Of a stretch of 33,350 bases of DNA, positions 1 to 33,350 are shown one piece after another (position 1 is the first letter of the stretch; each line of letters starts with the position of its first letter). The stretch is from the NCBI GenBank assembly GCA_036477175.1, contig JAZGCX010000044.1, forward strand, positions 1-33,350. The letters are read 5' to 3'. The stretch comes from Phycisphaeraceae bacterium (lineage in GTDB: Bacteria > Planctomycetota > Phycisphaerae > Phycisphaerales > Phycisphaeraceae). Below the pieces are notes generated by a model, which ran no database searches, was not told where the DNA came from, and was given only the letters and a program-made list of their open reading frames with translations. The position numbers were made by a program, and so were the translations under genes.

Positions 1-757
1 CGTAGGCAATGATCTGCGGCACAACGGTGTGCTCGAAATCGGCAAGGATCTCCTGCTCGCTCTTGCCGAGCGTGGTCTGGTTGGAGATCTGGTACAGGTC
101 GCCCAGGGCTTCGGAGCCTTCACCGAATAGGCCTCGCACGGCCAGGTGCATGTCGCGCGCGGCACGACGGACCTTGTCGATCTCACCGGTCAGCCGCAGC
201 GCCGGCAGGTGCAGCATGACGCTCACACGGATCCCGGTGCCGACATTGGTTGGACACGCCGAGGTATAGCCGAACCGCCTGGAGTAGGCGAAGTCGAGCT
301 TCTCCTCCAGCACGTCATCGATGCGGTTGATCTGGTCGAAGGCCTCGGACAGTTGCATCCCGCTGCGCAGGACCTGGATGCGCAGGTGGTCCTCTTCATT
401 GACCATGATGGCAAAGGTTTCATCGGCGCCGATGGCCACGGCGCGGGGCAGGTCATCGTTGGCGTTAGCGTGCTGGCGGCTGATCAGGTGGCGCTCGACG
501 AGCAGTTGGCGGTCCAGGGTCGGACTATCGGGCAGGTTGACCCATAGGATGCCATTGGCCAGACGGCCGCTCATCACCTCGGCGCGGCAGTGTTCGAGGA
601 TCTCCAGTCGCTGGCGCCGGTTGGCGCGGCCGACGAAGGGATAGCCGGCGAGGTTGCGTGCCAGGCGGATTCGGCTGGAGATCACGATCTCGCTGTGCGG
701 CCCGGCGCCGCGGAGCCATTCGCCGGCGTGCTCGGTCATCTGGCGCAAGGTTCTCAT
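1..757 (-). CDS. mcsB: protein arginine kinase McsB (ATP:guanido phosphotransferase), N-terminal ~252 codons; C-terminus lies beyond the window edge
   Basis: Not in the supplied ORF track because it runs off the edge. My minus-strand translation from ATG 757-755 gives MRTLRQMTEHAGEWLRGAGPHSEIVISSRIRLARNLAGYPF...ACPTNVGTGIRVSVMLHLPAL...KSEQEILADFEHTVVPQIIAY, open down to base 2. It carries guanidino-kinase signatures (SSRIRLARN, CPTNVGTG). The ATG overlaps the mcsA stop (ATGA at 754-757). Confidence 0.85.
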   Translation of the reverse strand, partial: MRTLRQMTEHAGEWLRGAGPHSEIVISSRIRLARNLAGYPFVGRANRRQRLEILEHCRAEVMSGRLANGILWVNLPDSPTLDRQLLVERHLISRQHANANDDLPRAVAIGADETFAIMVNEEDHLRIQVLRSGMQLSEAFDQINRIDDVLEEKLDFAYSRRFGYTSACPTNVGTGIRVSVMLHLPALRLTGEIDKVRRAARDMHLAVRGLFGEGSEALGDLYQISNQTTLGKSEQEILADFEHTVVPQIIAY

Positions 758-1248
758 GCGTCGTCCTCAATGTGGCGGATATCGTCGCGGAGGCGTGCGG
801 CCAGCTCATAGTCTTCACGGTTGACGGCTTCGTCCAGCCGCTTGCGCATCCGCAGGATGTTGGCCTGGCGGTGTTCGCCGGCACCGGCGCGGCGAGGGAC
901 CTTGCCCAGGTGATGCGTACCGCCGTCGTGGGCCCGTTCCAGCAGCGGCCCCAGTAACTGCTCAAACGCCTTGTAACAGTTCGGGCAGCCTAACAGGCTG
1001 CTTTCGCGGAAGTCGGCAAACGTGAGGCCGCAGGTCTCGCAGACCAACTCCTGCTGGGTCGCCGCGCCGCTGTGCAACTTGACAAAGTTGGTCAACAACT
1101 CGTTGATCGGCGTGTGCACTGCTTTCACCGCCATCCCTTCCTGCTGGGCATGACGCTCACACAGGTGCTTCTCAATCTTCTGGCCCTTGATAATCTCCAC
1201 CGAATGGTGCGTGGCGGGCTGATCACACAGGTCACACTTTCGCTTCAC
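754..1248 (-). CDS. mcsA: McsA, activator of protein arginine kinase (Cys-pair zinc-finger-like N-terminus plus UVR-type C-terminus)
   Basis: Same frame as ORF 754..1383. I prefer the GTG at 1248-1246, which has GAGGA 7 nt upstream. Translation VKRKCDLCDQ..HLCERH..CETCG..CPNCY then YELAARLRDDIRHIE (UVR-like). The longer 209-aa version would read through the predicted promoter. Translationally coupled to mcsB. Confidence 0.8.
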   Translation of the reverse strand: MKRKCDLCDQPATHHSVEIIKGQKIEKHLCERHAQQEGMAVKAVHTPINELLTNFVKLHSGAATQQELVCETCGLTFADFRESSLLGCPNCYKAFEQLLGPLLERAHDGGTHHLGKVPRRAGAGEHRQANILRMRKRLDEAVNREDYELAARLRDDIRHIEDDA

Positions 1249-1276
1249 GGGTCGGTCCTCGTCAAACCTATGCTCA

Positions 1277-1305
1277 ATTCTAGAATTTCGCCACGGCCGA
1301 TTCAA
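1277..1305 (-). promoter_or_regulatory. sigma70-like promoter for mcsA-mcsB: TTGAAT-17 nt-TAGAAT, with the -10 embedded in a perfect 12-bp palindrome AATTCTAGAATT (1276-1287)
   Basis: Minus strand reads cccatTTGAATcggccgtggcgaaattcTAGAATtgagcat. The -35 is at 1305-1300 and the -10 at 1282-1277. It lies about 30 nt upstream of the GTG at 1248, which has its own GAGGA. Confidence 0.5.
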
Positions 1306-1446
1306 ATGGGCCCGGGCTGGTGGGGGATTGTTCCGGCTTCTTCTGTAGTTAATGCAGATAAAAGAGCGGCGTTGCGGCGTCACTGGGCCGGTCTGAGCGG
1401 GTCGGGTGAACCCGGGCCTCGCGGCCGGGGCTGGTGCGAGTGGTCA

Positions 1447-1520
1447 TACACCCGGCAGGGCTCGAACCTGCAACCTGCGGTTCCGTAGACCGCCGCTCTA
1501 TCCAATTGAGCTACGGGTGC
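1447..1520 (-). tRNA. tRNA-Arg (anticodon ACG)
   Basis: Manual cloverleaf: GCACCCG TA GCTC AATTGGATA GAGC G GCGGT CTACGGA ACCGC AGGTT GCAGG TTCGAGC CCTGC CGGGTGT A. It is 74 nt, has a TTCGA T-loop, and CCA is not encoded. Confidence 0.9.
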
Positions 1521-1586
1521 GATTGCAATGGACCGGTCAAATATAGCCCGCCGCAGGTGACGGGGCAAACGCTGGAGCACGGGGAA

Positions 1587-1650
1587 ATGACGAAGTCCGA
1601 ATGACGAATGACGAAACATCGTGTGCCATTCGGGCTTCGTCATTCGTCAT
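1587..1650. repeat. inverted arrays of TGACGAA heptamers forming alternative long hairpins; overlaps the cimA stop codon
   Basis: 1601-1615 atgacgaatgacgaa pairs perfectly (15 bp) with 1636-1650 ttcgtcattcgtcat. In another register, 1587-1603 atgacgaagtccgaatg pairs with 1627-1643 cattcgggcttcgtcat (17 bp, 1 mismatch). No U-tract follows on the cimA strand. Confidence 0.7.
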
Positions 1651-3295
1651 CGCCTCTTGCCACCTCAATCAGGTGGTAGGCGAAGGCGTCGGTGATGGCC
1701 TGCCAGGAGGCGTCCACGATGTTCTCGTTGACCCCGACGGTGCTGAAATACGAGGCGGCCCTGGCGTTTTCATTGTCGGGCCTGACGGCGAATTCGGCGA
1801 TGACGCGGACTTTGGCGGCCGACTCGGCGGTCGGGTTGACCACGCGGACCTTGTAATCGGTCAGGTGCACCTCGGTGATCTGCGGGTAATGGTCTTTGAG
1901 GCACTTGCGCAGTGCGGCGTCCAGCGCGTTGACCGGACCGTCGCCCTCGGCCACACGGTGTTCGACCGCCCCATTGACCGCAAGTTTAACGATCGCCTCG
2001 GTCGAGGCCGGCTCGTCGTCGCGCTTCAGGATCACGCAGCGGTAGTGGTCCAGTTCCCAGAACCGGGGCCGCGTGCCTAACACGTCGTGCAACAGCAGTT
2101 CGAAGCTGGCGGTGGCGGTTTCGAACTGGTAGCCCTGATGCTCCAGCTCCTGCACACGCTCCAGTAGCTGGCGCTGAACCTGCTTGTTGTCGGCGATATT
2201 AAACTTCCTGCCAAGCGTGGCCGAGATGTTGCTCGCCCCCGACAGCTCGCTGACGAGCACGCGGCGGACGTTGCCGACCTTTTCCGGCTCGACGTGCTCG
2301 TAACTGTGCGCCACGCGCTGCACCGCGTGCACGTGCATGCCGCCCTTGTGGGCAAAGGCGGCGCTGCCGACAAACGGCTGGTTAGGGATCAGGTTCATGT
2401 TGGCCGCCTCGTACACGAACCGGCTGGTCTCGGTCAGCTTCGACAGGCTGGCGTCGGACAGGCACTGGTAGCCCATCTTCAGGCACAGGGTCGCCGCGAC
2501 GGTGGTCAGGTCCACGTTGCCGCACCGCTCGCCGATGCCGTTGATCGTGCCCTGGACCTGCACGGCGCCGGCCTCGACGGCGGCGAGGGAGTTGGCCACC
2601 GCCAGTCCCGAGTCGTTGTGGCAGTGGATGCCCAGGAGGCTTGAGGCCTGGGGCTTGGGGCTTGAGGCAAGCGAGCCGAGGTATTGCTGCACCTGCTGCA
2701 CCACCTGACTGATCCAGCCCGGTAGCGACCCGCCGTTGGTGTCGCAGAGAATCAAGCGGCCGGCGCCGCCTTCCAGCGCTGCGGTTAGCGTCGCCAGCGC
2801 ATATTCACAGTTGGCCCGGTAGCCGTCGAAAAAATGCTCGGCATCGTAGAACACCTCGGTGCTGTCGGCCTGGCAACAAAACGCGACCGATTCACGGATC
2901 ATCGCCAGGTTCTCCTCGCGGCTGACACGCAGCACCTCGTCCACGTGCAGGCCCCACGTCTTGCCCACGATGGTGATCACAGGCGTGGCGGCGGCGACCA
3001 GCGCTTTCATGCCCGGGTCGGCGGCGGCGGACATGCCCTTTCGGCGGGTCATGCCGAACGCGCAGACCCTGGCGTGCTTGAGCTGGAGCTTGGCCACCTC
3101 GGCGAAATAGGCTGCGTCCTTGGGGTTGGACAGCGGATAGCCGCCCTCGATGTAGTCCACGCCCAGGGCGTCCAGGTGCTGGGTGATCTTGATCTTCTCC
3201 ACGAGGCTGAAGGCCACCCCAGCGCCTTGGGCGCCGTCGCGGAGCGTGGTGTCGTAGAGCTCGATCCGTCGCCCGTGTGGTTGTGACGTTTGCAT
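1640..3295 (-). CDS. cimA: (R)-citramalate synthase (LeuA-related 2-isopropylmalate synthase family, long form with C-terminal LeuA-dimer-type regulatory domain)
   Basis: [64 protein letters not shown].. matches the LeuA_rel/CimA N-terminal pattern (GG.P.SNPKD). 551 aa from ATG 3295-3293, with GGAGA 13 nt upstream. The 598-aa track ORF extension reads through the upstream terminator and leader, so I rejected it. Confidence 0.8.
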
Positions 3296-3372
3296 GGCCG
3301 ATTGGTCTCCGCCGCTGGTCCGGCCCGGCCGACCCGGCCGGGATACCGGTTGCCATTGAGGCCCTGTCCAAT

Positions 3373-3400
3373 AAAAAACCCTGCCGATCGGCAGGGTCTG
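3373..3400 (-). terminator. intrinsic terminator between the leader mini-ORF and cimA: CCCUGCC-GAUC-GGCAGGG followed by UUUUUU
   Basis: Minus strand reads ccagaCCCTGCCgatcGGCAGGGttttttattgg. The stem is 3396-3390 / 3385-3379 and the U-tract is 3378-3373. On the plus strand no T-run follows the hairpin, so the orientation is minus. Confidence 0.8.
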
Positions 3401-3429
3401 GATTCGCGAAGGCACGCTGATCGCAGGCC

Positions 3430-3495
3430 CTACCACAGGTAGCGGCTGTTAATGATAATGCGGGCGATCGCCGTGATGGGGCCGGTGCTCATCAT
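3430..3495 (-). promoter_or_regulatory. 21-codon Ile-rich leader peptide ORF (MMSTGPITAIARIIINSRYLW) upstream of cimA
   Basis: Minus strand: aatAGGGGGt ATG ATG AGC ACC GGC CCC ATC ACG GCG ATC GCC CGC ATT ATC ATT AAC AGC CGC TAC CTG TGG TAG. It has 5 Ile in 21 residues, three of them consecutive. The stop codon lies inside the antiterminator strand GGUAGGGCCUG (3434-3424). Confidence 0.65.
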
Positions 3496-3502
3496 ACCCC
3501 CT

Positions 3503-3530
3503 ATTGTATCGGCTAATCAGACCGCGGCAA
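3503..3530 (-). promoter_or_regulatory. candidate promoter for the cimA leader transcript: TTGCCG-16 nt-TACAAT
   Basis: Minus strand reads gcTTGCCGcggtctgattagccgaTACAATagggggtATG. The -10 ends only 7 nt before the leader ATG. The transcript would therefore be nearly leaderless, or else the real promoter lies further upstream. Confidence 0.3.
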
Positions 3531-3831
3531 GCCACAACAGCCGGCGGGCTTGGCCAAAGTTGCCCCAATCGGGCGAGGGCGTTGCACGTTCGGTCCCGAC
3601 CAATTACAACCTTGACCCAACCGGGCCCCCGAGGTCGGCCGAAACGTCCCCACCGCCCCAGTCCCAGAACCAGGGATGGCAGACAGAATCAGTTTACCGT
3701 GCAACTCCCACCGCTGGTGTCAGCTGGCACATATTGCGCTGCACGTCGAGCCGAGCCACCGTTCGGGCACGCCACCCGGCCCTACTACAATATTGCCCTC
3801 ACTTGGGGGATTTACCTAGGGTATAGGCCCC

Positions 3832-6800
3832 ATGCCGGTACCGACGACGACATTCCGCAACATGAAAGTGTTGAACGCGATCTTCGCGGTCACCGCCGTG
3901 GTGCTGCTGCTGTCGACCTTCTGGCTGGTCGTCGCCGACCACTTCAAGAGCACCTGGCGGCGGTACCACCGGGCGGCGCGGGTGTGGGACGAAGCGATCC
4001 TCGTCGATGCTCATCGCGCCGCGCTATCCGATGAGTACATCCGCCAGATCAAACAACTGAACGCGGAGATAGGGGAACTGAAAGCGTCGATGAACGCCGA
4101 TGAAATCCGACGGCTCGAACAGCAGCTCACGGATACCAAGGAGAACAAGGAAAAGACGGCGTTGAAGCTGTCGGTCGAAAGAGGCAAGGTTGGCCCGAAA
4201 CGACAGCAGATCGAACGCGCCCGGCTCGAGTACGACGACGACTCCGACCAGGTCATCGCATTGCGGGGCGAACTTTGGCGCATCAATGAGGTCGTCGACA
4301 AGATGTCGGCAGACATGGCCGGCTTCGACCGCGAGATCGACGAGACGACCGCCAGACTCCACCAGGCGAAACAGAAGCTCAACCAGAAGCAAAAGAAGCT
4401 GGGCGACCTTGAACGCGACGACAAGACCATCAAGGAGACACTCGCCGCCGTTGCGCCCAAAGGCGCCGCCAAGGTCAGCGAACGGATTCGCAACGCCCCC
4501 CTGCTCGACTGGTTCAATGCCAGCGAAAGAATCGAACAGGTCGTCGTCCCCGACGTCCTGACCGACTACAACTTCGTCCAGGTCGAGACGATCGACCGGT
4601 GCACGACCTGTCACGTCAACATCGACGACCCGGTCTTCGAACAGAACACCCTGACCGCATTTACCGAACGCCAGGTTGCCCGGGCCCAGGGGCAGGCCGT
4701 CGCGGTGCTCGATCGCCCGGTCGTGATGCTCGGTTTCTGGGTCGAGGCGGCTCGATTAGCCGGCCTGAGCGACGAGCTGGACCGGCTCAACCAGCAGGCG
4801 CTGCAACAGATCAACGCCGTGCGTCAAGAGGCCGGCCTGGAACCGGTCAAAGCGACGAATCAATCGCAACTGTTGGCGACGTTTGACCGCATTGCCCAAT
4901 CGCCGGCCCCGGCCCCGGTGGCTACAGCCCGGTGGTACACCCCGCTGGTTAATTACCGGGACGACCTGATCTCACTGCTGGCAGAGCGCCTGGGCCAACA
5001 GCAGTTCAACCTGTTGAGCGACACCTACTGGTACGCGCTGATCGAAAAGTACAACGCGCAGCGGAAGGAGCAGAACCTACCCGCGGTATCGGCCAGCCCG
5101 GTGCTGCTGGGCCACCCGCAGATCGATTTATATGCCGGGCCTGATTCCAGCCACCCGGTCAAGACGATGGGCTGCACCGTCTGTCATGAAGGGTCGGGCC
5201 AGGAGACGCAGTTCGAGCACACCGCCCACTCGCCGCGGCCGATCTGGGTCGATGCCCAAACCGGCTCGCCCGTCGCCGACTTCATGATCGAGCAGCCCAG
5301 CGACGGCGACACCATCGAATCGTACATCCACTCAGCCCAGCTCGCCGCGAGCCGATCGGCCCACGAGACCGCCTCGGCCGACCAGGTCCCCGGCGGCGCC
5401 GCGGTCATTGCGGCATCGATGACAACCGCCACGGGTGACACAGGCCACGAGGAGACTGACAACGGTGGCCCCACCTACGTCCATGACGACTTAAATCTGG
5501 CCGACCCGGACAACCCGCACCACGCCCTTAGCCCTGAGCACGACCACGCCACCACCGCCGCCTACCGCAACCCGGCCGACCCGGCCAAGCCCCGACTGGC
5601 CATCCGTCAGGAACAGCATTGGCGTGAGCAATTCGGCTGGCACCACATCCATTACATGCACTGGGAAAAACCGATGCACGCGCTCGAATTTGTCGAGTCG
5701 AGCTGCAACAAATGTCACACCGAGGTCTACGGCATCCGAGACGCTGCACCGGTGCTCTTTCATGGCCGAAAGCTCTTCGCCCAGCTCGGCTGCGTCAACT
5801 GCCACGCGGTCACGTCGCTCGAAGACGATCTGGATATCAAGAAGGTCGGCCCGTCGCTGGTGAATGTGCGCTCCAAGCTGTCGCCTCAGATGACGGCCTC
5901 GTGGATCTGGGCGCCCAAGGCCTTTCGTCCCACCACGCGGATGCCGCACTACTTCATGCTCGAAAACAACTCGTCGCCCGTGGACATCCTGCGCACCCGC
6001 ACCGAAGTGACGGCAATCACCTACTACCTGCAAACCACGCCGCCACCCGAAGGCACACGGCCCTATGAGGTCGAGGCGGTGCCGGAGTTGGTTGGTACGA
6101 TCGACGAGAGCCGGCAGCGCGGCCGGACCCTGTTTCACCAATTGGGCTGTCTCGCCTGCCACAGCAACCTGGACGAGACCGGCGAGGCCTGGATCACCGC
6201 CGACCTGATGCAACGCAAGGGTTTGAGCGCCCCCGAGGCCAAAGCCCGGTACGTCTCGATGGCCGATGACACGCCCGACAACGGTTACAACGCCCGGCAC
6301 TGGTACGTGCAGCAACACCTGCAGGACCGCATGACACTGTTGGGCCCGGAGTTATCCGGCGTCGGCACCAAACTCAAGACCAGCCGCACCGAACAGCAGG
6401 CCCGCACCTGGCTATACGACTGGCTACGCAACCCCAGGCATTACTCGGGCTACACCATCATGCCGAGATTCCGGCTCACCGAGCAGGACACCAACGACCT
6501 GGCCACCTATCTGCTGTCGCTACAGCGGCCGGGCTATGAAGCTGACCGCTTCGGCTTCGCCGATGACGGCAGCGTCGCGCTCGACGACGACACCGAGCGC
6601 ATGCTCGCCGCATTAGTCGCCAACCTCCTGGCCGGCCAGAGCACCCCTGAGCTGGCGCGACAGGAGGTCACCAGTGCCACGGACCCAAACGACAGCTCCA
6701 AGAAGAAGTGGACACGCCACAAACAGTTGATGTTCCTCGGCCAGAAGACGATCAACCACTATGGCTGTAGCGGCTGTCACCAGATCAACGGGTTCGAGGA

Positions 6801-8850
6801 CGCCATTTCCGCGTGCACCACTCTCGATGAATGGGGCCTGAAGGACCCGCACAAGCTCGACTTTGGCTACTTCGACCGCGTCTTCGACGACCTGCGCGCC
6901 AAACCGCAACAGGTCTGGCGGGTCAGGCACGAAGGCCTTGAGGCCGACGCCCCACAGATTCGCTACGACAGCAATCGGGTGTATAAAGCTACGATTGCGT
7001 GGGAACAGTTGCACGAGATGGAGCGGCGCCCGTGGGCCTACCACAAGCTGCACAACACCCGCGTTTACGACCGCGGCCGCACCATGCTCCAAGGCAAGCT
7101 CGTCCGGGACGGCGATCAGCGCCGGTTCGACGTGGGCAGGCCTTACGACAAGCTCAAGATGCCCAAGTTCTTCCTCACCGACAACCAGGTCCGCGCCCTG
7201 GTCACTTTCATCACCAGCATCCGGACACCGCTGGTCTCGCAGCGGATCCAGCGCGCCGCCACCGGCGACGCGATGCACAAGATCATCCGCGGCCGGCAGC
7301 TCGCCACCCTCTACAACTGCTATGGCTGCCACAACATTGAAGGCAACGACGTGCTGATCCACCAGTACTTCGGCGTCTACAACGACGACGGCAGCTATAA
7401 CGACAACGCGCTGAACTGGGCGCCGCCGCGACTGATCGGCCAGGGCGCCAAGACCCAGCCCGATTGGCTGTACCACTTTCTCCAGAACGTCAACGGCCAG
7501 CCCAACGTCCCCGAGCCGGGCCAACCGCCCCCCGTCGGCGAAACCAAGATCCGGCCCTGGCTCAAGACCCGCATGCCCAGCTTCCCGCTCGACAACGACC
7601 AGGCCACCGTGCTGGTCGATTACTTCGCCAGCCACAGCCAACTGCTCGCCGCCGAGCTGAGCGAGATTGTCGCCGTGATCGACGCACACCTGGCACAGAT
7701 CGACCGGCACCGCCAGGACACCGAGCAGGAATTGAAACAACTGGAGCAGCAGGTAAAACAACCGGGCGCGTCGGAGCAACAGATCGAGCGGCTGGCCGAC
7801 CGGAAACAGCGGCTTGAGCATCAACGCGAAAACCTGCAAACACAACGCGCTCGCTGGTTCGCCAGCGACAACGACGAAGTGCAAACGGCCGTGCAGGAGC
7901 TGCGCGCCTTTGCGCTCCAGGCCGACCTGACCAGACCGCGCAACCTCGACCCGCGTCAGGTGCGCCAGAAGCGCCTGGTGAGGGAGTGGGCGGGTGTTTT
8001 GTCCAAGGCGCGGGCGCTGGCCGGGGCCTGGCAGACGGATTATCCCTACGTCCAGAAGAGCCGGCCGGTCGTGGACGAGACGGCGTTCGTCCGCGGCGAG
8101 CAACTGTTCGCCGAGATGGGCTGCATGACCGGGCAGTGCCACCGCGTCGGCGACGAACAGGTCCTGACCGACGCCGGCTTCGGCAGTTTTGGCGCGCCGC
8201 CCGCCGATGCGGACGACGAATACGACCCGTATGGGGAAGACGAACAAGAGCCGTACGGTGAAGAAGAAGACGCCTATGGCGAGGACGATCCATACGGCGC
8301 CGAAGACGCGTACGGCGAAGGCCCGACGGCGATGACCCGCGTCGTGGCCCCGGCACCGGATGAGCCCCCACCCGGCGCGCCGAATCTCAGCCGCGTCGCC
8401 GATCGGCTGCAACGCAACTGGGTCGAATTGTGGCTTCAGCACGCCGCCGCCATGCAGCCCGGCACACGCATGCAGCAATACTGGCTACAAGGCGAATCAC
8501 ACTTCAAGCCCATGCCACAAGCCACGCGACACGAGAAGGAAGCGCTGTACGGCCACAGTGCCGAGCAGCAGCAGCAGTACCTGATGGATTTCCTGTACGC
8601 CGTCGGCCCGCGACGCATCACCTACTCGCCCGACGGCAAGCGTCTGACCGGCCGGCCCAGCGAACCGGCGGCACTGAGCGCACTGGAGCGGCCGGCCGAC
8701 GGGGAGTCAGCCAAAGCACCCGATACCGAACAACCCGATCTGCCGCAGAGCGCCGACGGCGGCGAGGAAGCCGAGGTGATCCCCGTTCCCGACGAACCGG
8801 GTGAACAGCCCACCACCTCGACCCGTGCAGACGTGACGATCGAGCGTTAA
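3832..8850 (+). CDS. 1672-aa membrane-anchored multihaem c-type cytochrome (7 CxxCH + 1 CxxxxCH) with N-terminal TM helix and long coiled-coil segments
   Basis: TM helix VLNAIFAVTAVVLLLSTFWLVVA. Haem motifs, all in frame: CTTCH 4600, CTVCH 5173, CNKCH 5704, CVNCH 5791, CLACH 6148, CSGCH 6766, CYGCH 7318, CMTGQCH 8122. Class-I-like distal Met motifs: RMPHYF, IMPRFRL, KMPKFFL, RMPSFPL. The antisense ORFs across it are GC shadows. Confidence 0.9.
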   Translation: MPVPTTTFRNMKVLNAIFAVTAVVLLLSTFWLVVADHFKSTWRRYHRAARVWDEAILVDAHRAALSDEYIRQIKQLNAEIGELKASMNADEIRRLEQQLTDTKENKEKTALKLSVERGKVGPKRQQIERARLEYDDDSDQVIALRGELWRINEVVDKMSADMAGFDREIDETTARLHQAKQKLNQKQKKLGDLERDDKTIKETLAAVAPKGAAKVSERIRNAPLLDWFNASERIEQVVVPDVLTDYNFVQVETIDRCTTCHVNIDDPVFEQNTLTAFTERQVARAQGQAVAVLDRPVVMLGFWVEAARLAGLSDELDRLNQQALQQINAVRQEAGLEPVKATNQSQLLATFDRIAQSPAPAPVATARWYTPLVNYRDDLISLLAERLGQQQFNLLSDTYWYALIEKYNAQRKEQNLPAVSASPVLLGHPQIDLYAGPDSSHPVKTMGCTVCHEGSGQETQFEHTAHSPRPIWVDAQTGSPVADFMIEQPSDGDTIESYIHSAQLAASRSAHETASADQVPGGAAVIAASMTTATGDTGHEETDNGGPTYVHDDLNLADPDNPHHALSPEHDHATTAAYRNPADPAKPRLAIRQEQHWREQFGWHHIHYMHWEKPMHALEFVESSCNKCHTEVYGIRDAAPVLFHGRKLFAQLGCVNCHAVTSLEDDLDIKKVGPSLVNVRSKLSPQMTASWIWAPKAFRPTTRMPHYFMLENNSSPVDILRTRTEVTAITYYLQTTPPPEGTRPYEVEAVPELVGTIDESRQRGRTLFHQLGCLACHSNLDETGEAWITADLMQRKGLSAPEAKARYVSMADDTPDNGYNARHWYVQQHLQDRMTLLGPELSGVGTKLKTSRTEQQARTWLYDWLRNPRHYSGYTIMPRFRLTEQDTNDLATYLLSLQRPGYEADRFGFADDGSVALDDDTERMLAALVANLLAGQSTPELARQEVTSATDPNDSSKKKWTRHKQLMFLGQKTINHYGCSGCHQINGFEDAISACTTLDEWGLKDPHKLDFGYFDRVFDDLRAKPQQVWRVRHEGLEADAPQIRYDSNRVYKATIAWEQLHEMERRPWAYHKLHNTRVYDRGRTMLQGKLVRDGDQRRFDVGRPYDKLKMPKFFLTDNQVRALVTFITSIRTPLVSQRIQRAATGDAMHKIIRGRQLATLYNCYGCHNIEGNDVLIHQYFGVYNDDGSYNDNALNWAPPRLIGQGAKTQPDWLYHFLQNVNGQPNVPEPGQPPPVGETKIRPWLKTRMPSFPLDNDQATVLVDYFASHSQLLAAELSEIVAVIDAHLAQIDRHRQDTEQELKQLEQQVKQPGASEQQIERLADRKQRLEHQRENLQTQRARWFASDNDEVQTAVQELRAFALQADLTRPRNLDPRQVRQKRLVREWAGVLSKARALAGAWQTDYPYVQKSRPVVDETAFVRGEQLFAEMGCMTGQCHRVGDEQVLTDAGFGSFGAPPADADDEYDPYGEDEQEPYGEEEDAYGEDDPYGAEDAYGEGPTAMTRVVAPAPDEPPPGAPNLSRVADRLQRNWVELWLQHAAAMQPGTRMQQYWLQGESHFKPMPQATRHEKEALYGHSAEQQQQYLMDFLYAVGPRRITYSPDGKRLTGRPSEPAALSALERPADGESAKAPDTEQPDLPQSADGGEEAEVIPVPDEPGEQPTTSTRADVTIER

Positions 8851-8893
8851 CGCCGCCGGAACGGCCGGCCGGAAGGACCCGATTCACCCTCCC

Positions 8894-8921
8894 TTGTCAC
8901 TTGGCCGGGTCTCGATAGAAT
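8894..8921 (+). promoter_or_regulatory. candidate sigma70-like promoter upstream of the cupredoxin gene: TTGTCA-16 nt-TAGAAT
   Basis: cccTTGTCActtggccgggtctcgaTAGAATgtgg lies in the 176-nt gap after the cytochrome stop codon. Confidence 0.35.
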
Positions 8922-9026
8922 GTGGCAACGCAACCAGGCGGATGCCGAGTTGCCAAGCCAATTTTGCGTGTTTGGATTCACTGTAACCGGTGACGGTCGG
9001 GGGCCAGACAAACCACCAGGAAAGGA

Positions 9027-9851
9027 ATGGATGGTATCATGAGAGACAACAACTGGCTCAAGTGGGTATCCGCAGTAACGGCCTGCGGCCTGATGGCCTT
9101 GGCCTTGGCCTTGGCCGCCAACCACGCGGCTGCGCAAGATGAAGCACAACCACCGGTGCTTAACGTCGGCGGCGTGACCGACGGCAGCGGCGGCACCATC
9201 AAGGGCATTGTCAAGTTCGACGGCAAACAAGCGCGGCGCAAGCCGATCCGCATGGATGCCGATCCGGTCTGCGAAGCCGCCCACGGCGACACACCGGTGC
9301 TCTCCGAGCGGTGGGTGTTCGGCGATAACGATACGCTCCAGAACGTGTTCGTTTATGTCAGTGCCGGCCTCGAAGGCAAATCCTTTGATCCACCGAATAA
9401 GACCCCCGTGCTCGACCAGCGCGGCTGCGTGTACGCGCCGCACGTCATGGGCGTGGTCGCCGGCCAGACAATCTTGATCCTAAACAGCGACAACACGATG
9501 CATAACGTGCACGCCACGCCCAAGCTCAACGCAAACTTCAACCAGTCCCAGGCCCCCAGCGTGAAAATCAGTGCGACCTTCGAAGACCCCGAGATGGCTA
9601 TCGGGGTCAAATGCGATATCCATACGTGGATGGGCGCCTACATCCACGTGATGGAGCACCCGTTCTTCGCAATTACGCAACAGGACGGCACGTTCGAGAT
9701 CAAGGGGCTCCCTCCCGGTGAGTACGAGTTGCGCACCTGGCACGAGTTCAACAAGTTCAAGCCCGATCAGCAGGTCTACAAGGTCACCGTCGAGGAAGGC
9801 GGCGCAGCCGAAGTGACCGTCACATATTCGCCGCCGAAGAAGAAAGGCTGA
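9027..9851 (+). CDS. secreted cupredoxin-like (type-1 copper site-like) protein with C-terminal CarboxypepD_reg-like beta-sandwich
   Basis: Signal peptide WLKWVSAVTACGLMALALALAANHAAAQ. Candidate copper ligands are NTMHNVHA and CDIHTWM (Cys 9612, His 9621, Met 9630; C-x2-H-x2-M spacing as in amicyanin). C-terminal QQDGTFEIKGLPPGEYELRTWHE. The start may instead be the ATG at 9039, which has better SD spacing. Confidence 0.65.
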   Translation: MDGIMRDNNWLKWVSAVTACGLMALALALAANHAAAQDEAQPPVLNVGGVTDGSGGTIKGIVKFDGKQARRKPIRMDADPVCEAAHGDTPVLSERWVFGDNDTLQNVFVYVSAGLEGKSFDPPNKTPVLDQRGCVYAPHVMGVVAGQTILILNSDNTMHNVHATPKLNANFNQSQAPSVKISATFEDPEMAIGVKCDIHTWMGAYIHVMEHPFFAITQQDGTFEIKGLPPGEYELRTWHEFNKFKPDQQVYKVTVEEGGAAEVTVTYSPPKKKG

Positions 9852-9910
9852 CCGGTCAGGGCGAGGCGGCGGCGCGCAACTGGTTGGCGGCGCCCACATG
9901 ACCCGGCCTA

Positions 9911-10492
9911 ATGTCAGATGCTGCGCAACTGCTCAAGGAGCGAGCTTTGCAATCCCCAAAAATCCGGGCGCATCTATGGCAGAAGCTGTCGATCCTGACA
10001 CTGCTTATAGCTCTGGCCGCAGCAGCGGCGCCGGCACTGGCGCAAAGTGATCAGCCTACACCCACACCCCAAGACCCGGGAACCGAAACCTTCGGCCGGT
10101 TCGGCTGGTGGATGCCTCCCGTGGTCTCGGGCAGCGGTGCCGGGATCGACAAGCTCTTCTACGCCATCTGCTGGATGACGGGGATTGTTTTTGTCGGTGT
10201 GTTTGTGGCGATGATCATCTTCACGATCCGCTACCGCCACCGCCCCGGCCGCCATGCCCCCGTCATCCACGGCCGCCACCGGATGGAAGCCGTCTGGACG
10301 CTTGTGCCGACCGTGATCCTGGCGCTCACCGCGGCGGCGAGCCAGAGCACCTGGTCCGGCGTCAAGAGCCCCGCCCACAGGCCCACCGGGGGCAATGTAG
10401 TCCAGGTCGAGGTCGAGGAGGATAACCTGCCGCAGCCGGCGGTCCGGCCCCCGGGCGTGGTCGAGCCGACGGAGCACGAACGGGATTTCTGA
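9911..10492 (+). CDS. cytochrome c oxidase subunit II N-terminal (signal peptide + two TM helices) only; CuA cupredoxin domain absent (truncated gene or stand-alone COX2_TM protein)
   Basis: FGWWMPPVVSGSGAGIDKLFYAICWMTGIVFVGVFVAMIIFTIRYRHRPGRHAPVIHGRHRMEAVWTLVPTVILALTAAASQSTW fits the COX2 TM-domain pattern. The ORF stops about 45 aa later, after NVVQVEV, with no H..CxExC..H..M CuA motif. Confidence 0.7.
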   Translation: MSDAAQLLKERALQSPKIRAHLWQKLSILTLLIALAAAAAPALAQSDQPTPTPQDPGTETFGRFGWWMPPVVSGSGAGIDKLFYAICWMTGIVFVGVFVAMIIFTIRYRHRPGRHAPVIHGRHRMEAVWTLVPTVILALTAAASQSTWSGVKSPAHRPTGGNVVQVEVEEDNLPQPAVRPPGVVEPTEHERDF

Positions 10493-10594
10493 TTGCGGAT
10501 TTCAGATTTTTGGACTTGGCCCCGCACTTGACATGAAATGAAACGGCATCGCCTGATGACCAATCAGCAATCCGCAATCGGCAATCTACAATCG
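10491..10594. repeat. inverted heptamer arrays bracketing the ctaA start: (GATTNNN)x3 at 10491-10511 and (NCAATCN)x5 at 10560-10594
   Basis: gattgcg gatttca gattttt ... ccaatca gcaatcc gcaatcg gcaatct acaatcg. There is a perfect 11-bp inverted repeat, gattgcggatt (10491-10501) / aatccgcaatc (10569-10579). Both candidate ctaA ATGs (10538, 10556) lie between the arms. Confidence 0.7.
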
Positions 10595-11683
10595 GCCTAT
10601 CGCCCGTGGCTGCACCGCTATGCGTGTCTGCTGGTCGTGGCCACGTTTATTCTGGTCGCCAGCGGCGGCAATGTGACCAGCCGTGACGCCGGTCTTGCAG
10701 TACCTGACGGGTTCACCGTTTACGGTCATTTTCTCTGGACCTTTCCGGTCGAAAAATGGGTCGGCAACGTCTTTCACGAACACATTCACCGACTCAAGGG
10801 CAGCGTGGTCGGCCTGATGTGTATTGCCTTGGTGATCTGGCTGTGGCGCACGCAACGTCATCGGCCCTGGCTGGGCAGGCTCAGCCTGGCGGTGCTCGCG
10901 CTGGTCATCGTTCAGGGCATCATGGGCGGGCTCCGCGTCGAGTTCGTCAACTGGTTCAGCGCCCTAGCCACCCCGTTCGCCATTCTGCACGGCATCACCG
11001 GACAAGTCTTTCTCTGCATGACCGTATTGGTTGCTGCCGCCACCAGCAGGTTATGGATTGAACACGCCTGCGACAGCCGCTCGCGGCTTAGCCGCGGTTC
11101 TCAATCCCTCCGCCGGCTTACGCTGGTGCTCCTGGTAGTCCTGCTGATCCAACTGAGTCTGGGCGCGGCGATGCGGCACACCGGGTCAGGTCTGGCCATC
11201 CCCGACTTCCCGGCCTCGTACGGCCAACTGGTGCCGCCGCTTTCACCACAGGCGATCACCGAAGCCCACGACGCGCTGGTGCCATACGACGAGTTCGACG
11301 GCGACGTGTACCCAACGCCGGCCCAGGTCGGCGTACATTTTGCCCATCGCGTGTGGTCTTTGGTCGTGCTCGGGGTTAGCGGGTACCTGCTGACCAGGCT
11401 GGCTTACGCGTTCGGCCGGCATCGGCTGCTGGTCGGGCCAATCCTCGCGCTGGCAGCGCTTCTGATCGTCCAACTGGCGCTGGGCGCGGCGGTGATATGG
11501 ATGGGCAGGCATCCGGATGTCGCCACCGCGCACCAGGCGACCGGCGCAGCGATCCTGGCCACCGCAGCGCTGCTGACCTTCCGCGTGTACCGGGTGTCGC
11601 GCATCGGTCCCACGCGCGATCCAGTGCCCTTTGCGGCCCCGATGCCGGCCCCGGGCGCTCGAGTGGAGGTAATCGGCACATGA
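10538..11683 (+). CDS. ctaA: haem A synthase (COX15/CtaA family)
   Basis: Polytopic membrane protein with paired His motifs (FHEHIHRL, MRHTGSGLA, HFAHRVW, HQATGA) and the typical N-terminus LHRYACLLVVATFILVASGGNVTS. The start is 10538 or 10556. The stop overlaps the ctaB ATG (ATGA at 11680-11683). Confidence 0.85.
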   Translation: MKRHRLMTNQQSAIGNLQSAYRPWLHRYACLLVVATFILVASGGNVTSRDAGLAVPDGFTVYGHFLWTFPVEKWVGNVFHEHIHRLKGSVVGLMCIALVIWLWRTQRHRPWLGRLSLAVLALVIVQGIMGGLRVEFVNWFSALATPFAILHGITGQVFLCMTVLVAAATSRLWIEHACDSRSRLSRGSQSLRRLTLVLLVVLLIQLSLGAAMRHTGSGLAIPDFPASYGQLVPPLSPQAITEAHDALVPYDEFDGDVYPTPAQVGVHFAHRVWSLVVLGVSGYLLTRLAYAFGRHRLLVGPILALAALLIVQLALGAAVIWMGRHPDVATAHQATGAAILATAALLTFRVYRVSRIGPTRDPVPFAAPMPAPGARVEVIGT

Positions 11684-12642
11684 CGCAACTGACCCACCGG
11701 CACGATCCAGGCTCGGTCGGTCGGCTCATGCTCGACCGCGACAGTCATCGTCTGGCCGTGATGGCGCGCCTGTCGGACTTGTACCAACTGACCAAGTTGC
11801 GGATCACGGTGATGGTGGCAATGACCGCGTCGATCGGCTTTGCGCTGGGTGTGCGGGCCGCACCGTTGCGAGGATTGGAAGCGTCGGCGTGGTCGTGGTG
11901 GCAATTGTTGGCCACGGTAGTGGGCACGGCCATGTCGTGCATGGGCGCCAGCGCATTGAACCAGGTCTGCGAAGCCGATGCCGATGCAAAGATGCATCGC
12001 ACAAAGGACCGGCCGCTGCCCGCTGAACGTATCTCCGCCGCATCGGCGACGGTGCTCGGTCTGGCGCTGGGCGTAGGCGGCGTCGCAACCCTGGCCGTGC
12101 TGACCAACCCGTTCGCCGCCGGTCTGTCAGCGTTCACCCTGCTGAGTTACATACTCATCTATACACCATTGAAACGAGTCAGCAGCGTTTCGACGATCGT
12201 CGGGGCCGTGCCCGGAGCGCTTCCACCGGTGATCGGATACGCGGCGGCGACCGGTGCGATCGGCGTCGAGGCCGTGATCGTCTTTGCCATCATGTTCCTG
12301 TGGCAACTGCCGCACTTTTTGGCGATTGCCTGGCTGTATCGCGATGACTTTGCCCGCGCCGCGTTCCCGATGCTGCCGGTGCTCGACCCGACCGGCGGCA
12401 GCACGTTCCGGCAAATCCTGTTGGGGTGCATGGCCCTGGTGCCGTTGGGGCTCCTGCCGGCGGTCGTCGGTTTTGCGGGCAAGGGGTATTTCTTCGGGGC
12501 GCTGTTGGCGGGTGTGGCGTTCCTGGGATTCGGGGTCGCACTAGTGATCGGCCGAACCCGCGGCCATGCCCGCGCCCTGTTTATTGCATCGCTGGTGTAC
12601 CTGCCGCTGGTACTGGCGCTGATGGTGGTGGACGGGGCTTGA
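11680..12642 (+). CDS. ctaB: protohaem IX farnesyltransferase (haem O synthase, UbiA family)
   Basis: LYQLTKLRITVMVAMTASIGF..NQVCEADADAKMHRTKDRPLPAERIS.. is a UbiA-type Asp-rich motif. I chose the ATG at 11680 (ATGA coupling with ctaA) over the track start at 11497, which overlaps the ctaA C-terminus. Confidence 0.85.
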   Translation: MTQLTHRHDPGSVGRLMLDRDSHRLAVMARLSDLYQLTKLRITVMVAMTASIGFALGVRAAPLRGLEASAWSWWQLLATVVGTAMSCMGASALNQVCEADADAKMHRTKDRPLPAERISAASATVLGLALGVGGVATLAVLTNPFAAGLSAFTLLSYILIYTPLKRVSSVSTIVGAVPGALPPVIGYAAATGAIGVEAVIVFAIMFLWQLPHFLAIAWLYRDDFARAAFPMLPVLDPTGGSTFRQILLGCMALVPLGLLPAVVGFAGKGYFFGALLAGVAFLGFGVALVIGRTRGHARALFIASLVYLPLVLALMVVDGA

Positions 12643-12726
12643 GGAGACGTGCAACGGCGGAGAACCGCCTGCCGCCTGGATACCCTGCGTGCGGCGCGCC
12701 GGTCCAGACGGATCCGATCGAGATAG

Positions 12727-13794
12727 ATGAGCCAGGTCACTGCCCACCAGACCGACGCCGGACACGCCGCTACGGGCGCCGACACGCTGGCCGTTGAAGT
12801 CGAGAACCTCTCACACACCTACCCGGCACCGCGCGGCCGGCGCCGGCCACGTGCCGGCGAATCCGCCGCCGCAACGGCGACGCATCGACCGGCGCTCGAC
12901 CGCGTCAGCTTCAAGATTCACACCGGCGAAATCTTCGGCATCCTCGGCCCTAACGGCGGCGGAAAGACCACCCTCTTTCGCATCCTCTCAACCATGCTGC
13001 GGCCCAACGGTGGTGACGGCCGCGTCAGCGTTTTCGGCGACAGCGTGCTCGATCAACCGGCGCGCGTCCGCCGCCACCTTGGCATTGTCTTTCAGAACCC
13101 CAGCGTTGATGTCAAGCTCACGGCGGAGGAAAACCTGATCCACCAGGGCCGGCTCTACGGCCTGGGCGGCGCGGCGCTTCGTCAGCGAATCGACAGGTGG
13201 CTGAGGCGGCTGGGCCTGAACGACCGCCGTGACGAACGCGTCGAACGCTTCAGCGGCGGCATGCGGCGCCGCGTCGAACTGGCCAAGGCGCTGCTGCACG
13301 AGCCGCGACTGCTGCTGCTTGATGAGCCGGCCACCGGGCTCGACCCCGGCGCGCGGCGCGATCTGAGCCGCCACCTCGACGACCTGCGGCGCGAGCAAGG
13401 CGTCACCGTGGCGCTGACCACGCACCTGATGGCAGAGGCTGACCGATGCGATCGGCTGGCTGTGCTCGCCGCCGGCAAGATCGTGGCGCTGGACACCCCG
13501 GCCAACCTCAAGGCCGCGATCTGCGGCGACGTGATCAACGTCGAGCCAACCGACAATGCCCAGGCCCTTTGCGAGCAGATCGCCGCCCGGTTTGGCCCCT
13601 GGCCTGATGGAGCGACCCCCACGGTCATTGACGGTCAGGTACACTTTGATAAACCCAACGGGCCGCAACTCGTCGCTGAGCTGACCGCTGCGCTGCCCGG
13701 TCAAATCCGCAGCGTCACTGTCGGCCAGCCGACGCTGGAAGACGTGTTCCTGCACCTGACCGGCCGGACGTTGTGGGACCCGAGCCCCTACTAA
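12727..13794 (+). CDS. ABC transporter ATP-binding protein (ABC-2/DrrA/NosF-like), no adjacent permease
   Basis: Walker A GPNGGGKTT, signature FSGGMRRR, Walker B LLLLDEPATGLD, H-loop TTHLM, and a C-terminal extension typical of ABC-2-type ATPases. Confidence 0.85.
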   Translation: MSQVTAHQTDAGHAATGADTLAVEVENLSHTYPAPRGRRRPRAGESAAATATHRPALDRVSFKIHTGEIFGILGPNGGGKTTLFRILSTMLRPNGGDGRVSVFGDSVLDQPARVRRHLGIVFQNPSVDVKLTAEENLIHQGRLYGLGGAALRQRIDRWLRRLGLNDRRDERVERFSGGMRRRVELAKALLHEPRLLLLDEPATGLDPGARRDLSRHLDDLRREQGVTVALTTHLMAEADRCDRLAVLAAGKIVALDTPANLKAAICGDVINVEPTDNAQALCEQIAARFGPWPDGATPTVIDGQVHFDKPNGPQLVAELTAALPGQIRSVTVGQPTLEDVFLHLTGRTLWDPSPY

Positions 13795-13975
13795 CGGAAC
13801 CCGGTGGCTCCCACGGACCGATGAGTATGTGCCAACGACGTGTTGGTGCGTTCGGCCGCAGCCGCTGAAAATCGACCCGAAAATGGCCATGCCAGCGACC
13901 CGCCCCGGGTTCGACAACACGACCCCCGCAAGAAAAATCGAGCATTGAACGGCCCTGCGTGCCCAGGAATTGCGG

Positions 13976-14005
13976 TTGCATGATCGAGGATTCATCGGTT
14001 ATACT
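13976..14005 (+). promoter_or_regulatory. candidate sigma70-like promoter TTGCAT-18 nt-TATACT inside the non-coding gap, about 350 nt upstream of pabB
   Basis: gcggTTGCATgatcgaggattcatcggtTATACTgatgg. It sits in the locally AT-richer stretch of the gap. Confidence 0.35.
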
Positions 14006-14360
14006 GATGGATTCTGAGTGCGCTCGGTGGATCTATCCTGATCGCCTACATCGGGAGGGGCGCCTCGCCAGAAAACGTGGGATTGAAGAGAGACATTGAC
14101 CGTGCCTCGCACGGGTTGTCAGTGGCGATTTCCGCATTGACTGAACCAGCCGGTTCCGCCGTCGCACCGCGGCCGCAATGTGCACCGATCACTATTGGAG
14201 CCACGCCAGAGACGCCGGCAAACCAGGACAATGGGGCGGATTGGAGAGAGCTATTGATCCGGAGTGGTCGTAGCGTTCCTGAGGGGTAGCCGGTCTCTGG
14301 CGTGGCTCGTCTGTGCGGTCGTCCCGGACCCCAGCACCGGGTCACCGCTACCATGCGGAC

Positions 14361-15746
14361 ATGATCGAACAGGGGCGTCAGCTCGATTGGCGATTCGATC
14401 CGCTCGAGGCACTGCGCCGCTATCCCGCCGACCGACGTGTGATGCTGTTGCACTCCGGCCGGTTCCACCGGCGGTGGGCCCGCTGGTCGGTGCTGGCGGA
14501 GCCCGTCGGCACCTATCGCTTTACCGCCGACGCCGCCCGAACCACCGCCAGCGGTCGCAGCGCCTGGCTCGGCCCGGAACAGCTCGATTTGTCCGGTCGC
14601 TTTACACACCGCCCGTTCCGAGACCTGCGTCTGATCCAACGGTCGTTCGAGGGGTTATGGATCGGCTATCTCGGTTACGACCTGGCCCGATGGATCGAAC
14701 GCCTGCCGTGTCATGTTCCAGCCGATGCCAACGACCCGGTAATTGAGCTGGCCTACTGCCCCGGCTACCTCGTTTACGACGGGGCGGACCAAACGTGGTA
14801 TGCGTGCGGCCACTGGCGCAGTGGCGGGTTTGGCGAACTGGTGCTGGGCGATTCGGTTGACGCAACGTTCCACGCAACACCTGCCCGCAGCCATGTCAGC
14901 CGATCGGAATACGAAGCAGCGGTGAACGCCGCCAAGGCGTACATCACGGCCGGCGATATCTTCCAGGTCAATCTGGCGCACCGGCTCACCGCTGAGTTAA
15001 CCGGTATCTATCCGCTGGCTCACCGCGCCCTGTTCAACCAACTGGCGACCGTCTCACCGGCATGGTACGGGGCGTACCTCGAACTTGTACCAGTCAACCA
15101 CACCCGACGCACGATCGCTTCGACATCGCCGGAACTGTTCCTGGAAATAGACCGTCGCCGCCACGTCGTCACGCGGCCGGTCAAGGGCACGCGGCCGGCA
15201 TCGGCCGATCCTGCAGAGCTGCGCGACAGCGCCAAGGACACGGCCGAGTTGAACATGATCGTGGACCTGCTGCGGAACGACCTTGGACGGGTGTGCGACT
15301 ACGGGTCGGTGCGCGTCGTCCAGCCCCGGACAATCGAATCGCATCCAACGGTGCACCACGGCGTGGCGACGATCGGCGGTGATCTACACGAGTCGAAGGA
15401 CCTGGCCGACCTGCTCCGCGCGACCATGCCCGGCGGGTCGATCACCGGCGTGCCCAAGGTGCGGGCGATGCAGATCATCGACGAACTCGAACCGGTGCCG
15501 CGTGGCCCATACTGCGGTGCGATCGGCTACCTGTCCAACAACCGGGCGTGCTTCAACATTGCGATCCGAACGATGCTGCTGGAAACCGACGTGACGACCG
15601 GCTCGGGGCACGTGGACTTTTCGGTGGGCGGGGGCATCGTCGCCGACAGCGACCCGGCCGCGGAGTATCAGGAAACGCTCGACAAGGCGGCGGCGATGTT
15701 GGCGGCCCTGCAATTACGGAGCAGCCCAATTGGGTGCAAGGGATAG
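14361..15746 (+). CDS. pabB: aminodeoxychorismate synthase component I (chorismate-binding enzyme, PabB-type)
   Basis: ITAGDIFQVNLAHRL, SPELFLEI, RPVKGTRP (Lys at the PIKGT position as in PabB, where TrpE has Ala), DTAELNMIVDLLRNDLGRV, GGSITGVPKVRAMQIIDELE, RGPYCGAIGY. The start is the ATG at 14361 or the track start at 14313. Confidence 0.75.
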   Translation: MIEQGRQLDWRFDPLEALRRYPADRRVMLLHSGRFHRRWARWSVLAEPVGTYRFTADAARTTASGRSAWLGPEQLDLSGRFTHRPFRDLRLIQRSFEGLWIGYLGYDLARWIERLPCHVPADANDPVIELAYCPGYLVYDGADQTWYACGHWRSGGFGELVLGDSVDATFHATPARSHVSRSEYEAAVNAAKAYITAGDIFQVNLAHRLTAELTGIYPLAHRALFNQLATVSPAWYGAYLELVPVNHTRRTIASTSPELFLEIDRRRHVVTRPVKGTRPASADPAELRDSAKDTAELNMIVDLLRNDLGRVCDYGSVRVVQPRTIESHPTVHHGVATIGGDLHESKDLADLLRATMPGGSITGVPKVRAMQIIDELEPVPRGPYCGAIGYLSNNRACFNIAIRTMLLETDVTTGSGHVDFSVGGGIVADSDPAAEYQETLDKAAAMLAALQLRSSPIGCKG

Positions 15747-15793
15747 GATTGGAACGCGATGACCGTTCCGCTTGTATGCGGCGTATCCAATCC
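15746..15793 (+). terminator. compound (Y-shaped) hairpin starting at the last base of the pabB stop codon (15744-15746), followed by a T-rich tgttgtgg
   Basis: GGATTGG [AACG cgatgac CGTT][CCGC ttgtat GCGG] cgtat CCAATCC: a closing 7-bp stem plus two internal 4-bp hairpins. There is no clean U-tract. Confidence 0.3.
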
Positions 15794-15952
15794 TGTTGTG
15801 GCAGTTGTTCCGCGCGCTTCGCCTACGGGGCGCTGTTCGGTGCAGATCGACCGACGAGAACGCAGCTCAATCCTCTTCGATGTGTTCGACGAACTCGACG
15901 CAAATGCCGATGACTTGGCGGATTGTGGTCTAAATCCTTGCCAGAGCAACAA

Positions 15953-16026
15953 TACGCCCGGGAGGATTCGAACCCCCAACCCTCGGATCCGAAGTCCGAT
16001 GCTCTGTCCAGTTGAGCTACGGGCGC
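15953..16026 (-). tRNA. tRNA-Arg (anticodon TCG)
   Basis: Manual cloverleaf: GCGCCCG TA GCTC AACTGGACA GAGC A TCGGA CTTCGGA TCCGA GGGTT GGGGG TTCGAAT CCTCC CGGGCGT A. It is 74 nt and CCA is not encoded. Confidence 0.9.
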
Positions 16027-16088
16027 AGCGGGTAACGCTACACGTTACGGGTGGTGGACGCGGTCGTCAACGCTAAGCCGCAAGCGGC

Positions 16089-16892
16089 TCATTTGTAGCA
16101 GATGAGCACGACGGTGCCGCCGAGCTGCGCCAGCGGCGGGCAGGCTTGCATGAGGCGGTGGTCAAGGCGTTGGAGTCGGCCGCGGAGCGTGTCGTTGCAG
16201 CGTGGCACGAGACGATCGATCCGACTGAACACGGTGAACCGCCGGGTCTGGACATGACTGAACGTGTCTTCGATCAACGCCAGGTCGTCACGGTTGAGCT
16301 TGCGTTCGTCCTCGGTGATGTGGTGCTTGATCGACACGCGGCGTGGCACGATTGATCGGACCAGGGCGGTGTTGCGGACGTGATCGAGCAACGGGACCTC
16401 GACGTGCTCCTTGAAGATCGCCACGCCGCCGGGCTTGAGCACACGCCGGGCTTCAGCAATCGCCCGAGGGACCTCGACGTGGTGGAGGATGTCGATCCCG
16501 GCGATCAGGTCAAACGTCTGGTTGGGGTAATCGAGCTGCTCGGCGAGCATGGGTCGGAAGGTGCACCGGTCGGCCAATTGATACCTCCGGGCCAACACCC
16601 GGCCGATCGCGATGTTTTGATCCGATAAATCGAACGCATCGACCTGAAACCCGAGATAGGCAAACCGAACCGCGGCGATGCCGATGCCGCAACCAAAGTC
16701 GAGCAACCGCTGTGACGGGTTGACGTACCGCCTGCGGGCAAAATTGTAGACGTATCAATAAGGATTCCACGGACGGCATTCACGGCCCTGGACCGGTGCA
16801 AAATCGACGGTATCGACACACTGCCGCGGTGCGTAGCAGCGGTAATACTGCGCTTCGCGCTGCTGCCTGGGTGTCCATGCGGTATGGGCCAT
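16089..16892 (-). pseudogene. class I SAM-dependent methyltransferase interrupted by a single in-frame TGA (16757-16755)
   Basis: Track ORFs 16755..17051 and 16089..16706 are in the same frame. Joined reading: MAHTAWTPRQQREAQYYRCYAPRQCVDTVDFAPVQGRECRPWNPY*YVYNFARRRYVNPSQRLLDFGCGIG.... The downstream ORF would otherwise start (TTG) directly at SAM motif I (LDFGCGIG), leaving no N-terminal helix. Confidence 0.6.
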
Positions 16893-17106
16893 CGCGACTC
16901 TTGCATTCCCCTTCGGCCGAGCAATCGGGCCACCCCGGCCACAGACTGATATCGGCCAGTCACCGGATTTCCTAAATGGCCCGGACGATACAGTTACGAC
17001 AACTGCCTCAGTCATCCTGATTGTCACAGCTCGGTTAAGTAGTCCAACCATCGCTCCGATACCTCTGGAGACGCTGGGTGCGGGCCCCGTGGCCGGCCCG
17101 GTCTAG

Positions 17107-17781
17107 GTGTCTAGACGCATGGAAGCCGTGATGAGCCAACCCGATCGCCGTTACCGGCCGCAACCGGCTGCAAAACGCCCGCGCGCGACCCACGCCGGCT
17201 TCGAGCGGCTCAACCGCGGATTCGACATGATCGCGGCGGTGTTGGGCCTGGCCCTGTTCGGGCCATTAATGCTCATTTGTGCACTGTGGATCAGACTGAT
17301 CGACGGCGGGCCGGTGCTCTACCGCCAGTGGCGTACCGGCCGCGACGGGTGGCTGTTTCGGATCTACAAGATCAGAACGATGCGGCTGGACGCTGAACAG
17401 CCCGGCAGCGCGCGGTTCGCCAGCAGCGGTGACCCGCGGGTGTTGCCCGGCTGCGGCTGGATGCGGCGGAGCCACGTCGACGAACTGCCGCAACTTTGGA
17501 ACATCCTAATCGGGCAGATGAGCCTGGTCGGCCCGCGGCCCGAGCGGCCCGAGATGATCGAGCAACTCCGTGACGCGATCCCACGCATCGAATGGCGGCT
17601 AACGGCCCGGCCGGGACTCACGGGCCTGGCGCAAGTCAGCAACGGCTACACCAACGACGACGACGGCGCGCGACGCAAGCAGGCGTATGACCTGAGGTAT
17701 CTGCGGCGTCGGAGCATGATCGAAAACCTGCGGCTTGTGTTGCAAACGATCCCCAGGGTCTGGGACCAGGCCGCCCTGTAA
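17107..17781 (+). CDS. undecaprenyl-phosphate sugar-phosphate transferase (bacterial sugar transferase family, short monotopic form); EPS priming enzyme
   Basis: FDMIAAVLGLALFGPLMLICALWIRL..GPVLYRQWRTGRDGWLFRIYKIRTM..DELPQLWNILIGQMSLVGPRPERP..GLTGLAQV. Start uncertain: GTG 17107, ATG 17119 or ATG 17131. Confidence 0.85.
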   Translation: MSRRMEAVMSQPDRRYRPQPAAKRPRATHAGFERLNRGFDMIAAVLGLALFGPLMLICALWIRLIDGGPVLYRQWRTGRDGWLFRIYKIRTMRLDAEQPGSARFASSGDPRVLPGCGWMRRSHVDELPQLWNILIGQMSLVGPRPERPEMIEQLRDAIPRIEWRLTARPGLTGLAQVSNGYTNDDDGARRKQAYDLRYLRRRSMIENLRLVLQTIPRVWDQAAL

Positions 17782-17822
17782 CGTTAAGAAGAACACAAAA
17801 GCAAGAGCAGGAGAGCAGGACG

Positions 17823-18578
17823 ATGCAAGATACTGCCAGCCCCCGACACTTCATGATCTCATGCGCGCTTGCTCCGGTGCTCTTTTTCTCTTCCTCCTGC
17901 ACCACCTACACGGACTACAGCGCGTTTATTCGAGAACCACGGCCACTGGTCACCGCGGCACAGTACCGGATGGAACCACCCGACGTCATCGCCATCAACT
18001 CAAAGCGTGTGCGCGAGGTCAATGGTCACCGTGAGATGATCCGCCCTGATGGCAAGATCACCCTGCCATTGCTGGGGACGATCTTTGTCGCCGGGCAGAC
18101 CCCTGAACAGGTCAGCGCCCACCTTCAGGAGCTGGCCCGGGACTACTACGAAGACGCGGAGGTCAGTCTTCGCGTGATCGAGTTCCGCAGCAAGAAGATC
18201 TATGTGTTCGGCGAGGTCGCGGTCGCCGGTCCCTACCCCTACAACGGGGCGAACACGGTGCTCGCGACGATGGCCCGCGCGCAGCCGACCCGGCTGGCTG
18301 ACCCACAGAAGATTCACATTCTGCGGCCGAACGCCGACGGCGAGCTGATCCGCCGCATGACCGTCGATCTGAACAGGATGGTCAAAGAAGGCGACACGAC
18401 ACTCGACGCCGTGCTGGAAGAGGGTGACATCATATACGTGCCGGCGAACGGCCTGGCGGTGGTGGGGCTGGCGATCCAGCAGTTGCTGCTGCCGCTGACG
18501 CCGGCCGCCCGGACTGTCCAGAATCCGGGCGAGATCGATGCGGACCTGCGGGCTCGGCCCTACTCGACCGGCAACTAG
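17823..18578 (+). CDS. polysaccharide export protein (Wza-like: Poly_export + SLBB domains), probable lipoprotein
   Basis: Lipobox-like LFFSSSC. IRPDGKITLPLLGTIFVAGQTPEQVSAHLQ, VFGEVAVAGPYPY, LEEGDIIYVPAN. AGGAGA SD upstream. Confidence 0.85.
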   Translation: MQDTASPRHFMISCALAPVLFFSSSCTTYTDYSAFIREPRPLVTAAQYRMEPPDVIAINSKRVREVNGHREMIRPDGKITLPLLGTIFVAGQTPEQVSAHLQELARDYYEDAEVSLRVIEFRSKKIYVFGEVAVAGPYPYNGANTVLATMARAQPTRLADPQKIHILRPNADGELIRRMTVDLNRMVKEGDTTLDAVLEEGDIIYVPANGLAVVGLAIQQLLLPLTPAARTVQNPGEIDADLRARPYSTGN

Positions 18579-18613
18579 AACCGACCACGTTTCCAAGTAC
18601 TGGCGGCGAACTC

Positions 18614-20272
18614 ATGGACCAGCAGAGCAACCAAGCCAGAGCACTGCTTGAGGTCTGGGAAGTGCTGTGGCGCTTCCGCTGGCGGTTTATTCTCGCGGCA
18701 TTCATCGTCACGTCGGCGGTGTTGGCGGCGAGCATGCTGCTACCGCGGAAGTACCGCGCCGAAGCGATCTTCGAGCGTAGCAACGACATGGTGCTGACCG
18801 AGATCACCCAACGCGGTGCGCCCAGGTCGTTCCAGGACCCCCGCCAGTTACTGATCAAAGAAGTGGCCGGCTCGCCGGCAATCGAACAGCTCAAGCAGAC
18901 GCTCGATCCGATCCTCCGACAGCGGTACCGCACTAATCCCCTAGCCGGCTTCCACGACTTTTACGCGAGCCTCTCGCGCCGCGTCGTCGTCCAGTACGAG
19001 TTTGCCAGCAATGAGCGTGACCGCATCCGCGTCGAGTATGTGGGCAACGACCCGGTGCTGTCACGCCTTGTGGTCAACACGCTGGTCGAACATTACATCC
19101 AACGCACCCGGGCCCAGATGGAAGCGCGACTGCGTGCATCGGCCAAGTTTTTCCAGGACGAAGTCAACAACGCCCGCCACCAGATCGAACAGGTCGAGAG
19201 CAAGAAGCTCACGTTCGAGATCGAACACCTTGAACTGTTGCCGGACAACCCCAACAGCGTGCAGATGGTCCTGATGGAGAAGCAGATACTGTTGGCCGAA
19301 GCGCGGCAGCAGCACGACAACGCCGTGCTGCAGGTCCAGGCGCTGGAACAGGAGCTTACGAAGACGCCCAAGACCTCGCCGCAGGTGTTTACCGGCCGAA
19401 ATCCTGAGCTGCAGCGGCTCGAATCCAAACTCCGCGAGGCACAATCGGAGTTGTCCCGATACACCGGCATTTACAAGATGACCGAGAGACACCCGGACGT
19501 GATCGCCCTGCGCCAGCAGATCGAGACGATCAGCGACGAGATTGCCAATACCCAGGTCGAGGTCGTCACCCAAACGCGGATCGGTCAGAACCCCAAGCGC
19601 ACCGAACTGGAGCTTCGCCTGACCGTTGCCCGGGTACAAGCCGAAAGCCTGGACAAACAGTACACCAGCCTCTCGGCCGAACTCGATCGACTCAATGCCC
19701 AGTCCACCGAACTCTTTCCGGTGCGCAGCGAGTACAGCAAGATCAGTCGCACGGCGGAGCAGGCGCAGCGGCAACTGTCGTTCTGGGAAGACAACCTGCG
19801 CCGGGTGAACATGGCGCTGGCGGCAGAAAGCAGCAACCGGGGCGTGCGGCTCGAGTTCATCAAGCCGTGCGGCGTGATCCGCAAGCCCGTGTCGCCGAAC
19901 CTGGTGCAGGTGCTGATGGCGGCGGCGGCGCTGGGGCTCATGGCCGGGTCCATTAGCGTTTTCTTTGCCCACCGGACTGACGAAACAATTGCCGACGACG
20001 AGCACCTGGCCGAGGCCTTCGATCTGCCGCTGATCGGGTCGGTCAGCGAAATCATCTCGCAGCAGCAGCGCCGCGCCCGACAGATACGCAACCTGGTGGT
20101 CTATCCGCTGAACACCGCGGTCATGGCCCTCGTGCTGCTGGCGATGGCGACGTTGTTGTACCTGAACCTGGAGAAGCCGACTATGTATGAGCAGCTCAAG
20201 CAGGACCCGGCCGCTTCCCCTCGCCAGCAAGCGGCCGACGACAGCGCGCAGACCGTCCAAAACCAGGACTGA
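18614..20272 (+). CDS. polysaccharide chain-length determinant / co-polymerase (Wzz/GumC-like, PEP-CTERM-locus type)
   Basis: N-terminal TM helix (FILAAFIVTSAVLAASMLL), a long coiled-coil periplasmic region and a C-terminal TM helix (LMAAAALGLMAGSISVFF). A further hydrophobic segment lies near the C-terminus. Confidence 0.8.
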   Translation: MDQQSNQARALLEVWEVLWRFRWRFILAAFIVTSAVLAASMLLPRKYRAEAIFERSNDMVLTEITQRGAPRSFQDPRQLLIKEVAGSPAIEQLKQTLDPILRQRYRTNPLAGFHDFYASLSRRVVVQYEFASNERDRIRVEYVGNDPVLSRLVVNTLVEHYIQRTRAQMEARLRASAKFFQDEVNNARHQIEQVESKKLTFEIEHLELLPDNPNSVQMVLMEKQILLAEARQQHDNAVLQVQALEQELTKTPKTSPQVFTGRNPELQRLESKLREAQSELSRYTGIYKMTERHPDVIALRQQIETISDEIANTQVEVVTQTRIGQNPKRTELELRLTVARVQAESLDKQYTSLSAELDRLNAQSTELFPVRSEYSKISRTAEQAQRQLSFWEDNLRRVNMALAAESSNRGVRLEFIKPCGVIRKPVSPNLVQVLMAAAALGLMAGSISVFFAHRTDETIADDEHLAEAFDLPLIGSVSEIISQQQRRARQIRNLVVYPLNTAVMALVLLAMATLLYLNLEKPTMYEQLKQDPAASPRQQAADDSAQTVQNQD

Positions 20273-20276
20273 ACTG

Positions 20277-21155
20277 ATGTACCAGCAGTTCTACAACCTG
20301 GACGTGCTGCCGTTCGAGAACACGTCGGACCCACGGTTCTTCTTCTCCAGTGAGCAGCACCGAGAGGCGGTGGCGGCCATCGAATACACCATCCGTATGC
20401 GCAAAGGCATCGTGCTGGTCACCGGCGACATCGGCTCAGGCAAAACGACGGTCTGCCGTGCCCTATCAAAGCAGTGCAAGAATACGGCCACGGTCGTCCA
20501 GGTCCTGCACGGGCACGTCACCGGCTTCGAGCTGCTGCGTCACATCATGTGCACGCTTGAAGTGCCGATCGGCAAAGACGACGACCACCCCTGCTTGCTC
20601 CAACGGCTGTGCGCCCACCTCACCCAACAGGCCAACCAAAACCGGTCGGTGGTCCTTTTCGTGGACGAGGCCCAGACGCTCTGCGACGAATCACTCGAAG
20701 AGCTTCGGCTGCTGACCAATTTCGACACCGCGTCGCAGAAACTGCTGCAGGTCGTACTGATCGGTCAACCCGAGCTGCGAGAACGCATCCGCAGCCACAA
20801 ATTCGCAGCGCTGCGGCAGCGGATTGTCTTGGCCAAACGGCTCACACCGCTGAACCGACGAGACACGGGTGACTACATCGCCCACCGCATCCGCGTCGCG
20901 AGCATCGACCCAGACAGCGTCCATGCCACGTTCACGCCCGAGGCGGTACAGGCAGTCTACGACTACACCGGAGGCGTCCCACGGCTAATCAACGTCGCCT
21001 GCGACAACTGCCTGCTGCTGGGCTTTGTCCGCGAAACCAAACAAATCACTCCGGCGATTGTCAAGCGGGTCATCGACGACATGGTGCCCAGCTTCGCGAC
21101 CGACGACTGGACCGCCCACCCCAGACCGGCGCTGAGCCTTGCAGGGAACTTCTAA
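20277..21155 (+). CDS. ExeA/GspA-like AAA ATPase (secretion ATPase subfamily found in EPS/PEP-CTERM loci)
   Basis: MYQQFYNLDVLPFENTSDPRFFF.. is the typical ExeA N-terminus. Walker A GDIGSGKT, Walker B VLFVDEAQ. ATG 20277 lies 4 nt after the Wzz stop. I rejected the track start at 20187 because it overlaps Wzz. Confidence 0.8.
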   Translation: MYQQFYNLDVLPFENTSDPRFFFSSEQHREAVAAIEYTIRMRKGIVLVTGDIGSGKTTVCRALSKQCKNTATVVQVLHGHVTGFELLRHIMCTLEVPIGKDDDHPCLLQRLCAHLTQQANQNRSVVLFVDEAQTLCDESLEELRLLTNFDTASQKLLQVVLIGQPELRERIRSHKFAALRQRIVLAKRLTPLNRRDTGDYIAHRIRVASIDPDSVHATFTPEAVQAVYDYTGGVPRLINVACDNCLLLGFVRETKQITPAIVKRVIDDMVPSFATDDWTAHPRPALSLAGNF

Positions 21156-22078
21156 TGGGTTATGTTTTCGACGCACTGAACCGCTCGAACAGCGACGAAC
21201 CGAACCAGCGGCGACCCGAAGGCGGAGCCGAAGCCTTGGCTTCACCGGGGGCCGACGACACGCCGGGGCTGTCGCTGATTCGGGCCGACGCCGACGCGAG
21301 CCCCGGACCGCAAGGCCCCGGCCAACCCGGATCAGCGGCGGCGGCAACTGAAAAGGTATCGGAGCCTGTGGACGACCGGGTCGTCGGGATCACCGCGCCG
21401 GCGAGCATCATGGCCGAGGAATACCGCTCGATCCGCACCGGCCTGCTGGCGCGGTGGCAGAACAAGCGTCACCTCGTGCACACGATCACCAGCGCCACGC
21501 CCCAGGAAGGCAAGACGATCACCAGCCTGAACCTCGGCTTGAGCTTCGCCGAACTCCGCAACCGCCGCACCATCGTGGTGGAAGCCGACCTTCGTCTGCC
21601 GCAATTCAACAAGCTGCTGAATCTGCCGGCCGACGGCCCGGGGATGGTCGATGTGTTGTTGGGCTCGACACCGCTGGAAGAGGCGACCTTTGAGGTGGGC
21701 GACAACAGGATGCACCTGATCCCCGCGGGCCGGCGCGTGGGCAATGATGCGGTGCAGATGCTCAGCGCCAGCCCGATGGGAACGTTGCTCAAGACGCTGC
21801 GCGGCAAGTACGACCACGTGATCATCGACACACCGCCGGTAATCGAGCTGGCCGACGCCGGCATCGTCGGCGCACAGAGCGACGACGTGCTGATGATCGT
21901 GCGTATGGGCCGCACACCCAAGACAATGATCGAGCAGGCGATCCGCACGCTGAGCAGCTACAACGCCCCGGTTGCGGGCATCATCGCCACCGATCACCAA
22001 CGACGCCGGCGGCGCTATTACTCATACCGCTATGGCTACCGGTACAACTATCGGTACTACTACAACCACGCCGTTTGA
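21155..22078 (+). CDS. BY-kinase type tyrosine autokinase (CpsD/CapB/Wzc cytoplasmic domain) with C-terminal Tyr cluster
   Basis: Walker A TPQEGKT, A' IVVEADLR, Walker B VIIDTPP. The tail is RRRRRYYSYRYGYRYNYRYYYNHAV, with 10 Tyr in the last 20 residues. The ATG overlaps the preceding stop (TAATG at 21153-21157). Confidence 0.85.
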   Translation: MGYVFDALNRSNSDEPNQRRPEGGAEALASPGADDTPGLSLIRADADASPGPQGPGQPGSAAAATEKVSEPVDDRVVGITAPASIMAEEYRSIRTGLLARWQNKRHLVHTITSATPQEGKTITSLNLGLSFAELRNRRTIVVEADLRLPQFNKLLNLPADGPGMVDVLLGSTPLEEATFEVGDNRMHLIPAGRRVGNDAVQMLSASPMGTLLKTLRGKYDHVIIDTPPVIELADAGIVGAQSDDVLMIVRMGRTPKTMIEQAIRTLSSYNAPVAGIIATDHQRRRRRYYSYRYGYRYNYRYYYNHAV

Positions 22079-22305
22079 CTTCATTCGTAATTCACGAAGT
22101 TTCAGGAGCAATTCAGATGCGAACACATGTCCCTTCAGGCAGTTTGTCACGACAGGTACAAGGCTAAACGGGGCGGTCGGGACGAGAAGAATCGCACGAA
22201 CGGTCAACGGGGCGGAGGAGGAGGCATCGTCGCTGCCGGGCCGCCTCATCTCGAAAGAAATGCGGTGGCGTCGCGGCTGCGACGCGGTGTCTATGGATCA
22301 AACCA

Positions 22306-23484
22306 ATGAATCGCCGGGTCGGTTCCGACGAACCCACGATGCTGATGCTGAGTTGCTGCGTGCCCGATGCAGCGGGCCCGCCACAGCGCGCCCGCGCGTG
22401 GCAATTGCTGCGGTTGGCCAGCCAGTCGCACCGGGTGCACCTGGCGGCGATCGCCGACGGGCCAGTGAGCCTGGCCCAGTGGCGGTCGGTCGCGGCGTGC
22501 GCTCACCGCGTGGTGATCGAGCCGGTCCCTACCCGTTGCAGGTGGACCGACCGGTGCATCCGTCGTTTCGACATACCGGCCGATCATTGGCTGGCGCTGA
22601 GCCGGGCTCTGATTAAACCGATGAGCGCGTGGCTGAACGCCCGCAGCTTTGACGCCGTATTGTGCACCCACCCGGGTCTGTGGCCTCGGGCTGCCGCGGT
22701 GGGAGCCGATCTGTCAATGTGTGACCTGTATGCGCTGCCCAGCCGCGTACACCGCTGCCGATCGCAGGCGTCTGGTGGTGTGCGGCGACGATGGCACGAA
22801 CGCCAGATGCACCTGTGGGAGCAAGCCGAACAGCACGTCGCCTGTACCTGCCGAATTCTCATCTTTGCTCAGGACGACGATCTGCACAGGTTCGGCGCCG
22901 CCGGCTGCAACAACAGGCTGGTGGTGCCCGAAGCGATCGATCTGGCCTACTTCACGCAAGATGTTGGTGAAGTGGATGCTCCCCCGCGACTGGTCTGTCA
23001 CGCAGACCTGCACGGAACCGGCGGCCGACAAAGCGTCGAATGGTTTTCGCGGCGGATTTGGCCGGCGATCAAGCAAGCGGTGCCGGATGCGCAACTGGAC
23101 CGCAGCGGTGGGCCGCACAGCCGCAATCCGCTGGCACCGCTGTGGGCGGCGTCGGTCGTCGCGGCGCCCGACGCCGAGCCGGCCACGGCCCGCTTGCCGG
23201 TATTGCAGGCGATGGCCCTTTGCCGCCCGGTCGTGGCGCCTGAGCCAGCCGTGCGCAACCTGGGCACCCGCCACAGCGAGCACCTGCTGCTGATCCGCCG
23301 CACCGACCAGTGGGTCCAACACTGTGTCGAATTGCTGCGATCGGCAAGCGCACGGCTGCAACTGGCACAGGGCGCCCGTGACTTTGTCGAACGTCACTTC
23401 TCGATTGAACAAACCGGCCGAGATCTGCTTGGGGCGCTGCGATTCGGCCCGCCAACCGAAACGCCGATGAAACGGGCGGCCTGA
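22306..23484 (+). CDS. GT-B fold glycosyltransferase (GT4-like, resembles the EPS/exosortase-locus-associated sugar transferases), divergent
   Basis: N-terminus MLMLSCCVPDAAGPPQRARAWQLLRLASQSHRVHLAAIAD and C-terminal LPVLQAMALCRPVVAP...ARDFVERHFS match the overall family pattern. The usual EAMA glutamate reads Q here. Confidence 0.55.
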   Translation: MNRRVGSDEPTMLMLSCCVPDAAGPPQRARAWQLLRLASQSHRVHLAAIADGPVSLAQWRSVAACAHRVVIEPVPTRCRWTDRCIRRFDIPADHWLALSRALIKPMSAWLNARSFDAVLCTHPGLWPRAAAVGADLSMCDLYALPSRVHRCRSQASGGVRRRWHERQMHLWEQAEQHVACTCRILIFAQDDDLHRFGAAGCNNRLVVPEAIDLAYFTQDVGEVDAPPRLVCHADLHGTGGRQSVEWFSRRIWPAIKQAVPDAQLDRSGGPHSRNPLAPLWAASVVAAPDAEPATARLPVLQAMALCRPVVAPEPAVRNLGTRHSEHLLLIRRTDQWVQHCVELLRSASARLQLAQGARDFVERHFSIEQTGRDLLGALRFGPPTETPMKRAA

Positions 23485-23573
23485 CCCGTCGGACCGACGC
23501 CAGCGGCCGGTGCCGGGGTATTTTGCATCGCGCTTCGCTTTTCAGCGTGCCGCGTTCGCCTTACCATTCAGGC

Positions 23574-24224
23574 ATGCCCCCCAAACCGCTTTTCCACTCC
23601 GAATCGCTGCGGTCGAGTGTGATCGCAGCAGTGATGCTCACCGTCCTGGTCGCGTCGATGGCGATGTCATATGTACTGGTCGAGCAGCGTCGGGCCCGGT
23701 GGACGCTGCCCACGCTGTCGCCGATGAGCGTCGGTGACATGCAAATCAGCGTGCCACAAGGTTGGCAACCGGTAAAACCACCACCCACGGCCAAGCACCT
23801 TCGCTCACCCGTTCTGTTTCGCGACCCGAAACAGCCGGATCGACAGGTGTTGGTCGCCGTCCTACCGGGCGAGGCCCGAAACCCGATTGCCGCGTTCAAT
23901 ACGGCTTGGCACGGGACCTTAAGCGGCCAACCGCTGCAACAAATCGCCTCCCCTTTCCAGAACGACGACGGCTCGATCGTGGGCTTGCAGGAATACGTGA
24001 TCAGCGCCGCCGACCGACGCATCAGCCACCACGTGTTGGCGGTATGTACCCACGATGGCCGGCGATACTGGTGTGTGCATCTGTCGGAGCCCACTGTGTC
24101 CAACACGCCGCCGAGCCCCCGGGCACACCAGTTCCTCGTCCGCCTGGCTGACGCGATCTGCTTCAGTGTCCCAAGCCACGAGCCTGAACCCGTGCCGCAC
24201 ACGACGGACTCTAACGAGAGTTGA
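23574..24224 (+). CDS. hypothetical membrane-anchored protein (one N-terminal TM helix, extracytoplasmic domain)
   Basis: ATG 23574: MPPKPLFHSESLRSSVIAAVMLTVLVASMAMSYVLV... No family recognised. The track start at 23523 is a TTG. Confidence 0.5.
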   Translation: MPPKPLFHSESLRSSVIAAVMLTVLVASMAMSYVLVEQRRARWTLPTLSPMSVGDMQISVPQGWQPVKPPPTAKHLRSPVLFRDPKQPDRQVLVAVLPGEARNPIAAFNTAWHGTLSGQPLQQIASPFQNDDGSIVGLQEYVISAADRRISHHVLAVCTHDGRRYWCVHLSEPTVSNTPPSPRAHQFLVRLADAICFSVPSHEPEPVPHTTDSNES

Positions 24225-24251
24225 CCGAATAGCACCGAGAGGCCCAAACCG

Positions 24252-25607
24252 ATGAACCACCGCACGGACCGCAAATCACGGGCTCCCACCATGCTGTGTC
24301 TTTGCGCCATCGTCGTGCTCAGTCCGATTGCCGTCGTGGCGACTGACGAGGCGCCAGACGATTCGGTGCTCCGTGAGCAGCGGTGGCGTGAACAGGCGTA
24401 TGGCGTTTCGCTGCGACCACCGGTCGATGCCAGGCTCAGCACCGCCGGCAAGGGTGACGGGCTGCTGCGGATCGACGGTTTCGGCCGCTATGTCATCAAG
24501 TTCGACCTCAAGCATAGCGACAACCCCCTGGACATGGACGGCCTGGTGCGGCGGGCGATGATGCAGATCACGTTCGTGTCCCCCAACGCGATCCTGCTGG
24601 CCGAAGCCGAAGCCCGCCCCGCGGGCCGGCCCGGCGCCATCCTGTATTTCAAGATCCCTGACGACGATCGCGGCCCGTGGGTGCTTGGCCAGGCGTTCAT
24701 GAAACTTGATCCCACCACGTTCGCCATCCTGCGGCTCGAGACCGAATCGCGGTTCTACGAAGCGGTTCGACCGGTTTTCGAGGCCGTGTTCAATAGTTTT
24801 GCCGTCGATTCCCCGGCCGACCTGGACCGGCAACGTGATCAACTGATCCGGCGTGGCCAGGCGTGGCGCGATGCGATTGGCCCCGCACGTCTGCACGCCG
24901 CGCTGGTGGACGACCAGTGGTTTCGCATTCTCGAGAACGACAAGGACATCGGGTACGTGCACATCCGCCAGCAAGCGGCAACGGAAGTGGACCTGCCCGG
25001 GGTCCGGGTGGACGTGCAGGCTCGCATCCTCGCCGACAACCGTGCCTACGATTCACTGAGCAACTTCTTCTGCTCCGACGACGACACCACCGAGATCTGG
25101 TCGATCAAGACGACGGTTCGGCCTCTGACGCCCGAGGCGCGGCTCACCCCGGCCACGCCCGACGGATCACAGTCATGGGCCGAGACCGGACTCCGCGCCA
25201 ATCAGATCGTCCGGATCGGAGACCGCAACGAAGTCGTCAACGTCATCACCGTCAGCCGCGAGAGCCCCAGCAGCGTCACAGAGGACAAGTGGGACCGTCC
25301 GCCCCACGCTTACATCTCGCTCGGCTGGGTCTATGCCATGGGACCGCTGCTGCCCCACAACGAACCCACCGAGATGGCGGTGTACGCCTATTCACCCAAC
25401 ACGGGCAAGGTGGTGCTCCGCACCGAACGGATCGAGCCGGCCAGTGACGGGTCCTACAAGGTTTACTCTCGCCCCAGCCCCGAGATAGGTGAGCAGATCA
25501 CCGAATACGACGCCGAAGGCCGCTTCATCCGACGCACCTATCCCAACGGCCGGATCATGGAACGGACCACGCCGGCCGAGATCGAAGCGCGGTGGCGCAA
25601 CCGGTAA
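24252..25607 (+). CDS. hypothetical secreted protein (451 aa)
   Basis: Signal peptide MNHRTDRKSRAPTMLCLCAIVVLSPIAVVATDE, GAGAGG SD-like sequence upstream, coding-like GC3. No family recognised. Confidence 0.6.
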   Translation: MNHRTDRKSRAPTMLCLCAIVVLSPIAVVATDEAPDDSVLREQRWREQAYGVSLRPPVDARLSTAGKGDGLLRIDGFGRYVIKFDLKHSDNPLDMDGLVRRAMMQITFVSPNAILLAEAEARPAGRPGAILYFKIPDDDRGPWVLGQAFMKLDPTTFAILRLETESRFYEAVRPVFEAVFNSFAVDSPADLDRQRDQLIRRGQAWRDAIGPARLHAALVDDQWFRILENDKDIGYVHIRQQAATEVDLPGVRVDVQARILADNRAYDSLSNFFCSDDDTTEIWSIKTTVRPLTPEARLTPATPDGSQSWAETGLRANQIVRIGDRNEVVNVITVSRESPSSVTEDKWDRPPHAYISLGWVYAMGPLLPHNEPTEMAVYAYSPNTGKVVLRTERIEPASDGSYKVYSRPSPEIGEQITEYDAEGRFIRRTYPNGRIMERTTPAEIEARWRNR

Positions 25608-25622
25608 CGCCCGAGCCCGCGT

Positions 25623-25648
25623 TTCGTCGGGTTCATTCGTGACGAATG
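25623..25648 (+). repeat. TTCGTC/GACGAA-type hairpin 16 nt after the stop of the 451-aa gene (same sequence family as 1587-1650)
   Basis: gtTTCGTCgggttCATTCGtgaCGAATGct. It offers either a 6-bp stem cattcg/cgaatg with a 3-nt loop, or ttcgtc/gacgaa with a 12-nt loop. Confidence 0.4.
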
Positions 25649-25720
25649 CTCTTCAACGAGCGGCCCTTCGGACTCGCCGCTCAACGCGGCAAACCGTCCG
25701 TGTTCATCTGTGGCTAACGA

Positions 25721-26311
25721 TTATGGCAACTCGAATGTGCCGCCGCGTTGGCGTTTGGGCTTGCCTTTGAGAACTTTCCGCAGTTTCTTGATGAAGGTGC
25801 GTTCAACCGCCGGATCGCCGAAATTGCCGACACGGACCGAGGCACGGACATGCTCGGGCGAGGTCGAATGAACGACGACCCAGACGGTGCGACCATCCGG
25901 ATGCAACGCCCGGGCGCGGACGACCATGGCTGGGGCGTCGGCCGGGGCCCCGTCGCCCTCGCCGGGGGCGTGATAATACCGGACGCTGAGCCGGGCCCCG
26001 TAAAGCTGGTCGATCGTTCGGCCGACGTCGTCGGGTAGTCGCCGTGGGTCGGCATCCCAGTCGGCGGACGTGGCATGGTCCGGCGGGTGGTGGGCCAACC
26101 GGTCGGTGACGCGGGTGATGCTGCGGTTGGGGTCGGCGTTGGGCAGGATCGCGGCAGATTTACACCCGGCCGCAAGCAGCCCCACGAGGCAGCAGGCCGT
26201 GATCGCACCGCGGTGACGCAGCCGGCGGCTGTCAGCGGCTGATCCGGCGAGGCTCAGGCTGTCAACGGACCGCCGGATCACATAAGATACAGGGCAAACA
26301 AAGTTGGCCAT
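25721..26311 (-). CDS. hypothetical lipoprotein
   Basis: Lipobox LLAAGC preceded by a basic RRLRHRG. C-terminal SVRVGNFGDPAVERTFIKKLRKVL. The start is uncertain: the listed ATG at 26311 is only 20 nt from the divergent phoH start. Confidence 0.5.
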   Translation of the reverse strand: MANFVCPVSYVIRRSVDSLSLAGSAADSRRLRHRGAITACCLVGLLAAGCKSAAILPNADPNRSITRVTDRLAHHPPDHATSADWDADPRRLPDDVGRTIDQLYGARLSVRYYHAPGEGDGAPADAPAMVVRARALHPDGRTVWVVVHSTSPEHVRASVRVGNFGDPAVERTFIKKLRKVLKGKPKRQRGGTFELP

Positions 26312-26331
26312 GGGCCGGGAGTGTATCGCAA

Positions 26332-27363
26332 TTGGAACTGACGATCAGCCTACCCCACGGTGAGCAGCGGCTGGCGCTGACTGGCCCGGCCGAGCGGAAC
26401 CTCAAGATCATCCGTGAGACGCTGGGGGTGAATACACAGGAGCGTAACGGCACGCTGCGGATCAGCGGCGACAGCCAGGCGGTCGGCCAGGCGGCGCGCG
26501 TGCTGGAGCAGTTAGCGGCCGCAGCGCGGCAGAACGAACCGATGACCCGGCAACAGTTGCTCGACGTGATCGCGACGGCCGGCCACCTGCCGGCAGCCGG
26601 CGGCAAGCAGCCGCACTGGGCGGCGGATCACCGCGATCAGAGTGACACGACGCTTTCGGCCGAGGGCCTGGAGGTCTATCTGGCTGGGCGGCGCATCCGC
26701 GCTTTATCTGACGGTCAGCGGCGATACCTCCAAGCGATTTACGAGCACGACCTGACGCTATGTACCGGCCCGGCGGGAACGGGCAAGACCTACCTGGCAG
26801 TGGCAGCGGCGGTGGCGATGCTCAAGCGCGGCCAGGTCCGCAAACTCGTGCTGGTCCGCCCGGCGGTTGAAGCGGGTGAGAAACTGGGGTTCCTGCCGGG
26901 CAACATGCAGGACAAGGTCAACCCCTACCTCCGCCCCCTGCTCGACGCGCTGCACGACATGATGGAGTTCGAGCAGATCCAGCGATTCCTGGCGTGCGAC
27001 CTGATCGAGATCGTGCCGCTGGCGTTCATGCGCGGCCGCACGCTCAACGACGCGCTGATCATCCTGGACGAAGGCCAGAACACCACCCGGTCGCAGATGC
27101 TGATGTTCCTGACACGGCTAGGCCACGGCGGTAAAATGGTGGTCACCGGCGACACGTCGCAGACCGACTTGGCGGACCCGAGGCAGTCGGGGCTGGTTGA
27201 CGCGGCGAGGCGACTGGGACGGATCCGCAGCGTCGCGTGCGTGGCGCTTGGGCAGGTTGACATTGTCCGCCACAGCCTCGTGCAACGGATCGTCGAGGCC
27301 TATGGTCCACGGCCGGAGGTTCAGCAATCCCTTGATACAACTGGAGATACGCTAGACCAGTAG
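26332..27363 (+). CDS. phoH: PhoH/YbeZ family ATPase
   Basis: GPAGTGKTYLAVAAAVAML, LVRPAVEAGEKLGFLPGNMQDKVNPYLRPLLDAL, FMRGRTLNDALIILDEGQNTT, VVTGDTSQTDL. TTG start. Confidence 0.9.
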   Translation: MELTISLPHGEQRLALTGPAERNLKIIRETLGVNTQERNGTLRISGDSQAVGQAARVLEQLAAAARQNEPMTRQQLLDVIATAGHLPAAGGKQPHWAADHRDQSDTTLSAEGLEVYLAGRRIRALSDGQRRYLQAIYEHDLTLCTGPAGTGKTYLAVAAAVAMLKRGQVRKLVLVRPAVEAGEKLGFLPGNMQDKVNPYLRPLLDALHDMMEFEQIQRFLACDLIEIVPLAFMRGRTLNDALIILDEGQNTTRSQMLMFLTRLGHGGKMVVTGDTSQTDLADPRQSGLVDAARRLGRIRSVACVALGQVDIVRHSLVQRIVEAYGPRPEVQQSLDTTGDTLDQ

Positions 27364-27441
27364 TCACGGGCCCACACCGCCGATACAGTTGTAGCCGCAC
27401 TGTGCGGCAGTTCCGCAGCCCCCGACAAGGGTCGCATTGCC

Positions 27442-29766
27442 ATGGCCGTGGTCAAGAGCAATTCTGCCCGCCGCCGAGAGGTCCGCCGCAGCGTGCCTAA
27501 GCCGGCCCGCCCTTGGGTCGATTGGCTGCGCCGCCGGGAAATCCTCTGGGCCATCCTCTGGGCGCTGACGTTCACCATTGTCGGCGGTCTGATCGCGGTC
27601 AGTGGTCAACAGCCCCGCTATTGGGTCGGTCAGTTCGTCACCAAGCCGATCGTCGCGCGGGTCGATTTCACCGCGGTGGACGAAGCCAAGACCCTCGCCG
27701 AGCGGACCAAGGCATACGACCGCGAGCCGGCGGTTTACATCGCCAACATCGATTTCTACAAGGATCTGCAAGGCCGGTTTGAGGCCCTGATCAGCCGGGC
27801 CGCCAACACCGATCTGGATGAGATCCCCGAAGAAGACCGCGCTGTGCTCTCAATCGATGAGTCGGTCCTGTCGTCCTTGCAGCAGCAGCTCGATAGCGAA
27901 GGCAAACCCACTGAAGAATGGCAGGTCCGCACGCAACAGTTCATCCGCGGGATATTCGAGCTGGCGATCCTGGCCCCACAGAGAGCCGAGGCCGAGCGCA
28001 GCCAAACCAGCGGCGGCGTGATCGTCATCGTTCACCCCAACCCTGCCGATCCGCAGCAACCGGAGCTGTCGCGCTATCCCAACGCGATTTACAGCATAAG
28101 CGAGCACGTCAAGCAACTGCGCGGCAGTATCGAACGGCTGGCGACGCCGTTCCCTCCCTCGTTGCGAGAGACGATCGTCGCGATGGCGATGAACAATCTC
28201 CAGCCGACCTACCACTACGATGCGGCCGAGACCCACCAGCGTAAACAGACCGCCTTTGACGGCGTCACGCCCCGTCGAATCCCCTACCAAACCAACGAGG
28301 TGCTCGCCGCAGCGGGCACGAAACTCAACGCAACGACCAGAGGGGTGATCCTACGGGAGCACGAGGCCTTCGAGGAGCAATTGACCACCGCGAAGCGATG
28401 GCTGCCTTACACGGGCCAATTGGGTTTCATTGGGGTATTGGCCATCGGTCTGTGGGTTTACATCGCCGCGTACAGCCACCGGATTATGCAAAACCCAATG
28501 CGCGGCTTGGCGATCACCGCCCTGCTGCTTTCGAGTCAGGCCCTGGCGGTCGGCACCACGCAATTGGAGGGCGGATTGGTCTACCTGACCGCCACGTTTC
28601 CCACCCTGCTGGCGGCACTGGTGCTTTGCATCGCGTATGACCAGCGGTTCGCACTGGCCATTGGCGCGATCCTTGCGCTGTGCGTCGTGTTCAGTCTGAA
28701 TCTGACGGTCGGGTTTACGATCGTCCTGCTGGTGGGCGTGTGCGTAGGGCTCAGTCAACTGCATGACGTGCGCAGCCGCTCGAAGCTGGTCAAGATTGGG
28801 TTATGGATGGGCATCGCGATGAGCGTGGCGGTGTGGTTGACCGCGCTGGCAGAGCGGAATCTCGGACTCGTCGATGCGTTCAAACCCATCGCCCGTGATT
28901 CGGTTTGGGTGCTGCTGGCCGGTGTGTTGGTCGGGCTGCTCGTGCAGGGGGTGCTGCCGACGATCGAGCGGGTCTTTAGGATCACCACCTCAATGACGCT
29001 CAAGGAACTCAACGACGCGTCACACCCGTTGCTCCAGCGCCTGGCCCAGGCCGCCCCCGGCACCTACCAGCACTCGTTGCGGTTGGCGGACATGGCCGAA
29101 GCCGCCGCCGAAACCATCGGCGCCAACGGGCTGATGTGCCGCGTCGGTGCGATGTATCACGACATCGGCAAGATCCACAAGCCCCAATACTTCGTCGAAA
29201 ACCAGGCTGGCGGCCCCAACCGCCACGCCAAACTCTCGCCCGCCATGAGCGTGCTGATTATCGTCGGCCACGTCAAGAACGGCATCGAGATGGCGCGGGA
29301 GTACGGCCTGCCGCTGGTCCTGCGACACTTTATCGAGTCGCACCACGGCACGACACTGGTTGAATACTTCTACCACGCCGCCAAACAGAAACATGATTCA
29401 GAGGGCCAACCCGAACCGACCGAATTCGAGTTCCGCTACCCCGGCCCTAAGCCACAGTCCAAAGAAGCAGCGATCATGATGCTCGGCGACGGGATCGAGA
29501 GCGCCTGCCGCACCCTCGCCGAGCCCACACCCGTTCGGCTTGAACAACTCACCCACGCCATGGCCCAGAAACGGTTGATGGACGGCCAATTCGACGAGTG
29601 CAACCTGACCCTACAGGAGTTACACAAGATCGAAGAGTCGATGACCAAGACGCTGTGCGCGGTCTATCACGGCCGGGTCAAGTACCCCGCCGAACCGCAC
29701 GACGAAGCCGCCGAGCAGCAGGCCGCCCCCGAACCCCAACCCGCCGCCGTGCGCACCGGCTCGTGA
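27442..29766 (+). CDS. pgpH: 7TM-HD membrane phosphohydrolase (PgpH/YqfF family, cyclic-di-AMP phosphodiesterase type)
   Basis: N-terminal extracellular domain, a 7-TM block (about 28390-28950) and a C-terminal HD domain: YQHSLRLADMAEAAAE, YHDIGKIHKPQYFVENQ, GHVKNG, ESHHGT. Confidence 0.85.
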   Translation: MAVVKSNSARRREVRRSVPKPARPWVDWLRRREILWAILWALTFTIVGGLIAVSGQQPRYWVGQFVTKPIVARVDFTAVDEAKTLAERTKAYDREPAVYIANIDFYKDLQGRFEALISRAANTDLDEIPEEDRAVLSIDESVLSSLQQQLDSEGKPTEEWQVRTQQFIRGIFELAILAPQRAEAERSQTSGGVIVIVHPNPADPQQPELSRYPNAIYSISEHVKQLRGSIERLATPFPPSLRETIVAMAMNNLQPTYHYDAAETHQRKQTAFDGVTPRRIPYQTNEVLAAAGTKLNATTRGVILREHEAFEEQLTTAKRWLPYTGQLGFIGVLAIGLWVYIAAYSHRIMQNPMRGLAITALLLSSQALAVGTTQLEGGLVYLTATFPTLLAALVLCIAYDQRFALAIGAILALCVVFSLNLTVGFTIVLLVGVCVGLSQLHDVRSRSKLVKIGLWMGIAMSVAVWLTALAERNLGLVDAFKPIARDSVWVLLAGVLVGLLVQGVLPTIERVFRITTSMTLKELNDASHPLLQRLAQAAPGTYQHSLRLADMAEAAAETIGANGLMCRVGAMYHDIGKIHKPQYFVENQAGGPNRHAKLSPAMSVLIIVGHVKNGIEMAREYGLPLVLRHFIESHHGTTLVEYFYHAAKQKHDSEGQPEPTEFEFRYPGPKPQSKEAAIMMLGDGIESACRTLAEPTPVRLEQLTHAMAQKRLMDGQFDECNLTLQELHKIEESMTKTLCAVYHGRVKYPAEPHDEAAEQQAAPEPQPAAVRTGS

Positions 29767-29840
29767 ACTCAGTCACATCAATTCGAATAGGTTAGGTCCT
29801 GGGTAGGCATCTGCGGGGCGGTTCCTGCAGCCGGACGATA

Positions 29841-30383
29841 CTACGCCTGCTCGTCGAGTTCTGCGACGATCTCGGCCTCAGCCTGATCTTCTTCTCGGCC
29901 CGCCGCTTCCGTGTCCAACTCCTCGGCGGGCTTGTCCGAGACCACCCACAGCTTGATTTCCGTTCTGAGGTCGTCGGCCAACACGATCGGGACAGGGTAT
30001 GAGTCCAGGCGCTTGATCTGATGCCCGACGCGCACGGCTCGATCCTCGATCTCGAAACCGGCGGCCCGCAACGCCTCGGCGATGTCGTGCTGTGACACGC
30101 CGCCGAACAGAACCCCCTGCTCGTTGGCCGACCGCTGCAGCGTCAGTTCGTACCCCTCGAGCGTCTGGATCAGGTCCGCTTGAGCGAGCCGGAACCGGCG
30201 CATCTCCTGTTCAACCTGCTTGTGGCGTTCGGCCAACCGGTTGATGTTGCCCGGCGTCGGATCGGTCGCCATGCCCCGCGGCAGCAGAAAATTGCGGGCA
30301 TAACCGGGCCGAACCTTGACCACGTCGCCCACGATGCCCAGGTTCTGCACGTTCTCGGTCAGCAACAGTTCGATCATCTTCAT
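29841..30383 (-). CDS. rplI: 50S ribosomal protein L9
   Basis: MKMIELLLTENVQNLGIVGDVVKVRPGYARNFLLPRGMA... with an acidic C-terminal tail. Confidence 0.9.
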   Translation of the reverse strand: MKMIELLLTENVQNLGIVGDVVKVRPGYARNFLLPRGMATDPTPGNINRLAERHKQVEQEMRRFRLAQADLIQTLEGYELTLQRSANEQGVLFGGVSQHDIAEALRAAGFEIEDRAVRVGHQIKRLDSYPVPIVLADDLRTEIKLWVVSDKPAEELDTEAAGREEDQAEAEIVAELDEQA

Positions 30384-30469
30384 GGCGTTGGTCCGTTGCG
30401 GCCAGCGGCAAGTAACCGCTCAGCGCAGATATCAAAGGCCACGGGTCAGGGGTCACCGACCACCGGCCA

Positions 30470-30937
30470 CTAAAACGGTATGTCGTCCCCTGCGACGGGG
30501 TGGTGGGCGTCCGGGCCGGAGGCCTGGGCGGTCTGGCTGGGGGCCTGGGTTCTGCTGCGCGGCGATGACCGGCGTGAGGAGTTGTCTGCGTCGCCTTCGC
30601 CGCCGCCGCGCGAGTCCACGAACTGAAAGTTCTCGACGACCACCTTCAGCTTCGAGCGGTTGTTCCCGTCCTTATCCTGCCACTGGTCGAGCTTCAACCG
30701 ACCCTCGATGAAGATCGGTCGGCCTTTCTTGAGGTATTGGTTCATCACCTCAGCAGTCCGGCCAAACGCCTCGCAGTCGATGAAGGAGGTCTCTTCCTGC
30801 TGCTCGCCCTGCTGGTTTCGCCACCGGCGGTTGACCGCCACGCCGATGCCGACCACCGCCGTGTTACTCGGCAGGTAACGCAGCTCCGGGTCACGGGTCA
30901 GGTTGCCCATGAGCATGACCTTGTTCAGGTTTGGCAT
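30470..30937 (-). CDS. ssb: single-stranded DNA-binding protein
   Basis: LNKVMLMGNLTRDPELRYLPSNTAVVGIGVAVNRRW (OB fold), a Gly/Ser-rich linker and the C-terminal DDIPF tip. Confidence 0.9.
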   Translation of the reverse strand: MPNLNKVMLMGNLTRDPELRYLPSNTAVVGIGVAVNRRWRNQQGEQQEETSFIDCEAFGRTAEVMNQYLKKGRPIFIEGRLKLDQWQDKDGNNRSKLKVVVENFQFVDSRGGGEGDADNSSRRSSPRSRTQAPSQTAQASGPDAHHPVAGDDIPF

Positions 30938-30993
30938 GGTTCGGCTCCGGCCTCAAAGGGTAAAAAGAAACTTGCCTCGCTAAGGCTCCACGC

Positions 30994-31443
30994 TCAGGCG
31001 TCGTCGCCGCCGGCCGCCGCGCTTTGCATCCTGGACGCGGCAGGCTCGTCTTGCGTTGATGGCGTCTCCGGCCCGCCGCTGCGGAGCTTCACCTCCAGCG
31101 TCAGATCAGCGTCCTTCCTGGCCAGCTCCAACTCGGTCTCGCCGACGTGGTCCGCCCGGATGATCATCGAGCGCAGCACCTGCTCCGACAGGTTGAAGTC
31201 GCGCTCCATCCTGGCGATCTCCGACACAGGGGCCCGGAAGTACGCCAACAGGTACACCCCGCGCTTTTGCCCCCTGACTGGATACGCCAGCCGGCGCTCA
31301 TCCCACTTGCGCAGAACGTCCAGCTCGGCACCGCCGCGGGTGATCACCTGACGCACATACTCCACCACCTCAGCAAAATCACTCGCGATCGCTTGTTGAT
31401 TCAGTAGGAACAGGCCCTCGTATAGCCGTACCGGCTCGGACAT
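30994..31443 (-). CDS. rpsF: 30S ribosomal protein S6
   Basis: MSEPVRLYEGLFLLNQQ..RKWDERRLAYPVRGQKRGVYLLAYF. ATG 31443 has AAGGAG 9 nt upstream; the track start at 31452 is a TTG three codons earlier. Confidence 0.9.
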   Translation of the reverse strand: MSEPVRLYEGLFLLNQQAIASDFAEVVEYVRQVITRGGAELDVLRKWDERRLAYPVRGQKRGVYLLAYFRAPVSEIARMERDFNLSEQVLRSMIIRADHVGETELELARKDADLTLEVKLRSGGPETPSTQDEPAASRMQSAAAGGDDA

Positions 31444-31471
31444 GATGTTCAACTCCTTCGGCCGCTCGGTG

Positions 31472-31592
31472 GTCCCGGAACCGCTCCGGGACGCCGGACC
31501 CGGCCCCGATACCCGCTCACCACCGGGCGGAGCTCATAGGCCGAGCAGCAATGCGAACCGCACATGATAACCCCCACCATGCCCACGAGCAA
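31472..31592 (-). promoter_or_regulatory. candidate rpsF promoter (TTGCTC-17 nt-TATCAT, 31592-31564) and 5'-UTR hairpin (GTCCCGGA-gcggt-TCCGGGAC, 31492-31472)
   Basis: Minus strand reads cgTTGCTCgtgggcatggtgggggtTATCATgtgcgg. There is an 8-bp GC-rich stem about 30 nt upstream of the rpsF ATG. The hairpin could equally be the terminator of the upstream phnD-like gene. Confidence 0.3.
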
Positions 31593-31605
31593 CGCTGCCG
31601 ATCAC

Positions 31606-32676
31606 TCACTCCGTGGCGGCGTATCGGTAGTCCACCGTATCGTCGATCCGGCGGATCAAGGCCCAATCATCCTTGTATGAAACGGGCACAAACTGTTGGA
31701 CGCCGGACGAGGCAAACTCCGATTCCAGGCCCGTGCCGCTCCAGTCGAAGTTGAAAAACGCCTCGCGAACCTTGGCCGCCAGCTCCGGCTTCAGGTTACA
31801 AACGTAGCCCAGCCCGGCGGCGGGGAACGGCTCGGACTCGTAGATGACACGGACCTGTGAGGCGATGTTCTCGTCGCGGCCGACCGCGCGGGCCAACATA
31901 TCACTGGCCACCGCCGCCATCTCGTACTTACCCGACGCCACCCCCTGAATCGACGCGTCGTGCCCATACGAGTAGATGATCCGGTAGTCGCGCTCCGGCT
32001 GAAGGTCGAAGTCGCTCATCAGCAGCACCAGTGGCGCTTTGGAGCCCGAGTTGGAACTGGGTTCGGTCATCGTCAGCGTGTGTCCGCGCAGGTCCTTGAT
32101 CGCGCGGATCGGGCTGTTGGCGGGAACGATGATCTTCATCGTGTAAGCGTAGCTGCCGTCCTCGCCGCCCAGTGTGCACACCGGCACGAACCCATAGGCG
32201 TTCACCGCGTTCGGCACGTTGCCGGTGTTCAGCCCCGTCACGTGCAGTCGTCCGTCCTTCAATGCCTCAAGCTGCTCGTCCGGAGATTCCAACGTCACGT
32301 ATTGCACCCGCTTGCCGGTCTGTCTGGCCAGATGGTCCGCGAACCCGGCCCACACCTGTTTGTAACGCTCCGTTTCCTTGGCAGCCACGAACGAGAAATA
32401 CAGCGTGTCGGGATCGACCCACTCGGCCGGATCGGTCGGGGGGTCGGCCACCAGATCGCCGTCGGCATCGTTGAACCGCGCATCGAGTCTGTTCGTCGTC
32501 GGGTTCCCAAGCCCGAACAGCTTCAGCACCCGCTCGTTCGCCGGTCCGGACGCAATGCTTGAAACGCCGATCCGATACGACACCGCAGCAATCAGCAGAA
32601 TCACAATGATCGCCAATGCCAGACGCGTGAACGAAAACGTCCTACTCGTGGGACGGTCTTGGTCGGATGTGCTCAT
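31606..32676 (-). CDS. phosphonate/phosphite ABC transporter substrate-binding protein family (PhnD-like), N-terminal TM anchor
   Basis: TM helix LALAIIVILLIAAVSY. LYFSFVAAKE..QYVTLESPDEQLEALKDGRLHVTGLNTGN..EPSSNSGSKAP..GHDASIQGVASGKYEMAAVASD. No phnC/phnE neighbours in the window. Confidence 0.7.
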   Translation of the reverse strand: MSTSDQDRPTSRTFSFTRLALAIIVILLIAAVSYRIGVSSIASGPANERVLKLFGLGNPTTNRLDARFNDADGDLVADPPTDPAEWVDPDTLYFSFVAAKETERYKQVWAGFADHLARQTGKRVQYVTLESPDEQLEALKDGRLHVTGLNTGNVPNAVNAYGFVPVCTLGGEDGSYAYTMKIIVPANSPIRAIKDLRGHTLTMTEPSSNSGSKAPLVLLMSDFDLQPERDYRIIYSYGHDASIQGVASGKYEMAAVASDMLARAVGRDENIASQVRVIYESEPFPAAGLGYVCNLKPELAAKVREAFFNFDWSGTGLESEFASSGVQQFVPVSYKDDWALIRRIDDTVDYRYAATE

Positions 32677-32983
32677 GGCTCAGTCCTCGCCGTTGCAAGA
32701 AGCGAACTGCCGCGGGCACGGCTTGACCCACGAACCCATATTCTCGCCATCCCGCCCGGCAATACAAGCCCCCATATCGTCCTCCGGCCGCAGAACCCCA
32801 ACACCACCGCCCGCCGCGACCGCCCGTCGCCATGTCAGGCTGGCCGCCGCGGGAAGGTGCAGCCGGCCATTTGAACCATGTCAGCCCAAGAACAAATCGT
32901 GCCGACAGGAGCAAATTACAGGAGCCGACATCACCGGTCCTGGCCCCCCTCGATTGCATCACAAGCGTCGATGGGATGGCCCT

Positions 32984-33350
32984 CTAACCCCCACGAATCA
33001 GGCCCGCGCGGGTGAGCACGGTTTTGATCTGTTGCCAGTAGTCGGCCTCGTGGTTCGGGCCGGGGAAGTGGTTGTGGTCGGCCCGATAGAGGACGAGTAC
33101 GGCGTTCGGCGCGACGGTGTGCAAACGCTGAGCGTTGGACGGTGGGATGATCGTATCGTTTAAGCCGTGGAACAGGAGAATGGGGGTGTCGGTCAACGTG
33201 GGTAGAACCTGGTCGGTGCGGAATGGATTCTTGACAAGGATGGGGGGCGCGGCATAACGGTAGGCCATTGAGGCGACGTTCGCCGGTGTCGATTCGAGAA
33301 TGAGCACGGCGGGCTTGCGCTGTGCCGCGAGCTGAGCGGCAATCGCGCCA
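32984..33350 (-). CDS. alpha/beta hydrolase, C-terminal part (N-terminus beyond the window end)
   Basis: The frame is open to the window end (..AIAAQLAAQRKPAVLILEST..). PILLFHGLNDTIIPPSNAQRL and YRADHNHF fit the acid and His loops of the catalytic triad. Confidence 0.6.
   Translation of the reverse strand, partial: GAIAAQLAAQRKPAVLILESTPANVASMAYRYAAPPILVKNPFRTDQVLPTLTDTPILLFHGLNDTIIPPSNAQRLHTVAPNAVLVLYRADHNHFPGPNHEADYWQQIKTVLTRAGLIRGG

Follow-up and report, generated by a model that had tools for sequence, protein, structure and literature searches.

A candidate isoleucine-sensing leader-peptide attenuator upstream of the citramalate synthase gene cimA in Planctomycetota

What does a short, isoleucine-rich reading frame do in the gap ahead of a gene for isoleucine synthesis? 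The question is raised by a locus in the window, by which we mean the whole 33,350-nucleotide stretch of Phycisphaeraceae DNA that was analysed. Positions 3295-1640 of its minus strand encode a protein of 551 amino acids that matches the TIGR00977 equivalog with 633.7 bits (cut-off 450). This bears out an earlier reading of the DNA, made from the sequence only, which had named the regulated gene as cimA, the gene for (R)-citramalate synthase. The closest relatives of the encoded protein are CimA proteins of Phycisphaerae, with identities of up to ~75%. We consider it likely that the element in front of this gene is a ribosome-mediated leader-peptide transcription attenuator, which senses charged tRNA-Ile and thereby controls cimA. 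The gene itself appears to be monocistronic, with a tRNA-Arg gene downstream, and its upstream neighbour is divergent, so the terminator that lies between them cannot end another gene (Table 1).

The anatomy of the element can be described in a few parts. Its leader ORF opens with an ATG that is followed by a second in-frame ATG at 3492, and five of its 21 codons specify isoleucine, three of them consecutively as ATT-ATC-ATT; the ORF and its Ile codons are present as the sequence-only reading had described them. A predicted intrinsic terminator follows 77 nt upstream of the cimA ATG at 3295, with hairpin and U6 in the place where they had been reported, and a terminator scan of 3000-4200 returned this site only. 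The hairpin has an energy of -13.4 kcal/mol and can be extended to 10 pairs from 3399, 6 of them G-C. The alternative structure is an antiterminator, whose 5' strand GGUAGGGCCUG (3434-3424, GGUAGGG.CUG) holds the leader stop UAG, and whose 3' strand CAGACCCUGCC (3400-3390, CAG.CCCUGCC) doubles as the terminator's 5' arm. The pairing of these two strands had been noticed before as an 11-nt duplex; it is there, but as the base of a larger, 45-nt hairpin. With a duplex energy of -15.5 to -19.3 kcal/mol, this antiterminator is the minimum-energy structure of transcripts ending at 3390 or 3386.

Table 1. Coordinates of the candidate attenuator and of the genes flanking cimA in the window.
Feature	Position	Strand	Details
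Sigma-70-like promoter (predicted)	3530-3503	minus	TTGCCG -35 (3530-3525), 16-nt spacer, TACAAT -10 (3508-3503)
Leader ORF, MMSTGPITAIARIIINSRYLW then stop	3495-3430	minus	ATG 3495, TAG 3432-3430; 21 codons plus stop
Further Ile codons	3477-3475 and 3468-3466	minus	3468-3466 is position -12 from the stop
Candidate regulatory Ile codons ATT-ATC-ATT	3459-3451	minus	codons 13-15, positions -9, -8 and -7 from the stop
Candidate transient helix, 1:2 or pause type	3427-3477	minus	GGCCCCAUCACGG (~3482-3470) with CUGUGGUAGGGCC (~3439-3427)
Antiterminator hairpin, 45 nt	3434-3390	minus	base formed by 3434-3424 paired with 3400-3390
Intrinsic terminator (predicted)	3396-3373	minus	CCCUGCC (3396-3390), loop GAUC, GGCAGGG (3385-3379), U6 (3378-3373)
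tRNA-Arg gene	1520-1447		downstream of cimA
Divergent upstream neighbour of cimA	3832-8850	plus	

How would these parts work together? In the mechanism that we propose, transcription begins at the leader AUG or immediately before it, and a ribosome would translate the 21-codon leader while RNA polymerase advances. When Ile-tRNA is plentiful, the ribosome would reach UAG 3432-3430 and cover the 5' strand of the antiterminator; 3400-3390 would then be free for 3385-3379, the terminator would form, and transcription would stop in the U-tract 3378-3373. When Ile-tRNA is scarce, the ribosome would stall at AUU-AUC-AUU, 18-27 nt before the stop, which would leave 3434-3424 free to pair with 3400-3390 once these are made. 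The resulting hairpin would take the 5' arm of the terminator and allow read-through into cimA. Since CimA supplies the precursor of the 2-oxobutyrate used for isoleucine, the predicted response would close a homeostatic loop, and we agree with the sequence-only reading that an Ile-codon sensor suits the function of this enzyme.

The ribosome logic, which had likewise been put forward before, can be probed by folding. We modelled the ribosome as a generic footprint of -15 to +12 nt around the A-site, an assumption that applies to all folds of this kind. With the A-site at codons 1-17 of the window's leader, the antiterminator is the minimum-energy nascent structure, and it is lost from codon 18 to the stop. 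For the window, and for about 33 of 35 loci, such footprint-masked folds behave as the proposed logic demands, and in these models the geometry of the earlier proposal is supported. In truncated folds free of a ribosome the antiterminator wins in 28 of the 35 loci; it would hence form by default, and the untranslated default would be read-through, in contrast to classical attenuators of the trp type. The candidate transient helix of the window is present when 3530-3290, or the transcript ending at 3400, is folded to minimum energy, and a shorter, offset duplex of segments 1 and 2 reaches -12.6 kcal/mol. Across the 35 loci folded, a conserved anti-antiterminator of this 1:2 type is absent. The classical four-segment model was considered for the element, and the conserved 1:2 helix, being unsupported, was dropped as a required part of it. 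To our knowledge, such a helix is not universal among accepted attenuators.

The start of the leader deserves separate attention. The promoter of Table 1 is the sole promoter-like match within 3000-4200, and 7 nt separate the end of its -10 box from the first leader ATG. Boxes of the form TTGnnn and TAnnnT, 16-18 nt apart and ending 6-10 nt before the leader ATG, occur at 10 of 35 loci, and TAnnnT alone at 11; carriers of the promoter boxes include L002, L003, L006, L007, L010, L015, L018, L022 and L038, while L001 has TAnnnT only. From this geometry we infer that the transcript begins with the leader AUG or just ahead of it and that the leader mRNA may be leaderless; the leaderless reading fails should transcription originate upstream of the predicted promoter. 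If the start is the AUG itself, the leader lacks a Shine-Dalgarno sequence, and that Planctomycetota initiate translation on leaderless mRNA is then an assumption. The AGGGGG that had earlier been called SD-like does exist, at 3502-3497, but its reading as a Shine-Dalgarno sequence is unlikely and was rejected: the -10 box precedes it and the ATG follows, which perhaps puts it outside the transcript, relatives carry unrelated sequence at that position, and it is probably promoter spacer.

Is the arrangement kept in other genomes? The cimA loci of 80 Planctomycetota genomes were searched for Ile-rich mini-ORFs by the number of Ile in a 7-residue window; the CimA proteins of the compared loci are 53-76% identical to that of the window, so these are not near-identical copies. 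At least three Ile in seven residues are found at 45 of the 80 loci, against 16 in the reverse complement and 6.75 predicted by shuffles, and at least four at 23 of the 80, against 3 in the reverse complement and 0.66 predicted by mononucleotide shuffles. These enrichments over shuffles, ~7-fold and ~35-fold, come with a significance that overstates independence, because related sequences share ancestry. At 35 loci including the window, the Ile ORF is followed by a hairpin and a T-run starting 22-42 nt past the stop, whereas ~35-45% of the sampled Planctomycetota cimA loci have no recognisable leader and terminator under the criteria used. A scan of 18 leader-less cimA loci with Rfam returned no known cis-regulatory family. 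When 1.17 Mb of related loci were searched on both strands, the combined signature of Ile ORF and terminator occurred 50 times, 37 of them in the 250 nt upstream of cimA, a region that makes up ~1.7% of the sequence scanned. The check suggested with the sequence-only reading, namely whether orthologues keep an Ile-codon ORF together with both helices, was thus run, and these features are kept. The comparative evidence favours a genuine Ile-sensing attenuator.

The antiterminator also bears the mark of covariation. A MAFFT alignment of 35 loci from leader stop to U-tract (A2) was rejected for this analysis because the spacers are too variable for reliable columns; the sample used is a truncated alignment of 23 sequences (A3), along with per-locus duplex energies and between-locus controls. 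Changes around the stop codon are matched by changes in the terminator's 5' arm: GGUAGGG is found with CCCUGCC or CCCUACC, CCUGAGG with CCUCAGG, CCUCCGGGG with CCCCGGAGG, and GGCCUAGGG with CCCAAGGCC. Through these changes the embedded stop switches among UAG, UGA and UAA and is always a stop. Pairing within a locus is stronger, at -15.1 kcal/mol versus -11.4 between loci (P=2.9e-6; P=2e-10 versus shuffled sequence). From the 23 loci RNAalifold recovers the antiterminator helix unaided, with compensatory changes in 4 of 7 pairs. Paired cells amount to 87.6% versus 71.3% in shuffles (a level that none of 500 shuffles attains), both-side changes to 26 cells versus 13.1, and the covariation score to 0.39 versus 0.155, a value that 0 of 500 shuffles reach and that slid controls approach with 0.21 at most.

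A further view is gained when the codons are left out of the search. We scanned metagenomes with a pattern that describes the RNA platform alone, Ile codons not included, and obtained 68 matches, in 53 of which the embedded UAG closes an Ile-rich ORF. The gene downstream of these 53 is cimA in 34 cases and ileS in 12, the latter identified by TIGR00392 with 776 bits; copies ahead of ileS include L083, L088, L091, L099, L101, L109, L111, L129, L134 and L137, among others. The element is not peculiar to cimA, as ileS is also preceded by it, and both genes are isoleucine-specific. Since the same module lies before ileS in related Phycisphaerae, the two would form a small Ile regulon.

The position of the codons in these leaders is fixed with respect to the stop. 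Among 52 metagenome leaders, Ile stands at -9 in 30, at -8 in 46, at -7 in 48 and at -12 in 35; in 47 the run closes with an Ile 6-7 codons ahead of the stop. The window's leader, with Ile at -9, -8 and -7, matches this consensus exactly. The choice of codon is biased as well: ATT is favoured in leaders and ATC in cimA coding sequences (Fisher P=2.6e-17), and ATT is strongly preferred at leader positions -8 and -7. Classical attenuators use rare codons, to which the non-preferred ATT of these leaders is a parallel.

Could the same features serve another end? Leader translation might act through Rho-dependent polarity, mRNA stability or the initiation of cimA translation, with the hairpin as a structural or stability element. 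The U-tracts of some lineages, for example at L073 and L075, are interrupted or short, as one would then allow. Still, this reading is improbable, given that the window and 35 loci have a G+C-rich hairpin directly before 4-9 T residues, and that the hairpin, 4-171 nt from the cimA start, does not systematically cover the ribosome-binding site. We regard as quite improbable, too, a mechanism independent of translation, in which a protein or other factor would bind the AUU/AUC triplets in the manner of TRAP in Bacillus, or in which a riboswitch or T-box would operate. Nucleotide-level conservation of the AUU-rich stretch, where ATT is preferred at -8 and -7, would fit, and so would an antiterminator that is the default without a ribosome. 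Against it stand an in-frame ATG and an in-frame stop that always flank the triplets, the variation of the triplets among synonymous ATT, ATC and ATA with other codons interspersed, and a stop codon placed specifically in the antiterminator, where swaps between UAG, UGA and UAA stay stops. Moreover, no T-box or riboswitch model, RF00230 included, matches 3000-4000 at E up to 10; the antiterminator lacks the T-box bulge, and the element is only ~125 nt long.

A short terminated transcript or a hydrophobic, Ile-rich peptide might have a role of its own as sRNA or micropeptide, beside attenuation or instead of it. Attenuated leader transcripts that act in trans are known in other bacteria, and the weak similarities to Rfam families are all to terminator-bearing sRNAs. 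At gathering score, Rfam finds two tRNAs only in the window, and at E up to 10 the region 3000-4000 yields sub-threshold sRNA-like or terminator-driven matches and no known cis-regulatory family. The best matches (isrJ, anti-hemB, rnk leader) are terminator-driven and fall far under their gathering thresholds (20.6 vs 37, 17.7 vs 49.5), and the peptide is unconserved outside its Ile positions and its structure-encoding 3' end; we take such a role to be very improbable. What of mere chance, that is, a fortuitous ORF beside a plain terminator or insulator that separates divergent genes, with no regulation by Ile? Short ORFs are abundant in any sequence, and the fold of the whole region has a z-score of only -2.0. 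Set against this are the enrichment in position and composition, the covariation, the fixed Ile positions and the fact that Ile ORFs were recovered although the search pattern did not name them. The chance explanation has next to no probability in our estimate, and on the comparative data it already appears untenable.

The preferred reading, an attenuator that senses charged tRNA-Ile through leader translation, has clear relatives among known systems. Like the enterobacterial attenuators of ilvGMEDA (ilvL), ilvBN (ivbL) and the trp, his, leu, thr and pheA class, the element has a short ORF enriched in end-product codons, a mutually exclusive antiterminator and terminator, and a rho-independent terminator before the first structural gene; in both, a ribosome at the stop would mask the antiterminator strand, and one stalled at the regulatory codons would free it. 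The differences lie in the regulated genes, cimA and ileS, in the phylum, and in an mRNA that may be leaderless. While ilv leaders mix Ile, Val and Leu codons, those in the window's clade use Ile codons only, and unlike the enterobacterial trp type there is no conserved 1:2 or pause helix and the stop codon is centred in the antiterminator strand. Neither sequence nor covariance models connect the element to the leader families of Rfam, those for Leu, Thr, His, Trp and Phe among them. For the copies at ileS, a parallel is offered by the E. coli pheST attenuator with its pheM leader, where an aminoacyl-tRNA synthetase gene lies behind a leader peptide rich in the cognate residue, albeit one that senses Phe in another lineage and shares no sequence.

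A similar regulatory outcome is obtained by other means in T-box systems. T-boxes bind uncharged tRNA directly, span ~200 nt or more and need no translation. Vitreschak et al. reportedly described, in 2008, Ile T-box leaders before ileS, leuA-like or cimA genes of Firmicutes, Actinobacteria and Deltaproteobacteria. The likeness is that low charged tRNA-Ile would switch on ileS and the citramalate route by a choice between terminator and antiterminator; the element of the window differs in its small size, its ORF and the failure of T-box models to match it.

A further counterpart, likewise in a high-G+C host, is the ilvB-II motif of Corynebacterium with the ilvBNC leader of C. glutamicum, for which a uORF of branched-chain codons, a terminator and an antiterminator have been described by comparative analysis (PMC10272879). 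The C. glutamicum leader peptide is reportedly synthesised in the absence of a ribosome-binding site (Morbach et al. 2000, as cited in PMC10272879), which parallels the promoter geometry seen here. Gene, phylum and sequence differ, and in Corynebacterium the leaders combine codons for Ile, Leu and Val; that system has the support of reporter genes, whereas the window's element is known from its sequence. No description of a leader-peptide attenuator for cimA, or for a planctomycete, was found in the full-text literature searched, with a mention in the 2010 survey of Lopatovskaya et al. being possible. To this extent the novelty put forward with the sequence-only reading holds, but the mechanism is of a textbook kind and the element also precedes ileS. 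A textbook mechanism is very likely at work in a phylum and on genes that are new to it.

What follows from this? Gene regulation in Planctomycetota is barely charted, and many members are uncultured. With the element, cimA as the entry enzyme of the citramalate route and ileS would join the genes known or predicted to be under leader-peptide attenuation. Attenuation needs a ribosome within a few tens of nucleotides of the polymerase, and the elements would therefore offer a handle on the coupling of transcription and translation in this phylum. We put the chances somewhat below even that Planctomycetota, from Phycisphaerae to Gimesia, Pirellulales, Isosphaerales and genomes labelled Gemmataceae, share a phylum-wide Ile regulon, comprising cimA, ileS and perhaps more, which runs on leaderless-mRNA attenuators and is evidence for tight coupling. 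Whether Gemmata keeps the two processes spatially apart, as has been claimed, is debated (PMC6212462, PMC6554331, PMC5394234). If the regulon is real, its conservation would be direct genomic evidence for coupling, and the elements would provide a simple genetic reporter for the Gemmata claim.

There are also uses closer to the sequence itself. The antiterminator-embedded stop, which changes among UAG, UGA and UAA along with the terminator arm, presents a case of co-evolution between an RNA structure and a codon. The signature can be employed to annotate such elements and to seek attenuators for other amino acids, and citramalate-type 'LeuA-like' genes behind Ile leaders could be assigned to isoleucine synthesis more confidently.

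As for its distribution, the element was sampled in Planctomycetota, with roughly 90 instances in all; L033, L035 and L052 are MAGs labelled Gimesia. A metagenome group with the leader motif 'RIIITPRQxG', whose CimA shares no more than 65% identity with that of any of the 80 genome loci, was considered as another lineage; a protein search places it in Tepidisphaeraceae, still within Phycisphaerae.

Upstream of cimA, the citramalate synthase gene of the window, lies what is very probably a classical ribosome-mediated attenuator in a compact two-helix form. All features listed for this minus-strand region by the sequence-only reading were found in place, and the isoleucine attenuator it proposed holds in anatomy, conservation, covariation, geometry and gene association: the feature is real and well supported. 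The closest relatives of the window CimA are CimA proteins of Phycisphaerae (Planctomycetota) with at most 75% identity. For the same ORF, LeuA models score far under their own cut-offs. The cimA stop is followed at 120 nt by one of the tRNA-Arg genes (1447-1520), which makes cimA probably monocistronic.

Features of the cimA leader region and its surroundings in the window
Feature	Position	Strand	Remarks
Promoter-like site	3530-3503	-	TTGCCG, 16-nt spacer, TACAAT; sole such site within 3000-4200
AGGGGGT	between TACAAT and leader ATG	-	
Leader ORF	3495-3430	-	ATG ATG AGC ACC GGC CCC ATC ACG GCG ATC GCC CGC ATT ATC ATT AAC AGC CGC TAC CTG TGG TAG
Spacer	leader stop to terminator	-	33 nt
Predicted terminator	3396-3373	-	CCCTGCC-GATC-GGCAGGG-TTTTTT; 77 nt ahead of cimA ATG
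cimA	3295-1640	-	citramalate synthase; TIGR00977 634 bits, cut-off 450
Multihaem cytochrome c gene	3832-8850	+	divergent; 1672 aa; cytochrome c, FixO-like and MtrC-like domains
tRNA-Arg genes, two	1447-1520 and 15952-16027	-	anticodons ACG and TCG

Conservation was assessed in 80 cimA loci, one per species and all from Planctomycetota, whose CimA proteins are 53-76% identical to that of the window. Mini-ORFs were scored by Ile per 7-residue window within 350 nt upstream of cimA, with reverse complement and mononucleotide shuffles as controls. At least three Ile per seven residues occur in 45 of the 80 loci (reverse complement 16, shuffles 6.75), at least four in 23 (3 and 0.66) and at least five in 10 (reverse complement 1). 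Examples are MTTANASIIAIAIIITYPM (L003), MLNSTPIIIESIIITSPPTR (L010), MFFATSIIAISIIIGTGKA (L080) and MSVSYTDYVSSIIIICKITGSS (L033, Gimesia). The full signature, an Ile ORF with a G+C-rich hairpin and 4-9 T lying 22-42 nt past its stop, is present in 35 loci including the window; about 10 further loci have mixed Ile/Val leaders in the same layout. Across 1.17 Mb, both strands, the composite signature matched 50 times, 37 of them within 250 nt upstream of cimA, a zone that makes up 1.7% of the sequence. The matches in L053 and L069 lie upstream of cimA too, barely beyond that zone. By the criteria used, roughly one quarter to one third of the Planctomycetota cimA loci have neither an Ile leader nor a terminator, and no Rfam family was seen there. 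In this leader-less group (L005, L008, L014, L025, L031, L041, L044, L050, L051, L056, L059-L063, L070, L072, L077-L079) some cimA start sites may be mis-estimated.

The strand pairing with the terminator 5' arm contains the leader stop codon, and when loci are aligned on the stop, stop context and arm change together.

Leader stop contexts and the terminator 5' arms with which they pair
Stop context	5' arm	Loci
GG-UAG-GG	CCCUGCC or CCCUACC	window, L001-L007, L010, L020, L076
CC-UGA-GG	CCUCAGG	L015, L018, L022, L032
CUUGAGG directly past UGA stop	CCUCAGG	Gimesia loci
CCUCCGGGG	CCCCGGAGG	L064
GGCCUAGGG	CCCAAGGCC	L080
CGCCUUAGGGC	GCCCUGAGGCG	L009

Duplexes between stop region and arm average -15.1 kcal/mol within loci, compared with -11.4 between loci (Mann-Whitney P=2.9e-6) and -9.5 for shuffled stop regions (P=2e-10). 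From 23 truncated sequences aligned with plain MAFFT, RNAalifold predicts precisely this helix of 7 bp, with four of the seven pairs changed on both sides. Paired cells (87.6%, shuffled 71.3 ± 2.6%), cells changed on both sides (26, shuffled 13.1) and covariation score (0.39, shuffled 0.155) were each matched by 0/500 shuffles, and sliding the 3' partners by 1-3 columns gave scores of at most 0.21. These figures overstate independence because the loci are related by descent; despite this, the pairing is preserved by several distinct sequence solutions. The test put forward by the sequence-only reading, whether cimA orthologues keep the Ile-codon ORF and covarying helices, is thus borne out, and chance is the less likely explanation.

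How would such an element work? A ribosome at the stop codon would mask the antiterminator strand, the terminator would form and cimA would be off. Where Ile-tRNA is lacking, the ribosome would stall on AUU-AUC-AUU, and the antiterminator strand, left free, would capture the terminator 5' arm and allow polymerase to read through into cimA. For the window, the predicted energy of the terminator hairpin is -13.4 kcal/mol, and the postulated pairing of 3434-3424 with 3400-3390 is reproduced as.(((((((.(((.&))).))))))) at -15.5 kcal/mol. Nascent RNA truncated at 3390 or 3386, where the terminator 3' arm is absent, has as its minimum-energy structure a 45-nt hairpin (3434-3390) with this pairing at its base; once the arm is added, the terminator takes over as minimum. 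When a ribosome footprint of generic size (-15 to +12 nt about the A-site) is masked codon by codon, the antiterminator is kept for A-site codons 1-17, Ile13-15 among them, and lost from codon 18 through the stop.

Footprint-masked folds cover all 35 loci. A ribosome placed on the Ile codons lets the antiterminator form in about 33 of them; placed on the stop, it leaves the antiterminator in 0-1 and the terminator in all 35. The antiterminator also forms in 28/35 with no ribosome at all, which argues that a conserved 1:2 anti-antiterminator is, as far as the folds go, outside the element's design; some window folds show a transient 1:2-type helix of GGCCCCAUCACGG with CUGUGGUAGGGCC. Among rival readings, a translation-independent RNA or protein switch is considered less likely, as is a trans-acting sRNA or micropeptide. 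Control through something other than intrinsic termination is likewise less likely. The cytochrome gene shares a ~300-nt intergenic region with the leader promoter region and is divergent, so the hairpin and U-tract between promoter and cimA cannot end another gene.

Codon choice sets the leaders apart from the genes they precede. Ile codons in the 35 genome leaders are ATT 105, ATC 72 and ATA 4, compared with 206, 603 and 41 in the adjacent cimA coding sequences (ATT odds ratio 4.3, P=2.6e-17). In window cimA the count is ATT 1 and ATC 18, yet its leader run reads ATT-ATC-ATT.

A TAnnnT box ends 6-10 nt ahead of the leader ATG in 11/35 loci, 10 of which have a TTGnnn box 16-18 nt further upstream; such -10-like hexamers were seen in the window (within 3497-3508, minus strand), L001-L003, L006, L007, L010, L015, L018, L022 and L038. 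This proximity suggests that the leader mRNA is probably leaderless or nearly so, and hints at leaderless translation of leader peptides in Planctomycetota. The AGGGGG taken for a Shine-Dalgarno sequence by the sequence-only reading is present, but given a near-leaderless mRNA it is probably promoter spacer, and relatives have unrelated sequence there. A precedent for the proposed arrangement comes from C. glutamicum, where according to Morbach 2000 as cited in PMC10272879 the ilvBNC leader peptide is synthesized with no ribosome-binding site.

Metagenome contigs were scanned for the RNA platform only (GGTAGGG, 20-45 nt, CCCTRCY, 3-8 nt, RGYAGGGTTTT), a pattern free of Ile codons and gene information. 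An ORF with at least three Ile per seven residues ends at the embedded TAG in 53 of 68 matches, and the gene 3' of it is cimA in 34, ileS in 12 and a different one in 1, while in 6 the sequence is too short to say. Of the 15 matches with no such ORF, 10 sit beside unrelated genes and resemble random matches. Aligning leaders on the stop, for which 52 are long enough, puts Ile at codon -9 in 30, at -8 in 46, at -7 in 48 and at -12 in 35; -8 and -7 are nearly always ATT, and the last Ile of the run falls 6-7 codons ahead of the stop in 47. The window leader matches this consensus exactly (I10 = -12, I13-15 = -9 to -7). The largest group (…RIIITPRQxG) is Tepidisphaeraceae, likewise Phycisphaerae.

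The isoleucyl-tRNA synthetase gene ileS, absent from the window (33,350 nt), directly follows the module in L083, L086, L088, L091, L099, L101, L102, L109, L111, L129, L134 and L137. These are Phycisphaerae metagenome contigs with Ile leader, antiterminator and terminator all present; one ileS ORF scores 776 bits with TIGR00392. The same module ahead of two different Ile-specific genes is strong comparative evidence that isoleucine would be the signal sensed.

An Rfam scan of the window gave no leader family and no T-box family match. In other phyla, T-boxes are the known means by which ileS senses tRNA-Ile, and they reportedly do so on some cimA-like genes too. Judged by sequence, the element has the structure of a leader-peptide attenuator: it would act like those of enterobacterial ilv, leu, trp, his and pheST and like the Corynebacterium ilvB uORF (PMC10272879), and the ileS copies, a synthetase gene with predicted leader-peptide attenuation, resemble E. 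coli pheST. In the full-text literature a description of a cimA or planctomycete attenuator was not found, with an earlier mention possible in the survey by Lopatovskaya et al. 2010; PMC4833913 goes no further than counting leader-gene distances in Planctomycetes. The mechanism itself is textbook; as far as that literature goes, the genes (cimA, ileS) and the phylum are new, and the element adds a neat covariation between stop codon and antiterminator.

Some lineages deviate. In L038, L053, L067, L073 and L075 (Isosphaerales- or Gemmataceae-labelled) the leader ORF reads ...I(I/T)xAQGVR... with an invariant GCGCAGGGAGUGCGC hairpin within it, immediately 3' of the Ile codons. Terminator U-tracts are interrupted in some of these loci, and in L067 the 5' arm begins 1 nt past the stop codon, a misfit with the simple logic. 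Leaders rich in both Val and Ile (VIGVVVVITTG, AVVICVVIR) precede cimA in L040, L046, L068, L023, L034, L019 and L011, from some Pirellulales and other lineages, so the signal may differ between lineages. Together, the attenuators, including the Gemmataceae-labelled form, may be genomic evidence for tight transcription-translation coupling across Planctomycetota, a point relevant to the contested proposal of a spatial separation between transcription and translation in Gemmata.

At the window's edge (1-1383, minus strand), a 4-nt overlap joins an mcsA-like gene with a UVR motif (1383-754) to an mcsB-like gene for a protein arginine kinase (757 to the edge; PF00217, 212 bits); the two form an McsAB pair of Gram-positive style, here in a planctomycete.

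Follow-up and report, generated by a model that had tools for sequence, protein, structure and literature searches.

A probable deletion-scarred derivative of a conserved Phycisphaerae cytochrome oxidase operon

The genes at positions 3832 to 13794 of a 33,350-nucleotide contig from a Phycisphaeraceae bacterium (the window, meaning the whole stretch analyzed) are very probably, at a rough probability of 0.8, an in situ, deletion-scarred derivative of a respiratory operon for a cytochrome oxidase that is conserved in the Phycisphaerae. A reading made from the sequence alone had treated the locus as a distinct, stand-alone electron-transfer module, but relatives carry coxB, coxA, coxC, and coxD at the same positions, and the window bears the scars of their deletion. 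The locus consists of six co-directional open reading frames (ORFs) on the (+) strand, separated in order by 176, 59, and 45 nt, an ATGA overlap, and 84 nt, all at the coordinates that reading had given. The features are as follows.

1640..3436 (-): leuA (2-isopropylmalate synthase; matches HMGL-like, HCS_D2, and LeuA_dimer), the divergent neighbor used as synteny anchor
3832..8850 (+): giant membrane-anchored octahaem c-type cytochrome, 1672 aa (motif count, Pfam, family alignment)
8815..8850 (+): deletion scar A, where the cytochrome gene keeps its final 11 codons (TSTRADVTIER) and stop, the retained C terminus of a lost cupredoxin and prealbumin-like domain
9027..9851 (+): P2, a type-1 copper cupredoxin predicted to be exported or anchored, whose C-terminal domain is prealbumin-like (CarboxypepD_reg/SpaA) (fold model, invariant ligands)
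9911..10492 (+): chimeric CoxB-CoxA remnant ORF, the CoxB stub (COX2_TM match, tblastn, alignment)
10406..10417 (+): deletion junction B, a tandem GTCGAG-GTCGAG
10538..11683 (+): ctaA, an intact haem A synthase gene (PF02628 along its entire length)
11680..12642 (+): ctaB, an intact haem O synthase gene (TIGR01473, 267 bits against a cutoff of 210), in ATGA overlap with ctaA
12643..12726 (no strand): deletion scar C, an 84-nt spacer where relatives have coxC (~210 aa) and coxD (~120-160 aa)
12727..13794 (+): DrrA-type ABC ATPase without a membrane partner, whose gene conservedly closes the oxidase operon (ABC_tran, TIGR01188)
13795..14312 (no strand): 518-nt noncoding stretch without an ORF, a possible site of the lost membrane partner

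The intact operon of relatives

A divergent leuA precedes the giant cytochrome in most Phycisphaeraceae loci as well, and because it occupies the same place in relatives, the locus in the window is the positional orthologue of their intact operons. The arrangement leuA(-), giant cytochrome, P2, coxB, coxA, ctaA, ctaB, coxC, coxD, ABC ATPase is shared, within the limits of each contig, by about 45 of 77 Phycisphaerae genome loci; these come from Phycisphaeraceae, Tepidisphaerales, and Phycisphaera-like clades. Genomes in which the cytochrome alone stands beside leuA have the P2-to-ABC operon elsewhere; P2 is always directly upstream of coxB in relatives, even where the cytochrome sits apart from it, and the oxidase operon proper starts with this gene. 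The strength of this conservation bears out the proposal that the genes belong together and argues against fortuitous adjacency.

The oxidase subunits of relatives belong to the A family, comprising CoxB (TIGR02866) with the CuA motif CAELCGQGHFTM, CtaD (628 bits on TIGR02891), an aa3-type CtaE, and a caa3-type subunit IV, with scores just under the NCBIfam trusted cutoffs. Like A-family aa3 operons that include ctaA and ctaB (e.g., the ctaA-ctaBCDEF region of Bacillus subtilis), the intact operons place CoxB with CuA, CoxA, CoxC, subunit IV, and both haem synthases (O and A) in a single transcription unit. They differ from those operons in placing ctaA and ctaB between coxA and coxC, in having a CoxA (CtaD) of 900-990 aa with an N-terminal extension of ~260 residues, and in beginning with a cupredoxin and ending with an ABC ATPase, usually preceded by an octahaem cytochrome of 1300-2350 aa. 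Set against the same operons, the window retains ctaA, ctaB, and a transmembrane fragment of CoxB, with all catalytic subunits deleted.

Among the larger ORFs of the window there are no genes for CoxA, CoxC, Rieske protein, cytochrome b, or alternative complex III (ACIII), as the sequence-only reading had reported; CoxA persists as a 22-codon tail in the stub only. That reading also placed the haem A genes beside redox carriers rather than beside an oxidase, which is true of the window but is a secondary state, since relatives hold a complete A-family oxidase there. No intact relative was found at more than 62% protein identity, which leaves the deletions undatable and gives no near-ancestral DNA sequence on which to locate their breakpoints.

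The giant cytochrome and the cupredoxin P2

From its N terminus, the cytochrome runs through a transmembrane helix, a coiled coil, a region with haems 1-3 and a His-rich segment (residues 551-620), four predicted His/Met class-I-like units, another coiled coil, the Cx4CH site of haem 8, and an acidic tail. Each of the elements recognized earlier was recovered: a single hydrophobic helix (residues ~12-36), eight haem motifs (seven CxxCH, at C257, C448, C625, C654, C773, C979, and C1163, and one Cx4CH, C1431-C1436-H1437), the His-rich segment, and the four CxxCH...MPxF/Y units, whose methionines are M704, M877, M1110, and M1248. The Cys and His of all eight haem sites and the four MPxF/Y methionines are invariant in a 20-sequence family alignment, indicating that these are not chance motifs; M1547 is likewise invariant.

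The 95 homologues (1300-2350 aa) are essentially all from Phycisphaerae/Planctomycetota. Pfam Cytochrom_C matches two units (91.9 bits), and the matches to FixO and SoxX are weak. An AF2 model of residues 231-1290 (pLDDT 69, medium confidence) gave no PDB match with E<1, with only weak similarity to class-I cytochrome c/NorC at E>1, and the one PDB sequence match is to a CcoO/SoxX-like unit at residues 634-703. We rejected an identity with CcoO/FixO of cbb3 oxidases, the FixO match covering ~58 residues at 30 bits, TIGR00781 scoring 28.6 against a cutoff of 200, and CcoN being missing. An identity with ACIII (ActABCDEF) was also rejected, as the cytochrome has no match to an ActA-type family; genes for the molybdopterin-like/FeS ActB, ActC/F, and pentahaem ActA are absent from both the window and the operons of relatives. 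The cytochrome thus stands outside any named complex, as had been suspected, with no curated family above cutoff, no database name, and no solved structural relative, and the cytochrome-cupredoxin donor module, found lineage-wide in the Phycisphaerae, is uncharacterized.

Membrane-anchored electron carriers placed to pass electrons from quinol:cytochrome c oxidoreductase to CuA include cytochrome cy of Rhodobacter capsulatus and c552 of Paracoccus, as well as the cytochrome c domain fused to caa3 oxidases. The giant cytochrome would be placed likewise; it too is tethered to the membrane at its N terminus and has a long linker and predicted His/Met class-I units, but it has eight haems instead of one, a length of ~1700 aa, coiled-coil stalks, and a His-rich region, and its relatives add a terminal blue-copper domain.

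This added domain is missing from the window at scar A. In 18 of 19 aligned homologues, the linker leads into a P2-like domain of ~210 residues and then into a terminus reading TS(x)R(x)DVT(L/I)xx and the stop, whereas the window has the terminus alone. When the homologue from locus L003 was searched against the window with tblastn, residues 1-1531 alone were covered by the cytochrome gene, and residues 1571-1777 matched the separate P2 gene (43%). Most cytochrome homologues have the P2-like domain fused at the C terminus, its H, C, H, and M being as invariant as those of P2. The fusion suggests a functional link between the cytochrome and P2.

Within P2 itself, residues H159, C196, H199, M202, C82, and C134 are invariant among 32 homologues, which upholds the amicyanin-like C-x2-H-x2-M site (C196/H199/M202) noticed earlier and adds H159 to it. 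The AF2 model (pLDDT 91.8) gives P2 a cupredoxin beta-sandwich fold with a predicted His-Cys-His-Met copper site, and Foldseek matches it to the NirK cupredoxin, amicyanin, pseudoazurin, and plastocyanin (E of 4e-6 to 1e-4; target TM-scores of 0.57-0.73). A profile search also recovered blue-copper proteins in the PDB; Pfam cupredoxin models gave no match to P2, the Pfam matches being confined to its C-terminal domain. P2 resembles amicyanin, pseudoazurin, and plastocyanin in its predicted fold, ligand set, and amicyanin-type loop, but is 17-23% identical to them, has the extra invariant pair C82 and C134 and the C-terminal CarboxypepD_reg/SpaA-like domain, and also occurs fused to the cytochrome.

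The rus operon of Acidithiobacillus ferrooxidans has the gene order cyc2-cyc1-acoP-coxBACD-rus. Like the operon of relatives, it joins c-type cytochromes and an aa3 oxidase to a cupredoxin whose gene directly precedes coxB (AcoP in the rus operon, P2 in relatives). The operon of relatives, however, lacks a Cyc2-type outer-membrane porin-cytochrome, has one giant anchored octahaem protein in place of the dihaem c4, and encodes a P2 with the extra prealbumin-like domain; the two show no sequence-level relationship, and nothing points to iron oxidation.

Deletion of the oxidase genes

The third ORF had been read as a CoxB fragment lacking CuA, and COX2_TM is indeed its sole match. It is a chimera: positions 9911-10414 derive from coxB (residues 1-168 of the stub, comprising a signal peptide, two transmembrane helices, and the first cupredoxin strand), and 10412-10477 derive, in frame, from the last ~22 codons of coxA, after which come 4 extra codons. 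Residues 50-168 of the stub are 53% identical to residues 27-141 of the L003 CoxB, the alignment ending at the first strand of the cupredoxin domain, and by tblastn, COX1 residues 968-989 map to 10412-10477 in the same frame as the CoxB part. The tail of the stub, VEEDNLPQPAVRPPGVVEPTEH, matches the CoxA terminus of about 20 Phycisphaeraceae loci (VVEEDYLPQ..LPAGVVEPxGH and stop). The CuA cupredoxin domain of subunit II (CxExCGxxHxxM) is absent from the stub, and subunit I, with its haem a and haem a3-CuB centre, is absent from the window beyond those ~22 terminal codons.

Approximately 3.5 kb is missing at junction B: the part of coxB that encodes the CuA domain, the spacer between the two genes, and some 930-970 codons of coxA. 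Against four relatives, the alignment to CoxB ends and that to CoxA begins at one and the same residue, V168, and GTC-GAG-type codons occur at both junction sites in relatives. With the tandem repeat at the junction, these codons are suggestive of a microhomology-mediated deletion.

The window is a single 33-kb metagenomic contig, and junction B falls within a short repeat, as might be expected if the deletions were chimeric joins produced during assembly or binning. Such an origin is highly improbable: the repeat is merely 6 nt, and there are three independent scars, two of which keep frame. Moreover, three other assemblies with different accessions share junction B and its CoxB-CoxA chimera, which indicates that it is not an assembly artefact. 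These assemblies differ from the window by SNPs only and align to it without gaps (L005, 99.6% identical over 18,850 nt; L167, 98.3% over 1,984 nt; L166, 96.8% over 1,036 nt).

At scar C, the order CtaB, COX3, COX4, ABC is present in about 25 loci long enough to show it, and no similarity to COX3 or COX4 (subunits III and IV) was detected anywhere in the window, the 84-nt gap included. The ABC ATPase beyond the scar matches ABC_tran (116 bits) and TIGR01188 (270 bits, under the trusted cutoff), and its translation contains GPNGGGKTT, SGGMRRR, LLLLDEP, and TTH (Walker A, signature, Walker B, and H-loop). Its orthologues, at 45-65% identity, close the operon in relatives, where the next gene encodes a DrrB-like permease, a P-type ATPase, or a membrane protein of 255-264 aa that belongs to no known family. 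The gene had been described as lacking a permease, and no ABC-2 permease or remnant of one was found anywhere in the 33-kb window. The ATPase recalls DrrAB exporters, and one clade of relatives adds a DrrB-like permease (179 bits on TIGR01247), but both proteins score under the trusted cutoffs, and in Phycisphaeraceae the permease is absent or replaced by the 255-264-aa protein, with nothing following the ATPase in the window. The 518-nt stretch that comes next contains 9 of the 77 mismatches between the window and L005 (1.7%, against 0.41% overall) and has no similarity to any partner protein of the relatives' ABC genes; it is possibly where a membrane partner was lost.

The surviving genes and their possible client

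The surviving genes are intact. Both haem synthases were identified as first proposed, by PF02628 for CtaA and by a score above the TIGR01473 cutoff for CtaB. CtaA keeps 40 of 41 columns that are at least 95% conserved in 32 orthologues, including six His; conserved columns are likewise kept in CtaB (45 of 47), P2 (22 of 23), and the ABC ATPase (48 of 49). There are no frameshifts or stops in the surviving ORFs over up to 3.2% nucleotide divergence, and the identity of the window's proteins to those of relatives equals that among relatives, so long-term divergence is not elevated.

Polymorphism points to unequal constraint, although with 1-12 substitutions per gene the contrasts in pN/pS are suggestive only. 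Values for P2 (0.07-0.21), ctaA (0.09-0.34), and the ABC gene (0.16) are similar to those of housekeeping neighbors (0.09 for the flanking genes). In comparison with the 99.6% identical strain L005, pN/pS for the cytochrome is 0.51 (Fisher P = 0.0097 against neighboring genes), and the two informative comparisons for the stub give 0.81 and 0.21, the higher value, near neutrality, coming from the most divergent comparison. These values suggest relaxed constraint on the cytochrome and the stub, and the chimeric ORF is probably functionless. Both ORF-internal deletions (scar A and junction B) are in frame, with a probability of about 1/9 by chance, which could hint at selection for a translated product.

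The purifying selection that persists on P2, ctaA, and the ABC gene, together with the frame keeping of both internal deletions, would also fit a self-sufficient electron-transfer or haem-handling module of five retained genes (giant cytochrome, cupredoxin, CtaA, CtaB, and ABC ATPase), selected to work without a neighboring oxidase. The same set recurs in L039, an unrelated Tepidisphaeraceae locus with the order cytochrome, CtaA, CtaB, P2-like, ABC and all four oxidase subunits gone, and L081 has cytochrome, P2, CtaA, and CtaB. We consider such a module unlikely: the arrangement is demonstrably derived, the locus having once held a complete oxidase operon, the cytochrome is under relaxed constraint and has lost its copper output domain, the stub is near-neutral in its most divergent comparison, and the ABC ATPase is without any adjacent membrane partner. 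In addition, haem A is not known to be used outside haem-copper oxidases.

Slightly less likely still is a wholly dead operon in a lineage that has given up aerobic respiration, all six ORFs being pseudogenes-in-waiting that have yet to accrue disabling mutations. Three or four separate deletions in one operon, raised pN/pS in the cytochrome and stub, fast evolution of the noncoding stretch after the ABC gene, and independent decay of the operon in other Phycisphaerae (L020, L039, L063, and L081) all accord with its death, as do the many fermentative or anaerobic lineages of the class (PMC11266412). Against it stand the open frames of the survivors, their nearly complete sets of conserved residues, the housekeeping-like pN/pS of ctaA, ABC, and P2, and the unelevated long-term divergence.

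In the favored reading, that of a deletion-scarred oxidase operon, the ancestral operon would have begun with an anchored octahaem cytochrome ending in its own cupredoxin domain, followed by a separate type-1-copper P2 and a divergent aa3-type oxidase (CoxB with CuA, a long CoxA, CoxC, and subunit IV), with CtaA and CtaB between coxA and coxC, and would have closed with the DrrA-type ABC ATPase. Its electron source was probably ACIII, which is reported to be the quinol oxidoreductase of Phycisphaerales (PMC11266412). Electrons would run along the anchored cytochrome, probably from bis-His haems 1-3 to His/Met haems 4-8, then to a blue-copper centre (the fused domain and/or P2), CuA, and O2; both the direction of flow and the partnership with ACIII are suggested by analogy. 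Three deletions in the lineage of the window would then have removed the cupredoxin domain of the cytochrome, the CuA domain of CoxB with nearly all of CoxA, and CoxC with CoxD.

Because the catalytic genes are deleted, the locus cannot make an oxidase. P2, CtaA, CtaB, and the ABC ATPase are intact and continue to evolve under purifying selection, which suggests that they still serve something. Acidithiobacillus species without the genes of the rus operon and its COX still keep ctaA for other haem A oxidases (PMC8239418), a precedent for ctaA surviving without neighboring COX genes. If there were no second haem A oxidase, the purifying selection on ctaA and ctaB would be without explanation; most simply, the client of the survivors would be another haem A oxidase, or another periplasmic acceptor, encoded elsewhere in the genome.

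The gene cluster and its counterpart in relatives

The six genes that the sequence-only reading had placed in the cluster were all borne out, as was their spacing (176, 59 and 45 nt, an ATGA overlap, then 84 nt). Their matches to Pfam and NCBIfam are given below with the flanking features.

3832-8850 (+): giant cytochrome, 1672 aa; matches Cytochrom_C and, weakly, FixO and SoxX
9027-9851 (+): P2, whose sole matches are prealbumin-like and CarboxypepD_reg models in the C-terminal third
9911-10492 (+): CoxB stub, 193 aa; matches COX2_TM only
10538-11683 (+): ctaA; matches COX15-CtaA
11680-12642 (+): ctaB; matches TIGR01473 (haem O synthase) above cutoff
12727-13794 (+): DrrA-like ABC ATPase
754-1383 (-): UVR-motif protein
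1447-1520 (-) and 15952-16027 (-): flanking tRNA-Arg genes (anticodons ACG, TCG)
17107-25607 (+): co-directional polysaccharide biosynthesis/export cluster

The remaining genes of the window are leuA, phoH, the polysaccharide-export cluster and those for a chorismate-binding enzyme, a 7TM-HD protein, L9, SSB and a phosphonate-binding protein; as first reported, oxidase, bc1 and ACIII genes are absent from the window. Rfam and tRNA scans of the window returned the two tRNA-Arg genes and nothing else, the sole Rfam matches, and promoter and terminator consensus scans gave background levels. The polysaccharide cluster encodes a Bac_transf sugar transferase, a Poly_export protein, a 552-aa protein without a family, an AAA_22 ATPase, an AAA_31/ParA-like protein, a weakly glycosyltransferase-like protein and two further products without a family. 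At L005:5040-6595, on a contig collinear with the window, a UVR-motif protein is followed by a McsB-like protein arginine kinase (ATP-gua_Ptrans), and this McsA/McsB-type pair adjoins tRNA-Arg.

A scan of species-representative genomes yielded 77 loci, onto which we mapped the window leuA and ABC ATPase and the proteins of L003, the locus of one homologue of the cytochrome. The order in L003 is leuA (minus strand), cytochrome, a 265-aa CarboxypepD_reg protein, COX2_TM+COX2, COX1 (989 aa), CtaA, CtaB, COX3 and COX4. About 45 of the 77 loci keep this order as far as each contig extends, and they cover Phycisphaeraceae, Tepidisphaerales (including the cultured Fontivita pretiosa) and Phycisphaera-like clades; the adjacency of the genes is therefore not fortuitous. 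Cultured relatives in which the operon is intact are Fontivita pretiosa B-254, Phycisphaera mikurensis and Poriferisphaera corsica. The cytochrome stands alone beside leuA in six to eight loci, and in three of these genomes P2-COX2-COX1-CtaA-CtaB-COX3-COX4-ABC is found elsewhere. The final gene of the operon in relatives is an orthologue of the window ABC ATPase (45 to 65% identity), followed by a DrrB-like permease, a membrane protein of 255 to 264 aa or a P-type ATPase.

L003:16386-23711 and equivalents in about 45 loci (L006-L082): scored oxidase region
L084:19268-20062 and L085:19608-20375: multi-pass membrane protein of 255 to 264 aa, 3' of the operon ABC ATPase

The relatives' oxidase belongs to the A-family, with a CoxB carrying the CuA motif CAELCGQGHFTM, CtaD, an aa3-type CtaE and a caa3-type subunit IV. 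Its subunits score just under the NCBIfam trusted cutoffs (142.9 versus 147.7 for CoxB and 627.9 versus 670.75 for CtaD). The CoxA of the clade has 900 to 990 residues (L003:17406-20375 and the COX1 proteins of L083, L084 and L085), of which the CtaD model covers only residues ~260 to 695, leaving an N-terminal extension of ~260 residues and a long C-terminal one. The 255- to 264-aa membrane protein has no family in Pfam or NCBIfam; its gene overlaps the ABC gene by 8 nt in L085, the L084 and L085 copies are 35% identical, and the protein possibly serves the operon ABC ATPase as a membrane partner so far unrecognised.

Several variants of the operon occur. Tepidisphaerales CoxA lacks most of the N-terminal insert, and an additional P2-like cupredoxin gene lies between ctaB and coxC in seven loci of that order (L034, L035, L038, L040, L048, L049 and L053). 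In some Phycisphaera-like loci (L069, L070), coxB is preceded by a tandem pair of P2 genes. One Tepidisphaerales MAG holds two complete cytochrome-to-COX4 clusters (L040 on JBBROD010000044.1 and L053 on JBBROD010000017.1), indicating that whole-cluster duplication occurs in the class.

Deletion scars and their age

The sequence-only reading took the haem-A biosynthesis genes, lying beside redox carriers and not beside an oxidase, as part of a module of its own. This does not hold, since relatives have the oxidase at that position and the window bears three deletion scars: the locus is the Phycisphaerae oxidase operon minus three deleted segments. Because subunits I, II (the CuA domain), III and IV are all missing, it is not a functional aa3 oxidase operon; it is a derivative of one.

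10406-10417: coxB-coxA junction (scar B), a tandem GTCGAG/GTCGAG

At this junction, residues 50 to 168 of the stub align to L003 CoxB with 53% identity, the alignment stopping at the CuA domain's first strand, and the frame then continues into 22 codons that correspond to the very end of CoxA. In a comparison with about 40 CoxA termini, this tail, VEEDNLPQPAVRPPGVVEPTEH, conforms to the Phycisphaeraceae consensus VVEEDYLPQ..LPAGVVEPxGH-stop, and V168 belongs to both the CoxB and the CoxA alignments. A microhomology-mediated deletion of ~3.5 kb would account for it. At the cytochrome C-terminus (scar A), 18 of 19 aligned homologues have a P2-like domain of ~210 residues between the C-terminal linker and a terminus like NTSSRADVTLKR, and the window protein runs from the linker straight to TSTRADVTIER-stop; scar A is an in-frame loss of the fused cupredoxin/prealbumin-like domain. 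The third (scar C) is the 84 nt between ctaB and the ABC gene, where every complete relative has coxC and coxD, of which no trace is left in the window.

A fourth loss, that of a membrane partner downstream of the ABC ATPase, is possible. The gene is followed by 518 nt without an open reading frame. Of the 77 positions at which the window and L005 differ, 9 fall in this segment (13795-14312), giving it a mismatch density of 1.7% versus 0.41% for the whole alignment. Translated searches (tblastn) of the window with COX3, COX4, the DrrB-like permease, the 255- to 264-aa partner and the P-type ATPase brought up no remnant of any of them. A weak sigma-70-like match lies within the segment, at 13911-13938.

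The scars are neither artefactual nor very recent. An exact look-up of the window cytochrome gave no hit, and the 99% relative P0001 led to L005 (GCA_044345325.1). Over 18,850 nt, L005 and the window are collinear and share the same architecture, with 77 mismatches and no gaps between them. Clustering at 90% identity places the stub in a group of four, and the two further contigs in it, from GCA_044231125.1 (96.8% identical to the window) and run ERR10503129 (98.3%), align without gaps and encode the same chimeric tail. As the junction is common to contigs down to 96.8% identity, the deletions are older than at least ~3% nucleotide divergence. No cytochrome closer than ~50% identity was found among the species-representative genomes, and the best CtaB among metagenome contigs was 60% identical, so that these searches returned no near relative with an intact operon.

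The surviving genes and the predicted electron path

The cytochrome has the features first described for it, with one hydrophobic helix (residues ~12 to 36), eight haem motifs (seven CxxCH and one Cx4CH), four MPxF/Y motifs and a His-rich stretch (551 to 620). Its placement outside named complexes also stands, as it has no curated family, name or structural homologue. Its 95 detectable homologues, of 1300 to 2350 aa, essentially all lack a name and come from Phycisphaerae/Planctomycetota; in many of them a CarboxypepD_reg match is fused at the C-terminus. The predicted structure of residues 231 to 1290 reached a pLDDT of only 69, and a Foldseek search of PDB with it gave no match with E<1 and no architecture-level homologue; the sequence profile retrieved only a CcoO/SoxX-like unit and coiled-coil noise from PDB. 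ACIII, cbb3 CcoO/CcoP and SoxX were rejected as identities, the matches being short and far under cutoff and the partner genes absent.

P2 is a predicted blue-copper protein. Residues H159, C196, H199 and M202 are invariant, its profile weakly matches blue-copper proteins in PDB, and its structural model (pLDDT 91.8) matches the NirK cupredoxin domain, amicyanin, pseudoazurin and plastocyanin. In most homologues the cytochrome carries a fused P2 domain with identical ligands, a Rosetta-stone link that ties the cytochrome functionally to P2 and the oxidase. An origin of P2 by fission of the cytochrome gene was rejected because P2 carries a signal or anchor helix of its own and is 57% identical to stand-alone P2, versus only 43% to the fused domain.

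Among columns at least 95% conserved in orthologues, the window retains 40 of 41 in CtaA, 45 of 47 in CtaB, 48 of 49 in the ABC ATPase and 22 of 23 in P2, and the cytochrome's eight haem sites and Met ligands are invariant family-wide, window included. Identity of the window proteins to ten Phycisphaeraceae relatives equals that among those relatives, so there has been no long-term acceleration.

Selection on window genes (pN/pS by Nei-Gojobori, window versus L005)
Flanking genes, pooled: 0.09
ctaA: 0.09
ABC ATPase: 0.16
P2: 0.21
ctaB: 0.38 (2 changes only)
Giant cytochrome: 0.51 (12.5 non-synonymous, 7.5 synonymous)

Counted as raw codon changes (12 non-synonymous, 7 synonymous), substitutions in the cytochrome differ from those in the pooled leuA, ctaA, ctaB, ABC and chorismate-binding genes (Fisher test, P = 0.0097). 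Against more distant contigs, ratios were 0.07 to 0.18 for P2, 0.25 to 0.34 for ctaA, and 0.21 and 0.81 for the stub. These small counts suggest continuing constraint on P2, ctaA and the ABC gene, and relaxation in the stub and cytochrome.

In the intact system, the cytochrome would act as a tethered electron wire in which a coiled-coil stalk and an N-terminal anchor hold eight c-haems in the periplasm. Its likely donor is ACIII, which has been reported to be the quinol oxidoreductase of Phycisphaerales (PMC11266412). Haems 1 to 3 lack a Met motif, lie among invariant histidines (H428, H441, H466 and the HYMHWEKPMH segment) and are probably bis-His; haems 4 to 8 would take invariant Met as ligands. 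The chain would terminate at a type-1 copper centre, fused and/or in P2, that reduces the CuA of the oxidase. With its acceptor lost, the window locus cannot reduce O2. The constraint on ctaA, ctaB, P2 and the ABC gene is most simply accounted for by another haem-A oxidase or acceptor elsewhere in the genome, and there is precedent for ctaA being retained without an adjacent oxidase in those Acidithiobacillus species that lack rus/COX genes and keep ctaA for other haem-A oxidases (PMC8239418).

Repeated decay of the operon

Decay of the operon has occurred repeatedly and independently, in the window clade and in L020, L039, L063 and L081. In L020, P2, coxB and ctaB are gone and only a CoxA tail of 111 residues separates the cytochrome from ctaA; L081 keeps the cytochrome, P2, CtaA and CtaB, and L063 the cytochrome, P2 and a weak CtaA-like reading frame. 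L039 (Tepidisphaeraceae) has the cytochrome, CtaA, CtaB, a P2-like protein and the ABC ATPase, with all four oxidase subunits absent. It is mainly because L039 converged on the gene set of the window that we keep a small probability for an oxidase-independent role, in which these five genes were retained independently in both lineages as a functional unit; we consider this unlikely. One possibility for such a unit is haem-A-producing, copper/haem periplasmic electron transfer to a terminal enzyme other than a canonical aa3 oxidase, and another is a use of haem A outside haem-copper oxidases in these bacteria.

The preferred reading is ordinary gene loss acting on an unusual, uncharacterised and lineage-specific oxidase operon. 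The closest analogues of the intact design are the rus operon, which combines a cytochrome, a cupredoxin upstream of coxB and an aa3 oxidase, and the membrane-anchored cytochromes cy/c552; both are unrelated in sequence. Gene loss explains the apparently odd neighbourhood, and it left unusually legible scars: CoxB and CoxA fused in frame, and a cytochrome in which all that remains of a lost domain is its last 11 codons.

The comparison brings to light a class-wide, uncharacterised respiratory arrangement of Phycisphaerae: a divergent aa3 oxidase, an anchored octahaem cytochrome-blue-copper fusion of 1300 to 2350 aa and a second, free cupredoxin. A 2024 survey reported Phycisphaeraceae genomes without caa3, cbb3 and bd oxidases (PMC11266412), which may be because the subunits score just under curated HMM cutoffs; the operon described here suggests that the reported absence is an annotation-threshold effect. 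Metabolic predictions may thus underestimate aerobic respiration in an abundant marine and soil group, and the repeated decay of the operon can serve as a natural experiment to show which accessory genes remain of use after the oxidase is lost.
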